IMG/VR virus record: IMGVR_UViG_3300033077_000655
Length of the DNA stretch: 64,000 bases
Reading direction: 5' to 3' (one strand)
Source of the DNA: a virus
Taxonomy: Duplodnaviria; Heunggongvirae; Uroviricota; Caudoviricetes
Positions within the stretch are counted from its first letter, which is position 1. Every line of letters begins with the position of its first letter. The notes under the pieces are model-generated. The model had not been told where the DNA came from. It did no database searches and worked only from the letters and a program-made list of their open reading frames with translations. The position numbers were made by a program, and so were the translations under genes. Below are positions 1 to 64,000 of the stretch, piece after piece.

Positions 1-33
1 GTCAAGAAGGATCTCACACAGTATCTGGACAAG

Positions 34-393
34 TTGGAACAAAAAGCCAAGCAAGAAATACAAGACAAGAATCCAGCCAAACCTGACAATCAAGATGACT
101 ACGAAGAAGCTGCACAAGAAGAGTCCCAAGAACCCATGCTGAGTGGTACTGCCATGATGACGCCTGTGAGTGTGGGTGAATGTGGCCCTGTGAAAATTAT
201 CACACTGGAAGATGGCACATGTTTAGAATGCTGGGGAGATCAACATCGTGGATTTGAGATACGCCATCAAGACCGTGTGTTGCCCAGCCGATTTGGTACA
301 TTAGATGAAGCCGAAATGGCAGTGGAGATGTTTAGAGCACATCGTCGTTCATTGCCGCAAGATCCCAGTGAAGATTACTTAGAAGAAGCATAA
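34..393 (+). CDS. hypothetical acidic protein
   Basis: Complete ORF; its stop overlaps the next start (TAATATG). No recognisable motifs. Confidence 0.4.
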   Translation: MEQKAKQEIQDKNPAKPDNQDDYEEAAQEESQEPMLSGTAMMTPVSVGECGPVKIITLEDGTCLECWGDQHRGFEIRHQDRVLPSRFGTLDEAEMAVEMFRAHRRSLPQDPSEDYLEEA

Positions 394-394
394 T

Positions 395-3100
395 ATGATC
401 ATAGACGATTTTTTCAAACCCAAACTCACAGTTGCCGAAGCATCTGCTGCCAATGATTATTTCACACGCCGCAAGAGTGAAGAAGATCGTATTGCTGGTG
501 TCAAGGCTCCGGCCAAGAACAAAAAGAATCCTGCCAACACTGACTACGCTAAAAAGCGTAAACAGCAAGATGTGACCGAAGCCGGGCATGATCACCGCAG
601 GCGTGCTGCTGCTTCGCACGATGATGAAGAATGTTCATCATGTGATGGAACTGGTGAAGGTCGGCATGAAGGACAAAGTTGCGGTGCTTGCGGAGGATCA
701 GGTGTGGCCCGCGGTCAATATGATCACGATGATTTTGATATTCCAGACAAAGACGATATGTATGAAGATGTTGCAAAAACTTTGCCAATGAGTGATGCTG
801 TAAAAGTATTGCGTCAGTATGGTGCAGATCATTTCAAAACAACCAGCAATGAATTGCATTTTTATAAGAACGGCCGACCATTCAGTGTTGACTTGATCTG
901 GAACGACGATGCAACTCGTAGTGTAAGTTTGAGCCAGCTGAATTCAGCCACTCGTCGATTAAAAGGGCAAGGTGTGGCGGAAGCAAAACAAGAGCAGACA
1001 TACAAAGTATACATTCAGGACACTGACGGTTCGGAAAGATTGGGTGGTACTTTTGTTGCCAAAAGCCCAGCACACACTAGAGAATTAGCCAAAAAACAAG
1101 GTGTAAAAAATATTACTAGCATTGAATTAAAGCAAGGTGTGAAGAAAGGTGTGGCGGAGGCGTTCCCTAATCCAGGCTCGGGTAACACTGGCAGCAGTAA
1201 AGAAGACAAGCGGATAGCAGCCGCTCTACGAAAAAAGCATATACCCACTACACCTAATGACAAGAAAGAGCAAGGTGTGGCGGAGGGCAAACCACAAAAA
1301 AAAGCAGACCGTTATCACATCAATAAAGATGGTAAGCCGGCGACACTAGCAAGTTACCCCGATAAAGACAGTGCTGTTAAAGACCGCGACAGCAAGTATC
1401 CTGACGCCAAAGTTCATCAAGTTGGACCAAGAGGTAAAGTCAAGGGTGAGTTTGAGGAAGGTGTGGCGGAAGGCAAGGATGAAAAGATTGCCCAACTAAA
1501 GAAAGATCACGACACCGCAGTACATTGGAGCAAGAATGAAACAAGCCCACAGAAGCGTGAGGCTGCTCGTCGAAAGGCTGAGAAGATTAAAAGTCACTTA
1601 GAGAAACAATACAAGCAAGGTGTGGCGGAAGGCAGAGTTGCCCAACTGCCAACTCACGGTGCAGATTACAGCAAGTATGACACCGACCATTTGAAAACAA
1701 TGTTGCGACCTGGTATCTTACATCGTGATGAAGCAAGATTCAAATCACTTATTCGCCAAGAATTAAAGAAGCGTGAACAGCAAAGTCAGCAAGGTGTGGC
1801 GGAGGCTGTTTGGGATCGTCCATCACAATCATATGTCCCACGTGATGGTAGAACATTTGGACAAACAAATCACCCTAGAGAAGAACATTGTGATTTCTGT
1901 GGTGCCGCAACAGGACACGCAGGTACTGGTGAAGATAGTATTGAAGATGACGAAGGTAATGTTTATTGCGATGATTGTTATGCCGATCAGCAAGGTGTGG
2001 CGGAAGGTGAGGAAGAAAATATTGATCAGTTTATTAGCGGAAATTCACCAAATTTTAATGGTGAGAGTAATAGAGTAAGTGCTGACACAGCCCAGTACAA
2101 TTTTATAAACTTTCTTGAAAAGAAAGGTTTCAATGTAGACTATATCAACGATCAAGCATATCCTGTACTTGTGGCAATATGTCAAGGCAAAATGTGTGCA
2201 TGGTATGATTTTAAAAATGCGCACGGGTATGTTTCCGAGCAAGGTGTGGCGGAAGGCTTATCCAAGCGTGATCAAAAGGATGTGGCTGCGATCAAGGCCG
2301 CGATTGAAAGATTAGAGTCACAACTTAAACAACCTAATGCTGATAAAGAATCTATTCAACAAAGTATTGCCCACGAGCGGAAGCGACTGGCATTGTATAA
2401 GCAAGGTGTGGCGGAATCCAACACACTGATGAAAAAACTGCATCAAGCCTTGTTAAAAGAAGGCCGTGTGAAAGAATTAGCCGATGATCTCAAAACTCTC
2501 AACGACACCGAGTTCATGAAGAAATACGGCAAGGCCAAAGCTGCTATCCGCAAGGACATGAAAAAATTACACGAGGCAGTATCAACATTATCTCCTGAAC
2601 AACTTGCATATAATCAACTTAGAGCACAAATAGATAGCGCAAACTTTTTGCGTGGTGGTAATACTGCAAATACAGTTGTGAATACCACTCCTGAAGTACA
2701 AGCGTCTCAGGCCAATATGAATAACAAATTAGCTCAAATGGCCGCTGCATTAAAAGCCAAAGGCATAGATGCAGCAGCTGAGTATGATGCGCCAGAACCA
2801 GGTGCTGCTCCTGCACAACCTGTTGATCTAAATCAAAAGTACAATAGCAAAAATAAAGTGCAACAACCAGTGATAGCACCAGCTCAACCAGGTGTGGCAG
2901 AAGCACGTATGAGTGCAGCACAACGATTGAGCACGGCCTGGGATCGACAACGTGCCAAGAGTGACGCCAGTTTGGCAAGAACTCCCGGCTCAATTCCCAA
3001 AAAGCAAGAACCTAAGAAAGCAGACACTAATACAAAGACCGTAAGCGAACATCGTGTGCAACGTCGGACACTAATGGCGCAGATGTTAAACGGCCATTGA
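395..3100 (+). CDS. 901-aa Lys/Glu-rich protein with at least 11 dispersed QGVAE[GAS] repeats and two Cys-rich zinc-ribbon-like segments
   Basis: Long ORF. The DNA motif caaggtgtggcggaag recurs about every 150-250 bp. The protein contains CSSCDG...CGACGG and CDFCG...CDDCY segments. Confidence 0.6.
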   Translation: MIIDDFFKPKLTVAEASAANDYFTRRKSEEDRIAGVKAPAKNKKNPANTDYAKKRKQQDVTEAGHDHRRRAAASHDDEECSSCDGTGEGRHEGQSCGACGGSGVARGQYDHDDFDIPDKDDMYEDVAKTLPMSDAVKVLRQYGADHFKTTSNELHFYKNGRPFSVDLIWNDDATRSVSLSQLNSATRRLKGQGVAEAKQEQTYKVYIQDTDGSERLGGTFVAKSPAHTRELAKKQGVKNITSIELKQGVKKGVAEAFPNPGSGNTGSSKEDKRIAAALRKKHIPTTPNDKKEQGVAEGKPQKKADRYHINKDGKPATLASYPDKDSAVKDRDSKYPDAKVHQVGPRGKVKGEFEEGVAEGKDEKIAQLKKDHDTAVHWSKNETSPQKREAARRKAEKIKSHLEKQYKQGVAEGRVAQLPTHGADYSKYDTDHLKTMLRPGILHRDEARFKSLIRQELKKREQQSQQGVAEAVWDRPSQSYVPRDGRTFGQTNHPREEHCDFCGAATGHAGTGEDSIEDDEGNVYCDDCYADQQGVAEGEEENIDQFISGNSPNFNGESNRVSADTAQYNFINFLEKKGFNVDYINDQAYPVLVAICQGKMCAWYDFKNAHGYVSEQGVAEGLSKRDQKDVAAIKAAIERLESQLKQPNADKESIQQSIAHERKRLALYKQGVAESNTLMKKLHQALLKEGRVKELADDLKTLNDTEFMKKYGKAKAAIRKDMKKLHEAVSTLSPEQLAYNQLRAQIDSANFLRGGNTANTVVNTTPEVQASQANMNNKLAQMAAALKAKGIDAAAEYDAPEPGAAPAQPVDLNQKYNSKNKVQQPVIAPAQPGVAEARMSAAQRLSTAWDRQRAKSDASLARTPGSIPKKQEPKKADTNTKTVSEHRVQRRTLMAQMLNGH

Positions 3101-3114
3101 GTTAACCAAACCAC

Positions 3115-3143
3115 TTGCATGTAGTCAACACAGTTGCTATAAT
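3115..3143 (+). promoter_or_regulatory. sigma70-like promoter TTGCAT-N17-TATAAT upstream of the 3165 ORF
   Basis: TTGCAT at 3115-3120, a 17-nt spacer, TATAAT at 3138-3143. Confidence 0.45.
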
Positions 3144-3164
3144 GTATTTTTACTGGAGAACTCT

Positions 3165-3428
3165 ATGGACAATCAAAAAACATTCAATGGCGATCAGAAA
3201 ATCAAGCTGATCCAAATCATCAACGAGGGCATGCAAGTCACCCAAGAAATTGAAACACTTACAGGCGGACTCAATGATACCATCAAGGCCATTGCTGAAG
3301 AATTGGAAATCAAACCCGGTGTGCTGAAACGAGCCATCAAGCTGGCACACAAAGCTGAATTTGGTCGAGCCAAACAAGATCACGAATTGCTAGAAACTAT
3401 CCTAGAAACTGTGGGCAAGACTCTTTGA
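3165..3428 (+). CDS. hypothetical protein
   Basis: ORF with an RBS-like sequence upstream; follows the promoter at 3115. Confidence 0.35.
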   Translation: MDNQKTFNGDQKIKLIQIINEGMQVTQEIETLTGGLNDTIKAIAEELEIKPGVLKRAIKLAHKAEFGRAKQDHELLETILETVGKTL

Positions 3429-3733
3429 CACAGACATTTGCCGATTGGCGCAGCAGCGTAGCACAATATGTGCAGGCAGATTTCCGAGCATACCCTCTTA
3501 GATTTTGCTTGGAACTGTTAGGATGGTTTATATCGTTAGGATGTAGTTTGACCTATGCTATTACTGTACCCAATGTTCCGTTTATACTGTTGTATTTTGC
3601 TTTTATCATTGGATGTTTGATCATGGCGTGGTGTGCATACACCCGTGGCAGCTTTGGCATCCTAGGCAACTACTTGATACTAAGTATAATTGACAGCGCA
3701 GGGCTGATAAAACTGTTGTTACAACACAGTTGA
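3425..3733 (+). CDS. hypothetical membrane protein
   Basis: Hydrophobic segments; start overlaps the upstream stop. Confidence 0.35.
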   Translation: MTQTFADWRSSVAQYVQADFRAYPLRFCLELLGWFISLGCSLTYAITVPNVPFILLYFAFIIGCLIMAWCAYTRGSFGILGNYLILSIIDSAGLIKLLLQHS

Positions 3734-3787
3734 GAATCGTTCACTACACGAACATGAAACACGGCCACCAGCCATAATTGGAGATAG

Positions 3788-6454
3788 ATGAGTTACATTG
3801 ATGCACTATATGATCGAGCACACGATCGAATTCACGTTGTAGAACGCCGAGATGGCCGACGGGTATATCAAGAATATCCAGCCAACTATGTGCTTTACTA
3901 TGACGACCCACGTGGCAAGTTTCGTAGCATCTACGACACGCCTGTAAGTAGATTTTCCTCACGCAACAACAAAGAATTCCGCAAGGAAGTGCGTATGCAC
4001 TCCAGTAAGAAAATCTACGAAAGTGATATCAATCCTATTTTTCGTTGTTTAGAGGACAACTACAAAGGCCAAGACGGACCAAAGTTACACACAGCATTTT
4101 ATGACATTGAAGTTGACTTTGATCCAGAACGTGGATTCTCACCGGTAACTGATCCATTCAACCCAATCACCGCTATTTCAGTATACATGGATTGGTTGGA
4201 TCAGATTGTGACCTTGGCAGTACCACCGCGACACATGAGTATGGCAACTGCTAAAGAAATTGCCGCAGAGTTCGACAACTGCTTTATGTTTGAAAAAGAA
4301 GCAGACATGTTGAACACATTTCTAGACTTGATTGAAGATGCGGATATTCTCACTGGATGGAATAGTGAAGGCTATGACATTCCTTACACTGTGAATCGTA
4401 TCACCAGAGTGCTCAGCAAAGATGACACTAGACGTATGTGTTTGTGGAATCAGTATCCCAAGCCACGTATATTTGAACGATTTGGTGCAGAGAACCAAAC
4501 TTACGATTTGGTAGGACGAGTGCATATGGACTATATGCAATTGTATCGCAAATACACTTATGAAGAACGTCACAGCTATGCACTAGATGCCATTGGTGAA
4601 TACGAAGAAATTGGCCGAAAGACTGCATTTGAAGGCACACTGGATCAGCTGTACAACCAGAACTTCAAAATCTTTATTGATTACAACCGCCAAGATACAA
4701 TGCTGATTGGCAAGCTGGACAAGAAACTGAAATTTCTTAGCTTGGCCAATACACTGGCACATGAAAATACCGTGCTGCTGCAAACCACAATGGGTGCAGT
4801 GGCTGTGACTGAGCAAGCAATTATTATTGAAGCTCACGAACGTGGTATGGTAGTTCCTAACCGTAAAGAAAGACTCTCAGATGAAGACACGCAAGCCGCA
4901 GGTGCCTATGTTGCTTATCCCAAAAAAGGAATCCACGACTGGATTGGTAGTATCGACATCAACTCGCTCTATCCCAGTGCTATTCGGGCCCTTAACATGG
5001 GTCCAGAAACCATTGTCGGCCAACTCCGTCCCATAATGACTGACCGGCTGATTCGAGACAACATGACCAAGGGAGATAGCTTTGCTGCTGCTTGGGAAGG
5101 ATTGTTTGCCAGCCTAGAATACACAGCCGTGATGGAACAACAACGCGGTACAGAAATCACAATAGATTGGCAAGATGGCAATGAAACTGTGCATTCTGCT
5201 GCTGAAATATGGAAGATGCTGTTTGATTCAAATCAACCTTGGGTACTCAGTGCTAATGGAACCATATTCACCTATGAGAAAGAAGGTATCATTCCCGGCT
5301 TGCTCAAACGTTGGTATGCTGAACGTAAAGACATGCAGAAAAAAGCCAAGGAATACGAAGGCAAAGATGATGTGCAATTTGAATACTGGGACAAGCGACA
5401 ACTGGTCAAGAAGATTAATCTAAACAGTTTGTATGGTGCTATTCTCAATGCAGGTTGTAGATTCTTTGACAAACGTATTGGACAATCAACCACCTTGGTA
5501 GGTCGCAGCATTGCTAAACATATGGATGCATACGTGAACGAATGTATCACTGGTGAATACGATCACACAGGTAAAAGCATTATCTATGGTGATACTGATT
5601 CATGTTATTTCACAGCATGGCCCATGGTCAAAACTGAAGTCGAGGACGGCAGGATGGATTGGTCTGCAGAGACTTGTATTGCACTGTACAACTCCATTGC
5701 TGATCAAGTGAATGATAGTTTTCCAGGATTCATGGAACAGGCATTCCATTGTCCACGAGAAATGGGATCAGTTATCCGTGGCGGGCGAGAAATTGTAGCA
5801 CGTACCGGACTGTTTATTACCAAGAAACGATATGCTGTATTGTACATTGACAAAGAAAACAAACGTGTGGATGTGAATGGCAAGCCAGGCAAGGTCAAGG
5901 CCATGGGGCTTGATCTCAAAAGGTCAGACACGCCTGTGGTTATTCAAGAGTTCCTTAGCGATCTTCTAAATAAGGTTCTAACAGGAACACAGAGAGAAGA
6001 TATAGTGGCACGAGTCAGAGAGTTCAAATACGTATTCACAGAGCGACCAGGGTGGGAAAAGGGTAGTCCCAAACGTGTGAATAATTTAACCAAATATGGC
6101 AAAGAAGAACAACGACTGGGCAAAGCCAACATGCCTGGGCATGTTCGTGCTGCATTAAACTGGAACAATCTGCGACGAATGAATTCTGACAATTACTCAA
6201 TGCAAATTGTTGATGGTATGAAGACCATTGTGTGCAAACTCAAAAGCAATGCACTTGGGTGGACATCAATTGGTTATCCTACCGATGAACAACATTTACC
6301 ACAGTGGTTCAAAGACTTGCCATTTGATCATGTTGAGATGGAAGCCACTGTGGTAGATCAAAAGATTGATAATCTCTTGGGTGTGTTGGGATGGGACTTA
6401 AAGTCCAGCACCAACACAGCAAATACATTTACCAGCTTGTTCTCATTTGAATGA
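3788..6454 (+). CDS. DNA polymerase, family B (T4 gp43-like)
   Basis: Motifs DINSLYPS (motif A) and YGDTDS (motif C). 888 aa, with an exonuclease-like N-terminal half. Confidence 0.9.
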   Translation: MSYIDALYDRAHDRIHVVERRDGRRVYQEYPANYVLYYDDPRGKFRSIYDTPVSRFSSRNNKEFRKEVRMHSSKKIYESDINPIFRCLEDNYKGQDGPKLHTAFYDIEVDFDPERGFSPVTDPFNPITAISVYMDWLDQIVTLAVPPRHMSMATAKEIAAEFDNCFMFEKEADMLNTFLDLIEDADILTGWNSEGYDIPYTVNRITRVLSKDDTRRMCLWNQYPKPRIFERFGAENQTYDLVGRVHMDYMQLYRKYTYEERHSYALDAIGEYEEIGRKTAFEGTLDQLYNQNFKIFIDYNRQDTMLIGKLDKKLKFLSLANTLAHENTVLLQTTMGAVAVTEQAIIIEAHERGMVVPNRKERLSDEDTQAAGAYVAYPKKGIHDWIGSIDINSLYPSAIRALNMGPETIVGQLRPIMTDRLIRDNMTKGDSFAAAWEGLFASLEYTAVMEQQRGTEITIDWQDGNETVHSAAEIWKMLFDSNQPWVLSANGTIFTYEKEGIIPGLLKRWYAERKDMQKKAKEYEGKDDVQFEYWDKRQLVKKINLNSLYGAILNAGCRFFDKRIGQSTTLVGRSIAKHMDAYVNECITGEYDHTGKSIIYGDTDSCYFTAWPMVKTEVEDGRMDWSAETCIALYNSIADQVNDSFPGFMEQAFHCPREMGSVIRGGREIVARTGLFITKKRYAVLYIDKENKRVDVNGKPGKVKAMGLDLKRSDTPVVIQEFLSDLLNKVLTGTQREDIVARVREFKYVFTERPGWEKGSPKRVNNLTKYGKEEQRLGKANMPGHVRAALNWNNLRRMNSDNYSMQIVDGMKTIVCKLKSNALGWTSIGYPTDEQHLPQWFKDLPFDHVEMEATVVDQKIDNLLGVLGWDLKSSTNTANTFTSLFSFE

Positions 6455-7617
6455 AACTCAGTAGCATAGTTGGATACCTAAATCACCTGGACAGTCTTGG
6501 GGTGGAGTCAGCTGTGACTCTGGGAGATTTAACCAACATCAGTCATGTTGTTCAAACTAGTCAGGTGCAGATCCCCGGCTTAACTGATGAATTGATTGCT
6601 GCACAAAGTCTTGTTGAACTATCTTTACAACAGTACCATCAGAAACTAAACAATATACGTCAAGCTGTGCAGAAATTGATTGAGCAGCACGAGCCAGAAT
6701 ATTTTGCCGCCAGTGAAGATCTTTATCAAAGTATGCAGACGGACACACCTGACTACATACGGAATCGAATCTTGCCCATTGATACTGATAAGAAATTGAT
6801 GTTGCTGAATAGATTGCAAGTGCATTCTAACTGGAAGTATCCTGGATTGATGATCAGACCGGCGCATGGTCTCTGGCTTGAAAATTTAGTGGCGCTGGAT
6901 CCTATGTATTTTGCAGACACACACTGGGAGTTGCTTGCTCCGGTCATTGATCAATATACTCCAGAATATCAACGTAGGATACGGCGACATGTGATTGAAG
7001 AATATACAGATCAACCAGTATTTAAAAATCTACCTCAACAGCAGTTTGGATTTGTGTATGCATTTGGTTATTTTAATTTCAAACCATTAACAATCATCAG
7101 GCAATATTTGCGTGAAGTTTTTGGATTGCTGCGCACCGGCGGCACATTTTTGTTTAGTTTCAACAATTGCGACCATCAACATGCAGTGGGACTAACTGAG
7201 CATCATTTCTGTTGCTATACTCCGGGTAGATTGGTATATGAATATGCTCTAGAGCTAGGCTATGAGATTGTGCATGAAGGATCAGTAGATGGTGCCAATA
7301 CCTGGGTAGAGTTAAAGAAGCCAGGTATCATGACCACGATTCGTGGTGGACAAGCACTGGCTGCAATTGTTAACAAACCAATACCAGTAACTGGTCCAGA
7401 AGTAGTTGACATTTCCATCAAACAAATTTATAATAGCTTAGACCTAGACAAGTTACTCGAACTGGCCAAAACACTGACCATTGACATTTCGGCTGCCACC
7501 AGCAAAGGTATGTACAGTATTAAAAAAGTTCGAACAACTATAGATAACTTTCTGGATGAACATAACTTTCCAGAAGAACAACTGCAACAATTATTTAACA
7601 AAAGGACCACAAAATGA
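6451..7617 (+). CDS. hypothetical protein
   Basis: ATGA overlap with the polymerase stop; 388 aa. Confidence 0.45.
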   Translation: MKLSSIVGYLNHLDSLGVESAVTLGDLTNISHVVQTSQVQIPGLTDELIAAQSLVELSLQQYHQKLNNIRQAVQKLIEQHEPEYFAASEDLYQSMQTDTPDYIRNRILPIDTDKKLMLLNRLQVHSNWKYPGLMIRPAHGLWLENLVALDPMYFADTHWELLAPVIDQYTPEYQRRIRRHVIEEYTDQPVFKNLPQQQFGFVYAFGYFNFKPLTIIRQYLREVFGLLRTGGTFLFSFNNCDHQHAVGLTEHHFCCYTPGRLVYEYALELGYEIVHEGSVDGANTWVELKKPGIMTTIRGGQALAAIVNKPIPVTGPEVVDISIKQIYNSLDLDKLLELAKTLTIDISAATSKGMYSIKKVRTTIDNFLDEHNFPEEQLQQLFNKRTTK

Positions 7618-8336
7618 AAGACCATCTCTTAGACCTAGTACAACACACATTTGATCTTGGATGTATTGACTTGATCAAAATCTCAGGCACCGATGCTGCC
7701 ACCGCAGTAAATGGTGTTGCTGCTGACAATTCAGTTATCTTGGAAGCACAATTTGCCAACCCTGTTGCTGAGTTTATTGGCACGTTTGGTATGCCCAATC
7801 TTGGTAAACTCAAGACCTTGCTTAACTTGCAAGAGTATCGTGAAGATGCCAAACTGGCCATCACACGCAGAACCACAGGTGAGCCTGATGGTATCAACTT
7901 TGAAAACAAAGATGGTGACTTCCGTAACAACTACAGATTCATGACCAGTGAAGTTGTGAATGACAAACTTAAAACTTTGAAATTCAAAGGTGTAAATTGG
8001 CACATCACTGTTGATCCCACAGTATCTGCTATTCAACGTTTGAAAATGCAGTTCCAGGCCAACTCCGAAGAAACAAACTTTCAAGTCAAAGTTGAAAACA
8101 AAAATCTAAAATTCTTCTTTGGAGATCATTCTACACACAGTGGTAATTTTGTGTTTCACCCTGACATTGTGGGAACACTTAAACGCACTTGGTCGTGGCC
8201 GGTGCAGCAAGTTATCAGCATATTGGGACTGGTTGGTGACAAGACCATGAAGATCAGTGATGACGGCTGTATGCAAATCACAGTGGATTCCGGCCTGGCC
8301 GTTTACAACTACATTTTACCTGCACAAACCAAGTGA
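7614..8336 (+). CDS. hypothetical protein
   Basis: ORF with overlapping start. Confidence 0.45.
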   Translation: MKDHLLDLVQHTFDLGCIDLIKISGTDAATAVNGVAADNSVILEAQFANPVAEFIGTFGMPNLGKLKTLLNLQEYREDAKLAITRRTTGEPDGINFENKDGDFRNNYRFMTSEVVNDKLKTLKFKGVNWHITVDPTVSAIQRLKMQFQANSEETNFQVKVENKNLKFFFGDHSTHSGNFVFHPDIVGTLKRTWSWPVQQVISILGLVGDKTMKISDDGCMQITVDSGLAVYNYILPAQTK

Positions 8337-9877
8337 TCAACCAAGACAATCTCACAGCCAAGCAACTGGACTATGCCGTTTTTCTTCCGGCCATCTCGGG
8401 ATTCTATGCCACGTTTGTGGGCAAGCAACGTAATGGACCTTATGTAGATCCTGCACGCATGCCAGCCGGACTGACTGACATGGAAATGATGAACTGGCTC
8501 AACAGTACCAAAGCATTGTTTCCGTACAAGTGGAGTTTGTATTCAGGTGGGCATGCCAATCTAGATCTTGCCAAGCAAGACTGGTCGGAAGACATGGTTC
8601 GCAATCGTGAACCTGGCACATTCATGCTAGGCGACTCGGGCGGATTCCAGATTGCCAAAGGCTTGTGGGAAGGTGATTGGAAAGCCAACTCAGGCTGTGC
8701 CAAAGCACAAAAGAAACGTGCTGCTGTGTTAACATGGCTGGACAGTGTGAGTGATTACGGAATGATCTTGGATATTCCTACCTGGGTTATTCATGACAAG
8801 AAAGCATCCAAGGCCTGTCAGATCACCACACTGCAAGAAGCAGTGGATGCTACCAAGTTCAACAATGAATACTTTATGGCCCATCGCCGGGGCAAAGAAA
8901 ACGGTGGTGCCAAGTTCTTGAATGTTTTGCAAGGTGACAATCATACTTCAGCAGAACAATGGTATCAGGAAATGAAAGACTTTTGCGATCCTATAAAGTA
9001 TCCCAACACACACTTTGATGGGTGGAGCATGGGTGGACAAAACATGTGCGATGTGCATCTGGTACTCAAACGACTGGTGGCTCTGCGACATGATAACTTA
9101 CTGCAACAGGGCAAGCACGATTGGATGCACTTCTTGGGCACATCAAAGCTGGAATGGGCAGTATTGCTTACGGTGATTCAGCGAGCCATTAGAAAATATG
9201 TTAACCCTGCCTTTACCATATCGTTTGATTGTGCCAGTCCATTTTTAGCCACTGCAAATGGACAAGTATATCATCACATTGATCTGGCACACAACGAAAA
9301 GTGGTGCTATAGAATGAGCCCTATTGCAGATGACAAGAAATACAGCACAGACACAAGACCTTATGGTACAGCAGTGGTAGCAGATGGCCTGGTCAATCAC
9401 TTTGATGAAAGCCCACTCAGTCGATTATTGACCATGAAGGATATATGCATCTACCGGCCCGGTGATCTAAACAAGATTGGTAAAGAAGGCAAAACAAGTT
9501 GGGATTCATTCTCGTATGCATTGTTGATGGGTCATAATGTTTGGATGCACCTGGAGGCAGTACAACGTGCCAATCGTACATTTGATTCTGGATCATGGCC
9601 TTACATGATGTGGGACGAAAAAGGTGATCACACTCACTTTGCAGACATTGTGGAGGCTATCTTTGCCACCGACGATCGTGCAGAGTCAGAAGCCATAATT
9701 GAATCCTACAACAGATACTGGATGGATATTATTGGTACTCGCGGATTCAAAGGCAAAAAGGCCATGAATGCCAATACACAGTTTTCGGCATTATTTGATG
9801 TGGTAGAGGTTGACTCAGACTCTGAAGATATGTTAAACTCTGAAGCATTACAACAACTTGAACAGGATCAAGTATGA
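8333..9877 (+). CDS. dpdA: tRNA-guanine transglycosylase-like protein, candidate DpdA-type 7-deazaguanine DNA transglycosylase
   Basis: Contains the LGDSGGFQIAKG motif matching the TGT-family catalytic DSGGFQ block. Lies in the same operon-like run as folE, queD and queE. Confidence 0.55.
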   Translation: MINQDNLTAKQLDYAVFLPAISGFYATFVGKQRNGPYVDPARMPAGLTDMEMMNWLNSTKALFPYKWSLYSGGHANLDLAKQDWSEDMVRNREPGTFMLGDSGGFQIAKGLWEGDWKANSGCAKAQKKRAAVLTWLDSVSDYGMILDIPTWVIHDKKASKACQITTLQEAVDATKFNNEYFMAHRRGKENGGAKFLNVLQGDNHTSAEQWYQEMKDFCDPIKYPNTHFDGWSMGGQNMCDVHLVLKRLVALRHDNLLQQGKHDWMHFLGTSKLEWAVLLTVIQRAIRKYVNPAFTISFDCASPFLATANGQVYHHIDLAHNEKWCYRMSPIADDKKYSTDTRPYGTAVVADGLVNHFDESPLSRLLTMKDICIYRPGDLNKIGKEGKTSWDSFSYALLMGHNVWMHLEAVQRANRTFDSGSWPYMMWDEKGDHTHFADIVEAIFATDDRAESEAIIESYNRYWMDIIGTRGFKGKKAMNANTQFSALFDVVEVDSDSEDMLNSEALQQLEQDQV

Positions 9878-10380
9878 TACGAGCAGGACACGACGATGTG
9901 GCATTCTTCACCGGCACAGAAGTAGAACACACACCCGCATTTGGTAAAAAGACATTGTTTGTAGTAGGCTTGCAGACAGCAGATGATATTGCTGCTCACA
10001 TGCAAGGTTGCGAACATATCTACTTTGGTGCCAATCACAGTTTTCCCAACATCAACACCGACGATTATGTCAAGTGGTCCCGATGGCAAGATATGATTTA
10101 TCCCTTGTTAGATCTTGGTTATCTATGTACATTGGATATCAATGTTGCTCAAGTGGAGGGAATGTTAGAAGGTTCATTCACCGAGTATCACAACTTCATC
10201 CCAATGATATCAGTCAAGCTACCATACATCAAACTGTTAGGCTATAACGCCACACTCAAGCTGGATGACAAGGATTTTGCTGCTACCAACCCAGGCGTTT
10301 GGTGTCACAGCATACATGAACTACAAAAACGAGACCACTTTACTGACTGGTCTAAATATACCAAGGATCAAGTATTATGA
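9874..10380 (+). CDS. hypothetical protein
   Basis: ORF with overlapping start, inside the deazaguanine module. Confidence 0.4.
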   Translation: MIRAGHDDVAFFTGTEVEHTPAFGKKTLFVVGLQTADDIAAHMQGCEHIYFGANHSFPNINTDDYVKWSRWQDMIYPLLDLGYLCTLDINVAQVEGMLEGSFTEYHNFIPMISVKLPYIKLLGYNATLKLDDKDFAATNPGVWCHSIHELQKRDHFTDWSKYTKDQVL

Positions 10381-10829
10381 ATGAACGCAATCAAGCCTTG
10401 GCTGACTCCCGCAAACAAATTAAAAATCATGCAACACGTACAATCTTTGTACGATTCCAAAAGGAAGGCATTCATTGCTATCCAGCAGCAGCTACAGATC
10501 CTGCACTGGCCACAGGTGATGAATACGATGTATCTTTCTTAGCAAGCCCACACCGTCACATATTTCACTTTGAAGTGACCATACAAGTATTCCACAACGA
10601 TCGTGATATTGAGTTTATTCAATTCAAACGCTGGTTAGAAAATCTCTATGCCGGTGGCACATTAGAACTCAACTACAAGAGTTGTGAAATGATCAGCGAT
10701 GATTTGTATGAACAAATTGCTGCTCGCTATCCGGAACGTGGCATCATTATCAGTGTAAGCGAAGATGGTGAAAACGGTGCAACAATCAGTTATAATCTAA
10801 CACAACCTTATCAATCAATCAAACTCTAA
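10377..10829 (+). CDS. hypothetical protein
   Basis: ORF with overlapping start. Confidence 0.4.
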   Translation: MNERNQALADSRKQIKNHATRTIFVRFQKEGIHCYPAAATDPALATGDEYDVSFLASPHRHIFHFEVTIQVFHNDRDIEFIQFKRWLENLYAGGTLELNYKSCEMISDDLYEQIAARYPERGIIISVSEDGENGATISYNLTQPYQSIKL

Positions 10830-10838
10830 GAGGAAACT

Positions 10839-11063
10839 ATGGCTAAAATTATTATCAAAAGCAATCCACGTACTGAACAAACCTGGGAGGAACTGGATCA
10901 ATATCGTGAGTTTTGCGTAGACTACGGATACAAGTTCAATGAGGCGGATCTGTATAACTTCCGCAGTTATGCATTCCAACAGTTCAACAAACATACTCAA
11001 GGCAAGCCTGCCAAGAACATGTGGGATGAAGACACTCGTCGACTGGCAGGATACCGCACATGA
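10839..11063 (+). CDS. hypothetical small protein
   Basis: RBS aggaaact precedes the ATG. Confidence 0.35.
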   Translation: MAKIIIKSNPRTEQTWEELDQYREFCVDYGYKFNEADLYNFRSYAFQQFNKHTQGKPAKNMWDEDTRRLAGYRT

Positions 11064-12229
11064 GAAAACTCTACTACATGGGACTAGAGCCCTATAAAGC
11101 ACGTTATACATTGCAATTGCAAGACTGGAATACTGCGGTGTTTGGTAAAAGAGGCATCAACTATGTTGTTGTGCCCGGTGAAACACTCAGCAACGACCAA
11201 GCAATTGTTACTGGGCAAGTGCTAGATGCCCACGGTCGAACATACTTTGGTATGAGTCAACTTATGAATCTAGTTAAGATGATGAAGGCCGGAGAACTCA
11301 ACAATGAAGATGTTATCTACTTTGAGGACATGTTTCAACCTGGCATTGAATCATTACCGTATATTCTTAAACAAATCGACCCAATTTTCAGGCCTAGGAT
11401 TTATGTTCGCTGTCTTGCTCAGTCCATTGATCCTGATGATTTTGTTCACGTTTGGGGTATGCAGCATTTTATGGCAGCATATGAGTACATGGTTGACTCG
11501 TTCGTAGATGGTATACTTGCTACCAATGAAGAAATGGTAATGCACATGAAGATTGCAGGGTGGGGTGCCCCAATCTATAATATCTCAGGATTGGCATTTG
11601 GCAAGAGTGAAGTACAAAGTCGTGTGGATAGTATCAAACCATTCAACGACCGTAAATTTCGTGTGGTATTTTCTGCACGTTGGGATCAAGAAAAGCAACC
11701 GGACTTTTACATGGATTTAGCAGAACGTGTGAAAGAAAAGAGTCCATTGATTGAGTTTTGTGTATGTAGTGGTAGTAAATTAAAATCCAATAATGATAGT
11801 TACATGGCACGTACTAGAGATTTGCAAGATCGAGGTATATTAACAATTTACGAAGATTTAGAAAAGAATGATTACTACAATATTGTTAATGACAGTCGTG
11901 TTGTGTTTAATTGTGCCCTTCAAGACTGGGTTTCAAACACGGTCTCGGAAGCAGATGCTCTTGGGTGTAATGTTCTATACCCTGCTTATCGTAGTTTCCC
12001 TGAGACTTTTAGTAATGATCATTCCAGACTTTATGTACCCTGGTCAATAGAAGACGCAGAAGCAAAATTGATTCCGTTATTGTATAATCCAAGTCCTAAC
12101 ATGGGCAAGATTAGTGACCGTAATGATAGCACTATAGACAGAATCTGTGATATACTTGAGGGCAAGGGCGAAGATATGCTGCGAATGGGCGTGGACTATC
12201 GCAAGCACACTCGAGAAAGCAAATACTAA
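11060..12229 (+). CDS. glycosyltransferase-like protein (GT-B C-terminal domain-like)
   Basis: C-terminal half has alternating beta-alpha character with acidic residues, typical of group-1 GTs. Weak. Confidence 0.4.
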   Translation: MRKLYYMGLEPYKARYTLQLQDWNTAVFGKRGINYVVVPGETLSNDQAIVTGQVLDAHGRTYFGMSQLMNLVKMMKAGELNNEDVIYFEDMFQPGIESLPYILKQIDPIFRPRIYVRCLAQSIDPDDFVHVWGMQHFMAAYEYMVDSFVDGILATNEEMVMHMKIAGWGAPIYNISGLAFGKSEVQSRVDSIKPFNDRKFRVVFSARWDQEKQPDFYMDLAERVKEKSPLIEFCVCSGSKLKSNNDSYMARTRDLQDRGILTIYEDLEKNDYYNIVNDSRVVFNCALQDWVSNTVSEADALGCNVLYPAYRSFPETFSNDHSRLYVPWSIEDAEAKLIPLLYNPSPNMGKISDRNDSTIDRICDILEGKGEDMLRMGVDYRKHTRESKY

Positions 12230-12230
12230 A

Positions 12231-13184
12231 ATGACTGTGGTAGTAACTGGTGCAGCAGGATATATTGGTGGGCAAATAGCATTGGCCTTGAAGGATTCTG
12301 GTCATGAGGTCATTGGCATTGATCGTCGACCGTGCCCCAAACACCTCGACGAAGCGTTTATTAAGTTTATTCAAGCTGACTTTGACAGTGATCAAGCCAA
12401 AACAAAAATGTTGCAAGTTGGTCCTGCCACAATCATCCACTGTGCCGGCACTAGTTTGGTAGGCCCTAGCGTTAAATATCCCGGTGACTACTATCACAAC
12501 AATGTGATTAAAACCATCCACTTGTTGGATTTTGTGGTCAATGCCTTGCCCAAGACCAGAATTATCTTTAGTTCAAGTGCATCTGTGTATGGCGAACCTA
12601 TCATGACTCCGTGTGCAGAAGTAGATCCGTGTGCGCCTATGAGTCCTTACGGTGAAAGCAAACACATGATTGAACAAGTGTTAGCTAGCTATCATCGTGC
12701 ATACCGTCTTGACTATGTGGCATTTCGTTACTTCAATGCTTGCGGTGCCGATCGACTGGGCCGACATGGACAGGAACCTGGTGCCACTCATGTGATTGCT
12801 AGAATCTTAGAAGCCACACGTGATAACAAACAGTTTTCCTTGTATGGTGATGATTACGAGACCCACGACGGAACTTGTATACGTGATTATGTGCATGTGG
12901 AAGATATTGCGCATGCTCATGTGTGTGCATTGGACGCTGCTGTGCCCTCTGGCGTTTACAATCTAGGCACAAACAATGGTACCAGTGTGAAAGAAATCTT
13001 GGCATGCGCTGCTGCAATTGCAGGCAAGGTGCCAGTATTGCTAGAGCCTCGACGTGAGGGTGATCCTGCTGTGCTTACTGCTAGTGCAGCAAAGTTTGGT
13101 ATGCTGATGCCAAATTGGCGTCAGTACACACTGGACGATATAATTCAACACGCATGGGCTTGGTATGTTCGAAAAAATCCTTGA
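12231..13184 (+). CDS. NAD-dependent epimerase, UDP-glucose 4-epimerase (GalE)-like
   Basis: Begins MTVVVTGAAGYIGG (Rossmann GxxGxxG); YFNACGA motif. Start moved to the ATG at 12231, directly after the upstream stop. Confidence 0.75.
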   Translation: MTVVVTGAAGYIGGQIALALKDSGHEVIGIDRRPCPKHLDEAFIKFIQADFDSDQAKTKMLQVGPATIIHCAGTSLVGPSVKYPGDYYHNNVIKTIHLLDFVVNALPKTRIIFSSSASVYGEPIMTPCAEVDPCAPMSPYGESKHMIEQVLASYHRAYRLDYVAFRYFNACGADRLGRHGQEPGATHVIARILEATRDNKQFSLYGDDYETHDGTCIRDYVHVEDIAHAHVCALDAAVPSGVYNLGTNNGTSVKEILACAAAIAGKVPVLLEPRREGDPAVLTASAAKFGMLMPNWRQYTLDDIIQHAWAWYVRKNP

Positions 13185-13761
13185 ATTTGAACGGGCACTA
13201 GCCCGGTTCACTGGTGCTCCTGCTGCAATCATGACCGATTGCTGCACACATGCCATTGAGATGTGTCTGCGATATGAGCAAGTGAAGGGTCTCAAGATGA
13301 CTCCTTACACTTACTTGAGTGTGCCTATGACCATGCACAAGTTAGGCATTGATTATGTGTATCTGGATGAACCTGAACAAACATGGTCGGGCGAATACAA
13401 TTTCATATACACTAGAGTTTGGGATAGTGCTAGAAGATTGGAACCTGACATGTATCGTACAGGACAGATGCAATGCTTGAGTTTTGGACATTCTAAGCCT
13501 TTACAAATAGGGCATGGTGGTGCTATACTGTTAGATAACAAGCAGGCCTACAACATGATAATAAAACAACGATATGATGGTCGTGACCTAAATATCTCAC
13601 CCTGGAACAAACAAAAAACATTCCAGGTGGGATATCACTACAAACCCTCAATCGAAGATGCTGAACGTGGACTAGAGTTACTTGAGCAGTACAAGTCTGC
13701 ACCTGAACACCCCAAGTTTGTACAGTATCCAGATTTGCGAAACATAACCATTAAGGAATAA
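13165..13761 (+). CDS. DegT/DnrJ/EryC1-like aminotransferase fragment (short)
   Basis: N-terminus FERALARFTGAPAAIMTDCCTHAIEMCL resembles sugar aminotransferases. Only 198 aa, so truncated or divergent. Confidence 0.4.
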   Translation: MFEKILEFERALARFTGAPAAIMTDCCTHAIEMCLRYEQVKGLKMTPYTYLSVPMTMHKLGIDYVYLDEPEQTWSGEYNFIYTRVWDSARRLEPDMYRTGQMQCLSFGHSKPLQIGHGGAILLDNKQAYNMIIKQRYDGRDLNISPWNKQKTFQVGYHYKPSIEDAERGLELLEQYKSAPEHPKFVQYPDLRNITIKE

Positions 13762-13762
13762 C

Positions 13763-14551
13763 ATGCCAGAATTTAAACTAGATCCAATCATACATCCAAG
13801 CACTGACGAGTTTGTTCCGCTAGAAGGACAAAACTTATATGTAAAGAAAACAGACACAGCACAAGGCCGGTATCTAAGCACAGCAATTCGCGAACGTATG
13901 CAAGCAGATGGCAAGAGATTCTGGGCCGGAGACAACATCAGCGACTACTTAACTAAATCTGATCGAGAACATTTGATCAATGAAGCTACTGTGGCATTTG
14001 AAGGTGTGTTGGACACATTGCTGATAGATAGACAAAACGATCCCAACTCAAAAGGCACAGCCAAACGATTGGCCAAAATGTATTTTACTGAAATCATGGA
14101 AGGTCGATATGAACCAGCACCGGACGCAACAGCTTTTCCAAATGATTCACAAGACCGGTATGAAGGCATGCTTGTGGTTAGAAGTGAACTACGTTCAATG
14201 TGTTCGCACCATCATCAACCTGTTAGCGGTGTTGCTTATATTGGTATTATTGCCGCCAACAAACTTATTGGTTTGTCTAAGTATACTCGTATTGCTCAAT
14301 GGTGTGCGCGACGCGGTACGCTACAAGAAGAACTGTGCAACGACATTGCAAGAGAGATTAGCAAAGCCACTGACAGTGAGAATGTTGGTGTGTACATTGA
14401 AATGACACACGGATGCGTAGAAAATAGAGGAGTAATGGCTCATAATAGTCTAACACAAACCACTGTGCTCAAAGGTGCTTTCTTAAAAGACCCAGGAACA
14501 AAGAAAGAGTTCTTTGACAATATTAAACTACAAGCAAGGAATGGCAACTAA
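13763..14551 (+). CDS. folE: GTP cyclohydrolase I (FolE)
   Basis: Motifs CSHHHQPVSGVAYIGI and IGLSKYTRI match the FolE active site. Confidence 0.85.
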   Translation: MPEFKLDPIIHPSTDEFVPLEGQNLYVKKTDTAQGRYLSTAIRERMQADGKRFWAGDNISDYLTKSDREHLINEATVAFEGVLDTLLIDRQNDPNSKGTAKRLAKMYFTEIMEGRYEPAPDATAFPNDSQDRYEGMLVVRSELRSMCSHHHQPVSGVAYIGIIAANKLIGLSKYTRIAQWCARRGTLQEELCNDIAREISKATDSENVGVYIEMTHGCVENRGVMAHNSLTQTTVLKGAFLKDPGTKKEFFDNIKLQARNGN

Positions 14552-14627
14552 CTCAAATTATGATAAAACTTAAAATTGGCTGCTGTAAAAACAGTGGTAT
14601 CAAACTACAACAAGAGTTTGCACCGCG

Positions 14628-15032
14628 ATGATCAATTACGAAACACTAGATGAAGCCCAAGCTGCCGGTGTGGCACCGTGGGACCAACAGGTACAAGAAC
14701 TGAGTGATTTTCATATCACTGTGTTTGAAGATCGCTATCCTGTCACACGTGGTCATTTGTTGTTTGTGCCCAACTACAATACTGATGCAGTGATTATTGA
14801 CTGCATGGAATCTGCCATGTTGTATGGTCGCCGCTTGGTAGAACAAGGCAACTGTGAAGGATTTAACATTGGTATCAACATGGGCACTGCTGCTGGACAA
14901 ACAGTTATGTATCCACATGTGCATTTGATTCCACGCCGGCTGGGTGACACTGCCAATCCTGTTGGCGGGGTGCGTGGAGTTATATTTGGACAAGCTGACT
15001 ATAAAGCCACAGGTTATCAACCACCGATATAA
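14628..15032 (+). CDS. HIT-like nucleotide hydrolase/transferase
   Basis: YPHVHLIPR histidine-triad-like motif. Confidence 0.4.
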   Translation: MINYETLDEAQAAGVAPWDQQVQELSDFHITVFEDRYPVTRGHLLFVPNYNTDAVIIDCMESAMLYGRRLVEQGNCEGFNIGINMGTAAGQTVMYPHVHLIPRRLGDTANPVGGVRGVIFGQADYKATGYQPPI

Positions 15033-15086
15033 ATACTCATACACCGGCCTTTGGCGTTCATCCCGGTATACAAACTCTGCTGCCTA

Positions 15087-15095
15087 TGCTATAAT
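15087..15095 (+). promoter_or_regulatory. extended -10 element TGcTATAAT upstream of queD
   Basis: TGCTATAAT at 15087-15095, about 20 nt before the queD start. Confidence 0.35.
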
Positions 15096-15112
15096 CAACA
15101 TAGGAGAAAATC

Positions 15113-15586
15113 ATGGCAAAATACATTTCCACAAAAACATACAAACAAATAGGTCCAGTGGCCTATCGTCAATGGCGGGCCGATAGTCATTGCAGACTGA
15201 TACACGGATATGCACTTTCATTCCATCTGGAGTTTGAATGTAATACACTGGATGCTCGAAATTGGTGCATGGACTTTGGAGGACTTAAACCTCTCAAAGG
15301 ATTATTGGAAGATTGGTTTGATCACACATTGCTAGTGGCACAAGATGACCCAATGCGTGAACATCTGTTAGAACTTGGTAGATTGAAACTGGCCAAGATT
15401 ACAGAAGTGGAACGCACAGGTTGCGAGGGTATTGCTGACTTTTTGTATGAATACATCAACACTATTTTTTTGCCAAACTGCGGAGAAAAAGAACGTGTTT
15501 GGTGCAGTAGGGTAGAAGTTCGAGAAACTGATGCCAATATGGCCATGCGTGTGGGGCACAGAGAAGATAACGAATTCCAAAACTAA
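15113..15586 (+). CDS. queD: 6-carboxytetrahydropterin synthase (QueD/PTPS-like)
   Basis: CRLIHGY motif of the Cx3HGH type; PTPS size; adjacent to folE and queE. Confidence 0.7.
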   Translation: MAKYISTKTYKQIGPVAYRQWRADSHCRLIHGYALSFHLEFECNTLDARNWCMDFGGLKPLKGLLEDWFDHTLLVAQDDPMREHLLELGRLKLAKITEVERTGCEGIADFLYEYINTIFLPNCGEKERVWCSRVEVRETDANMAMRVGHREDNEFQN

Positions 15587-16416
15587 TGGACATTAGTATT
15601 TTATTGCCCACCCGGGCTCGGTCTGATGCTCTCATGAGCAGCATTGAAAGTCTTTACAATCTTGCTGACAATCCAAATACCATTGAATTTTTGTTTGGTA
15701 TAGACAATGATGATGTAGCAGGCATGGAAAATATGCTGCATAATGTGATTCCCTGGATTGAAAAATACTCAGTAAATCACAAGATAGTCGTATCTGAACG
15801 ATTTGGGTATGTTAAACTACACAAGTATTTCAATGGCCTAGCAGAGCATAGTCAAGGATCTTGGTTGTTTATCTGGAATGATGATGCTGTGATGAAAACC
15901 AAATCATGGGATACCAAGATCCTTGAAAAGTCTGGACAGTTTAAACTACTAAGTGTGCATTCACACAATGACCATCCTTATAGCATATTCCCTATCATAC
16001 CAAGAGCATGGTTTGAGGTGTTAGGGCATCTAAGTCAACACAGTTTGAATGATGCTTATGTGAGTAACATTGCATATTATCTAGACATATTTGAACGTAT
16101 TGATGTACATTGTGATCACGATCGATTTGATATAACAGGTGCCAACAATGATGATACATACAATCAACGTGAAATCATGGAGGGCTATCCGGATCGGGCT
16201 GGAGACTTTAATCATCCTGATATGGTGCAACTACGTCTCAACGATTTAATAACCTTGGCAAATTGGATGCAAACTCAAGGCATGGATACTGAATTTTTCA
16301 CTGATTGTTGTAACAACACCCAGGATCCATGGGTTAAATTACGTGCCAATGATACAAACAATCAAGTCTCTATCTTTCAGGTTGGGCGGGGTCAAAACAA
16401 ATCAATCACTGAGTAA
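15586..16416 (+). CDS. GT-A-like glycosyltransferase candidate (paralog A)
   Basis: LLPTRAR...GIDNDD pattern resembles GT2 IPTYNR...DxD. Paralogous to 18471..19316. Confidence 0.4.
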   Translation: MDISILLPTRARSDALMSSIESLYNLADNPNTIEFLFGIDNDDVAGMENMLHNVIPWIEKYSVNHKIVVSERFGYVKLHKYFNGLAEHSQGSWLFIWNDDAVMKTKSWDTKILEKSGQFKLLSVHSHNDHPYSIFPIIPRAWFEVLGHLSQHSLNDAYVSNIAYYLDIFERIDVHCDHDRFDITGANNDDTYNQREIMEGYPDRAGDFNHPDMVQLRLNDLITLANWMQTQGMDTEFFTDCCNNTQDPWVKLRANDTNNQVSIFQVGRGQNKSITE

Positions 16417-16458
16417 TTAGTTTTATATAATTCAGAATCCAGATACAATAAGTATATA

Positions 16459-18465
16459 ATGAAGAACAAAATTGCCTGGGTTCAACCCAATTTCCAACAA
16501 GGGCCTGCAGAGTTTAATGCATATTACTTGCCCTACTCAGCCGGTGTGGTATGGAGTTACAGTCTAGCTGATCCTTGGATTCGAGAACGGTTTGAAGCCA
16601 CTGATTGGGTATGGCGTAGAGACGCTGTAGAACCATTGGCACAAAAACTGGCACAAAACGACATTGTGACTTTTAGTACCTATGTGTGGAATCATCGTTA
16701 CAATTATGCTGTGGCCAAACGCATCAAGGAAATCAATCCTGCTGTATTGACTGTATTTGGTGGCCCTGAAGTTGCTATAACCGACCCTGACCTGTTTGTT
16801 AAAGAATCTTTTATGGATCTTGTGATTTGCTACGAAGGCGAAATAACTTTCAAACGTGTGCTACAGCACTTTGAAACTAAAGATTGGGAAAATGTACCTG
16901 GACTGTTGATCAACAGAAATGGCCGCGCAATACAAACACAGGATTCTAAACGTATTGAGTCATTAGAGGAAGTGCCCAGCCCGTACTTGGCAGGCATCTT
17001 TGACCAGATGATTGCCGATCATCCTGACATAACATGGCAAGGCACATTAGAAACCAATCGTGGTTGTCCGTTTGCTTGTACATTCTGTGACTGGGGTAGT
17101 TTGACCTACAACAAAGTTAAAAAGTTTGAACTTGAACGTGTGTTTGAAGAACTAGAATGGATGGCCAAACGCAACTTTGATTGGATCTCAATTACCGATG
17201 CTAACTTTGGTATGTTCCCCGAACGTGATGGTATGATTGCTGACAAGATAATTGAGTGCCAAGAAAAATACGGTTCTCCACGCACGTTTAGTGTGGCCTG
17301 GGCTAAAAATCAAAAGAAAGAAGTGATCGACATTGTAAAGAAACTGTTGGATGCTCGTGGCTTCAATCAAGGATTAACACTCAGTGTACAAAGCCTTGAC
17401 CAGGATGTGTTGGAAAATATTCGCCGCAAAAATATGGAAATGAACAAACTGGAGGAAGTGTTTGAATTATGTGATCAGCGTAATATTCCTGCATACACAG
17501 AACTCATACTTGGGTTGCCTGGTGAGACATTGACCACCTGGAAGAAAAACTTTTATGCATTGTACGAGTTAAATCAGCACACTGGCATTACTGTGTTTCA
17601 AGCGCAGTTGTTGGAAAATGCCGAAATGAACTTGTTGCAAAAGAAACTGTTCAAGATCACCAGCCAACCTGTTACAGATTACTTTGCTGGCAGTTACAGC
17701 GTGGAACACATTGAAGAAAGCATTGACGTTATCACCGGCACCAAAGACATGCCCACACCAGTGATGTTGGATGCACAGATCTTTTCCTGGTTCCAGACCA
17801 CATTCCACATAAATGGATTTGCCACATTGATTGCTAGATTTATCAACAAATACACAGGTATAAGTTACAATGATTACTATGAAGAGTTGTTTGCATATTT
17901 TATGACCAATGAGTGGTTGAAGAAAGAACAAAACGAAGCAAGACAATACTTTTCTAATTGGATGACCACTGGCCGAATCAACCATCCCAAGATTGGTGTG
18001 GAAATACACGGGTGGAACATCATACACAGAACCAGCATGAACATGCATCAAGAAGATCGGGTAGATGAGTTGTATGATTTCTTGGAAATATTTTTGCAAC
18101 GATACAATCTACCCGAAGATTTATCAACCAGTCTGATGAAACTACAAAGAAGTTACTACATCAAGTACAATGATAGAAATCAATATCCTATGAATCTTAA
18201 GTTAGATTATAATATTTGGGATTACTTGAGTTTTAATCAACCCTTGACAAAGACTTCTACAACATATCGATTGGACTTTCCAGAGGATAAAACTATGAGT
18301 CTTAATCGATTCTTAGAACTGTTTTATTTTGCAAGACGCAGAAACTTTGGTAAAGCCACTGTGGATCTTGTGGGAGTCGAAAATGCCAATGGAACACAAC
18401 GTGGTGCTGGGAGTGCCAAAGCACAAGGCAGTTTTTCTGTGAAGAAAAAATTATTAACCATATAA
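16459..18465 (+). CDS. B12-binding-domain radical SAM protein
   Basis: NRGCPFACTFCDW (Cx3Cx2C) follows an N-terminal Rossmann-like B12-binding-like domain. Confidence 0.7.
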   Translation: MKNKIAWVQPNFQQGPAEFNAYYLPYSAGVVWSYSLADPWIRERFEATDWVWRRDAVEPLAQKLAQNDIVTFSTYVWNHRYNYAVAKRIKEINPAVLTVFGGPEVAITDPDLFVKESFMDLVICYEGEITFKRVLQHFETKDWENVPGLLINRNGRAIQTQDSKRIESLEEVPSPYLAGIFDQMIADHPDITWQGTLETNRGCPFACTFCDWGSLTYNKVKKFELERVFEELEWMAKRNFDWISITDANFGMFPERDGMIADKIIECQEKYGSPRTFSVAWAKNQKKEVIDIVKKLLDARGFNQGLTLSVQSLDQDVLENIRRKNMEMNKLEEVFELCDQRNIPAYTELILGLPGETLTTWKKNFYALYELNQHTGITVFQAQLLENAEMNLLQKKLFKITSQPVTDYFAGSYSVEHIEESIDVITGTKDMPTPVMLDAQIFSWFQTTFHINGFATLIARFINKYTGISYNDYYEELFAYFMTNEWLKKEQNEARQYFSNWMTTGRINHPKIGVEIHGWNIIHRTSMNMHQEDRVDELYDFLEIFLQRYNLPEDLSTSLMKLQRSYYIKYNDRNQYPMNLKLDYNIWDYLSFNQPLTKTSTTYRLDFPEDKTMSLNRFLELFYFARRRNFGKATVDLVGVENANGTQRGAGSAKAQGSFSVKKKLLTI

Positions 18466-18470
18466 AATAA

Positions 18471-19316
18471 TTGTTAAAAATTATGGATTTTAATTTCGAG
18501 TATGATATCGGGGTGTTGTTGCCTACCCGAGGAAGAACCACCGCACTAATGACCAGTGTGAAATCACTGTATGATCATGCAGCTGATCCCAAGTCAATGA
18601 GATTACTATTGGCATTTGATCAAGACGATTCAGTTGGACTGGAATATTTTAACACTGATTTAAAACCATGGTTAGATTTGATCGGTGCAGAATATTTGGC
18701 TTTGAATTTTGTTCCGTTAGGCTATATACGCCTGAATGAATATGTGAATTTCTTGGCAAAACACGTTGATGCTCGATGGTATCTAGTCTGGAACGATGAT
18801 GCAGTAATGACCACTCCCCATTGGGATAACGTGATTCGACAATACAACGATCAATTTGCATTGCTGCGAGCAGAAACCAATCATGATCATCCATATGCTA
18901 TTTTTCCTATCCTGCCAAAAAAATGGTTAGAACTTACCGGACACATATCACCACATCAACTCAATGATGCGTGGACCAGCCAGGTTGCATGGATGTTGGA
19001 CGTTGTGATTACTATACCTGTGATGATCGAACACCAACGATTTGATCTCACCGGCAAGAATGGTGACGATGTGTTTATGAATCGTCCTATGCTAGAAGGT
19101 AATCCTACACATACTAGAGATTTTAATCATATTTCATGGCGTATGCGCCGACAGGATGATGCTGCAAAGATTGCACATTATTTGGAAAAATTAGGATATG
19201 ACCTGACACATTTTAAATTGGGTATAGAAAACAAAATTGACATCTGGCATAAGATGTTGAAATTAGACACCAAGGGGCTAATGAAATCATGGAGCAGCAC
19301 TGATCTTGAAAAATGA
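18471..19316 (+). CDS. GT-A-like glycosyltransferase candidate (paralog B)
   Basis: VLLPTRGR...AFDQDD; clear paralog of 15586..16416, including shared HNDHPY, IFPI and HQRFD blocks. Confidence 0.4.
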   Translation: MLKIMDFNFEYDIGVLLPTRGRTTALMTSVKSLYDHAADPKSMRLLLAFDQDDSVGLEYFNTDLKPWLDLIGAEYLALNFVPLGYIRLNEYVNFLAKHVDARWYLVWNDDAVMTTPHWDNVIRQYNDQFALLRAETNHDHPYAIFPILPKKWLELTGHISPHQLNDAWTSQVAWMLDVVITIPVMIEHQRFDLTGKNGDDVFMNRPMLEGNPTHTRDFNHISWRMRRQDDAAKIAHYLEKLGYDLTHFKLGIENKIDIWHKMLKLDTKGLMKSWSSTDLEK

Positions 19317-20085
19317 ACTTGTAGACCGAATTAAACAGTATTGGAATACTCAGCCTTGCAACGTCAAGCACAGTCTTAGTGTTCCGGGCACAGAACAGTA
19401 TTGGAATGAAGTTTCCAAACGTAGATTCTTTGTAGAACCCCATCAATTTGACTTTGCTAGCTTTAATCTTTGGCACGGTAAACGTGTTTTAGAAATAGGA
19501 TCCGGAATCGGAACCCATGCTGTGGAGTTTGCACGTCACGGTGCTGACTATGTGGGGATCGATCTTTCAGCAGAGTCGGTGGCCATGAGTCAACAACGAT
19601 TTGAACTGTTTGGATTAACTGGCAAATTCCATGTGATGGATGGCGCCGACTCTGCTGCGGTTGCTGGTCTAGGAAAATTTGATCTAGTATACAGTTGCGG
19701 GGTATTGCACCACTATCCGGACATGACCGCTTGTTTGAATAACATCCATGCTGCATTAGTACCCAACGGAGAGTTCCGTATGTTGGTATACGCAAAGAAC
19801 TCATGGAAGTACGCCATGATCCAAAAAGGTCTAGATCAATTTGAAGCACAAGCAGATTGCCCGTATGCCAAGGCCTATAGCAAAGAAGAAATTTATGATC
19901 TCTTAAAAGGACAATTTGAGGTACAAAGCATTAGACAAGATCATTGTTTCATGTATAATGTAGTTAAGTATCGCACTGGCGAGTACGAATTGGAGCCTTG
20001 GTTTGCTGCCATGCCCGAAGACATGCGAGCAGCAGTTAAAGAATATCTAGGTTGGCATTTGTTAATTAAAGCACAAAAAATATGA
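19306..20085 (+). CDS. class I SAM-dependent methyltransferase
   Basis: VLEIGSGIGTHAVEF motif I and DLVYSCGVLHH. Confidence 0.65.
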   Translation: MKNELVDRIKQYWNTQPCNVKHSLSVPGTEQYWNEVSKRRFFVEPHQFDFASFNLWHGKRVLEIGSGIGTHAVEFARHGADYVGIDLSAESVAMSQQRFELFGLTGKFHVMDGADSAAVAGLGKFDLVYSCGVLHHYPDMTACLNNIHAALVPNGEFRMLVYAKNSWKYAMIQKGLDQFEAQADCPYAKAYSKEEIYDLLKGQFEVQSIRQDHCFMYNVVKYRTGEYELEPWFAAMPEDMRAAVKEYLGWHLLIKAQKI

Positions 20086-20945
20086 GCAAACTAAAAGTAG
20101 CAGAATTGTTTTACTCAATTCAAGGGGAAGGTAGATATATGGGGGTACCCAGCGTCTTCTTGAGAACTTTTGGCTGCAATTTTTCTTGCAAGGGCTTCGG
20201 CATGCCACGTGGCGAACTCAGCAAGGAAGCTGATGAAGTAGCAGTAATGAATGCCATGCATCGATTTGAGAAATATGAAGAACTTCCACTTGTTAGCACA
20301 GGATGTGACAGCTATGCTAGTTGGCATCCTGACTTCAAGAATCTAAGTCCCATGCTGACCAGTGATGCTATCGTAGATCGCATTATGGATATTATTCCGT
20401 ACAAAGAATGGCGTGACGAGCATCTTGTGATCACAGGTGGCGAGCCATTGCTAGGCTGGCAACGTGCATATCCTAGTTTATTAGACAATCCCAAGATGGC
20501 AAGTCTTAAAGAAATTACGTTTGAAACCAATGGTACTCAAGAACTCAGCACTGAGTTTAGAAAGTATTTGTTAAATTGGACACTAGGTAACAAGGCACGT
20601 GGCCGAGAAGCATTGACATTTAGTGTGAGTGCTAAACTGCCTTGTTCAGGTGAGAAGTGGTCGGATGCTATTTGTCCTGAGATTGTGTGTCAATATCAAG
20701 ATGTTGGGCACACATACTTGAAACTGGTAATTTCTACCAATGAAGATTTTGCAGATGCTCAACGTGCAGTGGCAGAATATCGTGCAGCTGGATTCAAGGG
20801 TCATGTGTATTTGATGCCTGTTGGTGGAGTTGAAAGTGTATATGCGTTGAACAATAAGAATGTAGCTATTTTGGCCATGAATCATGGTTGGCGTTACAGT
20901 GATCGACTTCAAGTACCATTGTTCAAGAACGAATGGGGCACCTGA
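20082..20945 (+). CDS. queE: 7-carboxy-7-deazaguanine synthase (QueE)-like radical SAM
   Basis: N-terminus AELFYSIQGEGRYMGVPSVFLRTFGCNFSC resembles QueE. Confidence 0.65.
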   Translation: MSKLKVAELFYSIQGEGRYMGVPSVFLRTFGCNFSCKGFGMPRGELSKEADEVAVMNAMHRFEKYEELPLVSTGCDSYASWHPDFKNLSPMLTSDAIVDRIMDIIPYKEWRDEHLVITGGEPLLGWQRAYPSLLDNPKMASLKEITFETNGTQELSTEFRKYLLNWTLGNKARGREALTFSVSAKLPCSGEKWSDAICPEIVCQYQDVGHTYLKLVISTNEDFADAQRAVAEYRAAGFKGHVYLMPVGGVESVYALNNKNVAILAMNHGWRYSDRLQVPLFKNEWGT

Positions 20946-21162
20946 TGCCCATGGATAGTTTTGCACCCGAACCTCGATCGAAAGATTATGGATTGAATAG
21001 AACACAGAGATGGGATTTGAAACTTTGTTGGCTTCCAAATAAATGTTTTATCAGCGGAAAATCATTATGGGGCAAGCGGGCCTATCATGGTATTAGATGG
21101 ATACATGGCCCCGGAGAGCCAGTTGAGCAAACTTATTGGGTTGATAAACATGAGTTTTTGAT

Positions 21163-21645
21163 TTGGCAATTGAAACGATGACTAAAAATTCAGCAAACGG
21201 TGTCAGCAGTTTTGACAGTGAATCAACTGGTACCCTAGTGCATTTCCTCAACAGAAATGTAACACCTTATGCTACATCCACGCTGGGTCCTAAGTTTGAT
21301 CTGGTGCCTGTTGAAAAGCAGAAGGACATCATGATCAATGTTGCCAGAATGCATTCTCAACAAGAATACAATCGCATCATGGATCTAGTTCGAGTGTTAG
21401 AATCACAAGCACAAGATATCAAACGACGACTGGAAATAACAGATGCAGTACATGCTGCCGAGTATCAGTTTCAAACACATCATGGGCAGACTTATTGGTT
21501 GGTTTTTGATAAAGACAAAAAGAAAACCATCTTGGCAAGATCGGGCCCCAATGACTGGAGCAGTAGTGCTCCTGAGCATTATGAATATATTGCCCAAGTC
21601 AAGTGGCTGGGTGATTATACCTGGATAGAAGTAAAAGAGGATTAA
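21163..21645 (+). CDS. hypothetical protein
   Basis: ORF. Confidence 0.35.
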   Translation: MAIETMTKNSANGVSSFDSESTGTLVHFLNRNVTPYATSTLGPKFDLVPVEKQKDIMINVARMHSQQEYNRIMDLVRVLESQAQDIKRRLEITDAVHAAEYQFQTHHGQTYWLVFDKDKKKTILARSGPNDWSSSAPEHYEYIAQVKWLGDYTWIEVKED

Positions 21646-21646
21646 C

Positions 21647-22069
21647 ATGGCATTTTTTGATTGGTTTCGAAAGAACCCCACACCTGTAGGACAAAAGTTA
21701 CCCGAACCCAAAGTAGCACCACCTGTGCCACGATCCAAGACTCCCAAAGAAGAATCCAAAACAGCCAAGCAATTGGCCACCGAGAACAATGCACCGTATG
21801 TGAATATTCTCAGTATGGATGTGGATTTGGACAACTTGCATCAAGGTGCATTTGAATTAGACTGGAATGAGATCTTTGTAGCACGACTGGTCAAAGCTGG
21901 CTACATGATCAAGAAAGACGATACTGATTCTGAAATAGTGGATCGTTGGTTCCAAAATGTATGCCGCCATGTTGTGATGGAAACTTGGGAACAAGAAGAA
22001 GCCATCAGCAAGAGTGGTGTATGGGTACGTAGCACAGATATTGGTGGCGGCCGTACTGAAGTATCGTGA
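21647..22069 (+). CDS. hypothetical protein
   Basis: ORF. Confidence 0.35.
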   Translation: MAFFDWFRKNPTPVGQKLPEPKVAPPVPRSKTPKEESKTAKQLATENNAPYVNILSMDVDLDNLHQGAFELDWNEIFVARLVKAGYMIKKDDTDSEIVDRWFQNVCRHVVMETWEQEEAISKSGVWVRSTDIGGGRTEVS

Positions 22070-22797
22070 GGCTGTACGTCAACGGCGATAGCCATACAGC
22101 AGGTGCAGAAGCAGTATCACCGGCAGCATTTGCCGAGGATGATGGCCATCCTGAACTGGGGCGCCGACCACATCCTGCTAATCTAGCAGTAAGCTGGGGA
22201 CAACAACTGGCTGACAAATTAGGCATTGAATTGGTATGTGATGCTGAATCTGCTGCATCTAACTACAGAATTCTTCGTACCACACGAAACTGGATGAATA
22301 GTTTACAGCCCTGGGAATCGGCGGTGGCAATCATACAGTGGAGCACTTGGGAGCGCGAAGAGTGGTTGCACAATGGTGAATACTTGCAAGTAGGCAGTTC
22401 GGGTCTGGATTTGGTTCCTGACGAACTAGCGGATCAGTACAAGCGATTTGTAGTTGGTGTAGATTGGACTTGGTGCCAACAATACTGGCACGATGAGATT
22501 TGGCAACTGCATCAGGACCTGGATGCAGCAAAGATCCCGCATGTGTTCTTTAACGGCAACAATTCATTTGATCGAATCCGTAATGGTGCCTGGCACCAAG
22601 TTGATTGGAACAACGCATACATCGCACCATATTCAGAATACACTTACGATCATATACTACGTGAAGCCAATTTTGTCACGGTGAATCCTGAGTCCTGGCA
22701 TTTCGGTAAAGATGCCCATTGCTTTTGGGCTGAATTTGTGTTACAATACTGTATAGAAAACAATATATTGGATCCCCATGCGATATCTCTTGATTGA
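22066..22797 (+). CDS. SGNH/GDSL-like hydrolase candidate
   Basis: N-terminus LYVNGDSHTAG resembles SGNH block I. Paralogous to the interrupted gene at 45596-46245. Confidence 0.45.
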   Translation: MRLYVNGDSHTAGAEAVSPAAFAEDDGHPELGRRPHPANLAVSWGQQLADKLGIELVCDAESAASNYRILRTTRNWMNSLQPWESAVAIIQWSTWEREEWLHNGEYLQVGSSGLDLVPDELADQYKRFVVGVDWTWCQQYWHDEIWQLHQDLDAAKIPHVFFNGNNSFDRIRNGAWHQVDWNNAYIAPYSEYTYDHILREANFVTVNPESWHFGKDAHCFWAEFVLQYCIENNILDPHAISLD

Positions 22798-23800
22798 TAC
22801 AGCTAACACTTTTTTCCGTGCTCGCCACTCTGTTTTCCGTGCTGCTGATGCTTGGGAAAAAGTAGGATATGCTTTACACATTGTGATGAGTAGTGTGAAC
22901 AAAGTACACAAACAGTTTCAAGCAGATCACGTGATTTTCGCACTAGAAGGGCGATCATGGCGCAAGGACTTTTATGGTCCCTACAAGAAAAACCGCGCTG
23001 TGGCTCGTGCTGCATTATCGGATACAGAACAAGAAGAGGATAAATTGTTTTGGGAAACCTATGATAGCCTCACTAAATACTTGGCTGAAGGTACTAACTG
23101 TAGCGTTATCCGACATCCTGAAGCCGAAGCAGACGACGTGATTGCTCGCTGGATAGCCTTGCATCCGCAGGACGAGCACTACGTGATTTCATCAGACACA
23201 GATTTTGTGCAATTACTAGCACCCAATGTTAGCCAATATAATGGCATTACCGATGAACTTCACACGGTAACAGGCATATTTGATGCCAAGGGCAAGCGTG
23301 TGAAAGACAAAAAGACCAAGACAGACAAAGTGATTCCTGATCCAGAATGGCTGTTGTTTGAAAAATGCATGCGTGGTGATACGTCTGATAACGTATTTTC
23401 GGCGTATCCTGGTGTGCGAACCAAAGGCACCAAAAACAAAGTTGGCTTGCAAGAAGCATTTGAAGACCGCAATAACAAAGGCTTCAATTGGAACAATCTC
23501 ATGTTACAACGTTGGTCTGACCACAATGGTGACGAACATCGTGTGAAAGACGACTACGAACGCAATCGTGTACTGATTGATCTCACTGCACAACCCAAAG
23601 AGATCAAAGACAAAGTGGATGGTGCGATACGTGAACAGATCAGCCACAAAGACATTGGCCAAGTTGGCGTGCGATTCATGAAGTTCTGCGGCAAGTACGA
23701 ACTCAACAAAATATCTGAGTCAGCGGAGCAGTATGCTCGCTGGCTTAACGAAACCTATAAAGGAACACTAGATGAGCATCATAGCCAAGCCCATAGTTAA
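22778..23800 (+). CDS. 5'-3' exonuclease / flap endonuclease (T4 RNase H-like)
   Basis: N-terminus MRYLLIDTANTFFRA (PIN-like); acidic clusters throughout. Confidence 0.6.
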   Translation: MRYLLIDTANTFFRARHSVFRAADAWEKVGYALHIVMSSVNKVHKQFQADHVIFALEGRSWRKDFYGPYKKNRAVARAALSDTEQEEDKLFWETYDSLTKYLAEGTNCSVIRHPEAEADDVIARWIALHPQDEHYVISSDTDFVQLLAPNVSQYNGITDELHTVTGIFDAKGKRVKDKKTKTDKVIPDPEWLLFEKCMRGDTSDNVFSAYPGVRTKGTKNKVGLQEAFEDRNNKGFNWNNLMLQRWSDHNGDEHRVKDDYERNRVLIDLTAQPKEIKDKVDGAIREQISHKDIGQVGVRFMKFCGKYELNKISESAEQYARWLNETYKGTLDEHHSQAHS

Positions 23801-24230
23801 AGATCAGTTTTACATCCTTACACAGGATGATAAAAAGGTCGGCAACATCGAAGCCACAGGAGATGGCTTTGCAGTCAGGATCAACAATCGGGTCATGCCA
23901 TTCAAGACCATTGCAATGATCCGCAAACAAGTTGATATTGAATTTCCAGCAGTGGGTAACAAACCCAATCGAGAACCTGCTAGTTTTCAAGTACAAGGTT
24001 ATCCATCAGGATCTCGAGTATACAATCCCATTTGGGATGTGCAACACAAACTGCCATTGTATACTAAGAATCGCAAGTCACGTTCGTGGTTTGCAGCCGG
24101 ATGGTATCAGGTCAAACAACGACGAACCTGGACTATTGTACAAAGCCCTAAACTCATTACCTTGGAACGTTATCAGTATCAAGGTCCATTTTATACCCGA
24201 GAAGAAGCCAATGTTAAATCCCTTCCGTGA
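23772..24230 (+). CDS. hypothetical protein
   Basis: ORF whose 3' end overlaps the MazG start. Confidence 0.35.
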   Translation: MSIIAKPIVKDQFYILTQDDKKVGNIEATGDGFAVRINNRVMPFKTIAMIRKQVDIEFPAVGNKPNREPASFQVQGYPSGSRVYNPIWDVQHKLPLYTKNRKSRSWFAAGWYQVKQRRTWTIVQSPKLITLERYQYQGPFYTREEANVKSLP

Positions 24231-24603
24231 TCAAGAAAAATTTATGCGAGCCTGTGACCAAAGTGTTGACGGGTTTGACGAAAAACAATTCGCGATGTAT
24301 GTTAATCTAATCAGTGAAGAATATCAAGAATTGTTAGAAGCAACACTATCAGATGATCAAGTTGAAACATTAGATGCGTTAATTGATATTCTAGTTGTGA
24401 CCATTGGCGCTATACATAGTGCAGGATGGGATGCAGAAGGCGCCTGGAAAGAAGTTATGGCCACAAACTTTGCTAAAATTGACAGTGACACTGGTAAAGT
24501 TCGCAAGCGTGAAGATGGCAAGGTACTTAAACCACAAGGTTGGGAACCGCCAAACTTGAAACCATTCTTGAAAAAGAAGGGTGCGTTTAATAAGTTCTCC
24601 TGA
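24211..24603 (+). CDS. mazG: MazG-like NTP pyrophosphohydrolase
   Basis: EEYQELLEA and DALIDIL motifs. Start set at the internal Met so the protein is 131 aa. Confidence 0.65.
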   Translation: MLNPFRDQEKFMRACDQSVDGFDEKQFAMYVNLISEEYQELLEATLSDDQVETLDALIDILVVTIGAIHSAGWDAEGAWKEVMATNFAKIDSDTGKVRKREDGKVLKPQGWEPPNLKPFLKKKGAFNKFS

Positions 24604-24854
24604 TGAGTATCCATATCAATCGATTTGTTGATTCAGTAAAGGCACATGAAGCACGTGGACAACGTGACTTCATAATGTCAATGAAGGATGCCAAAGACCT
24701 ACATGCTGACATAACCAAGATACTGTTGGCCATGATTGACATGCAAAATACCTTGCTACAGGTACAGAAAGAACAAGTTATTACGGTGGAACTGGACGGC
24801 AAAGACTTCTAAAACTACATATATTTCTGCTAAATAAATGTAGGAGTATAATGA

Positions 24855-25151
24855 ATGAGTCGTCCAAAACCGTCGGTATTAATTGAAAACACCAACAAGC
24901 AGACCTACAAAACTGAGCAAGTATTAGCCAGTGAAGGTATCTGGGCAGTGTTTTTTGATGGTCGGCCAATCAATCTCAAGACTTCTAACTTGCTCACACA
25001 GTATCCAGGTCCCAAGTATAAAAAGGTTTCGTTCTCAAACAGCGGACACGCAATCAATTTGGCACGTAAACTAAATGTTCAATTTAGAACTGACAAGTTT
25101 TCTGTAGTATTACTCAAGCAAGGGGATAAGATATATCCCAATGCGAAATAA
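24855..25151 (+). CDS. hypothetical protein
   Basis: ORF preceded by the RBS ggagtat. Confidence 0.35.
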   Translation: MSRPKPSVLIENTNKQTYKTEQVLASEGIWAVFFDGRPINLKTSNLLTQYPGPKYKKVSFSNSGHAINLARKLNVQFRTDKFSVVLLKQGDKIYPNAK

Positions 25152-25503
25152 GCAGGCCATTACTGAAGCACTGATCAGGCAGTATCCTGAATTGCAGCGC
25201 CCTGGATTAGATTGGGCCATGCAAACTTGGTGGCGTAATTCTCGTCAAGGTGCGGGCATGCGACTTAGTCCCCATGGTTATATTGTGATGCAACGAATGA
25301 ATATCGAGCATTATAATTTTGATATTCAACTGGAACAAATACGTCCTAAATTATTGATTATGTTGGATCAAAGATTACAAGATCCATATTATCTCAATCT
25401 AGATAGAAAGAATCCCAATATTAAATTCTACGGATCTAAGGAAGCATTTTTAGCAAATCTGTATGGGGATTTAGATCGTTTTCTTGAGCACTATACCCAG
25501 TAA
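25141..25503 (+). CDS. hypothetical protein
   Basis: ORF. Confidence 0.35.
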   Translation: MRNKQAITEALIRQYPELQRPGLDWAMQTWWRNSRQGAGMRLSPHGYIVMQRMNIEHYNFDIQLEQIRPKLLIMLDQRLQDPYYLNLDRKNPNIKFYGSKEAFLANLYGDLDRFLEHYTQ

Positions 25504-25533
25504 AAGTGTTGTAAAAAAGCCACAATATTTTGG

Positions 25534-25562
25534 TTGACCGGATTTGCTAGATCGGCTATAAT
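25534..25562 (+). promoter_or_regulatory. consensus-like sigma70 promoter TTGACC-N17-TATAAT
   Basis: TTGACC at 25534-25539 and TATAAT at 25557-25562, immediately upstream of the GIY-YIG gene. Confidence 0.55.
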
Positions 25563-25913
25563 ATGTGTATGGAAGCAACAAAAGCCACTCGTAAAAAGCG
25601 TGTTGATCGCACTCATATTGTGTATGCTCTGCACATTGGTACAGAGTTTTACATTGGTATCACTGCAAAGACTCAGCGCACAATCCCCATGAGCCTGCGT
25701 AGCCGTGTTAACAAACACATCTATCGTTCGCGTACTGAGGACAAATCTTGGTGCCTGTACGAAGCAATTCGCATCGCAGGTGCTGACAGCATCACTGCTG
25801 TGATTGTAGACATTGTGCGTGGCAAAGCTGCTGCACATAAACTCGAACGCGAGCTGATTGCTCAGTACACACCTGCACTGAACACTGATGTGCGTGTGAA
25901 GCAGAACGGTTGA
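25563..25913 (+). CDS. GIY-YIG domain nuclease
   Basis: [15 protein letters not shown] matches the GIY...YIG motif. Confidence 0.55.
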
Positions 25914-25938
25914 CCAGAAATTACCGTTCTGCTATAAT
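25910..25938 (+). promoter_or_regulatory. promoter TTGACC-N17-TATAAT with its -35 inside a 9-bp inverted repeat
   Basis: GCAGAACGG-ttgaccagaaatta-CCGTTCTGC followed by TATAAT at 25933-25938. Overlaps the upstream stop codon. Confidence 0.55.
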
Positions 25939-25958
25939 ACACTTATTGCAACAAGGAG

Positions 25959-26324
25959 TTGATTATGGCACGTAAGACAAAAGCAGAACTCACAGCTGAG
26001 AACGAAGCATTTATGGCTCAGCGTGAAGCAGAAGAAGTTGCTTCCTTTTTCGGCCTGTTGATGGCACAGTTGGAACGAGCAACAAATAGTCCTAACTTCT
26101 TTAGTCTCACAGTGCGTGACGCTAAGTTCCTTCTGGTTGAAGGTCGTGACACTTGGACATTGTCTCCGGTACACTCTATGCAGGCTCAAATAGACTTGGA
26201 AGGCCTAATGTGGGACCTGGATCAGCTGGATGAAGAACGGCGTGTGGTAGCGGAGCGCGAAGCAGCCAAGAAGGAAGCATTAGCCAAGTTGACTGCCTTT
26301 GAACGCGAACTGTTGGGACTGTAA
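25959..26324 (+). CDS. hypothetical protein
   Basis: ORF with the RBS aaggagt. Confidence 0.35.
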   Translation: MIMARKTKAELTAENEAFMAQREAEEVASFFGLLMAQLERATNSPNFFSLTVRDAKFLLVEGRDTWTLSPVHSMQAQIDLEGLMWDLDQLDEERRVVAEREAAKKEALAKLTAFERELLGL

Positions 26325-26704
26325 GGAATCACTATGACCAAACTAGAACAAATCCAAGCACTACTACCTACTGAGCTCTACAAAGACTCAAAGGACTGGC
26401 GTGAAGGCAGTGTAGTAGAACGTGTGGAGTGGTTGCTCTCCATGTACCAAAGTAGCCACGAGGATGTGCTACGCCTGGAACAAGATGTGGATGACCTGAA
26501 GATGGGTCGCTACTATCCAGCAGAAGAGTTTGACAAATGATCCGTAAAAAATTAATCACTGGGCATTACATCATCAAAGCCTCGGCCTACTACGGTAGAA
26601 AGAGCCCCGGATGGATTGCGGTACTGCATGGCTATCCTTGGCACCACACCGGACCCACGGGCAAGAGAGATGCCCAAACCGCAGCTGATCAAGCCAATAA
26701 AACG

Positions 26705-26734
26705 GTTGACCAGAATTGACAAATCGATTATAAT
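26705..26734 (+). promoter_or_regulatory. promoter TTGACC-N18-TATAAT
   Basis: ggTTGACCagaattgac...gatTATAAT; same family as the promoters at 25910 and 39235. Confidence 0.5.
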
Positions 26735-26960
26735 ACGCACATACACAGCAACACGCAGGAGAACGTTATGAAATTCTTTTGGAACAAAGCAAAAGGGCTC
26801 AATGCAGACGTTGAGCGCCACCGTGCAAAGGAACAAGAGTTAGAAGCAAAGATTGCCGAACTTGAAGGCAAGACAGATCCCATGAGCATTGCCTCATTGC
26901 GAGTATACCGTAGATTCCTGTACCAACTGCACTTGAGCAAGGCTAACGTAGTATCAAAGA

Positions 26961-27311
26961 TTGGAAAGAAGTAATATGACCTTGGATAGGTTGATTGCTG
27001 GTCAAGGTAACAAGTGTCATTATTGCAATTGCGAAATGAATCGTGAGAAGAAGTCACCACAATTGGCAACTGTTGAGCATCTTGTGGATAAGTGGTCGAG
27101 TCCAAAACACAGGAAAATCGAAGTTGCTTCCAATTTGGTGGCGGCTTGTTTTCAATGTAACAATAGTCGCGGTTCAACACGAAATCGTATTGCCCGCAAC
27201 TATTATAAAATAGTAGTGGCCAAGCGAGGAATCAAACTTGCGGTTGCTTCAACATCAAGTAAGGTTTTATATTCGATGTTTGGTCCAGTGCCACAACATC
27301 TCTTAACGTAA
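26961..27311 (+). CDS. HNH endonuclease
   Basis: CHYCNCEM...VEHLVDKW...CFQCNNSRG (CxxC...H...N...CxxCN). Confidence 0.55.
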   Translation: MERSNMTLDRLIAGQGNKCHYCNCEMNREKKSPQLATVEHLVDKWSSPKHRKIEVASNLVAACFQCNNSRGSTRNRIARNYYKIVVAKRGIKLAVASTSSKVLYSMFGPVPQHLLT

Positions 27312-27323
27312 AGGAAATTAAAA

Positions 27324-28337
27324 ATGCGTAAGATGGCAACTATTCGACAAATTGATGCACTGAATCCTATTGAGGGTGCAGATGCTATTGAGTGCGCTAC
27401 CATTGGTGGATGGAAGGTAGTGGTAAAGAAGGGTGAGTTTGCGGTAGGCGACCGTGCAGTGTATTGCGAGATTGACTCTTGGATTCCCACCGAGATTGCA
27501 TCATTCCTAAGCAAGGGCAAGGAGCCTCGCGAGTTTGAAGGTATCCGCGGCGAACGTCTGCGTACTGTAAAGCTACGAGGCCAACTGAGCCAAGGTCTGC
27601 TGCTGAATCTTGATGATGTTATTCCACAAACCAATTCATTCGTCGAAGGTGATGATGTATCAGAACTGCTGAACATTGTGAAGTGGGAAATGCCCATGAA
27701 TGCACAACTAGCCGGAATGGCCAAGGGTAATTTTCCTTCTGAGATTCCCAAGACTGACCAAGAACGTGCGCAGAATCTTGTTGGAGAAATCCAGGCTGCT
27801 GCCGAAACAGGCACTGAGTTCGAAGTGACTGAAAAGCTAGAAGGCTCTTCAATGACTGTGTACTTGATTGATGGCGAGTTTGGTGTTTGCTCTCGCAACC
27901 TGGACCTTAAGGAAACTGAAGGCAATACATTTTGGCAAGTGGCACGGCGTGATGACATTGAGGCAAAGATGCGTTCAGTTGTTGGTACTGATTTTGCAAT
28001 TCAAGGCGAATTGATTGGCCCTGGAATTCAAGGCAATATCTACAAACTACGTGAACCAGAGTTCCGTGTGTTTGATATTTACAGCATTACTACAGGTGCT
28101 TATCTGTCTCCTCAAAAGCGCAGAGAACTAATTCGAAATCTTGGTCTACTCCATGTTCCTTTTATCTCTGTTGACAAAGACCTTGGTGTTGGCTCTATTG
28201 ACGAAATTCTTCAATGGGCAGAGGACATATCAATTTTAAATCCTACTGTACAGCGTGAAGGCATCGTGTTCAAGGAAGTGAATGGCGGCATGAGCTTCAA
28301 GGCAATCTCTAACAAGTACCTGCTGGGAGAAAAGTAA
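27324..28337 (+). CDS. ATP-dependent RNA ligase, second type (Rnl2/DraRnl-like)
   Basis: N-terminal OB-like IRQIDALNPIEGADAIECATIGGWKVVVKKGEF; nucleotidyltransferase motif I-like KLEGSS; 337 aa. Confidence 0.5.
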   Translation: MRKMATIRQIDALNPIEGADAIECATIGGWKVVVKKGEFAVGDRAVYCEIDSWIPTEIASFLSKGKEPREFEGIRGERLRTVKLRGQLSQGLLLNLDDVIPQTNSFVEGDDVSELLNIVKWEMPMNAQLAGMAKGNFPSEIPKTDQERAQNLVGEIQAAAETGTEFEVTEKLEGSSMTVYLIDGEFGVCSRNLDLKETEGNTFWQVARRDDIEAKMRSVVGTDFAIQGELIGPGIQGNIYKLREPEFRVFDIYSITTGAYLSPQKRRELIRNLGLLHVPFISVDKDLGVGSIDEILQWAEDISILNPTVQREGIVFKEVNGGMSFKAISNKYLLGEK

Positions 28338-28609
28338 TGTCATTCTACATAAAAGATCTTGACAAGTGGATATCTTATTATCAATGGTTGATATTATTGA
28401 ATGTTGTAACTGTGGCACTGTTTGCTATAGCTGTGGCCTTGATCATTGATAGTGTATTCAATGGCAATTTAAATCAGAGTTTCAAACAACTAACTGATAC
28501 AATCGCACAGGCAATTCACAAAACTGGATCGCATGCTGAACTGATTGACACAGCTGGGTTTGTGGCTGTTTTTGCTTTGAGTGTGTATTGTTTATTTCAA
28601 ATTAAGTAA
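28337..28609 (+). CDS. small transmembrane protein
   Basis: Hydrophobic segment LILLNVVTVALFAIAVALII; ATGA overlap with the upstream stop. Confidence 0.35.
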   Translation: MSFYIKDLDKWISYYQWLILLNVVTVALFAIAVALIIDSVFNGNLNQSFKQLTDTIAQAIHKTGSHAELIDTAGFVAVFALSVYCLFQIK

Positions 28610-28614
28610 TAATT

Positions 28615-28956
28615 ATGTTAAAAAATCTTGTGTTATCTATTACAATATGTTTGGTTGCAAGCACTGCGAATGCACAGTGGAATTTTAATAATTCTGGTAG
28701 TCGTGTATTTGATATGAAAAAAAATAGCACCAACAAAACAACAGTAGAGATACAGTATGTCAAAGCGTCCGAAATTCAAGCAGCCTGTGATGCTCAAAGT
28801 CACAATTTTGGATTGGGGGGGTTTCCTAAAGGTGCATTGGCTTGTACTTGGCAATGGCCAGATCGATGCTTGATAATTTTGCCCGAAAAAGTAGATATGC
28901 GTACAGTAGGGCATGAATTTTTGCATTGTTTGCAAGGCAATTGGCATGCCGAATAA
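28615..28956 (+). CDS. secreted small HExxH zinc-metalloprotease-like protein
   Basis: Signal peptide MLKNLVLSITICLVASTANA; VGHEFLHCLQG (HExxH). Confidence 0.4.
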   Translation: MLKNLVLSITICLVASTANAQWNFNNSGSRVFDMKKNSTNKTTVEIQYVKASEIQAACDAQSHNFGLGGFPKGALACTWQWPDRCLIILPEKVDMRTVGHEFLHCLQGNWHAE

Positions 28957-30294
28957 TGGCAGGAGCAAGATTGAAACAACATTTTGGAGTTGAAGAATGA
29001 TTGAAGATGAAGATCCACAACGAGAAAAGATATTTGAACTTGAACAAGAGATTGTTCGGTTGCGTGGACAGATCACATATCTTCAAGAAGAACTGTCAAG
29101 CTCAGAGGATGAAGTGGCTCGAGTTACAAACCGTTTTGAATATCAAATTGACCGCTTGGAACAAGAACTAGGTGATGCATTGTATAGATCGGAATCCAAA
29201 TGACCGAAGAAGAATACCGAGCCAATATTAAACGACAGGCAGACAACTGCCGAGAGCAAATAGAAACATCAGAACGTTTTCGTGACGAAGCGTTTGGGTT
29301 GTTAGCATTAGCACATTTAAATTTGATGCAACACCTCAAGTATGGATTCAATCCTAAGACTGCACACAGCACCTTGATCAGTGTGGGGCAGCAGTATCCC
29401 TTGCTAAAAGCAAAGATGGACAAATTAGAATCGGAGTTGAACTATGAAACCGACATCAGCTGATGGTGTGGAAGGTGTGTTGATCCAGATAGGCGCTGGT
29501 GTTTACAAGTTCCGAGTGTATGATTCTGAACACAACTTTGTGGATTATGACTTGCATCATAGCGATTTGTGTGTTACAATAACGGATCCAGACGCATTCT
29601 TTTATTGTGAAGATGGTGTCGATCGACTGGATCACAGCCCTCAAACATTAGGACACGAAGAATGAACGAACGAATTCGAGAACTTGCTGAACAGGCTACC
29701 ACTATTGTAGAAATGGTAGGTCCACAAGGTTATGCCAGCAGTTATGCTAACTTTGATAGAGAAAAGTTCGCCGAGCTGATTGTGAAAGAATGTGCTGATA
29801 TTGCCACAAACAGATATCAGAGGCTCATGGATGGCGGAAAAGCAATCAAAGAACATTTTGAAGTTGAAGAATGAACGAACTTACTAGACCAATGCCACCA
29901 AGGGCAAGACTAAGATGTGACGCATGTGGCACTATCGGCGAGGATGGAAAGCACAATAGTATAATTTGCAGGTTCCTACATTGGGTCGACAAACATTTTG
30001 GAGTTGAAGAATGAAAAGCAACCTGGTTCACTCTTACATCACAGGATTTAAGTTTAAAAACATCTACGGTGGTGAGACTGATGACTATTCACGCAGTATC
30101 ATGCAGATAAAATATTTGGATCCTGTGACAGCACAGAAGTTTCCGATGATTAAAAATAAATGGAAACTAAGTGATCATGCTCGATCATACGGATACTTTG
30201 ACACGCTTGAAGAAGCAAAGACAGAAGCACAACGTATTTGGACAGGATGTGGATTTAAGACACCAGAAGAGTGTAGAACAGAAGAGGTTGAAGA

Positions 30295-30633
30295 ATGATT
30301 ACCTTACAACTACTTGAAAAAGATGATACTGTCCAGCCTGAAGATTGGTGTCGGCCATTGAGCATTGTATCAATGAGTGGTGGTCAATCTGACTACTACA
30401 GTTTTTCGAGCCAATACACAGGTGCTCCCGAGAACAATGTTAAATGGGTTAAAGTTAAGTATATTCTAGGCAGGCCATGGCACGGATGCACAGTTAAAGC
30501 AATTGACGACGGCCTTGGAAAGTATGTCAAATACGAGTTCGTTCGAGGGGATATTCCACAGCGTAGTAAGTTAAGTCTCAAGGACTATAAAATTACTGAC
30601 CATACTAAGAAGTTTGTAGGAGTTGAACTATGA
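30295..30633 (+). CDS. hypothetical protein
   Basis: One of a run of small ORFs at 28997-30633 that share start contexts. Confidence 0.35.
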   Translation: MITLQLLEKDDTVQPEDWCRPLSIVSMSGGQSDYYSFSSQYTGAPENNVKWVKVKYILGRPWHGCTVKAIDDGLGKYVKYEFVRGDIPQRSKLSLKDYKITDHTKKFVGVEL

Positions 30634-30742
30634 CATATATTACTAACCGTTACGAATCAGTCAAACTGCCTTGGGAGCCAGGGTTAGTCGAATGGCTGCA
30701 ACAACGTTATCCAATGAGCCTATATCGAATTGTAGAGAAATA

Positions 30743-31207
30743 ATGCCAAAAGTTTATGTATTAGTGGGAGTGCCAGGTTCAGGCAAAAGCACCTGGATAC
30801 GGGATCAAGACTGGGCCCTGGGGCTGACTATAGTTAGTACAGATGCGTTTGTGGAAGACTATGCTAGAGCACAAGGCAAAACTTACAATCAAGTGTTCAA
30901 GGAGTATATGCCTACGGCTGTCAACTTGATGACTGAACAAGTTGTATTTGCACGTGAGCACAATCACAGTATAATTTGGGATCAAACATCAACCACAATC
31001 AAAAGTCGTCTAAAGAAGTTCCGCATGTTGCCCGACTATGAACATGTTGCTGTGGTGTTTCGCACCCCCGAGGCTGAAGAATTGGCTCGTCGATTGTCCG
31101 GCCGAGCAGGAAAGAACATTCCTGATCATGTCATGCATAGCATGATTGCAGGTTGGGAAGAACCTACCGAACAAGAAGGATATGCGGAGATTTGGAATGC
31201 CAGCTGA
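30743..31207 (+). CDS. P-loop kinase (polynucleotide/nucleotide kinase-like)
   Basis: Walker A VLVGVPGSGKST directly after the Met at 30743. The longer upstream ORF start was rejected. Confidence 0.5.
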   Translation: MPKVYVLVGVPGSGKSTWIRDQDWALGLTIVSTDAFVEDYARAQGKTYNQVFKEYMPTAVNLMTEQVVFAREHNHSIIWDQTSTTIKSRLKKFRMLPDYEHVAVVFRTPEAEELARRLSGRAGKNIPDHVMHSMIAGWEEPTEQEGYAEIWNAS

Positions 31208-31610
31208 AATCATGTGGTTTTTAAAACAAAAGGAATAATATGAGCAAACTAAAACAACTAATTGAAGAGATCAGATCTCTACTTGAAGAAGGTTACCGAC
31301 CAGTGACCATTTCTGGTATGTTGGATGTGTCGGTGGACCTGGTGTATCAAGTGGCCGAGTTAACAGAAGTTGACAGCTATTCGTAATAGTGTTATAGTGT
31401 AATTTTTAACAAAGGGGTATTATGATTAAACTTTGGTTTGCGTTTGCTATCCTTGCTGTGTTAATACACGTTGGTATTAGTACATGGAGGAAAATGGACG
31501 GCAAGGAACAATTGGCCTTGACAAAAAGCATAGGTTATAGTATACTTGTATCACTGGCAGCAGTGATGTTGATGACAGTGCTTGTAATTTTATTTTAAGG
31601 AAACACGGAA

Positions 31611-32405
31611 ATGAAACGTATTTTGACTCTCTCTATTTTGGCTGCTGCTGTGTTGGCTGCAGGCTGTACTCGTATTGAAACTGGTGAAGTTGGTGTACGA
31701 GTTGGATTTGATAAACAAGTCCAATCAGGTGAACTGCTTCCCGGTTCTTTTAATCAATCACTAATTGGCGAGGTACTGACGTTCCCAATTAAAGATGTTA
31801 ATGTTCAGTTAAGTGATATGACCCCGGTTGCCAAAGACAACTCGACCATGAAGGACTTTGATGCTGTGGTTGTTTATAATATCAACCCACAACAAGTGTC
31901 TGAGCTGTACTCCACTAAGAACAAGAGTTTCCATGCCGAGTTCAAAGGCGACACATACGTGATGTACAACTACATTGTTCAAAATGCTCGTAATGCTATC
32001 TACAAAGCTGCTCGTAAGCACGAGGCTCTGGATATGGCAGACGCTCGTAGCGACATGGAAAACTTCATCAAGGAAGAAATTGTTCGCAATCTTGCCGAGG
32101 AAAAGCTGGACGGCAGCATCACTATTAGTCAAGTGTTGATTCGTAATATTGTTCCTGCAGATTCAGTTGTGGCCAGTGCCAATGAATTGGTCAAATCCAA
32201 GAACGAACTAAAGCAGAAGGAAATTGAAGTCAAAACTGCTGAAGCTGAAAGCCGTCGTATGGCAGCCCTGGCCAACAACAGCGGCAGCTCAATTGCATTT
32301 ATGCAAGCTCAGGCCATGTTGAATATCTCGGAAGGTATTAAGACAGGCAAGGTTCAGACCATTGTTGTTCCAAGTAACTTCAACGCACTAATGATGTCTA
32401 AGTAA
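31611..32405 (+). CDS. SPFH/band-7 domain lipoprotein
   Basis: Lipobox signal MKRILTLSILAAAVLAAGC; central prohibitin/stomatin-like region; coiled-coil C-terminus. Confidence 0.55.
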   Translation: MKRILTLSILAAAVLAAGCTRIETGEVGVRVGFDKQVQSGELLPGSFNQSLIGEVLTFPIKDVNVQLSDMTPVAKDNSTMKDFDAVVVYNINPQQVSELYSTKNKSFHAEFKGDTYVMYNYIVQNARNAIYKAARKHEALDMADARSDMENFIKEEIVRNLAEEKLDGSITISQVLIRNIVPADSVVASANELVKSKNELKQKEIEVKTAEAESRRMAALANNSGSSIAFMQAQAMLNISEGIKTGKVQTIVVPSNFNALMMSK

Positions 32406-32423
32406 TTACAATAGGAGTCGGAT

Positions 32424-32696
32424 ATGTTTGGATGGCGTAAACGGCAAATTGCCGACCGTGTTGATCGAGACAGCAATAATGCTGCACCATTGCCAGTTGA
32501 TGAAATCCCGGCAGTATCGACTCCTGTTGTTGAGAACAAAGATGCTTTGTACACGGTTGGAGTGAATGAAGTAGGTAACACACAGTTAGTGTTAAAGATC
32601 AATTACGGCACAACTACATTGACTATGGACCCGGGCTCGGTACGTCGATTGATTCGACAGCTGGAAGCTACGTTGGAAAAAGAAGAACAGCGGTAA
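32424..32696 (+). CDS. hypothetical protein
   Basis: ORF with the RBS aggagt. Confidence 0.35.
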   Translation: MFGWRKRQIADRVDRDSNNAAPLPVDEIPAVSTPVVENKDALYTVGVNEVGNTQLVLKINYGTTTLTMDPGSVRRLIRQLEATLEKEEQR

Positions 32697-32919
32697 CTGA
32701 TAAGTAAAAGTATGAAAGTTGACAGCGTCCACACACACAATAACGAAGTTTACAGGCTTCAAGAGATTCGCCGTGTGGATCGCCGTCACCTTGAACGTGT
32801 ACAGGATGAGGCCCGGATCAAACATCAACATGAAATTGACGAGGCTAAACATATAGAAATGAACAGGCGCATGAATCGCAATGGCCAAAACGTAGATCGT
32901 TTGGCGTAACAAATAACCA

Positions 32920-32994
32920 GGGACCTTAGCTCATGTTGGTTAGAGCAGCAGACTCATAATCTGTTGGTGCTGTGTTCGACTCACAGAGGTCCCA
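32920..32994 (+). tRNA. tRNA-Met (anticodon CAT)
   Basis: Perfect acceptor GGGACCT/AGGTCCC; D arm GCTC...GAGC; anticodon loop CTCATAA; T arm CTGTG-TTCGACT-CACAG; CCA encoded. Confidence 0.8.
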
Positions 32995-33216
32995 CCATTT
33001 TTCACAAGGATACATTATGAAAGTACAATTTGCACCTGGAGCATTTGATGATTTTGATGGCACTCAGGAAGAACTGGATGCCTTGATAGCAGAACTTGAA
33101 GAAATGTTCAAATCCATGACTTCCGAAGAACTTGCTGCACAAAGCACGGAAGTTGATTTTGCGGATCTTCCAGATCGTGTGCAAGCCGATCTCCAGGATG
33201 AACCACGTACTTTGCA

Positions 33217-33582
33217 ATGAGAGACGATCCGGACAATAATCTTGAAGAAGATATTGTTGCATGTGAATGGATGGTGAAGAAAGTAATTGACAGCGACACA
33301 TACGCCCAGAACCTCTATGCGTCCATGTGCAATAATACATTCCAAAAAAACGATGTTTGGCCCAGACTTGCAGATCTAACATGGTCATGCAGTTGGCGCT
33401 ATGCTGGTGGGATCATCGCCAATATACGCAAGCAAGGTGACTACATGGACTGGTACTGTAGCGGTATTGGTGGCGCTGTAGGCGCTTATGTGAACGAGAG
33501 TGTGGTCACAGATGAAATCCGTCAAGATTTGTTTTCTATCGGGTGGACAGTAGAACCCTATGATGAGGATATAGAATTTTAG
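33217..33582 (+). CDS. hypothetical protein
   Basis: ORF. Confidence 0.35.
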   Translation: MRDDPDNNLEEDIVACEWMVKKVIDSDTYAQNLYASMCNNTFQKNDVWPRLADLTWSCSWRYAGGIIANIRKQGDYMDWYCSGIGGAVGAYVNESVVTDEIRQDLFSIGWTVEPYDEDIEF

Positions 33583-33617
33583 AAGAATACCAAGAGCTGG
33601 CTGTGTAAGGCGTAAAT

Positions 33618-34289
33618 ATGGGTACGATGCCCATATCATCAAAACCTTTAATTGCCTTGTTCTCTCACCATCCAGAATGCAGCAATCAAAGCTGTAATGG
33701 GGTGGAGCAGAGCCTGGGCAGTCACTATCGTGTACAGAGATTCAACGAAAAAACCCTAAATTCAGACTTGTTGGCACAATCAGCAATGGTTGTGTTTCCG
33801 GGTGGGATTGGTGAGGCTGATCGCTACTACGATTTCTTCCTGCGCAAACGAGCCAACATGATAGCTGATTTTGTAGAATCGGGCGGCAGGTACTTGGGTA
33901 TTTGCATGGGAGCATACTGGGCCGGACATTGGTTTTTTGATATTCTGCAGGACGTAAAGTGCGAACAATACATCAAACGCCCAGGTGCCGATGTACGTAG
34001 AAGTTATGGCACTGTTACTCCAATCAACTGGCAAGGACAACAGCATAACATGTTCTTTTGGGACGGATGTGCCTTGATTGGTGATGAGACCAAATTTACC
34101 ACTGTGGGTCGCTATGCAAATGGTGACCCAATGGCCATAATCCAAAACAGAGTCGGAGTGATTGGTTGCCACTTGGAAAGTACCCGATTATGGTATCAAA
34201 AACCTTGGCAATATCTAGCACCACACTGGCATCACGGGCTGCATCATCAACTGTTGTTGCAATTTACCCACACACTGATGTCAACATAG
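33618..34289 (+). CDS. class-I glutamine amidotransferase-like fold protein (weak)
   Basis: VFPGGIGEAD...LGICMGAYWAG resembles the GATase1 nucleophile-elbow context. Confidence 0.3.
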   Translation: MGTMPISSKPLIALFSHHPECSNQSCNGVEQSLGSHYRVQRFNEKTLNSDLLAQSAMVVFPGGIGEADRYYDFFLRKRANMIADFVESGGRYLGICMGAYWAGHWFFDILQDVKCEQYIKRPGADVRRSYGTVTPINWQGQQHNMFFWDGCALIGDETKFTTVGRYANGDPMAIIQNRVGVIGCHLESTRLWYQKPWQYLAPHWHHGLHHQLLLQFTHTLMST

Positions 34290-34290
34290 C

Positions 34291-34319
34291 TTGACTATAA
34301 TAGTCCTATGCTATATAAT
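34291..34319 (+). promoter_or_regulatory. promoter TTGACT-N17-TATAAT
   Basis: TTGACT at 34291-34296 and TATAAT at 34314-34319, upstream of the 34308 ORF. Confidence 0.45.
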
Positions 34320-34554
34320 AGGGATATGTTTAAAATCTACTATACAGATCCGGTAACCAATTGGTCACACGCACGTGATGCTGACACATTGAACGAAGCA
34401 TTGAAGTATACCGAGGCCTTTCGCAAGTTAGGTATGATCTTTGTCACCGTGGTATCAGAAGATCCTAATCACGTGGGCAAGCCAGGTGTGGATGCAGTGG
34501 TAGATGGCCGGACTCCTGATGGAGTAGCATACACCTGGAACAAGGCCAGTCGTA

Positions 34555-35124
34555 TTGGCCAAACAAAACGGAAATAATATGAAAACTTGGGTAACATCAG
34601 ACTTACACTTTGGGCACAAAAATATCATGAGTTTTTGTCCTAACACCCGTGCGCGGTTTCGCAACGACGTTGCATACATGAACGAACAAATGGTGATCGA
34701 ATGGAATGCCATGATTGCTCCTGAAGATACTGTTTACATCCTAGGCGATGTGGCATTCTTGCCAGCGGCCAAAGCAGCAGAATACATGATGCGTTGCAAT
34801 GGCAACAAGATCCTGATTGAAGGCAATCACGATCGCAAGACCTTGCAGGATAATGGATTCCGTGCATGTTTTCGAGAAGTCCACAAGTATCTGGATGTGC
34901 AGTTCAACGAAATCAAAGTTGTGATGTTTCACTATCCTATTGCAGAATGGGATCAAATGCATCGCGGTGCTGTTCACTTGCACGGTCATTTGCACGGTGG
35001 TGTAAGTGGATTGGAGCGATATCGCGCTGTGGATGTGGGTATGGATTCCACTGGTGCAATTGCCATCTCCATGGACGAAGCAATTCGACTTGGCCTAAAG
35101 GGTGCAATCAAAGGACATCATTAA
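34555..35124 (+). CDS. calcineurin-like metallophosphoesterase
   Basis: DLHFGH, ILGDVAF and GNHD motifs. Confidence 0.7.
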   Translation: MAKQNGNNMKTWVTSDLHFGHKNIMSFCPNTRARFRNDVAYMNEQMVIEWNAMIAPEDTVYILGDVAFLPAAKAAEYMMRCNGNKILIEGNHDRKTLQDNGFRACFREVHKYLDVQFNEIKVVMFHYPIAEWDQMHRGAVHLHGHLHGGVSGLERYRAVDVGMDSTGAIAISMDEAIRLGLKGAIKGHH

Positions 35125-35971
35125 CATGATCACTGATATCATCGGCCGTGAAATTCAAGTGGATAACTTGACCGTATCAGCCTTGTCTTTTTATCAGACA
35201 CAATATGCTAATATAAAAACAGTGCGAGATTATTTTTCTTGGATGGACAACTATGAAAATCTCATAGACATTCTAGGTCCCGATGTATATAAAATTTCTA
35301 AGTTAGCAACCAGCATCACCATTAGAGAATACAAAATAGAGCATGTTGCCACAGTCACATCCCCAACTCTAATAGATCTAGCTAATAAAATCTCCAAAGA
35401 CAACAAGCATATTACTGCTTCAAATAGTTCTTTTGATACCAACTATCTAGGTGGTGAGCATGCTATGCAAAAAGCCGCAGGATTCAATTCGATAACACAC
35501 AGTATAATCAATCCTGTAGCGTATCCTGAATTATTAACCATAGCACAAGCATTTGATCTAGAGCATTGTGCCGTAGCAATACAATATCAACCAACTGCTT
35601 GTATTTTTCCAGCACATGTGGATACTATGTTGACCATGTGGCGGAACATAGCTGCTAGCGATCCTACAGTATTAGATTTGCCATTTGATGTGTCCACAAA
35701 GTCAATAAAAGGAATGACATCTATTAGGTTGTTGTTGGCACTGACTGATTATGTACCCGGGCATGTGTTAGGAGTAGATGATCAATATTGGACCAATTGG
35801 AAAATTGGAGATGCAGTGGTATTTGATAATTGTAATCGAATGCACTACACAGCAAATACTGCATGGGTTCCTAGGGTGTTTTTAAGAATCAGTGGCATGA
35901 TCAATAACTCATCAGACCATTGGATCATCAATAACATCAACCAACACTTGGTCAAGCAGATACAATTATAA
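35102..35971 (+). CDS. hypothetical protein, possible 2OG-Fe(II) oxygenase-like
   Basis: PAHVDT (HxD) and a later His. Weak. Confidence 0.3.
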   Translation: MQSKDIINMITDIIGREIQVDNLTVSALSFYQTQYANIKTVRDYFSWMDNYENLIDILGPDVYKISKLATSITIREYKIEHVATVTSPTLIDLANKISKDNKHITASNSSFDTNYLGGEHAMQKAAGFNSITHSIINPVAYPELLTIAQAFDLEHCAVAIQYQPTACIFPAHVDTMLTMWRNIAASDPTVLDLPFDVSTKSIKGMTSIRLLLALTDYVPGHVLGVDDQYWTNWKIGDAVVFDNCNRMHYTANTAWVPRVFLRISGMINNSSDHWIINNINQHLVKQIQL

Positions 35972-35977
35972 ATTGTC

Positions 35978-37282
35978 ATGGAATTTTTTATAATATTTCT
36001 TGCAATTCCAATAGGACTCTTGGTAGGAATGTTGCCAGCAATAGGAGACAGCGTGATGATGATCATGCTATATCCATTTGTAGCACATTTAGAATTCAAC
36101 ACTTTGATTGCATTTTATGCTACTATGATCACGTGTGGGCAGTTTAGCTCAAGTGTAGTTGGGCTGTGGCTTGGCCTTGCTGGTGATGTCACAGCCATTC
36201 CAGTTCTTAAAGAACGACGAGAAATCATCAACTCCAACTTGTTATGGACTGCATTGTATAGGACCGGGCAGGCTAGTGCTATTGCCACGTTAGCATCTGT
36301 AGCAATGCTGAGCTTGTTAATTCAGTTTGGTACTGAATTTCGATATTTTCTTCGCACAGATGTATTTTTTGTCATTATAGTTATGGTAGCAGTTTCTGCA
36401 CTGGCTTGGTCTGGAAATAAATTCAAAACAAATTTACTATTGTGCTTGATTGGTCTAGTAGGTAGCTTGATTGGATACAATCAGTTTTTAGGTAAATCTA
36501 TCCTGACCATGGGGGTAGAATTTTTGGTCAATGGCTTGCCTTTCCTTCCTATACTGTTAGGCATGTATGCCATCCCTATGTTGTTTGCTGCCATGGCAGA
36601 TATGTCCAATGCAAGTCCAGTGGATCACACCAAAATTGATACTAGTCAACCTATACAATTAGTACCTGCAGCAGTGATGGCCCGAGGTACTATCATTGGA
36701 TTTTTAACAGGGCTATTGCCGTTGATTGGAGTAACAGTAAGTGCTGCTACTGCACATTTTGTTGAATCCAAAATCAAATCTAGCACAGCACTGACAAGAA
36801 TAAGTTCAGCAGAAGCAGCTGACAATGCGGCTGTGATATCTGTGCTGTTTCCATTATTGGTATTTGGTGTGGCAATACAACCAAGTGAGGCCATAGTGGT
36901 CAATTTGCTGACTGATCGCGGATGGTCAATTAACCAACTCAAAGCAGACACTTATTTGAAAATGGGCGTGGGTATATCAGTTGGAGTGGTGGCATGTCTT
37001 GCATTTTGTGTGCATTATATTGTTCAGATGATCAACTGGTTTACCAGATATTACCAATATGTATTTTATTTTATTTTTGCATTGATAGCATGTGATGTTT
37101 GGTATTTGGGCATGGACTCAGACCGATCAGTCTTTTACATGATTGTTTTTGCAATTTCCACGGTGGTGGGATATTTTTTGTACAAGAAAAAAATTGATCC
37201 AGTTCCAATGATTTTTGTATGGATGCTGGGTCCGTATTTTTGGCCGACTGCATATAGACTTTTACAGCTATATGTTTTATAA
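35978..37282 (+). CDS. polytopic membrane protein, TctA-family-like transporter subunit
   Basis: At least 10 hydrophobic segments; N-terminal GLLVGMLPAIGDS resembles the TctA GxLPGxG signature. Confidence 0.5.
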   Translation: MEFFIIFLAIPIGLLVGMLPAIGDSVMMIMLYPFVAHLEFNTLIAFYATMITCGQFSSSVVGLWLGLAGDVTAIPVLKERREIINSNLLWTALYRTGQASAIATLASVAMLSLLIQFGTEFRYFLRTDVFFVIIVMVAVSALAWSGNKFKTNLLLCLIGLVGSLIGYNQFLGKSILTMGVEFLVNGLPFLPILLGMYAIPMLFAAMADMSNASPVDHTKIDTSQPIQLVPAAVMARGTIIGFLTGLLPLIGVTVSAATAHFVESKIKSSTALTRISSAEAADNAAVISVLFPLLVFGVAIQPSEAIVVNLLTDRGWSINQLKADTYLKMGVGISVGVVACLAFCVHYIVQMINWFTRYYQYVFYFIFALIACDVWYLGMDSDRSVFYMIVFAISTVVGYFLYKKKIDPVPMIFVWMLGPYFWPTAYRLLQLYVL

Positions 37283-37302
37283 TTAACTAGAAAGGATACT
37301 CT

Positions 37303-38166
37303 ATGATTAAAAAACTATTAACCGTCGTGACTGCAATGGTTATCGCTGCCGGTGCGTCCGCAGCTGACAAAACATTTACATTTTTAATTCCTTGGGGTGG
37401 CGGTTCAAATGATCAAAATATTGCCGAACTACTAACCCCCGGCCTTAAACAACTGGGATGGGATACATCGATTGTTTTGTACAATGGCAATTGTGCAGCT
37501 ATGGCACAGGATCTTAAAAATACCAAAAAACCAACAATAGCAGTGTGGTCTAATAGAGACCATTTGTTGCCTCTTGATCACGAATGCTATCTTGTGCCAC
37601 CTACTGCACAAAATATGATATCAATTTGGTATTATGCACCCGATTATCTTTGTGCTGTTGGTAAGACTGCACCTGATGCTATTTTTACCACGCCCGGTAC
37701 ATATCGTATTAGTGTACAGTCATTCCCGAGCACTTTGAATTGGGTCACTGATGCTATCAAATCTGTCAGCCCCGGCACAGTCAAAACTGTAATCTACAGC
37801 GGTAGTGGAGCGCAGATCCGTGCCGCTGCTGCACAAGAAACTGAGTATGTGTTAGGAACGTCAGGCAAGGTCATTGAACGCAATGGTCAAGCTGTATGTA
37901 CTCACAATACCGGCCCGACTGAGTCACTGGGCACACGCCCACTGGGAGAGATCAACCAAAGTGTAATGAATTATTACATGATGGTTTATGCTTCTTCCAA
38001 AAATATTCCTGCTAATCTTCAAACTGAACTACGTTCTGATATGGCTCGTTTGTTGCAAACCCAACTGCTACAAGATTATTTTAAGACCAGACAGTTTATA
38101 ACAAAAATGTCTACAGCATCAACCGACGAACAAGTTAACTTTTTGGTGAAATCAATTAAAAAATAA
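37303..38166 (+). CDS. periplasmic solute-binding protein, TctC/Bug-family-like
   Basis: Signal peptide MIKKLLTVVTAMVIAAGASA; FLIPWGGGSNDQNIAELLTPGLKQLG resembles the TctC PxxGGxxD...LG motif. Confidence 0.5.
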   Translation: MIKKLLTVVTAMVIAAGASAADKTFTFLIPWGGGSNDQNIAELLTPGLKQLGWDTSIVLYNGNCAAMAQDLKNTKKPTIAVWSNRDHLLPLDHECYLVPPTAQNMISIWYYAPDYLCAVGKTAPDAIFTTPGTYRISVQSFPSTLNWVTDAIKSVSPGTVKTVIYSGSGAQIRAAAAQETEYVLGTSGKVIERNGQAVCTHNTGPTESLGTRPLGEINQSVMNYYMMVYASSKNIPANLQTELRSDMARLLQTQLLQDYFKTRQFITKMSTASTDEQVNFLVKSIKK

Positions 38167-39218
38167 TGCACTACGTCAATGATACAAAAATTGTATATTC
38201 TCAATGGGATATCAACTACACTACTGATTATAAGTTTGTGTTAGGCAACGGGTTTGACAATTACAAATTCTCAATCAATCGGGCTATTAGTTTTGAACAT
38301 GCAGTTAGAGATCATCTGATTCAACTGAGAGATCAACATTCGTATTTGCGTTTTTGGTTTTCGGGTGGACCAGACTCGCGTATAGTTCTTGATACTGCCT
38401 ACAAATACAATATTGCGTTTGACGAAATTGTAATGATTCGATATACCCCGACTGATCCACTGGTTGTGTTTTGTAATTTGGCCGAAGTTGATCGATGTGC
38501 TATTCCAATTGCACACAACTACAAAGAAAAATTTGTGTCAACTAAGTTAACAGTAATCAATTGCGACAACAATTATTTTAATTGGTTTTACACTGCCCCT
38601 GAGTGGCACAAGAAGTTCATGCATTTTTGCTATGTAGAGCCGGGTATGATGAAAGGCATCTATGAATACAATCGATGTTATCCCATACTGGATGATGTAA
38701 ATCCGTTTGATTTATTTGGATTTCAACAGCCTACCATATGGTTTGACACAGATCAACAATGTTGGAAATTTTTATACATTGATAGAACATTTAATCAAAT
38801 CATGGATACTCCAGAATCAATTTGCACTGGTTCAGGATCTGCTGTTCTAAATGCATATCTGTCAGAACTTATACCAAAGTTTGAGTCACTGGGATACTTT
38901 CCAAAAAAATTCAAAGAGACTATCACTGGTAGAGAACAAAAAAATATGTTGTCTTTGTTTCAAAATTTAACATATCCTGCCGGGGCAATTCTTATGCCCA
39001 AGAAATCCCATCAACTACAAAAAACATATCCCACTGCTGATAAATTTTGGTATGCAACCGGTGATTTTTCTGACGAACTACACACATTGATATTTTATGG
39101 ACTAGATCAACGTCCAAGTTCTTTTGAAAACTGGGCGTTTAAATCCAACTGGGATGAAATTTTAATCAATCTCCGCAGAGGTGGAATTTTATCTCAAGAG
39201 TTTATATTTCAAACTTGA
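38166..39218 (+). CDS. PP-loop ATP pyrophosphatase-like protein (QueC/asparagine-synthase-like?)
   Basis: LRFWFSGGPDSRIVLD (SGGxDS PP-loop). Confidence 0.4.
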   Translation: MHYVNDTKIVYSQWDINYTTDYKFVLGNGFDNYKFSINRAISFEHAVRDHLIQLRDQHSYLRFWFSGGPDSRIVLDTAYKYNIAFDEIVMIRYTPTDPLVVFCNLAEVDRCAIPIAHNYKEKFVSTKLTVINCDNNYFNWFYTAPEWHKKFMHFCYVEPGMMKGIYEYNRCYPILDDVNPFDLFGFQQPTIWFDTDQQCWKFLYIDRTFNQIMDTPESICTGSGSAVLNAYLSELIPKFESLGYFPKKFKETITGREQKNMLSLFQNLTYPAGAILMPKKSHQLQKTYPTADKFWYATGDFSDELHTLIFYGLDQRPSSFENWAFKSNWDEILINLRRGGILSQEFIFQT

Positions 39219-39234
39219 TTGTAATGCAGCCCGG

Positions 39235-39263
39235 TTGACCAGAATTGCCCGTTCTGCTATAAT
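39235..39263 (+). promoter_or_regulatory. promoter TTGACC-N17-TATAAT (GTTGACCAGAATTGCCCGTTCTGCTATAAT family)
   Basis: TTGACC at 39235-39240 and TATAAT at 39258-39263. Confidence 0.55.
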
Positions 39264-39482
39264 ATACACATAAACAGAGATAGGAGCATATGATGACTGA
39301 AGACGACATCCGCAAAGTTTCCGCAGAACACGGGCTAACATCCAAGAGTTCAGCTGATGAAATCCGTCAAGTGTTTCCCAACCTGCCCGAACACGGTGCA
39401 TTTCCGGAGTTTCGTATCCTGCGATTGATCGACGGTATTCCTGGATTCCGGTTGGATCATTCGTTTCGTTAAGGAGTCAATT

Positions 39483-39986
39483 ATGACCATGGTAGAAAGA
39501 GCCCGAGTATTTGCCACCGCTGCCCACGCTGCGGTTGGACAAGTGCGTAAGTATACATTTGAGCCGTACATTATGCATCCTGCCGAAGTTGCAGGCATTG
39601 TTGCAACTGTGCCACATACAGATGTGATGTTGGCTGCTGCTTGGTTGCACGACACAGTGGAAGACACTGGTGTTAGCATTGTGGATATCCAAAAAGAATT
39701 TGGCAATGAGGTTGCATCCTTAGTCAGCTGGTTGACTGATGTCAGTGAGCCAGAACAAGGCAACAGGGCTGTTCGCAAAGCCATAGACCGTGAGCATACT
39801 GCAATGGCACCTGCCGCTGCACAAACTGTGAAGTTGGCTGACTTGATCGCCAACAGTCGCAGCATCTTGGCACACGACCCTGCATTTGCAAAAGTGTATT
39901 TGGAAGAAAAGCGCATGTTGTTGGAAGTATTAACCCGCGGTGACGCCACATTGATGGTTCAAGCCCGACAGATTGTAGGAGCATAA
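39483..39986 (+). CDS. HD-domain phosphohydrolase, SpoT/Mesh1-like (p)ppGpp hydrolase candidate
   Basis: RKYTFEPYIMHPAEVAGIV...AAWLHDTVEDT matches the SpoT N-terminal HD motif. Confidence 0.65.
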   Translation: MTMVERARVFATAAHAAVGQVRKYTFEPYIMHPAEVAGIVATVPHTDVMLAAAWLHDTVEDTGVSIVDIQKEFGNEVASLVSWLTDVSEPEQGNRAVRKAIDREHTAMAPAAAQTVKLADLIANSRSILAHDPAFAKVYLEEKRMLLEVLTRGDATLMVQARQIVGA

Positions 39987-40365
39987 AATGTCCGACAAAG
40001 AATTGTCTGTTCTGGAAAAAGCCCAGCGTGAGGTAGAGTTGTTGGAGTGGTCCATGAGCTCTGTCAAAATCGCTGGGCAGGCACACCAACGCATGTACCA
40101 CACTGCTCACATTCCGCTAAATTATCGATCTGCCATTGATGCACTAGAGACACAACTGTGCGGAGCACAGGCCTTGCTGAAACGAATTGAAACTTTAGTA
40201 CGCTAACATGAAACCTGAAAAGTTTGCTGAGTTGTTAGACGAGATTGAAGAATTCATTGGTGAACACAATCTCAGCAATCCACACTATTTATTTGATGAA
40301 GAAATTATCAAATATTTCTCACATTACAAAAAGAAGCATGTTAAACGAGCATTAGAGGAATTAAG

Positions 40366-41256
40366 ATGAACAAAGAACTATTGAAAGAGTTTGTGCTAGC
40401 CAACCCACGGTTGGTTAGTATGAAGCCTGCTGGCGATGGTATCTTTGTGCTCAAGTACAAGAAGGCTGTGTTCTACGACAACTTGTGGAATGACTTTTTG
40501 GAAGAATGTCGCGGTACAATTGTTGACATTGACTTTAATGTGGTGTCACGTCCATTCACAAAGATCTACAACTACGGTGTAGAAGCCAAGGCTCCTGTGC
40601 TGAGTGAAGATACTGTGGTAGAATGCTTTCGTAAGGTCAATGGCTTTATGGTTGCAGTGACTTGGCACGACGGTCGACTGCTGGTATCCACAACTGGATC
40701 CACATCTGGTGACTTTGTAGACATGGCCAACTCCTTCATTGACCGGCGTCGCGGCACCTTTGAACGGTATGTGAGTGGCTTCCCTGACTTGACTTTTATG
40801 TTTGAATGTGTGCATGCAAATGATCCACACATCATTGTAGAAAAGCCAGGACTGTACTTGCTGGGCTATCGTAAAAAGACTTGGGAAAGCCGTAGCGAAA
40901 ACGATGGACTCAGCCTGTATCACCAATATGCATTGTCAGACCACGTGGTAGAATGGAAGCGTTGTACTCTGGGCGAACTAGTACAGGAAGTGAAAACTGT
41001 TCGGCATGAAGGTTTTGTAGTATATGCTAACGACTATACTACATCCTTCAAGATCAAAAGCCCATACTACCTAACTGCAAAGTGGGTGGCACGTAACCCT
41101 CGCACCGACAAACTGATGACACAAGAATTCCGAGAACAATTGGATGAAGAGTATTACCCGCTGCTGGAGCACATCCGTGCTAACATAGAGGCTTATACTG
41201 TTATGGATGAACAAGCACGCCTGGCCTGGGTGCGTGAATATTTGGAGATGGTATGA
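40366..41256 (+). CDS. rnlA: RNA ligase 1 (T4 RnlA-like)
   Basis: LEECRGTIV...SRPFTKIYN aligns with T4 RnlA ALECRGIMF...SRPMEKFFN; KVNGFM matches motif I KxDG; EGFVVY matches motif IV. Confidence 0.7.
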   Translation: MNKELLKEFVLANPRLVSMKPAGDGIFVLKYKKAVFYDNLWNDFLEECRGTIVDIDFNVVSRPFTKIYNYGVEAKAPVLSEDTVVECFRKVNGFMVAVTWHDGRLLVSTTGSTSGDFVDMANSFIDRRRGTFERYVSGFPDLTFMFECVHANDPHIIVEKPGLYLLGYRKKTWESRSENDGLSLYHQYALSDHVVEWKRCTLGELVQEVKTVRHEGFVVYANDYTTSFKIKSPYYLTAKWVARNPRTDKLMTQEFREQLDEEYYPLLEHIRANIEAYTVMDEQARLAWVREYLEMV

Positions 41257-41468
41257 ACGAAGAATTTGACCGATTTGAAGAACACATGGCCAAGGACGAA
41301 AGTCACTTGCCCGTGAGTGAACAAAGTTTGATCTTTCGTTTGCGCAAGCGAGCAGAGATCCGTCGGCAGATCACTTCACGTAAAAGTGTGCAAGAAGGTG
41401 CGCCTGACCGTATTGCTGACCTCTTGGAAGAAGCTGCTGCTGCACTAGAAGCAGCCGAATCAAGATAA
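41253..41468 (+). CDS. hypothetical small protein
   Basis: ORF with overlapping start. Confidence 0.3.
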   Translation: MNEEFDRFEEHMAKDESHLPVSEQSLIFRLRKRAEIRRQITSRKSVQEGAPDRIADLLEEAAAALEAAESR

Positions 41469-41712
41469 AAATATCTTTAACTTTTTTGCCAAAATACTGT
41501 AAAAAAATCAATCTTAGAGGTTGACAAGGTATAAATAAACATATACAATACATGCTATGAGACACTCGATACATCATTTAACACTCAAATCACTGACACC
41601 AAGTCAGGGCACCTGCCCCGCCTTGTGGTTTGCGATTGAGATGAATTATGATCGCGGGGCCTGGGTCCAAGGAGACCGAGTATAACAAAATAGCATACTC
41701 AACTTCCAAGGA

Positions 41713-41747
41713 CCCTAGGACTAAAAACCCTGGGGTTTTTTGTTTTG
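41713..41747 (+). terminator. intrinsic terminator
   Basis: CCCTAGG-actaaaaac-CCTGGGG stem followed by TTTTTTGTTTTG. Confidence 0.6.
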
Positions 41748-41984
41748 TAGAGTAGGAAAATAGTGTGAAGTATCCCAGTAACGAGGACTGGGCCCTGCAC
41801 TTTAAACATGGGGCAAACGGGCGGTGACGAGGATGGCTTATCTTCTTGTAGATAAAAAAATTCGTCATATTTAAATACATTCATTGTCTTTCATGGTAGA
41901 ACATGTTTAACTTTGGGCTTTGCCGCCCGAGGGGATAGTAAATGTGTTTTAATATACGCATTCTAAAGAGTGCGTAAATAATCA

Positions 41985-42743
41985 ATGTCCGTATTCTTAG
42001 ACTCAGTGATAGAGTTCTACATCACCAATCAATGCAACCTAGCCTGCACCAACTGCAATAGGTTCAATGATCACGATTTCCGTGGTCACTACTATTGGGA
42101 GGATTCTGCACCTGCTGTCACAGCATGGAGTCAACGTATCAATGCATCAATGATAGTGATCATTGGCGGTGAACCCAGCTTGCATCCTGGGTTAGAAACT
42201 TGGGTGATGAATCTTCGCAGATTATGGCCGGACACCACAATCATGATTCAGAGTAATGGCACTAATGCAAAAATAGCAAAAGATCTCGACTCTTACAGCA
42301 AGTACCATGTGGGATGGGGTATAAGTGTACATCGTCCTGAGATGCGACCTGCATTAGAACGACAATGGGGCAACCTTATTGACAACACAGAATTTACCCC
42401 GGCTGCAATTATTCCGCAAGGTGATGCATTTGTTGTTCATCAGAGCAATCCGATAACTGCATTCAAAGCCTGCACCATGCGGCATAGTCACACTGTATTC
42501 AAAGGAAAACTGTACAAGTGTCCTGTGATGGCTGTGCTGCCAGAGTTCCGCACACAGCAATCAGTAATCATGGATACCAGGCAAGAACAGTTGTTGGCTC
42601 AGTATCAACCATTGAGTGCGGACTGTACTGAGCAACAGTTGACGGACTTTGTAGACACAAGAAATCAACCCATTGATCAATGTGAATTTTGCCCTGGTGA
42701 ATTTGATTTCCAGCCAGTGGTATTTCACAAAAGAAAAAAATAA
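41985..42743 (+). CDS. radical SAM protein (single Cx3Cx2C cluster)
   Basis: FYITNQCNLACTNCNRF...IIGGEPSLHPGL. Confidence 0.5.
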   Translation: MSVFLDSVIEFYITNQCNLACTNCNRFNDHDFRGHYYWEDSAPAVTAWSQRINASMIVIIGGEPSLHPGLETWVMNLRRLWPDTTIMIQSNGTNAKIAKDLDSYSKYHVGWGISVHRPEMRPALERQWGNLIDNTEFTPAAIIPQGDAFVVHQSNPITAFKACTMRHSHTVFKGKLYKCPVMAVLPEFRTQQSVIMDTRQEQLLAQYQPLSADCTEQQLTDFVDTRNQPIDQCEFCPGEFDFQPVVFHKRKK

Positions 42744-42744
42744 C

Positions 42745-42819
42745 GCCCTTGTGGACAAATTGGCAAAGTCGCTTCTCTCAAAAGGAAGAGTTCTCTCGGT
42801 TCGAGTCCGAGCAAGGGTA
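42745..42819 (+). tRNA. tRNA, anticodon CAA (Leu by anticodon) but without a long variable arm
   Basis: Acceptor GCCCTTG/CAAGGGT; anticodon arm CTTCT-CTCAAAA-GGAAG; T arm CTCGG-TTCGAGT-CCGAG; CCA encoded. Confidence 0.5.
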
Positions 42820-42830
42820 CCAAAATTTAT

Positions 42831-42901
42831 AGGCGTGTGGTGTAATGGTAACACAACAGACTTTGACTCTGTCGTTCTAGGTTCGAGCCCTGGCACGTCT
42901 G
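42831..42901 (+). tRNA. tRNA-Gln (TTG)
   Basis: Acceptor AGGCGTG/CACGTCT; anticodon arm ACAGA-CTTTGAC-TCTGT; T arm CTAGG-TTCGAGC-CCTGG. Confidence 0.7.
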
Positions 42902-42930
42902 CCATGTAACAAAGACCCTTCAAACAGGAA

Positions 42931-43090
42931 GGGCTTTACAAAACAAGTTGACCAGTATCGCACATGGTGTTATACTAGAGACTAGTTAGAAAGCAACAAG
43001 ATTTGCAAAGTCCTTCCAAGTTGTAGGGCTTTACAAAACAAGTTGACCAGTATCGCACATGGTGTTATACTAGAGACTAGTTAGAAAGCA
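42931..43090 (+). repeat. two copies of a 65-bp direct repeat, each carrying a TTGACC-N17-TATACT promoter
   Basis: Copy 1 at 42931-42995 and copy 2 at 43026-43090 are identical over 65 bp. Promoter hexamers at 42948-42953/42971-42976 and 43043-43048/43066-43071. Confidence 0.7.
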
Positions 43091-43406
43091 GCACAGTGCA
43101 TCGACACTGTGCAGCAAGGTTCATTAAAAATTCAATTTTGTATAGTGTACCCAGATTCAGTTCTGGGCACTATATGTAAACATATTAGGTTACCTACACC
43201 GTTAGGTAGTTTAAGAAAGGAGCAACAGGGGCACCTGACGCAATCTTAGACCACATGAAATAGGGTACTCTTGCGTAGCTGAGAGACCACCCGGAAAAGC
43301 GACGGACTATGTAGGAAGTAATGACCGCAACAGCCTGTGAGAGATGCGCTTACAAGTGGACATAGAGTTGCAATGGTTCCTTAATGTGTTTTCATATAGT
43401 GATTTT

Positions 43407-43478
43407 GCTGCATTCGTCTATCGGTTAGGACAGCGGGTTTTCAGTCCGCTAAGAGGAGTTCGACTCTCCTATGCAGTA
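43407..43478 (+). tRNA. tRNA-Glu (TTC)
   Basis: Acceptor GCTGCAT/ATGCAGT; anticodon arm GCGGG-TTTTCAG-TCCGC; T arm AGGAG-TTCGACT-CTCCT; CCA encoded. Confidence 0.7.
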
Positions 43479-43487
43479 CCAAATTTA

Positions 43488-43559
43488 GGTGCGTTCATAT
43501 AACGGTCATTATCCTGGATTGTCTATCCAGAGACGGGAGTTCGACTCTCCCACGCATCG
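43488..43559 (+). tRNA. tRNA-Asp (GTC)
   Basis: Acceptor GGTGCGT/ACGCATC; anticodon arm CTGGA-TTGTCTA-TCCAG; T arm GGGAG-TTCGACT-CTCCC. Confidence 0.7.
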
Positions 43560-43658
43560 CCAAGTTAATGGAGAAGCGGGTGCTGCGGCATCTGTTATCC
43601 ACCATACATTAACGTCCGCTTTCCTGGCGAGTGTTATAAATACTTGTAGGAGAACACT

Positions 43659-44060
43659 ATGAGTATATCGAATGAAAAGGGAGAAATAGGAGAAGCGGCA
43701 TTTGTGCTTGCTTCTGCTAAACAAGGATACTGGACTGGTAAAATGCCACAAGGGTGTCCTTATGATTATGTGTTAGATAGACATGATGGAAAACTTTTAA
43801 GAGTTCAAGTCAAATTTAGATCGTTAGAAAGTAACGGAGTAGTTACTATTAAGCTAACGCAAAACACATTCACAAACAGAGTTTCTTACAACAAAAGCAA
43901 CATTGATTATATAGCAGTTTATGTAAATGAATTAGATAAAGTATATCTTATACCTATTACAGAAATATGTGATGTGAAAGAAGTTAAACTTCGTTGTATA
44001 GAATCTATAAAAAGAAAAGATAATAACTCTCGTATAATAACAGAATACGCAGAGTGGTAA
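43659..44060 (+). CDS. small PD-(D/E)XK-like nuclease candidate
   Basis: GEIGE...PYDYVLD...LRVQVK resembles an E...PD...(E/Q)xK arrangement. Weak. Confidence 0.3.
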   Translation: MSISNEKGEIGEAAFVLASAKQGYWTGKMPQGCPYDYVLDRHDGKLLRVQVKFRSLESNGVVTIKLTQNTFTNRVSYNKSNIDYIAVYVNELDKVYLIPITEICDVKEVKLRCIESIKRKDNNSRIITEYAEW

Positions 44061-44063
44061 TTT

Positions 44064-44135
44064 GGCCGTGTAACTCAGAGGCAGAGTAATCCCTTGATAA
44101 GGGATAAGTCGACATTTCGAAATTGTCCATGGCTA
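44064..44135 (+). tRNA. tRNA-Ile (GAT)
   Basis: Anticodon arm ATCCC-TTGATAA-GGGAT; atypical T arm GACA-TTTCGAAAT-TGTC (9-nt loop, or a T·T closing pair). Confidence 0.6.
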
Positions 44136-44148
44136 CCAATTAAATAAT

Positions 44149-44232
44149 GGAGTAGACGCCTGAGAGGAAGGGCACCCGGCTGTAACCCGGAGGTCAGCAA
44201 GTTCTGTAGAGGTTCGAACCCTCTCTGCTCCA
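44149..44232 (+). tRNA. class-II tRNA, anticodon GTA (Tyr-like)
   Basis: Acceptor GGAGTAG/CTGCTCC; anticodon loop CTGTAAC on a CCGG/CCGG stem; variable-arm hairpin CAGcaagttCTG; T arm AGAGG-TTCGAAC-CCTCT. Confidence 0.6.
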
Positions 44233-44244
44233 CCAATATAATAC

Positions 44245-44315
44245 ATCCTCCTAGTGTAATGGCAGCACTACAGTCTCCAAAACTGTCAGTCAAGGTTCGA
44301 GTCCTTGGGTCGATG
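44245..44315 (+). tRNA. tRNA-Trp (CCA)-like with two acceptor-stem mismatches
   Basis: Anticodon arm ACAGT-CTCCAAA-ACTGT; T arm CAAGG-TTCGAGT-CCTTG; acceptor ATCCTCC/GGTCGAT has C·C and T·T mismatches. A better copy lies at 52169. Confidence 0.4.
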
Positions 44316-44326
44316 CCAAACAATAT

Positions 44327-44398
44327 GGGGGCAGCAGAGGGCTGCGGAGTTGCCTTGCAAGCATCTTGTCTAGAGGGGTTCGATACCCCCGGCCTCCA
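44327..44398 (+). tRNA. tRNA-Ala (TGC)
   Basis: G3·U70 wobble in the acceptor GGGGGCA/GGCCTCC; anticodon loop CTTGCAA; T loop TTCGATA. Confidence 0.65.
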
Positions 44399-44516
44399 CC
44401 AATTTTCGGAGACTGAAACTTGCTACTTGCATCCTCTTAGATCAGGGCAAAGGCAAGCGGATAAAGTGGACGGCACATGGGGCATGCCTGTGTGTAGGCT
44501 GTCTCCATCTTTTTAT

Positions 44517-44587
44517 GCGGGGTTCGTATAGTGGTAATACCTTAGCCTTCCAAGCTAAAGCGAGGAGTTCGATTCTCCTACCCCGCT
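44517..44587 (+). tRNA. tRNA-Gly (TCC)
   Basis: Perfect acceptor GCGGGGT/ACCCCGC; anticodon arm TTAGC-CTTCCAA-GCTAA; T arm GAGGAG-TTCGATT-CTCCT. Confidence 0.85.
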
Positions 44588-44598
44588 CCAAGTTTAAT

Positions 44599-44672
44599 CT
44601 GTGTTTAGCTCAGTCTGGTAGAGTTCTTGGCCTGGAACCAAGGGGTCGTAGGTTCGAATCCTACAGCGCAGA
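44599..44672 (+). tRNA. tRNA-Pro (TGG)-like
   Basis: Anticodon arm CTTGG-CCTGGAA-CCAAG (C at position 33 is unusual); T arm GTAGG-TTCGAAT-CCTAC. Confidence 0.6.
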
Positions 44673-44680
44673 CCAATTAA

Positions 44681-44767
44681 GGAACGGTCCCATAATGGCA
44701 TTGGAGAAGATTGCTAATCTTTCGATCGTAGTAATACGGTTTCTGAGTTCGAGTCTCAGTCGTTCCG
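44681..44767 (+). tRNA. tRNA-Ser (GCT), class II
   Basis: Acceptor GGAACGG/TCGTTCC; anticodon arm GAAGA-TTGCTAA-TCTTT; variable-arm hairpin CGTAgtaaTACG; T arm CTGAG-TTCGAGT-CTCAG. Confidence 0.8.
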
Positions 44768-44777
44768 CCAATACAAT

Positions 44778-44850
44778 GCCGCGGTAGCTCATCAGGTAGA
44801 GCAGCAGACTGAAAATCTGTGTGTGGCTGGTTCGAGTCCAGCTCGTGGTA
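44778..44850 (+). tRNA. tRNA-Phe (GAA)
   Basis: D arm GCTC-ATCAGGTA-GAGC; anticodon arm GCAGA-CTGAAAA-TCTGT; T arm GCTGG-TTCGAGT-CCAGC. Confidence 0.7.
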
Positions 44851-45325
44851 CCAAGTTTATCCCTGCGTGGTGTACAAGTAGCACGACGCCGTATACACGT
44901 AAGCAGTAAGCGCAATTCTTACTCGCAGGGGCCAAGTTTATGTGTGAGAGCCGGATTAGTGACGGTGCCGATGTAGTTCGGTGAAAGGGTGAGCGAACCC
45001 ACCCCCACACACCAAGTTTTGCACCTGGCGTAATGGAAGCGTTACAGGTTAGTATCGAAAGATATACCCGAGAGGCGATGCGGGGGGTGCAGGGTTCGAT
45101 TCCCTGCGGTGCATTCAAGTTTTGTAAGTGTCAGCAAGAGAAAGACTCGCTGGGAAGATTCTTCGAAGGTCAACCCAGTGTAAAAGTAGATCCGGTTCAA
45201 ATCCGGCTAGGCTACGGAGCGTCTATGTCAGAGTATCCCAAGTGACGGACCACCTACCGTCCGGACTAGTGCATTCGGTTAAAAGGTTGCGATAACAGTG
45301 GCGCAACTACTTGCAAATTCAATCT

Positions 45326-45406
45326 GGAGATGTGGCAGAGTGGCCGATTGCGACAGACTGTAAATCTGTTCTTAACAGCGCGGTGGTTCGAATCCATCCG
45401 TCTCCA
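45326..45406 (+). tRNA. tRNA-Tyr (GTA), class II
   Basis: Acceptor GGAGATG/CGTCTCC; anticodon arm ACAGA-CTGTAAA-TCTGT; 12-nt variable region; T arm GGTGG-TTCGAAT-CCATC. Confidence 0.7.
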
Positions 45407-45433
45407 CCACACAAGAGATATATAAAGTATTAT

Positions 45434-45506
45434 TCCGACGAAGCAAACACGGTGTGGGCAGAGGACTGTTAATCCTTGAAGGCTGGTTCGATTCCAGCGG
45501 TCGGAG
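45434..45506 (+). tRNA. tRNA-Asn (GTT)-like with a weak D arm and a 7:66 mismatch
   Basis: Anticodon arm GAGGA-CTGTTAA-TCCTT; T arm GCTGG-TTCGATT-CCAGC. Confidence 0.45.
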
Positions 45507-45516
45507 CCAAATTCAA

Positions 45517-45587
45517 GCCCTATTAGTATAATGGCATTATCACGGTTTTGTAATCCGTTGACGGGAGTTCGATTCTCTCATGGGGCA
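45517..45587 (+). tRNA. tRNA-Thr (TGT)
   Basis: Acceptor GCCCTAT/ATGGGGC; anticodon loop TTTGTAA; T arm GGGAG-TTCGATT-CTCTC. Confidence 0.65.
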
Positions 45588-45595
45588 CCATACAT

Positions 45596-46245
45596 ATGAA
45601 AAAAGCATTGATATTAGGATGTAGTCATTCAGTAGGAGAGGAGATGAGTAAAGAACCAGGATTGGTTTTTAATGATTTGGCTCAGGCCACAGACTACGAG
45701 ATAACCCACTGTTATCCTGCACAAATTGCCCGAAAGCTGGGATATACCGCGTCAATCGAGGTATATCCGGAGGCAGTAACGATGCCATGTTTAGATTGTT
45801 TTTAAATGGGACATTAACACCCAACGACATAGTAATTGCTTGTTGGTCCGGAGTAGATCGAAGTGAAGTCTATGATAAAACATGGTTGCAATTATGCCCG
45901 GGTGCTCCAATACCAAAAGAAATTACTTCCGACTACTTTAAACAATGGTTGTTGTATTCAGCTAATACCGAAGTAGGTATGTTAAATAAAACAAAAAACA
46001 TACTAGCACTTAATGCATTGGCTCACGCACAAGGCATACGAGTCATAAACATAGATAGTTTTTGGCCTGTTAATTTTTGGCCTATAGTAAATTACGTCTG
46101 GCCCAACACAGTAAAATGGGCTGTGGACATTGATTTTATGTCGTGGTGCCAACGACACAACTTTCCTCATACAGAAAGAGTTCATTTTTTTAAACCAGCA
46201 CATGATTCGTTTGCCGAACATGTGCTAGAGAATATCGCGGAGTAG
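45596..46245 (+). pseudogene. SGNH-like hydrolase gene split by a frameshift in a T5 run (ORFs 45596-45805 and 45787-46245)
   Basis: ILGCSHSVGEE N-terminus parallels NGDSHTAGAE of the 22066 ORF. The two frames abut at gtttttaaa (about 45798-45803). Confidence 0.4.
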
Positions 46246-46311
46246 GGGAGTCTAGCCGTCCCCGCCAGTCTCATAAGCTGGAGATCGCAGGTGCGAATCC
46301 TGCCTCCGCAA
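46236..46311 (+). tRNA. tRNA-Met (CAT) with a C1·A72 mismatch, initiator-like
   Basis: CGCGGAG...CTCCGCA-A acceptor with unpaired C1/A72; D stem GGGG/CCCC; anticodon loop CTCATAA; T arm GCAGG-TGCGAAT-CCTGC; CCA encoded. Confidence 0.65.
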
Positions 46312-46387
46312 CCAAGTCAAGTCCATGCGTCACTCACTTTGACTGAGTGTTTGTTCCGTTATTGGAGAGTCTCTGGACTGTTTTTTT

Positions 46388-46461
46388 ACCGCCTTGGCTC
46401 AATTGGATAGAGCACTGGATTACGAATCCGGGGGTTGGGAGTTCGAATCTCTCAGGTGGTA
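46388..46461 (+). tRNA. tRNA-Arg (ACG)
   Basis: D arm GCTC-AATTGGATA-GAGC; anticodon arm CTGGA-TTACGAA-TCCGG; T arm GGGAG-TTCGAAT-CTCTC. Preceded by a T7 run. Confidence 0.75.
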
Positions 46462-46474
46462 CCAAAAATAACGG

Positions 46475-46503
46475 TTGACAACTACCGCAAAAGGTTGTAT
46501 AAT
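46475..46503 (+). promoter_or_regulatory. perfect-consensus sigma70 promoter TTGACA-N17-TATAAT
   Basis: TTGACA at 46475-46480 and TATAAT at 46498-46503. Confidence 0.6.
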
Positions 46504-46617
46504 TAACACATAAACAAAAAGGAACTATATGAAGCCAACAGCTAAACTATAGTGTCAATCATAGATCCCGTATATGGTCTTGGGTTGGCACATTAAAGAC
46601 AATTTGATATGCACAAC

Positions 46618-46689
46618 CCATGCTAAACTTTAGTGGTGAAGTAACCGGCTCTTAACCGGAGGAACAGAGTTCGAGTCTCTGAGCATGGA
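46618..46689 (+). tRNA. tRNA-Lys (CTT)
   Basis: Acceptor CCATGCT/AGCATGG; anticodon loop CTCTTAA; T arm CAGAG-TTCGAGT-CTCTG. Confidence 0.65.
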
Positions 46690-46696
46690 CCATATA

Positions 46697-46768
46697 CGGG
46701 GTATAATTCAATGGTTAGAATAGCCGGCTTTTAACCGGTCTATCACGGTTCGAGTCCGTGTGCCCCGA
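46697..46768 (+). tRNA. tRNA-Lys (TTT)
   Basis: Acceptor CGGGGTA/TGCCCCG; anticodon arm GCCGG-CTTTTAA-CCGGT; T arm CACGG-TTCGAGT-CCGTG. Confidence 0.75.
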
Positions 46769-46927
46769 CCATATAAAAACATACTGTGAGGCGCTAGTTG
46801 CATGGCGAATTTAAACAGAATGCAACCCGTCATGTAATAAGTGTACATAAAGATGATGAGCAGTGTGTTTTTATATGGTAAAACAGGAGTAATTACCCTG
46901 CACCATAATCGGGAGTCATGACCCGAT

Positions 46928-47027
46928 GAACTCGTAGTGATGGAATGGTCAAACATAGGCCTCTTATCGGGCCGGTGGAGTTAAATGCCCACTTGCAGGT
47001 TTCGAAATCCTGCCTACAATGAGTTCG
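46928..47027 (+). ncRNA. 100-nt tRNA-like RNA of unclear identity
   Basis: GAACTCG...TGAGTTC-G-CCA acceptor-like pairing; T-arm-like GCAGG-TTTCGAAAT-CCTGC; internal hairpins; no canonical anticodon arm found. Confidence 0.35.
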
Positions 47028-47110
47028 CCATATAAAAACACATTTTTAACTAGGCATGCCCCTGCAAGGGTTTAACAGCAGTTTTGAGTGTGTTTCTATA
47101 TGGTTTTATG

Positions 47111-47181
47111 TTGGCCATGGTGTAATGGAAGCACCCGACTCTGTGAAAGTCGTAGCATGGGATCGTTACCCATTGGTCAAC
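47111..47181 (+). tRNA. tRNA-His (GTG)
   Basis: G-1 at 47110 and discriminator C; anticodon arm CGACT-CTGTGAA-AGTCG; T arm ATGGG-ATCGTTA-CCCAT (A at position 54). Confidence 0.7.
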
Positions 47182-47364
47182 CCAAATTAAAGATTGTTTA
47201 TAAAACGCAAAGCTAGATTCACGTTGGTAAAATAACGCAACTGAGCTTCGGCCGTAAACACATCATACACGATGATGCAGCAAACACCGATATCGCTTAG
47301 GCTTAGATGAAAATTCAAGCCCTGTGGTGTTAGGTTTTGATAGCGTCTCACACAAGTATTTATT

Positions 47365-47436
47365 GGTCATGTGGCGTAGATGGATGCGCACCGCCCTCAT
47401 AAGGCGAGGAGGTTGGATCGATACCAACCATGACCA
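47365..47436 (+). tRNA. tRNA-Met/Ile2 (CAT)
   Basis: Perfect acceptor GGTCATG/CATGACC; anticodon loop CTCATAA; T arm GTTGG-ATCGATA-CCAAC. Confidence 0.7.
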
Positions 47437-47440
47437 CCAT

Positions 47441-47513
47441 GCCCTGGTGACGGAATGGCATACGTACTGGTCTTAGAAACCAGGTTCTGTGGGTTCGAGT
47501 CCCACCTAGGGCA
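47441..47513 (+). tRNA. tRNA with anticodon TAG (Leu by anticodon) but class-I length
   Basis: Acceptor GCCCTGG/CTAGGGC; perfect anticodon arm CTGGT-CTTAGAA-ACCAG; T arm GTGGG-TTCGAGT-CCCAC. Confidence 0.6.
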
Positions 47514-47526
47514 CCATGATTAGTTT

Positions 47527-47598
47527 GGGGGATTGATATAGTTGGAAACATACTGTCATGGCATGGCAGCATCAGCAGTTCGAATCTGCTATCCTCCA
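47527..47598 (+). tRNA. tRNA-Ala (GGC)
   Basis: G3·U70 in the acceptor GGGGGAT/ATCCTCC; anticodon arm CTGTC-ATGGCAT-GGCAG; T arm AGCAG-TTCGAAT-CTGCT. Confidence 0.7.
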
Positions 47599-47668
47599 CC
47601 AACGCAGACTCTTGGTTCAATGGTAGAACGGTATTACTATAAATAGTATTCTACCATTGGAGAATAAG

Positions 47669-48055
47669 ATGCCAAAACCAAAAATCCATCCTCGCATATA
47701 TAATTGTATTCATTGTGGAACAGAGAATGAATGGACCACAAAAAAGAATAATAAGTTTTGTAACCATTCTTGTCAGCAAAATTATAGATGGATAAATGAA
47801 ACAAAACCATTGATAGAATCTGGGAAAAAAAATACAAACAATTTTAGAGCCTTACTAAAATATGTCAAAGAACGAGATGGCTATAAATGTAAAATTTGTG
47901 ATTTAACCAATTGGCAAGGAAACCCTATATCATTGGATTTAGATCACATAGATGGAAATAATAAAAACAATTTTCCAAGTAACCTACGATTGTTATGTCC
48001 TAACTGTCATAGGCAAACTCCTACTTGGGGTAATAAAACTCGTTCTGGTCTATAG
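47669..48055 (+). CDS. HNH homing endonuclease
   Basis: LDLDHIDGNNKNN...LRLLCPNCH. Start set at the ATG at 47669, which has a GGAG RBS. Confidence 0.7.
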   Translation: MPKPKIHPRIYNCIHCGTENEWTTKKNNKFCNHSCQQNYRWINETKPLIESGKKNTNNFRALLKYVKERDGYKCKICDLTNWQGNPISLDLDHIDGNNKNNFPSNLRLLCPNCHRQTPTWGNKTRSGL

Positions 48056-48117
48056 ATTAGCGGTAAATCGTTACGTTGACATCGTAAAGATCACTGGTTC
48101 GATTCCAGTTAGACCAA
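48046..48117 (+). tRNA. tRNA-Val (GAC)
   Basis: Perfect acceptor TGGTCTA/TAGACCA; anticodon arm TTACG-TTGACAT-CGTAA; T arm ACTGG-TTCGATT-CCAGT. Overlaps the HNH stop. Confidence 0.75.
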
Positions 48118-48121
48118 CCAG

Positions 48122-48150
48122 TTGACAAGTATCACAAGTGATGCTATAAT
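48122..48150 (+). promoter_or_regulatory. consensus promoter TTGACA-N17-TATAAT
   Basis: TTGACA at 48122-48127 and TATAAT at 48145-48150; the spacer contains the palindrome ATCACAAGTGAT. Confidence 0.55.
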
Positions 48151-48358
48151 TGCAGCATGTTAAGAAATTAACATACGCTCATTAAAAATTTATTGATATA
48201 AAGACTGGAAACAGTCCAAGTCTTTATATCCACATGCACAAATGCCTTGCGCAGGCAGATGTAGCGGATTACAGCTCTGGTCAATCCGGGGTAGGCAGGT
48301 TCAATTCCTGCAAGTGTATGTGGATATAGAGATTTTGATAATTCAAAATAAAAAATTT

Positions 48359-48431
48359 GCCTGGTTGCGTAGAGAGGTTATACGTCTCCTTTACACGGAG
48401 AGCGATGACAGTTCGAGTCTGTCACCAGGTA
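48359..48431 (+). tRNA. tRNA-Val (TAC)
   Basis: Acceptor GCCTGGT/ACCAGGT; anticodon arm TCTCC-TTTACAC-GGAGA; T arm GACAG-TTCGAGT-CTGTC. Confidence 0.75.
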
Positions 48432-48438
48432 CCAATAT

Positions 48439-48513
48439 GCAACGGTGGCAGAGCGGCCCAATGCAAGGGATTGCAAATCCCTAAAACCGGGGGTTCAAAT
48501 CCCTCCCGTTGCT
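48439..48513 (+). tRNA. tRNA-Cys (GCA)
   Basis: Perfect acceptor GCAACGG/CCGTTGC; anticodon arm AGGGA-TTGCAAA-TCCCT; T loop TTCAAAT. Confidence 0.8.
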
Positions 48514-48523
48514 CCACATAATC

Positions 48524-48594
48524 CTCGGTATAGTGAAATGGTATCACCCGTGCTTTGGGAGCATGAAGCGGAAGTTCGATTCTTCCTACCGAGA
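48524..48594 (+). tRNA. tRNA-Pro (TGG) with G37
   Basis: Perfect acceptor CTCGGTA/TACCGAG; anticodon arm CGTGC-TTTGGGA-GCATG; T arm GGAAG-TTCGATT-CTTCC. Confidence 0.7.
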
Positions 48595-48601
48595 CCAACA
48601 A

Positions 48602-48688
48602 GCGACTGTAGCCGAATTGGTCTAGGCATCAGATTTAAAATCTGACGATTCCGAAAGGGTCTTGTGGGTTCGAGTCCCACCAGTCGCA
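48602..48688 (+). tRNA. tRNA-Leu (TAA), class II
   Basis: Perfect acceptor GCGACTG/CAGTCGC; anticodon arm TCAGA-TTTAAAA-TCTGA; long variable arm; T arm GTGGG-TTCGAGT-CCCAC. Confidence 0.85.
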
Positions 48689-48692
48689 CCAG

Positions 48693-48767
48693 CTGGCGTT
48701 AGTATAATGGATAATACAGGGGATTTCTACTCCCTAAATGGCAGTTCGATTCCGGCCAGTTGCACCA
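48693..48767 (+). pseudogene. degenerate copy of tRNA-Arg (TCT): 5' two-thirds intact, 3' acceptor does not pair
   Basis: Identical to the 50320 tRNA through the anticodon arm (GGGGA-TTTCTAC-TCCCT), then diverges (AATGGCAGTTCGATTCCGGCCAGTTGCACCA). Confidence 0.5.
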
Positions 48768-48783
48768 CTCATAAATAAATTAC

Positions 48784-50310
48784 ATGTACAATGCTATACT
48801 TTTTACAGATCGAACCGACAACATATTTGGATCGGTCACTATTGGGGCATTTAAATGTGCTCATGTTTTAAGAAAACACGGATACTCGTGTTTGGTAGTC
48901 AATCATTATTCAGAATATACACATGAGGATCTGGTTGAACTTGTTGATTTAGCAGTGTCAGATCAAACTATCCTGATTGGGTTTAGTTCTACATATTTAA
49001 AAAATACTCAAATACAAAAACAAGTAGGAGAACCCACACCACCATATCCTGACATTGTTGATGACTCGGTATTCCCGCAAGGCAAAGATTTTGAAAATAA
49101 ATTTTTTGAATATTTGCATAAAACAAATAGCAAACTAAAAATCATAGTAGGTGGTACAAGGGTAACACAACAATATTCTAACAGGAATATTGACTATGCA
49201 TTTATTGGATATAGTGAAATATCTATAGTTAATCTAGCCAATCATCTGACCACCGGCGAACGCTTAGATAAAAGCAGTAAAAATATATACGGTGTGGTCA
49301 TCGTTGATGATCGATTTGCTCCTGCATATAATTTTAATAGTGAAGATATGAGTTGGGAAGCCACAGATATAGTGAATCATCACAGTCTTCCTATAGAAAT
49401 AGGTCGTGGATGTATTTTTAAATGCAAGTTTTGTGCCTTTCCGATGAATGGAAAACAAAATTTAGATTTTGTTAAAACTGCTGATATACTGGAAGCTGAG
49501 TTAAAAAACAACTACGATAGGTATGGTGTTCGACATTATCACATTGTGGATGATACCTTCAATGACCATATTGAAAAATTAGAATCTATACGTCGTGTGG
49601 TTGATCGTTTGAATTTTCAACCGGTATTTTGGGGGTATCACAGATTAGATCTACTGTGTACTAGACCAGAAACAGTAAAAATATTGCACGATATTGGTGT
49701 TAGATCAATGTATTTTGGCATTGAGACTTTGAATGAAAAAGCAGGAAAAATAATTGGTAAAGGATACAACAAATCACGTCAGATTGACATGATTCAAACC
49801 ATTCGCAATCAATATTCTGACATCTCAATGCACGGAAGTTTTATTCTAGGATTGCCCGAGGAGAGTATTGACAGCGTGTGGGAAACTCATAATAGTTTAA
49901 TAAGTCAACAGATTCCATTGCATAGTTGGATGTCAAATGGATTGCACATGTATAACAACGATAAATCTACATACGTCAGTGAGTTTGAAAAAAACTTTAC
50001 CAAATATGGGTATGTTGATATTGGCACTGATAATGAATCTAATTCAAGAAATTGGAAGAACAATTTTACTAACAGTGAAGAAGTCAGAGTATTGGCTGCA
50101 AAATTTACCAACGAATCTCGACGGTTACCAAATTTTATGCTGCCCGGGCATGATGCATTGGCTTTGTCAACATATGGCGTTGATTTTGATATATCACGAT
50201 TTACCCCATATCATCAATTTGATTTCCATGCTGTAGAGCACACTGTTAAACCAAATTTTGATAAAGAATATAAAAAACAATTGTTGAATCTTATTCAACA
50301 TTCTAAATAA
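48784..50310 (+). CDS. B12-binding-domain radical SAM protein (paralog 1)
   Basis: GRGCIFKCKFCAF (Cx3Cx2C); N-terminal Rossmann-like domain; paralog of 50508..52154. Confidence 0.7.
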   Translation: MYNAILFTDRTDNIFGSVTIGAFKCAHVLRKHGYSCLVVNHYSEYTHEDLVELVDLAVSDQTILIGFSSTYLKNTQIQKQVGEPTPPYPDIVDDSVFPQGKDFENKFFEYLHKTNSKLKIIVGGTRVTQQYSNRNIDYAFIGYSEISIVNLANHLTTGERLDKSSKNIYGVVIVDDRFAPAYNFNSEDMSWEATDIVNHHSLPIEIGRGCIFKCKFCAFPMNGKQNLDFVKTADILEAELKNNYDRYGVRHYHIVDDTFNDHIEKLESIRRVVDRLNFQPVFWGYHRLDLLCTRPETVKILHDIGVRSMYFGIETLNEKAGKIIGKGYNKSRQIDMIQTIRNQYSDISMHGSFILGLPEESIDSVWETHNSLISQQIPLHSWMSNGLHMYNNDKSTYVSEFEKNFTKYGYVDIGTDNESNSRNWKNNFTNSEEVRVLAAKFTNESRRLPNFMLPGHDALALSTYGVDFDISRFTPYHQFDFHAVEHTVKPNFDKEYKKQLLNLIQHSK

Positions 50311-50319
50311 CCCAAACAT

Positions 50320-50391
50320 CTGGCGTTAGTATAATGGATAATACAGGGGATTTCTACTCCCTAGATAGCAGTTCGATTCTGTTACGCCGGA
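50320..50391 (+). tRNA. tRNA-Arg (TCT)
   Basis: Acceptor CTGGCGT/ACGCCGG; D arm GTAT-AATGGAT-AATAC; anticodon arm GGGGA-TTTCTAC-TCCCT; T arm AGCAG-TTCGATT-CTGTT. Confidence 0.65.
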
Positions 50392-50401
50392 CCAGCCAAA
50401 T

Positions 50402-50490
50402 GCCAGCGAGACTTGGAAGTCAGAGAGGTCTTATACGCCTTTTAGCCCCAGATTAGGGTTCTTGAGAGAGTTCGATCCTCTCCGCTGGTA
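50402..50490 (+). tRNA. class-II-length tRNA of uncertain identity (possible anticodon TAT)
   Basis: Acceptor GCCAGCG/CGCTGGT; T arm GAGAG-TTCGATC-CTCTC; variable-arm hairpin AGCCCcagattaGGGTT; best anticodon arm GAGGT-CTTATAC-GCCTT (two G·U pairs). Confidence 0.45.
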
Positions 50491-50507
50491 CCACACATAA
50501 GTAATGA

Positions 50508-52154
50508 ATGTTTAATAATAAAAAACCTAATGTTATTTTAATTACAGATTCTACTGATATAATTTCTTTAAACATTCTACTTGGGCCATTTAAAGTAGCA
50601 CATGTTCTTAAAGAGCATGGAATAGAAGTTGCAATGATACATCATGCATCAGCATTGTCATTTAAAGAAATAACTACTATTCTCAAAGAGATAATATCTG
50701 ATCAAACTTTGTTGGTGGGTATAAACAATTTCTATTATTCTTCCATTGAACTTAATAAAGATAATGGCAGTGATGGCATGACATTAAAAGAAATTGACCC
50801 AGGTAGTTTTTTACCTCATGGAAAAAGCAAAAATATTGAGTTAAAAACACTGATTAAATCATTGAATCCCAAAACCAAAATAGTGCTTGGCGGTGTGACT
50901 GCATTAGATACCAAGTACAACAAAGATTTTGATTATCTTGTGTTAGGATACGCCGAAACTGCAATATTGGATCTGGTGGATCATCTTAGGTCATCGTCTC
51001 CTATAGAAAAAAGTTATAAAAGTATCTATGGGCCAATAGTGCTGACAGACAAGGTAGCGTCTAGATATGATTTTTCATCATCCCATATGCGGTATGATCC
51101 AGACTGGTCAATACTGCCTGGATCAACATTTCATCTAGAATTAGGTCGTGGATGCATTTTTAAATGTGCATTTTGCGCTTATCCTTTCAATGGAAAAAAG
51201 AAAACTGATTATATTAGATCAAAAGAATCTATTCAGGCTGAGATGATAGACAATTACAACAGATTTGGTGTCACACGTTATTTGATGGGTGACGATACGT
51301 TTAACGACAACGTTGATAAATGCCGAATGATTTATGAAATATCCCAAGAACTTCCATTTAAATTAGAGTACTGGGCGTATTTGAGATTAGACCTGCTGAC
51401 GGCACATCCTGAAACAATAGATTATTTGTTTGACAGCGGCTTAAAAGCGGCGTTTTTTGGTATTGAAACTCTGAACCCCAAGACTGCATCTATAATAGGC
51501 AAAGGTGGCAATCGAGATAAAATGTTTAAAACTATAGCTGATATTAAATCTAAGTGGGGTGATTTAGTTTCGTTAGCCGCTGGGTTTATTTATGGATTAC
51601 CCGAAGAAGATTTAGATAGCCTACAACGCACAACTGATTTTTTGATCAGTGACCAAAACAAACTAGATCAGTGGCTAGTTGAAGCTTTAAACATACGCCC
51701 TACCGTTGATTATGATAATAGCTTTATCAGCGATATAGAAAAAAATTATGAAAAATATGGTTATAGTAAAATAGACAACCACACTCGTCCAGGTGGGTCC
51801 AATATAGGCACTGATCGCCGACGACATGCTATAGTCTGGAAGAATAAACACACAGACTATTACTCTGTTTTAAACATTACCGAAGCACTGAATGCTAGAA
51901 TAAAACCACACTTGAAAATTCCCGGCGATGCGGCTCTCCTGTTGAGTGGGCTAGGCATAGATTTAGACCAACTATTAAACAAACAACATGACCAAGTGCC
52001 GTGGAATAAACTAGATCAACTACATTTAAAAAAAGTTTTTGAGTATAAAAAACTCTTAGCTAAGAATTTAAATTTTGATATTAATCTCATTGACATGAAA
52101 ATTTTGCATCACAAAACGTACGGTAATTATCTCAAAGCAATGTTTGAAAAATAA
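50508..52154 (+). CDS. B12-binding-domain radical SAM protein (paralog 2)
   Basis: GRGCIFKCAFCAY; domain order as in 48784..50310. Confidence 0.7.
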   Translation: MFNNKKPNVILITDSTDIISLNILLGPFKVAHVLKEHGIEVAMIHHASALSFKEITTILKEIISDQTLLVGINNFYYSSIELNKDNGSDGMTLKEIDPGSFLPHGKSKNIELKTLIKSLNPKTKIVLGGVTALDTKYNKDFDYLVLGYAETAILDLVDHLRSSSPIEKSYKSIYGPIVLTDKVASRYDFSSSHMRYDPDWSILPGSTFHLELGRGCIFKCAFCAYPFNGKKKTDYIRSKESIQAEMIDNYNRFGVTRYLMGDDTFNDNVDKCRMIYEISQELPFKLEYWAYLRLDLLTAHPETIDYLFDSGLKAAFFGIETLNPKTASIIGKGGNRDKMFKTIADIKSKWGDLVSLAAGFIYGLPEEDLDSLQRTTDFLISDQNKLDQWLVEALNIRPTVDYDNSFISDIEKNYEKYGYSKIDNHTRPGGSNIGTDRRRHAIVWKNKHTDYYSVLNITEALNARIKPHLKIPGDAALLLSGLGIDLDQLLNKQHDQVPWNKLDQLHLKKVFEYKKLLAKNLNFDINLIDMKILHHKTYGNYLKAMFEK

Positions 52155-52168
52155 CATTTTCCAAAAAT

Positions 52169-52239
52169 GTATCCATAGTGTAATGGCAGCATCGCGGTCT
52201 CCAAAACCGTCAGTCTAGGTTCGAGTCCTAGTGGGTACG
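52169..52239 (+). tRNA. tRNA-Trp (CCA)
   Basis: Acceptor GTATCCA/TGGGTAC; anticodon arm GCGGT-CTCCAAA-ACCGT; T arm CTAGG-TTCGAGT-CCTAG. Confidence 0.7.
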
Positions 52240-52259
52240 CCAATCAAAGAAAGTAAATT

Positions 52260-52742
52260 ATGAAAAAAATGGACATGACTCAGGTTAAAGAATACATTAC
52301 TGCTCAAAGTCCAGAAACTGCGGTATATCTGGGCTGCGACAGCGAACGAGTAAAGATCAATGGCGTATGGTACGCAGACTATGCTCTGGCTGTGGTTGTA
52401 CACATTGATAGCTGCCATGGTTGCAAAATCTTTGGTGAGGTACAACGTGAACGTGACTGGGATCAACGCAGCGACAAACCTGCCATGAGACTGATGAACG
52501 AAGTATACAAGGTTTCCGAACTGTTCCAAAAGATGAGTGATGTGCTGGAAGATCGTCTTGTGGAAGTACACTTGGACATCAACCCTGATCAGATGCACAA
52601 GAGCTCAGTGGTAGTAAATCAAGCCATTGGTTACATCAAAGGCACTTGCAACGTGATACCGATGGTCAAGCCTCGAGCCTTTGCTGCCAGCTATGCTGCT
52701 GACAGACTGGATTGGGTGTTGAGCAATCGCCGAGCAGCTTAA
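52260..52742 (+). CDS. hypothetical protein
   Basis: ORF with an RBS; 160 aa; no clear motif. Confidence 0.4.
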   Translation: MKKMDMTQVKEYITAQSPETAVYLGCDSERVKINGVWYADYALAVVVHIDSCHGCKIFGEVQRERDWDQRSDKPAMRLMNEVYKVSELFQKMSDVLEDRLVEVHLDINPDQMHKSSVVVNQAIGYIKGTCNVIPMVKPRAFAASYAADRLDWVLSNRRAA

Positions 52743-53048
52743 CCAAAACAGTTGATCTCTATTGCTGTTTTGCATATAATTAGTTTTTGTCAGCGAAAGC
52801 TGGCAGGCAAGAATCAAGTAGATTAGAACAGACAATAGTTGGATTATTCCGACTCAGCCTTAACAGCTGAAACTTAAAATGGCCTCCGGGGAAACCTGGA
52901 TCGTGCTTGTGTGACCCGGTCCTATTATAGACATCTGCACTTTGATAACCGGACATACGCAGGCCACTGTGGTTTGTATTTTGCATGTTGCATATTGCAC
53001 CTTGCTCAGTCTGCGACTTGACTTGGGTCTTGCCACCCTTATTGTTTA

Positions 53049-53633
53049 ATGAAAGAAATTATGAAAATTAATCTACGTAAAGCCAACGCATTGCAACTGA
53101 GTGTTCAGGAAGCAATCAAAGGTATCAAATTTGATACCGAAGTCAAGATCAACGAATTTCAAGTGGCAGAAGATGTGATTGCCAAGGCACGTGAAGACTT
53201 TGCCGTGAAGCAAGAACGGCACCGTGGGCTGCTAAACAGCCTGTACGATATCCGCAAGGCAGTGAGCCAGGCTAATAGTGCCCAAGGTGTAGATGTCAAG
53301 CTGGCCGATGTGGCCTTGATGGACAAGAAGATCCAGTACCTGGCTGATCTAGCCGGCAAAAGTACACGTGACAGCGCAGAGGTTGTGGCCGGTAAGATGG
53401 AAAAATTGCGTAATCGCAAGGAAAGCAACAGCTCTTTGTACTACGGGCACGATGCCACTGTGGACACTTCTATCTTTACTCAAGAAGATATCACAGGATT
53501 CCGTACAGCAGTGAGCCTGGGCAAGAAAGCCAAACAGAAGTTGCAAGACGAATTGTTGGAGATCAATGTTCGTACCGAGATTGAGCTTGGTGCTGATGCG
53601 GTTACTGTGTTGACTACAGAAGGTCTTCTATAG
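53049..53633 (+). CDS. hypothetical protein
   Basis: ORF; predicted helical. Confidence 0.4.
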   Translation: MKEIMKINLRKANALQLSVQEAIKGIKFDTEVKINEFQVAEDVIAKAREDFAVKQERHRGLLNSLYDIRKAVSQANSAQGVDVKLADVALMDKKIQYLADLAGKSTRDSAEVVAGKMEKLRNRKESNSSLYYGHDATVDTSIFTQEDITGFRTAVSLGKKAKQKLQDELLEINVRTEIELGADAVTVLTTEGLL

Positions 53634-53898
53634 GCCCAAGCCTGTGAAGAATGTTTGTTGCTCGAGTTCTAAGTCTCATTGAGAATTCGGCCTCGGTCAA
53701 CACACCTTTTGCTAGATTACACTTACGGCAAGTCACTTGTAGATTGTGGTAAGTGGTTGAGCCACCTTTTGATTCAGGAACCACATGATCCATATGGATC
53801 TCAGAATCAGACAGGTCCTCGTCACAGTACACACAACGCAAGCCATCGCGTTCAATGATTCTGCGACGAAGATTCAATGGGATACGTTGTTTTAGCAT
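53614..53898 (-). CDS. HNH endonuclease (McrA-like)
   Basis: CVYCDEDL...HMDHVVPESKGG...NLQVTCRKCNLAKG. Confidence 0.6.
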   Translation of the reverse strand: MLKQRIPLNLRRRIIERDGLRCVYCDEDLSDSEIHMDHVVPESKGGSTTYHNLQVTCRKCNLAKGVLTEAEFSMRLRTRATNILHRLGPIEDLL

Positions 53899-53951
53899 GA
53901 CAACTATTTATTAGTCAACAGATTACGTATTTGAATATATAGTAGCATAAG

Positions 53952-54023
53952 CGGGCATGGTGCTAGTGGTAACACATATCCTTGCCAAGGATAAGTTGCG
54001 GGTTCGATTCCCGCTGCCCGCTC
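53952..54023 (+). tRNA. tRNA-Gly (GCC)
   Basis: Perfect acceptor GCGGGCA/TGCCCGC; anticodon arm TATCC-TTGCCAA-GGATA; T arm GCGGG-TTCGATT-CCCGC. Confidence 0.85.
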
Positions 54024-54171
54024 CAAAGCAGCGGCGAAGTCTCATTCGCCAGTATGAGTCACTAAGGTAGTCAACTAATCCTTAGGGCAAGCAATAGTAC
54101 ACGAATGCAATGAGATAGGCGGTAGTGATCTACTCACCGGGACGGGCCTCAAAACCGCATCCCACTAATTT

Positions 54172-54260
54172 GGAGAGTAATGCAGCGGGGATGGTCCTGC
54201 GACTGGCCTTGAAAACCAGGTTCTCAGAAATGGGATGGGGTTCGACTCCTCTGCTCTCCG
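54172..54260 (+). tRNA. tRNA-Ser (TGA), class II
   Basis: Acceptor GGAGAGT/GCTCTCC; D stem GCAG/CTGC; anticodon loop CTTGAAA; long variable arm; T loop TTCGACT. Confidence 0.7.
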
Positions 54261-54334
54261 CCAGACAACACGGCCCTGCCCTCTGTGTAACTGCCACTCC
54301 CAGAAGTTGTTGCATACGGTAGGGTTTTTCTTTA

Positions 54335-54406
54335 GGGCTCTTAGTTCAACGGATAGAATACGAGTCTTCGAAACTCAAGATGCAAGTTCGATTCTTGCAG
54401 AGCCCA
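54335..54406 (+). tRNA. tRNA-Arg (TCG)
   Basis: Perfect acceptor GGGCTCT/AGAGCCC; anticodon loop CTTCGAA; T arm GCAAG-TTCGATT-CTTGC. Confidence 0.65.
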
Positions 54407-54409
54407 CCA

Positions 54410-55273
54410 TCAATGTTGATTCATAATGTACCACAGTGGAAGATCGGATCCGTATAACTTCCATAGTGTTGAATAATACTCGTAAGATTTCAAGTGACAA
54501 TATATCTCTTGCGGAACGTCTAAGGTTGAAGAAAAAGGTTTTTCCACCAATAACGGAATATTATAAACTGAATCAGTTAGTCTAGAGAATAGTACATTTT
54601 CAACTGTTGCAAATCTAAAAAGTTTAGGACTGGCTGGGTTGTCGTCTGGATTATCAAGTATTTCAAAATTAAAATTTAAAGAATCTATCCAGTGTCGATC
54701 TAGTATTTTTTTAACGTAGCCACGTTTAAATAATCCAGCACCACCAAAATCATCCCATCGTCTTTTTCGCAATTGCAGAGTTGGTATTTCAAATTTGCTT
54801 GGATCATGAGCCAATACAGAATTGTTGGTCAATCCTGCTGACCAATTGTTAATACGTACCAGTTGTATACATTCCCACTCTTGAGGTAAATTATCTAGTA
54901 ATTCTTGCCAGGTAAAACTCCAGTGATCAATGCTTTCAAAACTCATGTCGTCATCGCAAAATATTGCATATTCTTCATTGGTGTTGTCATACCAATGGCG
55001 CATTGCAGTCAAGTAACTGATAACTGTGCCCGGATGGCTGAATCCTTGAAACATAGCAGCATGCTGGTGTGTAATGTCAGGCCATGTAATATTAACGTTA
55101 TGTGCAAACACAGTGTACCTGTTATTCAACCATATCATGTAATATATACCATATCTAGTCAACTGCTCATTCATGAACTCCATTCGAGCCACGTTTTCGT
55201 AAAGAGTGATATAATTTACAGCAGGGAAGTTAGTTAGCTTGGTCATAATGTAAGCATATTTATTTCCGTGCAT
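54410..55273 (-). CDS. hypothetical protein (possible GT-A-like, CDDD motif)
   Basis: 287-aa ORF on the minus strand, between tRNA genes. Confidence 0.4.
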   Translation of the reverse strand: MHGNKYAYIMTKLTNFPAVNYITLYENVARMEFMNEQLTRYGIYYMIWLNNRYTVFAHNVNITWPDITHQHAAMFQGFSHPGTVISYLTAMRHWYDNTNEEYAIFCDDDMSFESIDHWSFTWQELLDNLPQEWECIQLVRINNWSAGLTNNSVLAHDPSKFEIPTLQLRKRRWDDFGGAGLFKRGYVKKILDRHWIDSLNFNFEILDNPDDNPASPKLFRFATVENVLFSRLTDSVYNIPLLVEKPFSSTLDVPQEIYCHLKSYEYYSTLWKLYGSDLPLWYIMNQH

Positions 55274-55293
55274 ATTTGATGTTTAAAATATAT

Positions 55294-55365
55294 CTCTGCA
55301 TAGTTCAATGGATAGAACAAGTCTTTCCTAAAGACAAAATATCAGTTCAATTCTGGTTGCAGAGA
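55294..55365 (+). tRNA. tRNA-Arg (CCT)
   Basis: Perfect acceptor CTCTGCA/TGCAGAG; D arm GTTC-AATGGATA-GAAC; anticodon loop TTCCTAA; T loop TTCAATT. Confidence 0.65.
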
Positions 55366-55370
55366 CCACA

Positions 55371-55441
55371 GCTCTTATAGTATAATGGCAATACACGTCC
55401 TTGGTAAGGACGAGTTACAAGTTCGATTCTTGTTAGGAGCA
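55371..55441 (+). tRNA. tRNA-Thr (GGT)
   Basis: Acceptor GCTCTTA/TAGGAGC; anticodon arm CGTCC-TTGGTAA-GGACG; T arm ACAAG-TTCGATT-CTTGT. Confidence 0.8.
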
Positions 55442-55480
55442 CCAGTGCACCACTAAGTACACACAATCAAGGAGATAGTT

Positions 55481-55585
55481 ATGCCAAGTCCACGTAGAGC
55501 AAGTCAAATCCTCAAAGGTAAAAAACCACCAAAACCCAAGACCATGAAAGCCATGGCCAAACGTGTGGTACGAAAGAAAAAGTAA
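55481..55585 (+). CDS. small basic protein (34 aa)
   Basis: RBS aaggagatagtt-ATG; sequence MPSPRRASQILKGKKPPKPKTMKAMAKRVVRKKK; its stop overlaps the next start (TAATG). Confidence 0.3.
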   Translation: MPSPRRASQILKGKKPPKPKTMKAMAKRVVRKKK

Positions 55586-56814
55586 TGAGCAAACTCCTAT
55601 TAGAAATGGGTGATCACTGCGTAAGTGATTTTATCAAGAATGATAGTGAAGGCCTAGGCCGTAAAAAATACAGTCTAGACCTATACCAAGATGATCGGTT
55701 TGGCGCTGTTCGTCTTCACGGTGTTGCACCAGCAGATACCATGTGGGGTCAATATTGGTATCGCAGCGGTATCAACGCCAGCATGACTAAAGAATTGCAA
55801 GGCATTGTTGCAGAAGTAACTTCAAGGGTAAAGACCAAAGCCGGTGATATTTGGCTGGACATTGCATGCAATGACGGTACACTATTAAAAAGTGTGCCCG
55901 ATAACATGATCAAAATTGGTATTGATCCAGCCGACGACAGCTTCCGTAGTGAAAGCACCCGGGTTGCGCATGAAGTTGTTCAAGAATATTTCAGCTATGA
56001 TGCCTGGCAGAAAACAGGGTATGGGCATGCCAAAGCCAAGATCATTACTTGCATTGCAATGTTCTATGACTTAGATGATCCAGTTCCATTCATACAGGAT
56101 TTGTACCGTGTGCTGGATGACAATGGAACGTTGGTATTACAGATGAGCCATACCCCATTGATGGTGAAGCAGCTGGCATTTGACAATATCTGCCACGAAC
56201 ACGTTTACTACTATGATCTCAAGAGTATCACTAGACTATTTGCTGAAAATGGATTCAGGGTAGTTGATTGCAGTCTCAATGACACCAACGGTGGCAGCTT
56301 CAGAGTATATCTTCAGAAGGATGTGGCAGAAGTTTCTAGCTTTGCCACAGCACCCTTGCGTGATGTATGCAACTTTAGAGTCAATAGCATTCTTGCATAT
56401 GAAAGAGTAGAGAACGATATCACTGATCCCAAAACATGGAAATTGTTCGGCGATCGACTTGTTGTGCTAAAGGAACAAGTTGTTTCTTTTGTTCATCAGG
56501 CTGTGAAACAAGGAAAAACAGTTTATGGTTATGGAGCAAGCACCAAGGGCAATACACTGCTGCAATACTTTGGGCTGGACCATAATTATATCACTGCTAT
56601 TGCAGAACGCAGCCCTTACAAATTTGGCATGAAGACCATTGGTACCAACATTCCAATCATCAGTGAAGAAGAAATGCGTGTGGCCAAGCCAGACTACATG
56701 TTGGTATTGCCTTGGCACTTTATCAACGAATTTGAACAGCGTGAACAAGATTACTTGAAATCTGGTGGTACATTCATTGTTCCTTGTCCTGCATTTAGAT
56801 TGGTCACTGCATAG
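55585..56814 (+). CDS. SAM-dependent C-methyltransferase (NDP-hexose C-methyltransferase, TylCIII-like)
   Basis: WLDIACNDGTLL (motif I), IAMFYDLDDP, and a C-terminal YGYGASTKGNTLLQYF block typical of the C-methyltransferase C-terminal domain. Confidence 0.6.
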   Translation: MSKLLLEMGDHCVSDFIKNDSEGLGRKKYSLDLYQDDRFGAVRLHGVAPADTMWGQYWYRSGINASMTKELQGIVAEVTSRVKTKAGDIWLDIACNDGTLLKSVPDNMIKIGIDPADDSFRSESTRVAHEVVQEYFSYDAWQKTGYGHAKAKIITCIAMFYDLDDPVPFIQDLYRVLDDNGTLVLQMSHTPLMVKQLAFDNICHEHVYYYDLKSITRLFAENGFRVVDCSLNDTNGGSFRVYLQKDVAEVSSFATAPLRDVCNFRVNSILAYERVENDITDPKTWKLFGDRLVVLKEQVVSFVHQAVKQGKTVYGYGASTKGNTLLQYFGLDHNYITAIAERSPYKFGMKTIGTNIPIISEEEMRVAKPDYMLVLPWHFINEFEQREQDYLKSGGTFIVPCPAFRLVTA

Positions 56815-56817
56815 TCT

Positions 56818-57771
56818 ATGAACAAGATAGTTTTTTTCAATTTCTTCCATAATGGCGATTGTTTTGTCACTAAAGAATATGTGAGAGATATAATTTCAAA
56901 GTTGCCTGAGATTGAATTTGAATATGCACACAACAATCATGACAACATAATATGTGATTTAGATTGCAAACATGTGCCAATAACCAGTATGCCAGATCGA
57001 TTTGATCTAACATATTATGGCATGCCTGATCAATCAGCGCCTATTCCGTATCACATGCCCATGTTGGTTGATACATTGACTGACACAGTTTACATCAATA
57101 CATGGGTTGGGAGTTTTCAGGATCTTCCCAAATGGGGCAGGCACGCCAATTTTACAACTTTTCCACATATGTGGAAGGAAATATATGACTACTTGAAAAT
57201 TCCAATGGTTGGTGACTATACCTGCTATCAGCCTGAGATACGATTTGACCAATGTAATATATCACATGCTCAAAAATATCTCTCGAACATAGGTCATGCA
57301 CCATTAGTTGTGTTCTGTAATAATAATGTTTTGAGCAGACAGAGTGATATGGGTGATATGGAGAAGATCATTGACAATATCTCTTCACAGTTTCCCGATC
57401 ACCAATTTTTGGTCACAGACAGAGTCAATGTACACAAATCAAATGTGAAATATTCTGAAGATGTGCTCAACGGGATTGTGGGAAACTTAAATCAAATTTC
57501 ATACATAACACATGCTGCCAAACTGATTGTTGGAAAGAACAGCGGACCATTCTCATATGCTCACACTAGATCAAATATGACCGATCCACACAAGACCTTC
57601 ATGTGTTTTAGCAAACAGATAGCTGAGTGTTTGATGGGCGGTGGCGAATACTTGGCAAATAGTTATTTTAGCAACAGTACAGATGATACAGTAGCCAGCG
57701 ATATTATCTCAAAATTAATCTCAAATCCAATCCGTAATCCTGTAGCCAAACCTACGCAATACATATCATGA
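56818..57771 (+). CDS. hypothetical protein
   Basis: ORF within the sugar-modification gene run. Confidence 0.4.
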   Translation: MNKIVFFNFFHNGDCFVTKEYVRDIISKLPEIEFEYAHNNHDNIICDLDCKHVPITSMPDRFDLTYYGMPDQSAPIPYHMPMLVDTLTDTVYINTWVGSFQDLPKWGRHANFTTFPHMWKEIYDYLKIPMVGDYTCYQPEIRFDQCNISHAQKYLSNIGHAPLVVFCNNNVLSRQSDMGDMEKIIDNISSQFPDHQFLVTDRVNVHKSNVKYSEDVLNGIVGNLNQISYITHAAKLIVGKNSGPFSYAHTRSNMTDPHKTFMCFSKQIAECLMGGGEYLANSYFSNSTDDTVASDIISKLISNPIRNPVAKPTQYIS

Positions 57772-58430
57772 AAATTATTTTGCAAAATTGTTATGCAGAC
57801 AATTATCTTTCTCTAGGAAATTTAACTTGGCACAAAAATAAAGTTGCATATGCAGCTAAACATGGATACGACACTAGATTAAACATCTACCAGAATGAAG
57901 CTGATACCCCACATCCACTATCATTTTATGGATTTAAAAAGATATATCATCTACAGAAAATTTTCATTGAGGACAATCCCGATTGGGTTTGGGTAACAGG
58001 TTGTGATTCTTTAATCACAAACTTTAATATAAAATTAGAATCAATCATTGATGAAAATTTTCATTTCATTATTGCAAAAGATGTGAATGGAATTAACATG
58101 GATAGTTTTCTAGTTAAAAATTCTCATGAGGGTAGATCTTTCATAGACCTCATTGCGTCAAGCTATGAAAAATATAAAGATCATTCTTTAGCCGAGCAAG
58201 GATGTGTGATTGATAATCTAAAAGAATTTAACAATATTATAAAAATAGTTCATCAAAAAACTTTTAATTCATATAATTATGAAATTATGTATAATCAAGG
58301 AATTATTCACCATCCTCCTCCATGGGAAGGGATGTGGGAACATGGGGATTTATTAATTCATTGGCCTGCAATGCAATTGTATAGAAGATTGCAATTGGCT
58401 GAAGAATATTCTCAACACGTCATATTATGA
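57768..58430 (+). CDS. hypothetical protein
   Basis: ORF with ATGA overlap. Confidence 0.4.
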   Translation: MKIILQNCYADNYLSLGNLTWHKNKVAYAAKHGYDTRLNIYQNEADTPHPLSFYGFKKIYHLQKIFIEDNPDWVWVTGCDSLITNFNIKLESIIDENFHFIIAKDVNGINMDSFLVKNSHEGRSFIDLIASSYEKYKDHSLAEQGCVIDNLKEFNNIIKIVHQKTFNSYNYEIMYNQGIIHHPPPWEGMWEHGDLLIHWPAMQLYRRLQLAEEYSQHVIL

Positions 58431-59251
58431 AAATCTTTATCACAGGATCAACTGGATTTATAGGCCTAAACTTAATTAGATTCTACAAAAAAACAAACAA
58501 TATCACTGAGTACAAACGTGGCGAATGTCTTTCGACTGCATTAAATAATTGTTGTCCAGATTTAATTTTTCATTGTGCAGGTGAGATTTATAAAGATGAT
58601 CTTATGATATCAACTAACGTCCTTATGACTAAAGATATTCTTGAGTACGTTAAATTAAATCCAAAAACTAAACTGATATACACAGGGTCAAGCAGTGAAT
58701 ATGGCAAAGTTCCTAGAGCAAGTGTAGAAACTGATAGGATAAATCCTGTAGATATGTATCAAGCAACCAAAGGCGCTGCTACACTATTGTGTCAAGGTTA
58801 TGCCAGACATTATGAGTTAGACATAAAGATTGCAAGACCATATAGTGTATACGGAAGATTTGAAAGAAATCACAGGCTATTTCCTACTATGTGGAGATCA
58901 TTTTTTAAAGATGAGCCGATGACACTTTGGCAAGGATATCATGATTTTATTTACATAGATGACTTTATTCGCGGCTTAGATATTATTGCTACCTCTGGAA
59001 AGAATCCTGGTGATATCATTAATTTAGGTTCAGGAATACAATCACCCAACTTTGGCGAAAACGGTGTCTATGATATCTTTAAAGAGTTGACCAATCGTCG
59101 AGGCAATGTTAAAATAATACACCATCTAAGTAAGAATTTTGAATCGGAAGTATGGCAATGCGATACTGCATATTCCAAAAGTGCATATGCGTTTGAAGCA
59201 GAATACACATTGAGAGATGGCATCAAAGAATTTTTAGAATACACAAAATAA
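58427..59251 (+). CDS. NAD-dependent epimerase/dehydratase (SDR family)
   Basis: MKIFITGSTGFIGLNL (GxxGxxG) and YQATK (YxxxK). Confidence 0.7.
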   Translation: MKIFITGSTGFIGLNLIRFYKKTNNITEYKRGECLSTALNNCCPDLIFHCAGEIYKDDLMISTNVLMTKDILEYVKLNPKTKLIYTGSSSEYGKVPRASVETDRINPVDMYQATKGAATLLCQGYARHYELDIKIARPYSVYGRFERNHRLFPTMWRSFFKDEPMTLWQGYHDFIYIDDFIRGLDIIATSGKNPGDIINLGSGIQSPNFGENGVYDIFKELTNRRGNVKIIHHLSKNFESEVWQCDTAYSKSAYAFEAEYTLRDGIKEFLEYTK

Positions 59252-59261
59252 GGAAAATAAC

Positions 59262-59834
59262 ATGACAAAATTTGGACAAAACGAAGCAGTGAAAATTGAT
59301 TGGGCACATGCAGGCCTCTTAGAGGGACTGGTATCATCTAGTAAACCTAAAAAAATTCTAGAACTCGGAGTTGGCGGTGGACGTAGTTTAGAAAGTATTC
59401 TGAAAGGGATAGAATACAATAGTCAACCTTATGAATATACATTAGTTGATAATTGGGGAGACTGGGGAGGTGTTATGCCGCCCGAGGTAACAGAGTTATA
59501 TCAAGAGAAAGTCCATAATATAATTACAAGCGACGAAAAAGATTTTGTGTTTTCTTGTCAAGAAAAATTTGATTTTATTATGAGCGATGCTGATCACTAT
59601 CGAGCAGATCAGTGGTTTGAATACGTATACAATAACTTATTAAACGATAATGGTATATTGATTTATCACGACGTGAATATGGATGACCATTGGCATGCTG
59701 GTAATTTCTTCAATTTAAGAAATATATACAAAGCTGTTAAAACTAAAAAAATTAGTCATCGGTTGTTTAATGTAAGCTCTTTACCAGAAGAACAATGCGA
59801 ACGCGGACTGTTAGTTATTTTTAAGAATAGCTGA
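59262..59834 (+). CDS. class I SAM methyltransferase (O-methyltransferase-like)
   Basis: ILELGVGGGRSL motif I; DADH. Confidence 0.5.
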   Translation: MTKFGQNEAVKIDWAHAGLLEGLVSSSKPKKILELGVGGGRSLESILKGIEYNSQPYEYTLVDNWGDWGGVMPPEVTELYQEKVHNIITSDEKDFVFSCQEKFDFIMSDADHYRADQWFEYVYNNLLNDNGILIYHDVNMDDHWHAGNFFNLRNIYKAVKTKKISHRLFNVSSLPEEQCERGLLVIFKNS

Positions 59835-59875
59835 TATGAGAAAAGTTTGTTCTTTAATGAAACAATAATGAAAGA

Positions 59876-60490
59876 TTGATCATGCATCAAATTGAAAAAA
59901 GAATCGTAGATATTACATATCAAGAGAAGTTATGTCATCTAAGTAGTTGTCTTAGTGCCTGGCCTATAATTCATGAAATTTACAATATCAAAAAAGACGA
60001 TGAAGTATTCATCCTTAGCAATGGTCATGCTGGTCTAGCACTATATTGTGAACTTGAATTTAGATATGGAATTGATCCTGTTATGCTTCTTCATAAGCAT
60101 GGAATTCACCCAGGAAAAGATTTAGAGAACAAACTATATTGCTCTACAGGAAGTTTAGGGTCCGGCCTTCCAATTGCGGTAGGCCATGCATTGGCTAATA
60201 AAGATAAATCCGTTTACTGTATAATTAGTGATGGCGAATGCGCCGAAGGCAGTATTTGGGAATCTCTTGCATTTATTAACAAACAAAAACTTAATAATAT
60301 TCATGTTTATGCAAATATCAATGGTATGGGTGCATATGAGTACATTGACGTTGAGAATCTGTCAGATAGACTTCGAGCGTTCTTGCCCACAATTACTTTA
60401 AGAATAAGTGTGCCAATTGATTTGGGATTCACAAAAGGTCTTGAATCTCATTACCACATAATTAAACCTGAAGAGTACAATACATTATGA
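59876..60490 (+). CDS. transketolase N-terminal (TPP-binding) subunit
   Basis: LSNGHAGLALY, GSLGSGLPIAVGHALA and ISDGECAEGS motifs. Confidence 0.7.
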   Translation: MIMHQIEKRIVDITYQEKLCHLSSCLSAWPIIHEIYNIKKDDEVFILSNGHAGLALYCELEFRYGIDPVMLLHKHGIHPGKDLENKLYCSTGSLGSGLPIAVGHALANKDKSVYCIISDGECAEGSIWESLAFINKQKLNNIHVYANINGMGAYEYIDVENLSDRLRAFLPTITLRISVPIDLGFTKGLESHYHIIKPEEYNTL

Positions 60491-60972
60491 GAAAAACATG
60501 CATGAATCTTCTGTCGCAAAAGATGACAGAAAACAAAGATGTGATTTTGCTTACCGCAGATTTAGGTTTTGGATTGCTAGACGTAGTGCGTGATGCACAT
60601 CCAGACAGATTCTATAATGTTGGTGCAGCAGAACAATTACTAATTGGTGCTGGTGTAGGACTTGCCGAACAAGGCAAGATTCCTGTTTGTTATAGCATGA
60701 GTAGTTTTGTTTTATATCGTCCATTTGAATTCTTACGCAACTATCTTAATGCAGAAAACATTCCAGTTAAACTTATTGGAAGTGGAAGAGATAAAGATTA
60801 CTCGCATGATGGACTATCACATTGGGCACATGATGCAGATGAAGTTCTGGCATGTTTACCAAACATTAAAATATACAAGCCACAATCTTTAGTAGAGTTA
60901 ACAGATCAATTTGACGACTTTATAAACAATAAAAGTCCATCGTTTCTAAGCCTAACTAGAAAAGTTTTTTAA
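60487..60972 (+). CDS. transketolase C-terminal (pyrimidine-binding) subunit
   Basis: GAGVGLAEQGKIPV...HDGLSHWAHDADEVLACLPNIKIYKP. Confidence 0.65.
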   Translation: MRKTCMNLLSQKMTENKDVILLTADLGFGLLDVVRDAHPDRFYNVGAAEQLLIGAGVGLAEQGKIPVCYSMSSFVLYRPFEFLRNYLNAENIPVKLIGSGRDKDYSHDGLSHWAHDADEVLACLPNIKIYKPQSLVELTDQFDDFINNKSPSFLSLTRKVF

Positions 60973-60978
60973 GAATCC

Positions 60979-61368
60979 ATGGAAAAACTATCAATTAAAA
61001 TTCCAGTCTCTCTTGGTGAACTTGTCGATAAAATCACTATTCTCAGAATCAAGCAAGCGTGTATGACCGACGCAGAAAAACTTTTCAATGTAACGCATGA
61101 GTATAATATGCTTGTTGCTATTCCAGAATACGTAGCAGTCAAAGACACAATCGCAGAACATGAAGAAGCTTTGCATAAAGTAAATCAGCGTCTTTGGTTT
61201 TACGAAGACGACATTCGAGACTTTGATAAGATGCAAAGCCCAAACACCACTTCATACATGCAAGTCGCAAGAGGCATTCATATCACAAATGATGAACGAA
61301 GCAGAATCAAAAAAGCAATCAACATTATGTGTAATTCAGAACTGGTTGAAGAAAAATCTTATGAGTAA
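60979..61368 (+). CDS. hypothetical protein
   Basis: ORF. Confidence 0.35.
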   Translation: MEKLSIKIPVSLGELVDKITILRIKQACMTDAEKLFNVTHEYNMLVAIPEYVAVKDTIAEHEEALHKVNQRLWFYEDDIRDFDKMQSPNTTSYMQVARGIHITNDERSRIKKAINIMCNSELVEEKSYE

Positions 61369-61418
61369 TGTCGACATATTATAAATATATGTAACATAAA
61401 TTAATACAAGGATTTAAA

Positions 61419-61988
61419 ATGACTTCACCCATACTTTTTACTGATCATATATTGGCATTTTTTAAAAATAATTTGCTCAATCTCAATTCAAACTATTTAG
61501 AGATTGGAGTTTACTTTGGCATAAGCATATCAGAATTGGCTAATGAATTCCCAAACAAGAAAATTTTTGCCATTGATCCTTTCATTGAAGATGGAAATAC
61601 ATCTTGGCACAGCGGGATCACACATACTGAACAATTGAACACACAACGTACACATGCCCTTAAATTAGCCGAATCTAAAACTAATCTTAAACTTTTTGAG
61701 ATGACCAGCCAAGAATTTTATAATACCTTGACTGAAGAACAAATTCAACTGATGAATGTAGGCGCTGTCTTTATTGACGGAGACCATCATTATGAACATG
61801 CTACCATTGATTACAAATTGGCTTTGGCATTAATTGGTAAAAAGCAAGGTCTTATTGTATTTGATGATGATAACATAGATTCCGTTAGAAGAGCTATGGA
61901 TGAGTTTGAACTAGCAGCTCGAGATATAATTACAGAAAAGATTCCCCTTCCTAGAACTTCTACTGCTTATAGATTAAACTCACTCTAA
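61419..61988 (+). CDS. class I SAM methyltransferase-like (CmcI/O-MT family 3-like)
   Basis: LEIGVYFGISI...IFAIDPF...FIDGDHHYEH. Confidence 0.5.
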   Translation: MTSPILFTDHILAFFKNNLLNLNSNYLEIGVYFGISISELANEFPNKKIFAIDPFIEDGNTSWHSGITHTEQLNTQRTHALKLAESKTNLKLFEMTSQEFYNTLTEEQIQLMNVGAVFIDGDHHYEHATIDYKLALALIGKKQGLIVFDDDNIDSVRRAMDEFELAARDIITEKIPLPRTSTAYRLNSL

Positions 61989-62085
61989 ACTTCCTATCTA
62001 TGGTGTGTGTTCAGATTATATAGAAACTATATTGTCTAAATAAATATATGAATAGTCGTAATCCCTTCAAAACAAAGGAATCCAA

Positions 62086-62366
62086 GACTCGGGGGCAGTG
62101 CCCGAATGGTCCACCAGAAGCATAATCGATTGGCTCAGAGCCAGTTGAGACATAAGAAACATGATTGTGCTTTTGATGGGCCATACACAGGATCGATTGG
62201 GTTAGATAGTGGCGACGGCGACTCGGTAGGCGATGACCGTTAATCAAGCGAAACCTATAAATGCCAACGACAGCGTTTATTCCTTAGCTGCCTAAACTCA
62301 GCTTAGGGTAGTTATACCTCGTAACAGAAAATAACAGAAGCCCGCTTCGGCGGGCTTTCTTTTGAC
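62086..62366 (+). ncRNA. ssrA: candidate tmRNA (ssrA)-like RNA with tag reading frame ANDSVYSLAA-stop; architecture unresolved
   Basis: Sits in a 380-bp non-coding gap. GCC AAC GAC AGC GTT TAT TCC TTA GCT GCC TAA at 62263-62295, preceded by CTATAAAT. Upstream ...GGTCCACCA at 62112-62120. Ends in a strong terminator. Confidence 0.5.
62338..62364 (+). terminator. intrinsic terminator
   Basis: AAGCCCGC-TTCG-GCGGGCTT followed by TCTTTTG. Confidence 0.8.
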
Positions 62367-62393
62367 TGTTATTTTTGATCACTATATACTAGC

Positions 62394-62636
62394 ATGGGTA
62401 AGCAAACTGAATACTTTGAACGCATTGGATATCAACCCAAATACTGGATTGGTGATCGAGTGTTCGGACACTGGAACAAGATACCATTTGTTGGCACTGT
62501 GGGCAACGACACAGTGATTGACAACACCGGGCCCAGGATCTCAATACACTTGGATCTTCCAATCAAACATGAAAACAAAATACACAACATCATCATAGTC
62601 AAGCATAAGGATATTACCAAATTGAAAGAGTTTTGA
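62394..62636 (+). CDS. hypothetical protein
   Basis: ORF after the terminator. Confidence 0.35.
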   Translation: MGKQTEYFERIGYQPKYWIGDRVFGHWNKIPFVGTVGNDTVIDNTGPRISIHLDLPIKHENKIHNIIIVKHKDITKLKEF

Positions 62637-62694
62637 CTTGACTTTGACCACATGATGCTGTATACTGTATAAATCATCAACACCGGAGAATAAC

Positions 62695-62928
62695 ATGGCA
62701 AGAATCACTAGTCAAGACGCAGCAGCAATGATTGGCAACCGTTACGAATTGGTGCTAATTGCATCACGTCGTGCTCGAGAACTATCCCGCGGGGACATGC
62801 CAAAAGTAACCAAAGTTTCTGGACATTTGGTCACTGCTTTGCGTGAAATTGAACAGGGCTTTGTGGATCGTAGTTGGCTGTACAAACCACAAGATGTGGT
62901 GTCAAAAAGCCATCACAGGAAATATTGA
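62695..62928 (+). CDS. rpoZ: RNA polymerase omega subunit (RpoZ) homologue
   Basis: MARITSQDAAAMIGNRYELVLIASRRARELS aligns with E. coli omega [31 protein letters not shown]; RBS ggagaataac-ATG. Confidence 0.7.
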   Translation: MARITSQDAAAMIGNRYELVLIASRRARELSRGDMPKVTKVSGHLVTALREIEQGFVDRSWLYKPQDVVSKSHHRKY

Positions 62929-62964
62929 TAAAGCGTGTGCTCATGAAAAAGGATAAATATCTGC

Positions 62965-64000
62965 ATGAGCACTAATCAATTCCGCCGGTACCTTGACCTC
63001 TTGAATGAGGCAGATCTAGTACCACCCAACACCAATGTGGCACTCCCGAGTTCGGGCACATTCAGCAATGATGATGCCATTGCCAACTTGAATCAGCAAA
63101 TGTCCGGAGGCACAGTGCCGCGCTGTGCAGTTTGTGGCACACCACAAAGTAAACATCAGCAGTTAAAACACCAGTTTGTGGCCGGTGGTGCAGCAGATCG
63201 ACCTGATCCAGTGCCGCAACCACAAACAGCAGGTGGTAGCGACGTTGGTCGTATCCGACAACTACAAGCAGAGCTCAAAGCTGCTGGTGCAAATTTAGGT
63301 GCAACAGGGCCAAATCATGATGGTATAGATGGTGACATAGGTCCGTTGACCCGTGCTGCCATGACTCAGTATCCAAACATTTCTGCCAAATATAAAGATC
63401 TTGGTGTTGAGCAAGGAGCCGCACCCGCAGGGACAACTGGTAATATTGCACAATTAAATACTGCACTTACTGCCATTGAAGGCATACTGGCCAAGTACAA
63501 AGTCAAACTCAGTGAAGGCCGCGAATACTCAACTCCTGCAAGTCAGATGAAACAGTGGAGTTTACTGTTGGAGGCAGGGCCAACTGCCCAACAACGTCAA
63601 GAGTATCTGGATGCTATACAACGTAATCAACTTCCAGATCCTGTAACACCCGCAGCTCAGCCAACAGCACAAAGGACAATGCCACGCTTGTCAGGAGCCA
63701 ATCCGACACCAGCGCAGCAAGCAGTACAAAGAGCAGGAATAGGGATGCCAAGGTTGGCAGGGGCTGGGCCTTATGCCGGACCGGCTGCTGCTGCTGCCAA
63801 AACAGGTGCATCAAAAGTTGCAGCTGGTGTAGCAGGTAAAACCCTAGGCAGACTAGTACCCGGAGTTGGACTGGCGTTAAGTGGGTATGATGCCATTGAT
63901 CGAACTAAACAAGGCGACTATGTAGGTGCTGGTATTTCTGGACTAGCTGGTATAGCTTCTTTGTTTCCAGGTCTGGGCACATGGATTTCAGCAGGCCTGT
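62965..64000 (+). CDS. peptidoglycan-binding-domain protein (structural or lysis-associated), partial at window end
   Basis: DGDIGPLTRAAM (PG_binding_1-like); Ala/Gly/Pro-rich C-terminal region. The ORF runs off the window. Confidence 0.5.
   Translation, partial: MSTNQFRRYLDLLNEADLVPPNTNVALPSSGTFSNDDAIANLNQQMSGGTVPRCAVCGTPQSKHQQLKHQFVAGGAADRPDPVPQPQTAGGSDVGRIRQLQAELKAAGANLGATGPNHDGIDGDIGPLTRAAMTQYPNISAKYKDLGVEQGAAPAGTTGNIAQLNTALTAIEGILAKYKVKLSEGREYSTPASQMKQWSLLLEAGPTAQQRQEYLDAIQRNQLPDPVTPAAQPTAQRTMPRLSGANPTPAQQAVQRAGIGMPRLAGAGPYAGPAAAAAKTGASKVAAGVAGKTLGRLVPGVGLALSGYDAIDRTKQGDYVGAGISGLAGIASLFPGLGTWISAGL

Follow-up and report, generated by a model that had tools for sequence, protein, structure and literature searches.

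A mosaic phage protein built of small cassettes: a candidate polyprotein whose linker is conserved at the nucleotide level

Among the questions that this phage locus raises, the central one is why a long, charged protein should be interrupted again and again by the same short peptide, and why that peptide should be written each time in nearly the same DNA letters. The protein is encoded at nt 395..3100 (+ strand, ATG start, stop codon included) of a 64,000-nt stretch of tailed-phage DNA (hereafter, the window), exactly where a sequence-only reading had placed a 901-aa ORF. A predicted protein identical to its product (P0001) is found on a 125,567-bp JGI contig, and the source phage is a giant one of freshwater type. 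The earlier reading saw either a polyprotein of internal-core or scaffold peptides cut at QGVAE|G, or a modular linker protein. The explanation that we favour, with a confidence somewhat short of an even chance, is that of a polyprotein of internal proteins processed by a prohead protease, in which the DNA of the linker doubles as an in-frame recombination joint.

The tetrapeptide GVAE occurs ten times in the protein (aa 193, 252, 294, 356, 409, 467, 534, 617, 671 and 833), at spacings of 42-83 residues plus a single gap of 162, where 0.027 copies are expected from composition and never more than 2 appeared in 20,000 shuffles; in the six frames of the remaining 61 kb of the window there is none. 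Strict QGVAE[GAS] sites number seven, Q being replaced by K, E or P in three copies, and two further linkers are degenerate (TVAE|A, aa 11-14; DVTE|A, aa 60-63), so that the count of “11 or more” motifs given previously is valid under relaxed matching and not under strict matching. Another former linker, near aa 121-127, has gone through point changes (MYEDVAKT here versus MYEGVAE|GVAKT in protein P0006). The claim of a near-identical DNA word at the motif holds as well: CAAGGTGTGGCGGAAG is found four times exactly and ten times with up to two mismatches, and up to three mismatches yield 12 matches versus 0.36 expected.

Joined by this linker are about 14 otherwise mutually unrelated mini-proteins (Table 1), ten of which are basic and of 4-11 kDa, and “modular linker protein” is right as a description. 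When 15 segments were compared all against all, the best pairwise E value was 0.014 and the match was limited to linker residues; this is not a tandem-repeat protein of mutually homologous units, the short repeat in module d being all that TRF reports. Both Cys4 patches noticed before are real: CSSC...CGAC (aa 80-101) in module b, for which one family member out of 54 scanned gave a Pfam DnaJ_CXXCXGXG match, and HCDFC...YCDDC (aa 497-528) in module i, with weak Zn-ribbon/Lar matches. Sequence searches of Pfam, PHROG, NCBIfam, PADLOC and the PDB assigned the whole protein to no family, Rfam gave none within the gene, and 50,697 phage records, T4 included, returned no megablast match and no tblastn match at E <= 1e-3. 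A single-sequence AF2 model of the full-length protein was poor (pLDDT 47), and a fragment alignment (A1) made for the full-length structure was discarded, as MAFFT had stacked the fragments on their common linkers. Taken singly, module c is predicted to fold independently, with a disordered linker outside the folded part. The single-sequence AF2 model is confident over aa 199-250 of module d, with linkers at both bounds.

Table 1. Features of the mosaic gene and of the ORF upstream, in window coordinates; L127 and L128 are close relatives of the window
Feature	Position (nt)	Strand	Remarks
Upstream ORF, 3' part	34..393	+	~190-220 aa in relatives; stop overlaps mosaic ATG (TAATATG)
N-terminal leader MIIDDFFKPKLTVAE|A, aa 1-14	395..436	+	Putative prohead-targeting propeptide; ends in V-A-E site
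Module a, aa 15-63	437..583	+	Basic, pI 9.6; ends in degenerate linker QQDVTE|A
Module b, aa 64-127	584..775	+	Acidic; double CxxCxGxG, zinc-finger-like; C-terminal linker lost (MYEDVAKT)
Module c, aa 128-196	776..982	+	Commonest cassette of the family; ends KGQGVAE
Module d, aa 197-255	983..1159	+	Half-linker scar QGVK ahead of linker KGVAE; 12-nt x2 repeat at 1130-1153
Module e, aa 256-297	1160..1285	+	
Module f, aa 298-359	1286..1471	+	Homology with L127 stops at nt 1474, just past linker core 1460-1470
Modules g, h, i, j, aa 360-620	1472..2254	+	Missing from 96%-identical L127; i is Cys4 zinc-ribbon-like
Module k, aa 621-674	2255..2416	+	AF2 confident from aa 623
Modules l and m, aa 675-836	2417..2902	+	End in linker QPGVAE (GCA variant)
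Module n, C-terminal constant, aa 837-901	2903..3097	+	pI 11.6
Linker 1, GGTGTGGCGGAA (GVAE)	971..982	+	
Linker 2, GGTGTGGCGGAG	1148..1159	+	
Linker 3, GGTGTGGCGGAG	1274..1285	+	
Linker 4, GGTGTGGCGGAA	1460..1471	+	Breakpoint with L127
Linker 5	1619..1630	+	
Linker 6	1793..1804	+	
Linker 7	1994..2005	+	Breakpoint with L128
Linker 8	2243..2254	+	Breakpoint with L127 and L128
Linker 9	2405..2416	+	Breakpoint with L127 and L128
Linker 10, GGTGTGGCAGAA	2891..2902	+	

Comparison with related proteins, which had been proposed as a check, reveals that the 901-aa protein is one of hundreds of mosaic proteins. This uncharacterised family comprises 608 clusters at 50% identity (exhaustive scan, E <= 1e-3), typically on jumbo-phage contigs of up to ~350 kb, and at least 465 of its sequences match the 901-aa query, most of them over only 7-10% of its length at 70-96% identity. 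Its members share an architecture in which an N-terminal leader is followed by 2 to at least 16 unrelated modules of 4-11 kDa, delimited by the linker [K/E][Q/E/K]GVAE|[G/A] (468 GVAE copies in 120 listed proteins) and permuted in order from protein to protein. In a biased sample of 231 proteins, 647 segments fell into 281 cassette families, and the commonest cassette had about as many different neighbours as copies. Module a recurs in 25 of the 119 other listed proteins (65-100% identity), at N-terminal and internal positions, modules g to j stand in a different order in other proteins, and module n comes last in all 20 proteins that share it. Enzymatic domains are scattered (CTP_transf_like in 4 and Methyltransf_23 in 1 of the 54 members scanned). 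Our literature searches found neither an earlier description of the linker family nor phage polyproteins of a similar kind, the matches to QGVAE being throughout to alpha-synuclein and irrelevant.

The codons of the linker are more constrained than its peptide would demand. In three independent sets, the linker Gly is GGT in 96-100% of copies versus 42-55% in the background and the Val is GTG in 80-100% versus 18-26%, while the wobble base of the Glu codon tracks the background; the Ala is GCG in 76-94% of copies versus 4-9%, GCG being the rarest Ala codon in these genes. The near-identical DNA word is unexplained by the peptide; synonymous sites are frozen against codon bias. Homology, moreover, breaks at this very word. 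When the window was compared by blastn with its close relatives L127 and L128, the breakpoints, with flanks 91-97% identical, fell at linker cores (nt 1474, 1992, ~2222-2244, 2415 and 2424); homology with L127 restarts only at ~2222 after the break at the end of module f, linker cores lying at 1460 and 2243, and in L128 module k keeps a linker core on each side, with other cassettes between it and modules j and l. Because synonymous sites are frozen and homology breaks at the word, the linker can be read as a recombination joint for cassette exchange, a role that these sequence patterns support well and that is the most secure of those proposed for it.

The frozen block, (CAA)GGTGTGGCGGA, would act as a short patch of identity wherever two modules meet, in all phages of the group, so that recombination between any two copies would insert, delete or swap whole modules with the frame kept, and one slot could therefore hold from 2 to at least 16 cassettes drawn from an open-ended pool. 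An in-frame recombination joint frozen at the nucleotide level is unusual, and it would stand as well supported even if cleavage were refuted.

Other explanations of the frozen codons were considered. Action of the word outside coding sequence was rejected: across 1.9 Mb of loci chosen without regard to the word, the linker 11-mer lies in the GVAE frame inside long ORFs in 80 of 80 cases, and in word-selected loci 230 of 234 linker cores are likewise in frame within long ORFs. Internal Shine-Dalgarno or restart sites were rejected too, as the Glu wobble base that makes GGAGG occurs at the background ratio and, by inspection, no start codon is suitably spaced. The codons might instead form a translational or RNA signal, for example a pause at the rare GCG (and GTG) that lets each module fold. 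The use of the rarest Ala codon at domain boundaries would suit such a pause, as would the 36 tRNA genes of the window, of which the only one for Ala is Ala-GGC, not reading GCG. A pause, however, does not predict that Gly should be fixed on GGT, its commonest codon, needs no common codons across phages with different hosts, and fails on the homology breaks at the core and on the free change of cassette neighbours. We consider a pause very improbable as the explanation of the linker, although it is compatible with cassette exchange and could operate beside it.

Nucleotide-level joints between protein cassettes have a parallel in the polymorphic toxins, where a short invariant peptide (VENN in CdiA, PxxxxDPxGL in Rhs) marks the boundary of constant and variable regions; the DNA of this motif is conserved and thought to permit cassette replacement by recombination, and the Rhs demarcation motif doubles as a cleavage site. 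However, a polymorphic toxin has only one such boundary and ends in one variable C-terminal toxin that is paired with a cognate immunity gene, whereas mosaic proteins, in a phage context, carry multiple cassettes with up to 12 or more identical joints and have no immunity genes. A second parallel comes from T4-like phages, where PeSLs and PmSLs (Arbiol 2010; Comeau 2014, PMC4122927) form short conserved flanks of variable units; PeSLs lie at indel and replacement junctions, have been proposed as points of homologous exchange and have been linked to shuffling at the T4 internal-protein locus (PMC4122927). The breakpoints against L127 and L128 place the linker cores, too, at junctions of indels and replacements, but PeSLs are intergenic, consist of an early promoter and a stem-loop terminator, and shuffle whole genes, whereas the linker is an 11-16-nt coding block that shuffles modules of a protein within a single ORF and is in frame in nearly every occurrence counted above.

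Does the same block also encode a protease site? T4's prohead protease and those of giant phages cleave C-terminal to Glu at a short motif, propeptides in T4 measure 10-20 aa, and the IPIII leader relies on residues 8 and 10 for its processing. With T4 gp21 sites the linker shares a hydrophobic P3, Glu at P1 and a small P1'. When linkers degenerate, P1 stays E and P3 stays V, I, M or L; among 664 sites, P1' holds G, A, T or S in 591 and a residue that is destabilising under the bacterial N-end rule in only 2, versus 27.5% in the background. The leader has the length and the hydrophobic-x-Glu ending of a T4-type propeptide (~10-20 aa), and it is a family trait: [LIVFM]xE occurs within the first 22 aa of 63 of 77 distinct family N-termini, as compared with 31 of 104 further ORFs from these phages (p = 2e-12), and a tighter leader pattern in 41 of 77 versus 8 of 104. 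Since the pattern is loose, matches to [LIVM]xE are weak evidence by themselves. Similar N-termini are those of T4 gp24 (MAKINELLRE|S), gp67 (MEGLIE|A) and gp21 (MNEPQLLIE|T) and, in the clade itself, those of the prohead proteins p275 (MNKFEQLIE|Y) and Gp23 (MSQALLE|G).

A protease of the required type is encoded in the clade. A search for a prohead protease gene, suggested together with the polyprotein idea, found none in the window but located a gp21-type protease (Peptidase_S77, PF03420) at no fewer than 574 IMG/VR loci, on contigs of up to ~354 kb, of the clade whose polymerases are 62-72% identical to that of the window; the assignment is thus to this clade and not to the genome of the window itself. 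Portal_T4, Peptidase_S77 and Gp23 are encoded on clade contigs of ~354 kb, and one sample series has mosaic protein P0017 on a contig of 354,120 bp and the protease on a separate one of ~354 kb. On the other hand, G[VIMA][ATV]E is missing from the bona fide protease substrates of the clade (scaffold, core proteins, Gp23), so that protease specificity alone fails to explain the exact linker; and the suggestion that the products are scaffold peptides is left unsupported, because the real scaffold and core proteins lack the motif. The idea of cuts at QGVAE|G itself survives each of the computational tests applied: the P3, P1 and P1' residues, the leader, the clade protease and the predicted position of the linker outside the fold of module c lend proteolysis moderate support.

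According to our favoured explanation, the precursor would be composed of a short leader and ~14 mini-proteins of 4-11 kDa, unrelated to one another and for the most part basic, with [K/E][Q/E/K]-G-V-A-E|[G/A] between each. The leader would bring it into the prohead core, where the gp21-type protease of the jumbo-phage clade would cut after each Glu, and the freed proteins would stay beside the DNA inside the head and pass into the host along with it, as the T4 internal proteins and Alt do. Cleavage, head packaging, injection and the functions of the cassettes are inferences. A more ambitious formulation, which we regard as possible yet doubtful, makes the linker the joint of an in-frame, integron-like cassette exchange that is specific to a widespread clade of T4-related jumbo phages: a block of 11-14 nt would let small-protein cassettes enter, leave or pass between phages in frame, perhaps driven by a dedicated sequence-specific enzyme such as one of the nearby homing-type endonucleases, and would also encode the protease site that frees them. 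The phages would thereby maintain a combinatorial, rapidly changing set of effectors delivered from the head, plausibly with anti-defence or host-takeover activity; such a role for the cassettes is guessed from the analogy to T4 IPI and Alt.

The likeness to T4 IPI, IPII, IPIII and Alt lies in the short leader ending hydrophobic-x-Glu, the predicted cut after Glu with a small P1', the small and mostly basic products, the gp21-family protease (here in the clade) and a content that varies strongly between related phages. According to a review of T4, conservation of the internal proteins is poor, and in related phages one meets different basic proteins whose leaders are CTS-like. However, in T4 these are separate genes with one leader and one cut each, as opposed to up to 16 or more predicted products in one ORF here, each junction having its own internal site, and T4 sites are far less stereotyped than the linker, which is in addition frozen at the nucleotide level. 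Homology to IPI, IPII, IPIII or Alt was not detected (tblastn, E <= 1e-3; PHROG, Pfam, NCBIfam). The jumbo phages phiKZ, 201phi2-1 and SPN3US also have a gp21-related protease, many cuts per head and multi-site propeptides, their head and ejection proteins being cut at multiple S/A/G-x-E or A-x-E sites. Their extra sites, though, sit in discarded propeptides and not between cargo modules, they present no uniform linker and no sign of cassette exchange, and they belong to a different phage group from the window, whose polymerase is most similar to those of Atu_ph07 and Phosso-type group 2 phages.

A different possibility is that the chain is never cut and works as a “polyvalent-like” multidomain protein, the linker being a flexible spacer whose peptide is largely a by-product of the DNA joint. 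Polyvalent proteins of phages and conjugative elements combine 2-15 domains of disparate biochemical activity and are defined by large enzymatic ones (MPTase, ART, ParB, MuF and others); it has been proposed that they accompany the DNA on delivery and are in some cases freed by proteolysis, any such processing being attributed to a peptidase domain within the protein (Iyer et al. 2017, PMC5512222). Mosaic proteins resemble them in their phage origin, their combinatorial architectures and their many unrelated domains per polypeptide, but consist of 2 to at least 16 tiny modules, mostly without known domains, and are defined by a uniform linker, whereas no conserved inter-domain linker is described for polyvalent proteins, the word “linker” being absent from that paper (PMC5512222). 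The 901-aa protein contains no embedded peptidase and none of the hallmark domains (zincin-like MPTase, MuF, ParB, ART). An uncut chain would agree with the frozen synonymous sites and the breakpoints at linkers, with the lack of the canonical motif in the known protease substrates of the clade, with the existence of unprocessed delivered multidomain phage proteins such as the N4 virion RNA polymerase, and with a single-sequence AF2 model of low confidence in which a helix runs through linker 9. Nevertheless, it leaves the family-specific, propeptide-like leader without a role, and the constraint acts on the protein too: degenerating linkers keep the residues of P1 and P3 while the Glu wobble base is free, as a Glu-specific protease would require, and bulky or basic residues are avoided at P1' (2/664). 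Fourteen unrelated domains of 5-10 kDa in arbitrary order are, besides, hard to fit to one concerted function, and we judge an uncleaved chain unlikely.

If the prohead-processed polyprotein is real, no such strategy would have been described before in tailed phages, with one gene, one leader and one protease giving a dozen small virion-delivered proteins, and a new route to protein diversity through a nucleotide-conserved coding joint for in-frame exchange between genomes. It would also bear on the question of small, fast-evolving phage ORFans and of how phages gain counter-defence functions. In practice, the linker would be a searchable tag delimiting hundreds of autonomous mini-protein cassettes, candidate injected effectors or anti-defence proteins, and would predict their exact mature termini for expression and screening; together with the leader it could be put to use for packaging and release, as has been done with the T4 CTS.

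The genomic context bears on where cleavage would take place. The mosaic gene occupies a slot, conserved between a DnaJ/ClpB pair and the polymerase, in which a ferritin gene and an ORF of 190-220 aa precede it, and its size there varies from 155 aa (two cassettes, L295) through 843 (L127) and 901 (the window) to 1102 (L128). It lies on the same strand as the surrounding replication and nucleotide-metabolism genes, adjoining the DNA polymerase, and the overlap of the upstream stop with the mosaic ATG makes co-transcription of the two ORFs probable. No T4 late promoter (TATAAATA) was seen near the gene, its five copies across the window being about what we estimate by chance, and no head gene was recognisable in the window (PHROG, 20 largest ORFs; tblastn with T4 gp20-24). 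The position among replication genes without a late promoter and the rarity of adjacency to head genes count against processing in the head; together with the coupled upstream ORF and the conserved slot, they would suit a true polyprotein that a different Glu-specific protease, of phage or host, cleaves in the cytoplasm, and whose products act unpackaged in the infected cell, in early host takeover. Yet no dedicated protease was found in the neighbouring genes, the upstream ORF having no Pfam family and no protease signature, and one Peptidase_C39_2 match is the only peptidase-like domain among the 54 family members scanned. The prohead protease, besides, is the sole Glu-directed protease known to be encoded by the clade, and the leader resembles prohead-protein N-termini. 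Genes for T4 internal proteins also lie outside the head-gene cluster, so genomic position is weak evidence, and cytoplasmic cleavage appears to us distinctly improbable.

Three loci (L019, L042 and L070) do not represent a smaller T4-like lineage, as their protease shares 77-100% identity with genes found on contigs as long as 352,754 bp. Nor is a mosaic gene beside the capsid gene a general feature, as a multi-motif ORF was found within 4 kb downstream of the capsid gene at 0 of 26 unbiased loci; in one sub-lineage, at 7 of ~90 head-cluster loci, a cassette gene with constant ends does adjoin Gp23.

The open reading frame under study runs from an ATG through 901 codons without interruption, and its product can be divided into a leader and modules a to n joined by linkers of the form [K/E][Q/E/K]GVAE/[G/A], the slash marking a putative cut point. 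GVAE occurs ten times in this protein (aa 193, 252, 294, 356, 409, 467, 534, 617, 671 and 833), whereas its composition would lead one to expect 0.027, and no more than two were obtained in any of 20,000 shuffles; the six-frame translation of the 64-kb window contains no further copy. The sequence-only reading had counted eleven or more QGVAE[GAS] motifs; the recurrence is real, while the strict form is present seven times, the residue preceding the glycine being K, E or P in the other three, and two degenerate linkers are found in addition (TVAE/A, aa 11-14; DVTE/A, aa 60-63). The near-identical DNA word noticed at these motifs was borne out by 12 matches to CAAGGTGTGGCGGAAG in the window when as many as three mismatches are allowed, where 0.36 would be expected, and both Cys4 patches are present, one in module b and one in module i. 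The segments between motifs measure 42-83 residues, with a single exception of 162, and show no homology to each other (best pairwise E = 0.014, limited to the linker), nor did TRF detect a repeat array in the gene. The linker between modules b and c has been lost through point changes (aa about 121-128, MYEDVAKT; MYEGVAE/GVAKT in the family protein P0006 and MYEGVAE/TV in P0004), and the two modules are therefore fused. A 12-nt sequence in two tandem copies reported by TRF, AAGAAAGGTGTG, forms a half-linker (QGVK) abutting linker 2 (KGVAE), and looks like a scar of slippage or imprecise recombination within the linker. Ten of the 14 modules are basic, with masses of 4-11 kDa, and the size of these basic modules falls within the range of the T4 internal proteins.

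The whole protein is unmatched in deposited phages, Pfam, PHROGs, NCBIfam, PADLOC and the PDB. A protein search with the 901-aa query returned at least 465 matches, most of which span only 7-10% of the query at 70-96% identity, and when 1.84 billion representatives were scanned exhaustively with HMMER, 608 clusters reached E <= 1e-3 (387 at E <= 1e-10). Mapping of the leader and modules onto these matches revealed that modules recur in varied order and combination (a b c. h e.. l n in P0004, k g ... c in P0009, h a in P0013, l .. c a in P0038, g k in P0050 and k e in P0057), bounded by the motif in nearly every case; 120 listed family proteins hold 468 GVAE in total. When 231 family proteins were cut at their linkers, 647 segments with a median of 67 aa were obtained; clustering them yields 281 cassette families, of which 175 have a single member. 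Module c is the commonest cassette, with 81 copies and about as many different neighbours, a figure inflated by counting each unclustered neighbour as distinct. Recognisable cargo is sparse and mixed: cytidylyltransferase-like, DUF5872, GP88, DUF6321, LysM and RyR domains, a DnaJ-type zinc finger and Lar-like zinc ribbons. Judged by these sequences, the 901-aa frame is a member of a very large family of cassette arrays in T4-related jumbo phages, which forms part of our most secure new result. An uncharacterised member is listed in UniProt (BFVD entry A0A6J5TD30, 637 aa, from an uncultured Caudovirales phage) and carries module c at 82% identity; free-standing phage proteins of 69-76 aa with a module-c-like fold also exist (H6BI12 of cyanophage S-RIM8, TM 0.63; V9QKY7, TM 0.71).

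The other part of this result concerns the linker DNA. Its glycine is encoded by GGT in 96-100% of linkers (42-55% elsewhere in the same genes), its valine by GTG in 80-100% (18-26%) and its alanine by GCG, the rarest alanine codon, in 76-94% (4-9%), whereas the GAA/GAG ratio of its glutamate equals background. The same bias is seen in three settings, namely the window, loci retrieved by protein similarity, and non-exact copies of the word within word-selected loci, and the frozen block amounts to (CAA)GGTGTGGCGGA. Loci chosen independently of the word, 1.9 Mb in total, contain 80 copies of the 11-mer core, versus about one expected by our estimate, and all 80 lie in the GVAE frame within long ORFs. 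Translational pausing could also have frozen these codons, a reading of low probability that does not exclude the recombination joint; the only alanine tRNA of the window has anticodon GGC, which cannot read the GCG of the linker.

Two close relatives, L127 and L128, have flanks 91-97% identical to the window, and in both of them homology ends and resumes at linker cores. Modules g to j constitute a clean linker-to-linker indel with respect to L127, with homology breaking at window 1474 and about 2222 and the corresponding cores lying at 1460 and 2243. In L128, linker cores enclose module j and module k individually, and other cassettes lie between the two. The occupant of this slot ranges from 155 aa in the related locus L295, a complete gene with the leader and two cassettes, through 843 aa in L127 and 901 aa in the window, to 1102 aa in L128. 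The invariant linker, frozen at synonymous sites, is thus a point of in-frame exchange of modules, well supported by these sequence comparisons, and taken by itself its function as a recombination joint is highly probable.

Whether the same peptide is also a processing site is a separate matter. In T4 and in giant phages, proteases of the prohead cut C-terminal to Glu within a short motif, and T4 head proteins bear N-terminal propeptides of 10-20 residues (gp24 MAKINELLRE/S, gp67 MEGLIE/A, gp21 MNEPQLLIE/T), the leader of IPIII depending on residues 8 and 10 for its processing; an Asp at P1 prevents processing in T4. In these terms the linker has V as its P3 residue, E as P1, and G or A as P1'. 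When linkers degenerate at homologous module ends, Glu is the best-kept residue (GVTE, DVAE, GMAE, DVKE and DVTE far exceed GVAK and GVAD) and P3 is replaced only by M, L or I, which argues that the peptide is not merely a shadow of its DNA. Of 664 distinct sites, 591 have G, A, T or S at P1', and 2 have an N-end-rule destabilising residue there, against a background of 27.5%. The putative leader of the window protein is MIIDDFFKPKLTVAE, followed by A, and characteristic N-termini of the family include MRITELLAE/A, MKTTEFITE/A, MNFKELFE/G and MIIDQLFTRPLFE/S. Among 77 distinct family N-termini, 63 have an [LIVFM]xE motif in their first 22 residues, compared with 31 of 104 other ORFs from these phages (p = 2e-12), and 41 have a tighter leader pattern, compared with 8 of the 104 (p = 1e-11); among the few pattern-matching controls is p275 (MNKFEQLIE/Y), the acidic prohead-core protein of the clade, the window's jumbo-phage relatives. 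The AF2 model of module c (pLDDT 87.9) loses confidence abruptly at its GQGVAE tail, and in a poor single-sequence model of the full length three confident stretches start right after linkers, two of them also ending at the next one. A multidomain protein that stays uncleaved is an unlikely alternative to set against these features.

A prohead protease, whose presence elsewhere in the genome the sequence-only reading had raised, is found at the level of the clade as a gp21 homologue (Peptidase_S77, PF03420), the window having no recognisable head genes in PHROG scans of its 20 largest ORFs or in tblastn with T4 gp20-24. Three loci fetched through the DNA word only (L019, L042 and L070) hold portal, gp21 homologue, scaffold and the capsid protein Gp23, and their gp21 homologue has conserved His and Ser blocks. 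Its close relatives number at least 574 and occur on contigs as long as 352,754 bp, and all its matches in protein databases carry PF03420. One contig of 353,768 bp reads Portal_T4, p72, p275, Peptidase_S77, scaffold, Gp23; the mosaic protein P0017 sits on a separate contig of 354,120 bp from the same sample series, with a polymerase 72% identical to that of the window. The real protease substrates of the clade contain many [LIVM]xE sites and no G[VIMA][ATV]E, so that protease specificity cannot explain the exact linker, and DNA constraint must. The earlier proposal of a polyprotein cut at QGVAE/G is supported in part. Cleavage of the linker by the prohead protease has in our view about an even chance, and the putative release of small head-delivered proteins by this enzyme is the best available mechanism and fits all the sequence evidence. 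The full model, where linker DNA would serve as the joint for in-frame exchange and the same peptide would be cut by the prohead protease, freeing such proteins, remains tentative, its prospects falling somewhat short of even.

The position of a mosaic gene beside Gp23 in L019, L042 and L070 was considered as strong context evidence and dropped, since just 7 head-cluster loci out of about 90 have this gene; in an unbiased set of 26 loci, the 4 kb downstream of the capsid gene never contain a multi-motif ORF. The Gp23-adjacent gene has a constant N-terminus (MSIKPVLVPD...AAVAE/A) and a constant C-terminal tail (...QGVAE/GIDPIEQLKADIKRF), with 1 to 6 or more cassettes between them, and is by its sequence a further case in which cassettes have expanded between fixed termini. 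A NUMOD3/GIY-YIG-like homing-endonuclease ORF lies between Gp23 and the cassette gene in L287, with equivalents in L042, L019 and L070; such endonucleases could stimulate exchange at cassette loci.

Coordinates of the genes and features discussed, in the window and in loci of related phages
Sequence	Position (strand)	Feature	Details
Window	395-3100 (+)	Mosaic gene	901 aa
Window	755-778	Lost linker	Between modules b and c
Window	1130-1153 (+)	Half-linker duplication	12 nt x 2
Window	3788-6454	Family-B DNA polymerase	Neighbour of mosaic gene
Window	8333-9877, 16459-18465, 50508-52154	Large ORFs	No PHROG family
Window	22778-23800	Exonuclease	PHROG scan
Window	27324-28337	RNA ligase	PHROG 968
Window	40366-41256	RNA ligase	PHROG 562 with 8238
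Window	41985-42743	Radical-SAM-like gene	PHROG scan
Window	32920-55444 (+)	36 tRNA genes	Densest 42.7-48.7 kb; most amino acids covered
Window	62007-62386 (+)	tmRNA	Rfam beta_tmRNA 125 bits, tmRNA_permuted 120.8 bits; tag ANDSVYSLAA
L287	10001-10627	gp21 homologue	P0242
L287	13056-13805	Homing-endonuclease ORF	NUMOD3/GIY-YIG-like
L287	13835-14266	Gp23-adjacent cassette gene	143 aa
L070	770-1975 (-)	Gp23-adjacent cassette gene	387 aa
L129	3904-6174	Gp23-adjacent cassette gene	749 aa
L042	8573-9937	Gp23-adjacent cassette gene	>440 aa
L121	1-2601	DnaJ and ClpB-like genes	Upstream of mosaic gene
L123	1804-4977	DnaJ and ClpB-like genes	Upstream of mosaic gene
L121	8021-8992	ORF upstream of mosaic gene	N-terminus MNLKELYSF
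L121	9037-9999	ORF upstream of mosaic gene	N-terminus MKINQIVQE/TT

The mosaic gene of the window, whose ATG overlaps the stop of the upstream ORF, is surrounded by replication genes; no late promoter was seen near it, and no protease-like gene is among its neighbours. Processing in the cytoplasm, with products that are not packaged, would be a further alternative, and we consider it quite improbable. The slot follows the order ferritin, an ORF of 190-220 aa, mosaic gene and small ORF, with ferritin two genes upstream in L127, L128 and L295, and in relatives on contigs of ~184-354 kb a mosaic gene of unrelated module content lies between a DnaJ/ClpB pair and the polymerase. L121 and L123 have, a few kb upstream of their mosaic gene, genes for a DnaJ co-chaperone and for a double-AAA+ protein resembling ClpB, while a ferritin gene adjoins the mosaic gene itself; L121 also has an HNH_3 endonuclease ~6 kb upstream. 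Two ORFs directly upstream of the mosaic gene of L121 begin with N-termini of the mosaic-family leader type, so that this locus may group additional proteins with leaders, which are possibly packaged.

Among known systems, the T4 internal proteins and Alt are functionally the closest, with a leader, a gp21 cut and cargo that varies between related phages; unlike them, the mosaic cargo is concatenated in one ORF with a uniform site per junction, and the search of deposited phages found no sequence homology between them and the 901-aa protein. The nearest conceptual analogues of the linker are the VENN (CdiA) and DPxGL (Rhs) demarcation motifs of toxins, which mark and possibly mediate cassette replacement at a single boundary per protein. 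Polyvalent proteins (Iyer et al. 2017, PMC5512222) follow a comparable logic of many domains per chain and have been proposed to be delivered with DNA, but what defines them is large enzymatic domains and embedded peptidases, with no conserved linker described; their hallmark domains are absent from the window protein and 54 scanned family members. The PeSL shuffling elements of T4-like phages (PMC4122927) likewise place a short conserved sequence at exchange junctions, although as intergenic promoter-terminator composites. A description of the family, its linker or its mosaic architecture was not found in the searchable literature, the coverage of which is incomplete.

The polymerase next to the mosaic gene shares 46-49% identity with its counterparts in the jumbo phages Phosso and Atu_ph07, and ~42% with those of fHe-Yen9-04 and the Serratia BF group; these phages belong to "group 2" of the jumbo phages, whose defining feature is a capsid protein of the gp23 type. 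IMG/VR contains at least 600 relatives of this polymerase at 80% identity or more, and their contigs reach 349-364 kb. The window also encodes an exonuclease, two RNA ligases and further metabolic genes, most other large ORFs scanned having no PHROG family, together with 36 tRNA genes and one phage-encoded tmRNA, which hints at a betaproteobacterial host.

Follow-up and report, generated by a model that had tools for sequence, protein, structure and literature searches.

Gene content of the block

The window, 64 kb of a viral genome likely to exceed 200 kb, carries at about 8333-20945 a block of 7-deazaguanine pathway genes, all on the plus strand. The block lies within a polB-to-RNaseH replication region, flanked by polB on one side and by a 5'-3' exonuclease on the other. 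Its genes are closely packed in the same direction, with 4-bp start/stop overlaps at many junctions, an arrangement far beyond what chance would give. Glycosyltransferases, GalE, a B12-radical-SAM enzyme and a methyltransferase, on which the earlier note is silent, are interleaved with the pathway genes:

8333-9877, plus: DpdAx, predicted divergent DpdA-type guanine transglycosylase
9874-10380, plus: X168, conserved partner of 168 aa
10377-10829, plus: DpdL homologue, T-fold and QueD-like, proposed 7-carboxy-7-deazaguanine decarboxylase
10839-11063, plus: conserved 74-aa ORF between DpdL and the glycosyltransferase
11060-12229, plus: GT, GT-B/GT4-like glycosyltransferase
12228-13184, plus: GalE, UDP-glucose 4-epimerase
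13165-13761, plus: DegT/DnrJ-like short protein, 198 aa
13763-14551, plus: FolE, GTP cyclohydrolase I
14628-15032, plus: HIT-family protein
15113-15586, plus: QueD-like 6-carboxy-tetrahydropterin synthase
15586-16416, plus: GTa, putative glycosyltransferase, a clade-specific addition
16459-18465, plus: cobalamin-binding radical SAM, KedN5-like C-methyltransferase class
18471-19316, plus: GTb, paralogue of GTa
19306-20085, plus: class I SAM-dependent methyltransferase
20082-20945, plus: QueE-like 7-carboxy-7-deazaguanine synthase, radical SAM

Conservation was counted in IMG/VR loci with a DpdAx 60-94% identical to that of the window. The polB gene is upstream of DpdAx in 57/57 loci, and the genes found downstream of it are X168 (53/53), DpdL (39/39), GT (28/28) and FolE (15/17).

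FolE matches Pfam PF01227 at 130.7 bits (cut-off 27; 5.1e-38) and PHROG 2197 (1.8e-44), and contains the CSHHH and GLSK motifs that the earlier note had reported. QueD matches PF01242 (PTPS) at 57.3 bits (cut-off 22.4; 2e-15) and PHROG 2389 (2e-42), is 70% identical to ACP17 QueD, and has a phage variant motif, CRLIHGY; the CxxxHGY form also occurs in QueD of phiST, ACP17 and BUCT-ZZ01. QueE matches PHROG 2076 (1.6e-48) and is 47% identical to QueE of BUCT-ZZ01. Five NCBIfam QueE models match it, each under its cut-off, and the scores of both FolE and QueE fall below the NCBIfam equivalog cut-offs. The cysteine motif of QueE is split: about 38 inserted residues separate C32-x3-C36 from C75, a pattern common to QueE of the window, X1, Moby and PA5oct. 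These matches bear out the QueD-like PTPS and QueE-like radical SAM of the earlier note, each element of which was found at its coordinates. Its overall reading, a 7-deazaguanine module of a DpdA-like TGT-fold enzyme, FolE, QueD and QueE without QueC or QueF, is supported.

The absence of an adjacent QueC was confirmed by tblastn with two phage QueC proteins (E<1), which found none in 1.38 Mb comprising the window, 87 related metagenomic and IMG/VR loci (L009-L095) and two PA5oct segments; searches for an amidotransferase or any QueC-like gene were likewise negative. Beyond the 64 kb of the window, the rest of a genome likely to exceed 200 kb may still encode QueC, QueF or some further tailoring gene. 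The ORF at 38166-39218, put forward previously as the sole PP-loop candidate and for comparison with QueC, does contain a PP-loop-like string, SGGPDS. Its identity as QueC is rejected: no family matched it at a threshold as loose as E<5, searches of phages returned no homologue, and 5.8 billion proteins yielded only six clusters of close homologues, so that it is a lineage-restricted orphan.

Among the other genes, GalE matches NCBIfam TIGR01179 at 291.9 bits (cut-off 262.3) and Pfam Epimerase (3.8e-55), likely starts at ATG 12228 rather than GTG 12147, and is directly downstream of GT in 20 of 24 related loci. The DegT/DnrJ-like protein matches Pfam PF01041 (3.3e-13) over profile positions 24-99 of 360, a match confined to the N-terminal region of the sugar aminotransferase fold; since a length of about 196 aa is kept in relatives, the ORF is not a frameshift artefact. 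The HIT-family protein (Pfam PF01230, 3.8e-8; motif HVHLIPR), which may act on nucleotides or sugar-nucleotides, keeps its place between FolE and QueD in relatives. GTa matches PHROG 14945 'glycosyltransferase' (7.3e-14) with no match in Pfam, and among phages only Pelagibacter phage HTVC008M has a homologue of it; GTb matches the same PHROG (2.8e-7) and cross-hits the same locus positions in relatives. The B12-radical-SAM protein, encoded in some relatives only, matches Pfam B12-binding and Radical_SAM, and the NCBIfam NF033712 KedN5 family at 2.3e-77, under the cut-off. The methyltransferase matches Pfam Methyltransf_12/25/23/11/31 at about 1e-16.

The predicted transglycosylase and the partners of DpdL

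DpdAx has a GTG start and 514 aa, and contains ...FMLGDSGGFQIAKG..., with GDSGGFQ at residues 100-106. The DSGGFQ block that was first noticed in this ORF is thus present at residues 101-106 (nt 8633-8650), and the putative nucleophile is Asp299 in the motif SFDCASPF. Searches of Pfam (including TGT), PHROG and PDB sequence profiles gave no match to DpdAx, PF01702 matches only one of 57 family members (E=0.006), and the TGT-defining zinc site CxCxxC...H is not conserved in the family. The previously proposed check against TGT and DpdA profiles therefore failed as a literal sequence-profile search and succeeded by profile-profile comparison and by structure. A profile of the 57 diverse members, which are 27-43% identical to the window protein, aligns by hhalign with phage DpdA2 at 97.3% probability (E 2e-11, 185 columns), and the aligned columns include DSGG[FL]Q, D-IP, QG, HxLG and S[FY]D[CS]. 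Invariant across these members are S71, D101, S102, G104, P149, H266 and D299. The AlphaFold2 model (pLDDT 90.6, pTM 0.91) predicts a TGT-like (beta/alpha)8 barrel. The first 21 Foldseek matches of the model in the PDB are all TGT, QTRT1 or ArcTGT (best match 1s38, E 1.8e-7), and in BFVD it matches nt-1 DpdA2 (1.6e-9); other viral structure matches include phage proteins annotated as TGT. The model, the alignment with DpdA2 and the invariant D101 and D299 place DpdAx in the TGT superfamily, a membership visible only by profile-profile comparison and structure. DpdAx belongs to a very divergent, unannotated family with a predicted transglycosylase role; its homologue clusters number in the thousands, against six for the ORF at 38166.

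DpdL carries LASPHRHIF, which fits the motif LxxxHRHxF of the proposed CDG decarboxylase (PMC10516641). By tblastn it is 56% identical to the ACP17 DpdL gene (2e-38) and 37% identical to phiST CGPG_00067 (4e-8). DpdL, at 10377-10829, is absent from the gene list of the earlier note.

The glycosyltransferase is a conserved partner of DpdL across phage lineages. It scores 25.1 bits against Pfam Glycos_transf_1, slightly below the 26.4 cut-off; its family profile matches the GT4 structure 7ec7 at 2e-6, and R207, E211-K212-x-P214 and a SEADALGCNV-type nucleotide-sugar motif are present. A query with the window protein retrieves six phage records, all of which encode DpdL, among them BUCT-ZZ01 (64% identity), ACP17, X1, BUDD and BCSR5; PA5oct gp317 and Phosso are also members of the family. 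In nine lineages (the window, PA5oct-like, Phosso, ACP17, X1/BUDD, BCSR5, BUCT-ZZ01 and L093) the gene adjoins DpdL or is no more than 3 kb away from it, irrespective of the type or position of DpdA. In Phosso the pair is 170 kb from DpdAx, and in the distant contig L093 (35% DpdAx identity) the order DpdAx-DpdL-GT is kept. X168 is predicted to fold as a partial beta/alpha barrel, for which QueE is the best structural match, a weak resemblance; the CxxxCxxC Fe-S motif is absent from it. The 74-aa ORF has no family match and occupies the same position in most related loci (31-100% identity). No description of GT and X168 as module partners was found in the literature searched; the two probably either aid base exchange or elaborate the base further.

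Predicted pathway and alternative readings

The analysis shows what the genes are, the fold and conserved residues of DpdAx and the co-occurrence of the genes; from these we infer the substrate, target and product of the module. FolE would convert GTP to dihydroneopterin triphosphate (H2NTP) as the first step, QueD would convert this to 6-carboxy-tetrahydropterin, and QueE would form 7-carboxy-7-deazaguanine (CDG). Given that QueC and QueF are missing, neither preQ0 nor preQ1 would be produced. DpdL, a predicted decarboxylase, would remove the C7 carboxyl of CDG to give 7-deazaguanine, and DpdAx would exchange guanine in double-stranded phage DNA for it by the two-aspartate transglycosylation of the TGT/DpdA superfamily, with Asp101 of DSGGFQ and the nucleophile Asp299. 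The block is thus probably a guanine-replacement module of an uncultivated jumbo phage related to PA5oct, with 7-deazaguanine as the predicted base and DpdAx as the inserting enzyme. If so, the phage DNA would be resistant to restriction at G-containing sites.

The presence of DpdL favours a decarboxylated base, so that 7-deazaguanine or a derivative is more likely than CDG. The earlier note had offered CDG or a further-processed derivative, and 7-deazaguanine comes under the latter. Insertion of dCDG or 7-amido-7-deazaguanine, with a DpdL-like protein that is not a decarboxylase, is accordingly improbable. It would fit a pathway that stops at QueE without a QueC, and the decarboxylase activity is itself a prediction; moreover, VH7D DpdA2 can insert CDG, though inefficiently, and the DNA of STSV-2 contains dCDG (PMC10516641). 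However, in phiST, which has FolE, QueD, QueE, DpdL and DpdA3 but no QueC and is the sole DpdL phage with mass-spectrometry data, LC-MS found dDG in place of 100% of dG and CDG was not detected (PMC10516641). DpdL is also strictly kept with the transglycosylase, in all related loci counted, PA5oct and L093, and the search for an amidotransferase or QueC-like gene found none.

The final base, with its chemistry predicted from the genes, may carry a sugar. A glycosylated 7-deazaguanine hypermodification made by the same module, with the DpdL-linked GT adding the sugar, is a tentative and rather unlikely reading. GalE might supply the donor in the clade of the window, the other glycosyltransferases, the B12-radical-SAM enzyme and the methyltransferase might tailor the product, and the electron-rich C7 bared by decarboxylation is a possible attachment point. 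The nine-lineage linkage, the DpdL in all six records matched by GT, the conserved GT-B nucleotide-sugar motifs with the match to GT4 structures, GalE directly downstream in those 20 loci and the GalE-like fragment in PA5oct are consistent with it. So is phiST, with its plain dDG (PMC10516641) and no GT; GT would therefore be an add-on that is not needed for dDG. Attempts by Cui et al. to obtain dDG in E. coli from DpdL plus DpdA of phiST or ACP17 failed (PMC10516641); this weighs against the decarboxylase role in the main reading, but for ACP17 the neighbouring genes were absent, which suits the glycosylated alternative. But the chemistry is conjectural, and no report of a glycosylated purine in DNA was found in the literature searched. 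GT is undetectable in roughly half of the phage lineages that carry DpdL, five phage records have a GT-like gene without a detectable DpdL, and GTa and GTb are unlinked to DpdL elsewhere. A second sugar-tailoring cluster at 55.5-62 kb and further B12-radical-SAM genes are unlinked to the pathway, so the tailoring genes may serve virion or cell-surface glycans.

It is highly unlikely that DpdAx modifies RNA, either the large tRNA set of the phage or host tRNAs, as bacterial TGT does on GUN-anticodon tRNAs. The window does encode 36 tRNAs, with all four GUN types (Asp-GUC, Asn-GUU, His-GUG and two Tyr-GUA), and the solved structures nearest to DpdAx are without exception those of tRNA transglycosylases; yet KVP40- and nt-1-type phages pair many tRNAs with a DNA-acting DpdA2, and the natural tRNA substrates preQ1 and preQ0 would not be made without QueC and QueF. 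Among characterised proteins, those most closely related to DpdAx are the DpdA2 enzymes of phages, for which DNA modification has been shown experimentally (PMC10516641), the gene stands beside polB in a DNA-replication block in every locus counted, and PA5oct DNA is resistant to restriction at G-containing sites (PMC12191111). A pre-replicative route, in which polB incorporates a deazaguanine deoxynucleotide and the TGT-like protein acts in salvage or repair only, has equally little probability. Complete G replacement in DpdA3 phages is unusual for a post-replicative enzyme (PMC10516641), the BUCT-ZZ01 cluster includes an annotated xanthine-guanine phosphoribosyltransferase, and QueE is followed 3 kb downstream by a gene for a MazG/PRA-PH-like NTP pyrophosphatase, with a similar phiST gene adjoining DpdL (PMC10516641). 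In the window, however, neither a phosphoribosyltransferase nor a nucleotide kinase or reductase that could serve this route was found, the strict conservation of the transglycosylase by polB favours base exchange, and Cui et al. conclude that the known 7-deazaguanine DNA modifications are all post-replicative (PMC10516641).

Comparison with PA5oct

The gene order of the polB-to-RNaseH block is shared with the Pseudomonas jumbo phage PA5oct, which is restricted by nucleases aimed at modified-G phages (PMC12191111). PA5oct has DpdAx (gp316), GT (gp317), DpdL (gp318) and QueE (gp322) inside 5 kb, and its gp320 resembles the N-terminal half of GalE in the same position.

The gene block and its surroundings

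Between 3.8 and 24 kb, all long ORFs of the window lie on the plus strand and are close-packed, with many 4-bp overlaps. The transglycosylase called DpdAx here sits in this block with its partner ORF X168, the proposed 7-carboxy-7-deazaguanine (CDG) decarboxylase DpdL, and a gene for a glycosyltransferase (GT)-like protein.

Genes of the block (coordinates, strand, product and basis)
3788-6454, +, family-B DNA polymerase (polB), first gene of the block
7614-8336, +, phrog_12062 protein (PHROG)
8333-9877, +, DpdAx, divergent DpdA-type transglycosylase, 514 aa, GDSGGFQ motif
9874-10380, +, X168, 168-aa ORF
10377-10829, +, DpdL, proposed CDG decarboxylase, 150 aa (PHROG 17812, 1.2e-35; LASPHRHIF)
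10839-11063, +, 74-aa ORF
11060-12229, +, GT1-like protein, termed GT4-like below (Pfam Glycos_transf_1, below cut-off)
12228-13184, +, GalE (TIGR01179, 291.9 bits against a cut-off of 262.3)
13165-13761, +, short DegT-like protein (Pfam)
13763-14551, +, FolE (Pfam, PHROG)
14628-15032, +, HIT protein (Pfam)
15113-15586, +, QueD-like PTPS (Pfam, PHROG)
15586-16416 and 18471-19316, +, two paralogous putative GTs, GTa and GTb (PHROG)
16459-18465, +, B12-binding radical SAM protein, KedN5 C-methylase class (Pfam, NCBIfam)
19306-20085, +, SAM methyltransferase (Pfam)
20082-20945, +, QueE-like radical SAM protein (Pfam, PHROG, NCBIfam)
22778-23800, +, 5'-3' exonuclease/RNaseH, last gene of the block

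The motifs that the earlier note had read from the sequence were all recovered: DSGGFQ, within GDSGGFQ, in the ORF at 8333, and CSHHH and GLSK; ORF 38166, its PP-loop candidate, contains SGGPDS. When 13 kb of the window was compared by megablast with 50,697 phage records, no DNA-level match was found, and the cluster holds no riboswitch or other structured RNA at Rfam gathering thresholds.

Several neighboring genes were also observed. An NTP pyrophosphohydrolase of MazG/PRA-PH-like type is encoded at 23932-24603, 3 kb 3' of QueE, and a MazG/dUTPase-like gene adjoins DpdL in phage phiST; a role of the MazG/PRA-PH-like enzyme in dGTP depletion is conceivable. Auxiliary genes of the same block encode an RNA ligase with a PHA02142 OB domain (27324-28337) and a protein like the N-terminal domain of biotin-protein ligase (33618-34289). 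A full-length, phage-encoded membrane subunit of a TctA-family tricarboxylate transporter lies at 35978-37282 (PF01970, 1.5e-39).

ARAGORN places 36 tRNA genes on the plus strand at 32920-55444, with small ORFs and radical SAM genes scattered among them. Almost every amino acid is represented, and Asp-GUC, Asn-GUU, His-GUG and two Tyr-GUA are present. A permuted two-piece tmRNA at 62007-62386 matches beta_tmRNA best (RF01850, 125 bits) and also tmRNA_permuted (RF04321), with the tag ANDSVYSLAA. The beta_tmRNA type suggests a betaproteobacterial host.

The transglycosylase DpdAx

As a single sequence, DpdAx matched no PHROG, no PDB sequence by phmmer, and no Pfam family at E<0.01. Neither the DpdAx family profile nor a DpdA2 profile matched a PDB sequence, and the Pfam TGT family PF01702 touched just one of 57 DpdAx family members (E=0.006). 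Profile-profile comparison by hhalign was then informative: against a DpdA2 alignment of ACP17, BUCT-ZZ01, X1, nt-1, Moby and pf16, the DpdAx profile aligned over 185 columns with 97.3% probability (E 2e-11), and D101 falls on the Asp of VDSGGLQ, D147 on FDEIP, and D299 on SYDS. The proposal that the ORF at 8333 encodes a DpdA-like TGT was thus borne out by the DpdA2 profile, while the Pfam TGT, PHROG and PDB sequence searches were blank.

Conservation was assessed in an alignment of the 57 members, which are 27-43% identical to the window protein. S71, D101, S102, G104, P149, H266 and D299 are invariant, and D147, G201, G230, W231, L268 and G269 nearly so. The motifs GDSGGFQ, LDxP, LQG, GW, HFLG and SFDxASPF follow the same succession as the catalytic motifs of TGT, and both D101 in GDSGGFQ and D299, the candidate nucleophile in SFDCASPF, are kept in every member. 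The zinc site of TGT, CxCxxC...H, was not found in the family alignments, which have no conserved Cys cluster past the barrel and a single semi-conserved Cys (GDxC).

An AlphaFold2 model built from the family alignment (pLDDT 90.6, pTM 0.91) was used for structural searches. In the PDB, Foldseek ranks bacterial TGT, QTRT1 or archaeosine TGT in all of the first 21 places (E from 1.8e-7, probability 1.00), and the matches that follow are unrelated TIM barrels with E>0.01. Among viral predicted structures (BFVD), the model matched uncharacterized phage proteins, the DpdA2 of nt-1 (1.6e-9), a "tRNA guanine transglycosylase" of Achromobacter phage Motura, and actinophage "queuine tRNA-ribosyltransferases". 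Given that the profile-profile alignment, the PDB structures and the viral models agree, the (beta/alpha)8 TIM-barrel fold of TGT and the catalytic aspartates can be regarded as established for DpdAx at the level of alignment and predicted structure.

The family is large. With proteins clustered at 90%, at least 7382 of the 8000 candidates scored match the family, and 953 representatives match at 50% clustering; none of the listed matches has a precomputed Pfam domain. Relatives among the 50,697 phage records are restricted to eleven PA5oct-like Pseudomonas jumbo phages, Sinorhizobium phage Phosso and Vibrio phage 2.275.O, and all are labeled "hypothetical protein". That the family is unseen by Pfam and PHROGs and goes unnamed in the public records examined suggests that, in environmental metagenomes, counts of guanine modification among jumbo phages are too low.

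The groups bDpdA and DpdA1-4 were defined by Cui et al. (PMC10516641). BLASTP of DpdAx against the DpdA2 of ACP17 gives E=0.42. The latter, as a tblastn query, found 71 phage records, none from the PA5oct/Phosso/2.275.O group, and the reverse search likewise gave no overlap. From these sequence comparisons, DpdAx is read as a sister or remote lineage to DpdA2 (nt-1, VH7D, ACP17) rather than a member. Assignment to DpdA3, the phiST type, was rejected, with an hhalign probability of 66% over 81 columns only, a blank BLASTP, and lengths of 514 versus 259 aa. DpdAx, which has no BLAST link to DpdA2 and is barely related to DpdA3, is treated as a lineage of its own within the DpdA group. No DpdA5/6 or equivalent name was found in the literature searched. 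Modification of phage DNA with 7-deazaguanines by way of DpdL is of an already known kind; what is new relative to that literature is a DpdA lineage of very large size, unannotated, strongly divergent and without the TGT zinc site.

The predicted base and the partner proteins

The ORF at 10377-10829 contains FLASPHRHIFHF, an exact LxxxHRHxF signature. This signature marks DpdL, the proposed CDG decarboxylase, where QueD has CxxxHGH (PMC10516641). By tblastn, the window DpdL is 56% identical to that of ACP17 (2e-38), 57% to PA5oct gp318, 69% to that of Phosso, and 37% to phiST CGPG_00067 (4e-8). The gene set of phiST comprises FolE, QueD, QueE, DpdL and DpdA3 with no QueC, and its dG is wholly replaced by 2'-deoxy-7-deazaguanosine (dDG), with CDG not detected (PMC10516641). 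Expression of DpdL and DpdA from phiST or ACP17 in E. coli produced no dDG, and the authors suggest that further unknown enzymes might be required (PMC10516641).

The window QueD scores 57.3 against the Pfam PTPS cut-off of 22.4 and carries CRLIHGY, in which the last His of CxxxHGH is replaced by Tyr; this CxxxHGY variant is common to the window, phiST, ACP17 and BUCT-ZZ01. The window QueE matches the QueE-like PHROG (1.6e-48) and five NCBIfam QueE models, all under their cut-offs, as is its score for Pfam Radical_SAM (23.9 versus 29.5). Its unusual Cys pattern, C-x3-C followed by an insert of about 38 aa and then C (GCDS), is shared with the QueE of PA5oct, BUCT-ZZ01 and two further loci (L005 and L007), whereas the QueE of ACP17 has the canonical CxxxCxxC.

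No QueC was detected at E<1 in 1.38 Mb of sequence comprising the window, 87 related metagenomic or IMG/VR loci, and two PA5oct segments, which extends to the whole window the earlier remark that QueC is missing next to the module. Among the other ORFs of the window, none encodes a QueF, an amidotransferase or a phosphoribosyltransferase. The PP-loop candidate at 38166-39218 was rejected as a QueC: apart from SGGPDS, the ORF matches nothing in Pfam, NCBIfam or PHROG even at E<5 and nothing in the PDB, and it has neither a phage homologue nor a match to a QueC profile. For this 350-aa orphan, a set of 5.8 billion proteins yielded only six close homologue clusters, one of them 100% identical and on a 125-kb contig, and the ORF does not belong to the pathway. 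The presence of DpdL, the precedent of phiST, and the lack of QueC and QueF lead to the prediction that the base is 7-deazaguanine (DG) or something made from it. The earlier note had offered CDG or a processed derivative; the derivative fits a module with DpdL and no QueC, and CDG itself is the less likely of the two.

The module was followed through 80 IMG/VR loci with DpdAx at 60-94% identity, screened with the window proteins. Loci were sought with a 12-sequence DpdAx alignment, and each gene was counted over those loci with enough flank to show it.

Conservation of module genes relative to DpdAx (gene, position, loci)
polB, upstream, 57/57
X168, downstream, 53/53
DpdL, downstream, 39/39
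GT1-like gene, downstream, 28/28
GalE, downstream, 20/24
FolE, downstream, 15/17

A 308-kb contig with an 82%-identical DpdAx has the same interleaved gene order. PA5oct has the order polB, phrog_12062 protein, gp316 (DpdAx), gp317, gp318 (DpdL), gp322 (QueE) and RNaseH. On a contig with 35% DpdAx identity, DpdAx is followed by DpdL (FLGYPHRHLF) and then by a 369-aa protein 41% identical to PA5oct gp317.

The GT4-like gene scores 25.1 bits for Pfam Glycos_transf_1, just under the cut-off of 26.4, and its family profile matches GT4 structures (7ec7, 2e-6). An alignment of six divergent members shows E10, R15-Y16-T17, Q67, D90, R207, E211-K212-x-P214, E297 and E315 to be invariant, and PA5oct gp317 aligns with the family. 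The window protein as query finds six phage records only, those of BUCT-ZZ01 (64% identity), ACP17 (two records), X1, BUDD and BCSR5, and all six carry DpdL. The gp317 query adds the eleven PA5oct-like phages and Phosso, as well as five Xanthomonas/Erwinia phages in which DpdL was not detected. Two phage records label the homologue a glycosyltransferase. In every DpdL-bearing case the gene adjoins DpdL or lies within 3 kb of it, and in Phosso the GT-DpdL pair is 170 kb from DpdAx. The DpdA type beside the pair varies, being DpdA2 in ACP17, X1 and BUCT-ZZ01 and DpdAx in PA5oct, Phosso and the window clade; therefore, the tightest coupling is that of the GT with DpdL. The gene was not detected in about half of the DpdL-bearing lineages, including phiST, RHph_I1_18, Bakedbeans, Ahp1, D479 and Roos. 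Since phiST makes plain dDG without it, the GT is an addition that is not needed for dDG. The conserved pairing of a GT4-like protein with DpdL is new relative to the literature searched.

Homologues of X168 include PA5oct gp364, far from the module, and ACP17 ASD50402, immediately upstream of its DpdA2. There are more than 7996 metagenomic homologues, and those listed have no Pfam domain. The model of X168 is of moderate quality (pLDDT 72), and its sequence lacks the radical-SAM Cys motif. Comparison with phiST CGPG_00066 as a possible counterpart gave no similarity. As a third partner, X168, whose model suggests a weakly QueE-like fold, is likewise new with respect to the literature searched. 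Neither of the two conserved partners, the GT-like protein and X168, was included when DpdL and DpdA failed to yield dDG in E. coli, and for ACP17 both are obvious candidates for the further enzymes.

GalE lies directly 3' of the GT4-like gene in most relatives. In PA5oct, gp320 (15416-15934 of its segment, 172 aa) is found two genes 3' of DpdL, after gp319, and is similar (27% identity, 7e-9) to the Rossmann half at the N terminus of the window GalE. GalE beside the GT, together with a GalE-like fragment at the equivalent place in PA5oct, supports a nucleotide-sugar donor for the GT. The DegT-like, HIT, GTa/GTb, B12-radical-SAM and methyltransferase genes are kept within the window clade and absent from PA5oct and ACP17; GTa and GTb were set aside as general pathway partners, the only phage homologue (of GTa) being in a pelagiphage. 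This sugar and radical-SAM set, interleaved with the pathway in the window clade, is also new relative to the literature searched.

At 55585-61988 lies a second cluster for sugar tailoring, which has no linkage to the deazaguanine genes. Its products are a GT34, an NDP-hexose C-methyltransferase (PF08484), an epimerase/dehydratase, a 317-aa protein, a DUF6165 protein, two Methyltransf_24 proteins and a split transketolase-like TPP enzyme (59876-60972), a set that resembles a biosynthetic pathway for branched-chain deoxysugars. A further three radical SAM genes (41985-42743, 48784-50310 and 50508-52154) flank the tRNA array or lie inside it. Two of them have B12-binding domains, which with 16459-18465 makes three of the cobalamin type in the window. 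Given this second cluster and the further B12-radical-SAM genes, the tailoring genes could serve glycans unrelated to DNA, and their link to the DNA base is possible but unproven.

The proposed pathway and known systems

The exchange of guanine for a 7-deazaguanine is a major route by which phages escape restriction enzymes and CRISPR, and it is also the target of some modification-dependent nucleases. The module is probably best explained as one in which FolE, QueD, QueE and DpdL make 7-deazaguanine and DpdAx exchanges it for guanine in phage dsDNA. In short, FolE, QueD and QueE would convert GTP to CDG, DpdL is predicted to decarboxylate CDG to 7-deazaguanine, and DpdAx would swap this base for guanine in phage dsDNA by means of Asp101 and Asp299. 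DNA modification has been shown experimentally for DpdA2 enzymes, the nearest characterized relatives of DpdAx (PMC10516641). This activity of DpdA2 on DNA, the polB gene that adjoins in every locus examined, and the targeting of PA5oct by END nucleases argue for DNA as the target of DpdAx.

The natural substrates of bacterial TGT are the GUN tRNAs, for Asp, Asn, His and Tyr. All four species occur among the 36 tRNAs of the window, and tRNA might on that ground be the substrate of DpdAx; however, there is no QueC or QueF and DpdAx is placed in a replication block, such that a tRNA target is very improbable. Insertion of dCDG or dADG instead of dDG is a little less remote but still unlikely. 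That the base is incorporated at the nucleotide level, before replication, deserves scant credence for the window. In BUCT-ZZ01, a gene annotated as xanthine-guanine phosphoribosyltransferase lies between QueE and QueD (2748-3209 of its locus) in the DpdL/GT/DpdA2 cluster, a hint that the pathway may branch at the nucleotide level in some phages.

Further glycosylation of the base by the GT4-like enzyme is a minority possibility that refines rather than contradicts exchange of guanine for 7-deazaguanine. It is conceivable, though rather unlikely, that the enzyme glycosylates 7-deazaguanine after DpdL exposes the nucleophilic C7, with either the free base or the base in DNA as the acceptor. The sugar might, as tentatively, be tailored in the window clade by GalE, the extra GTs, the B12-radical-SAM C-methylase and the methyltransferase. 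An equally speculative part is that an unrecognized DpdA subfamily inserts the base and needs the GT and X168 as partners. If glycosylation is correct, a sugar-bearing deazapurine would be present in the DNA of PA5oct-like and ACP17-like phages and of thousands of uncultivated freshwater and marine jumbo phages, and would be the first glycosylated purine DNA hypermodification. No glycosylated deazaguanine in DNA was found in the literature searched. Should the GT act on the base, the cultivable phages PA5oct, ACP17 and X1 would bring a new class of hypermodified DNA within experimental reach.

Returning to the reading in which DpdAx exchanges guanine for 7-deazaguanine in DNA, the closest structural comparison is with the Tgt of Zymomonas mobilis (PDB 1s38, 1q2r), which gives the best structural matches and has in common DSGGFQ and the FDC-type nucleophile motif. 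DpdAx differs in that it is only 13-15% identical (TM-score about 0.54), has about 130 more residues, lacks the conserved zinc-binding CxCxxC...H, and is missed by PF01702; from its gene neighborhood, DNA is the predicted target, and the predicted substrate is not preQ1.

The dDG module of phiST follows the same logic, with FolE, QueD, QueE and DpdL but not QueC or QueF, beside a polymerase gene (PMC10516641). The two share a homologous DpdL with LxxxHRHxF and the same QueD CxxxHGY. The phiST transglycosylase is the 259-aa DpdA3, to which DpdAx is linked by the 66% hhalign match over 81 columns, and phiST lacks homologues of the GT4-like gene and X168 as well as GalE, the extra GTs, and the B12-radical-SAM and methyltransferase genes. 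The pathway also branches at CDG in Campylobacter phage CP220, a DpdA3 phage with full replacement of G (PMC10516641), but there a QueC-like enzyme leads to ADG without DpdL, whereas the window has DpdL and no QueC-like gene.

Acidovorax phage ACP17 has homologues of X168 (ASD50402), the GT-like protein (ASD50404), DpdL (56%), QueD (70%) and QueE clustered beside polB. It differs from the window in having an nt-1/VH7D-type DpdA2 as transglycosylase and a canonical QueE Cys motif, and in lacking GalE and the other sugar-tailoring genes.

PA5oct (Wroclawvirus) gp316 belongs to the same transglycosylase family as DpdAx (34% identity, 7e-72), and the two genomes have in common the GT-like gene (gp317), DpdL (gp318), QueE (gp322) and the flanking polB, phrog_12062 and RNaseH genes. 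PA5oct lacks a full-length GalE and the DegT-like, HIT, GTa/GTb, B12-radical-SAM and methyltransferase genes, and its DpdL motif is HFH rather than HRH. Experimentally, PA5oct DNA resists restriction at G-containing sites, and END nucleases target PA5oct along with known 7-deazaguanine phages (PMC12191111). The module genes are annotated "hypothetical protein", and the transglycosylase is unnamed in that study. The restriction resistance of a phage that has a member of the DpdAx family is indirect evidence for base exchange on DNA by this family. The comparison with the window provides gp316 as a concrete candidate enzyme, and gp316-gp322 as a candidate pathway, for the unexplained modified G of this therapeutic-candidate phage.
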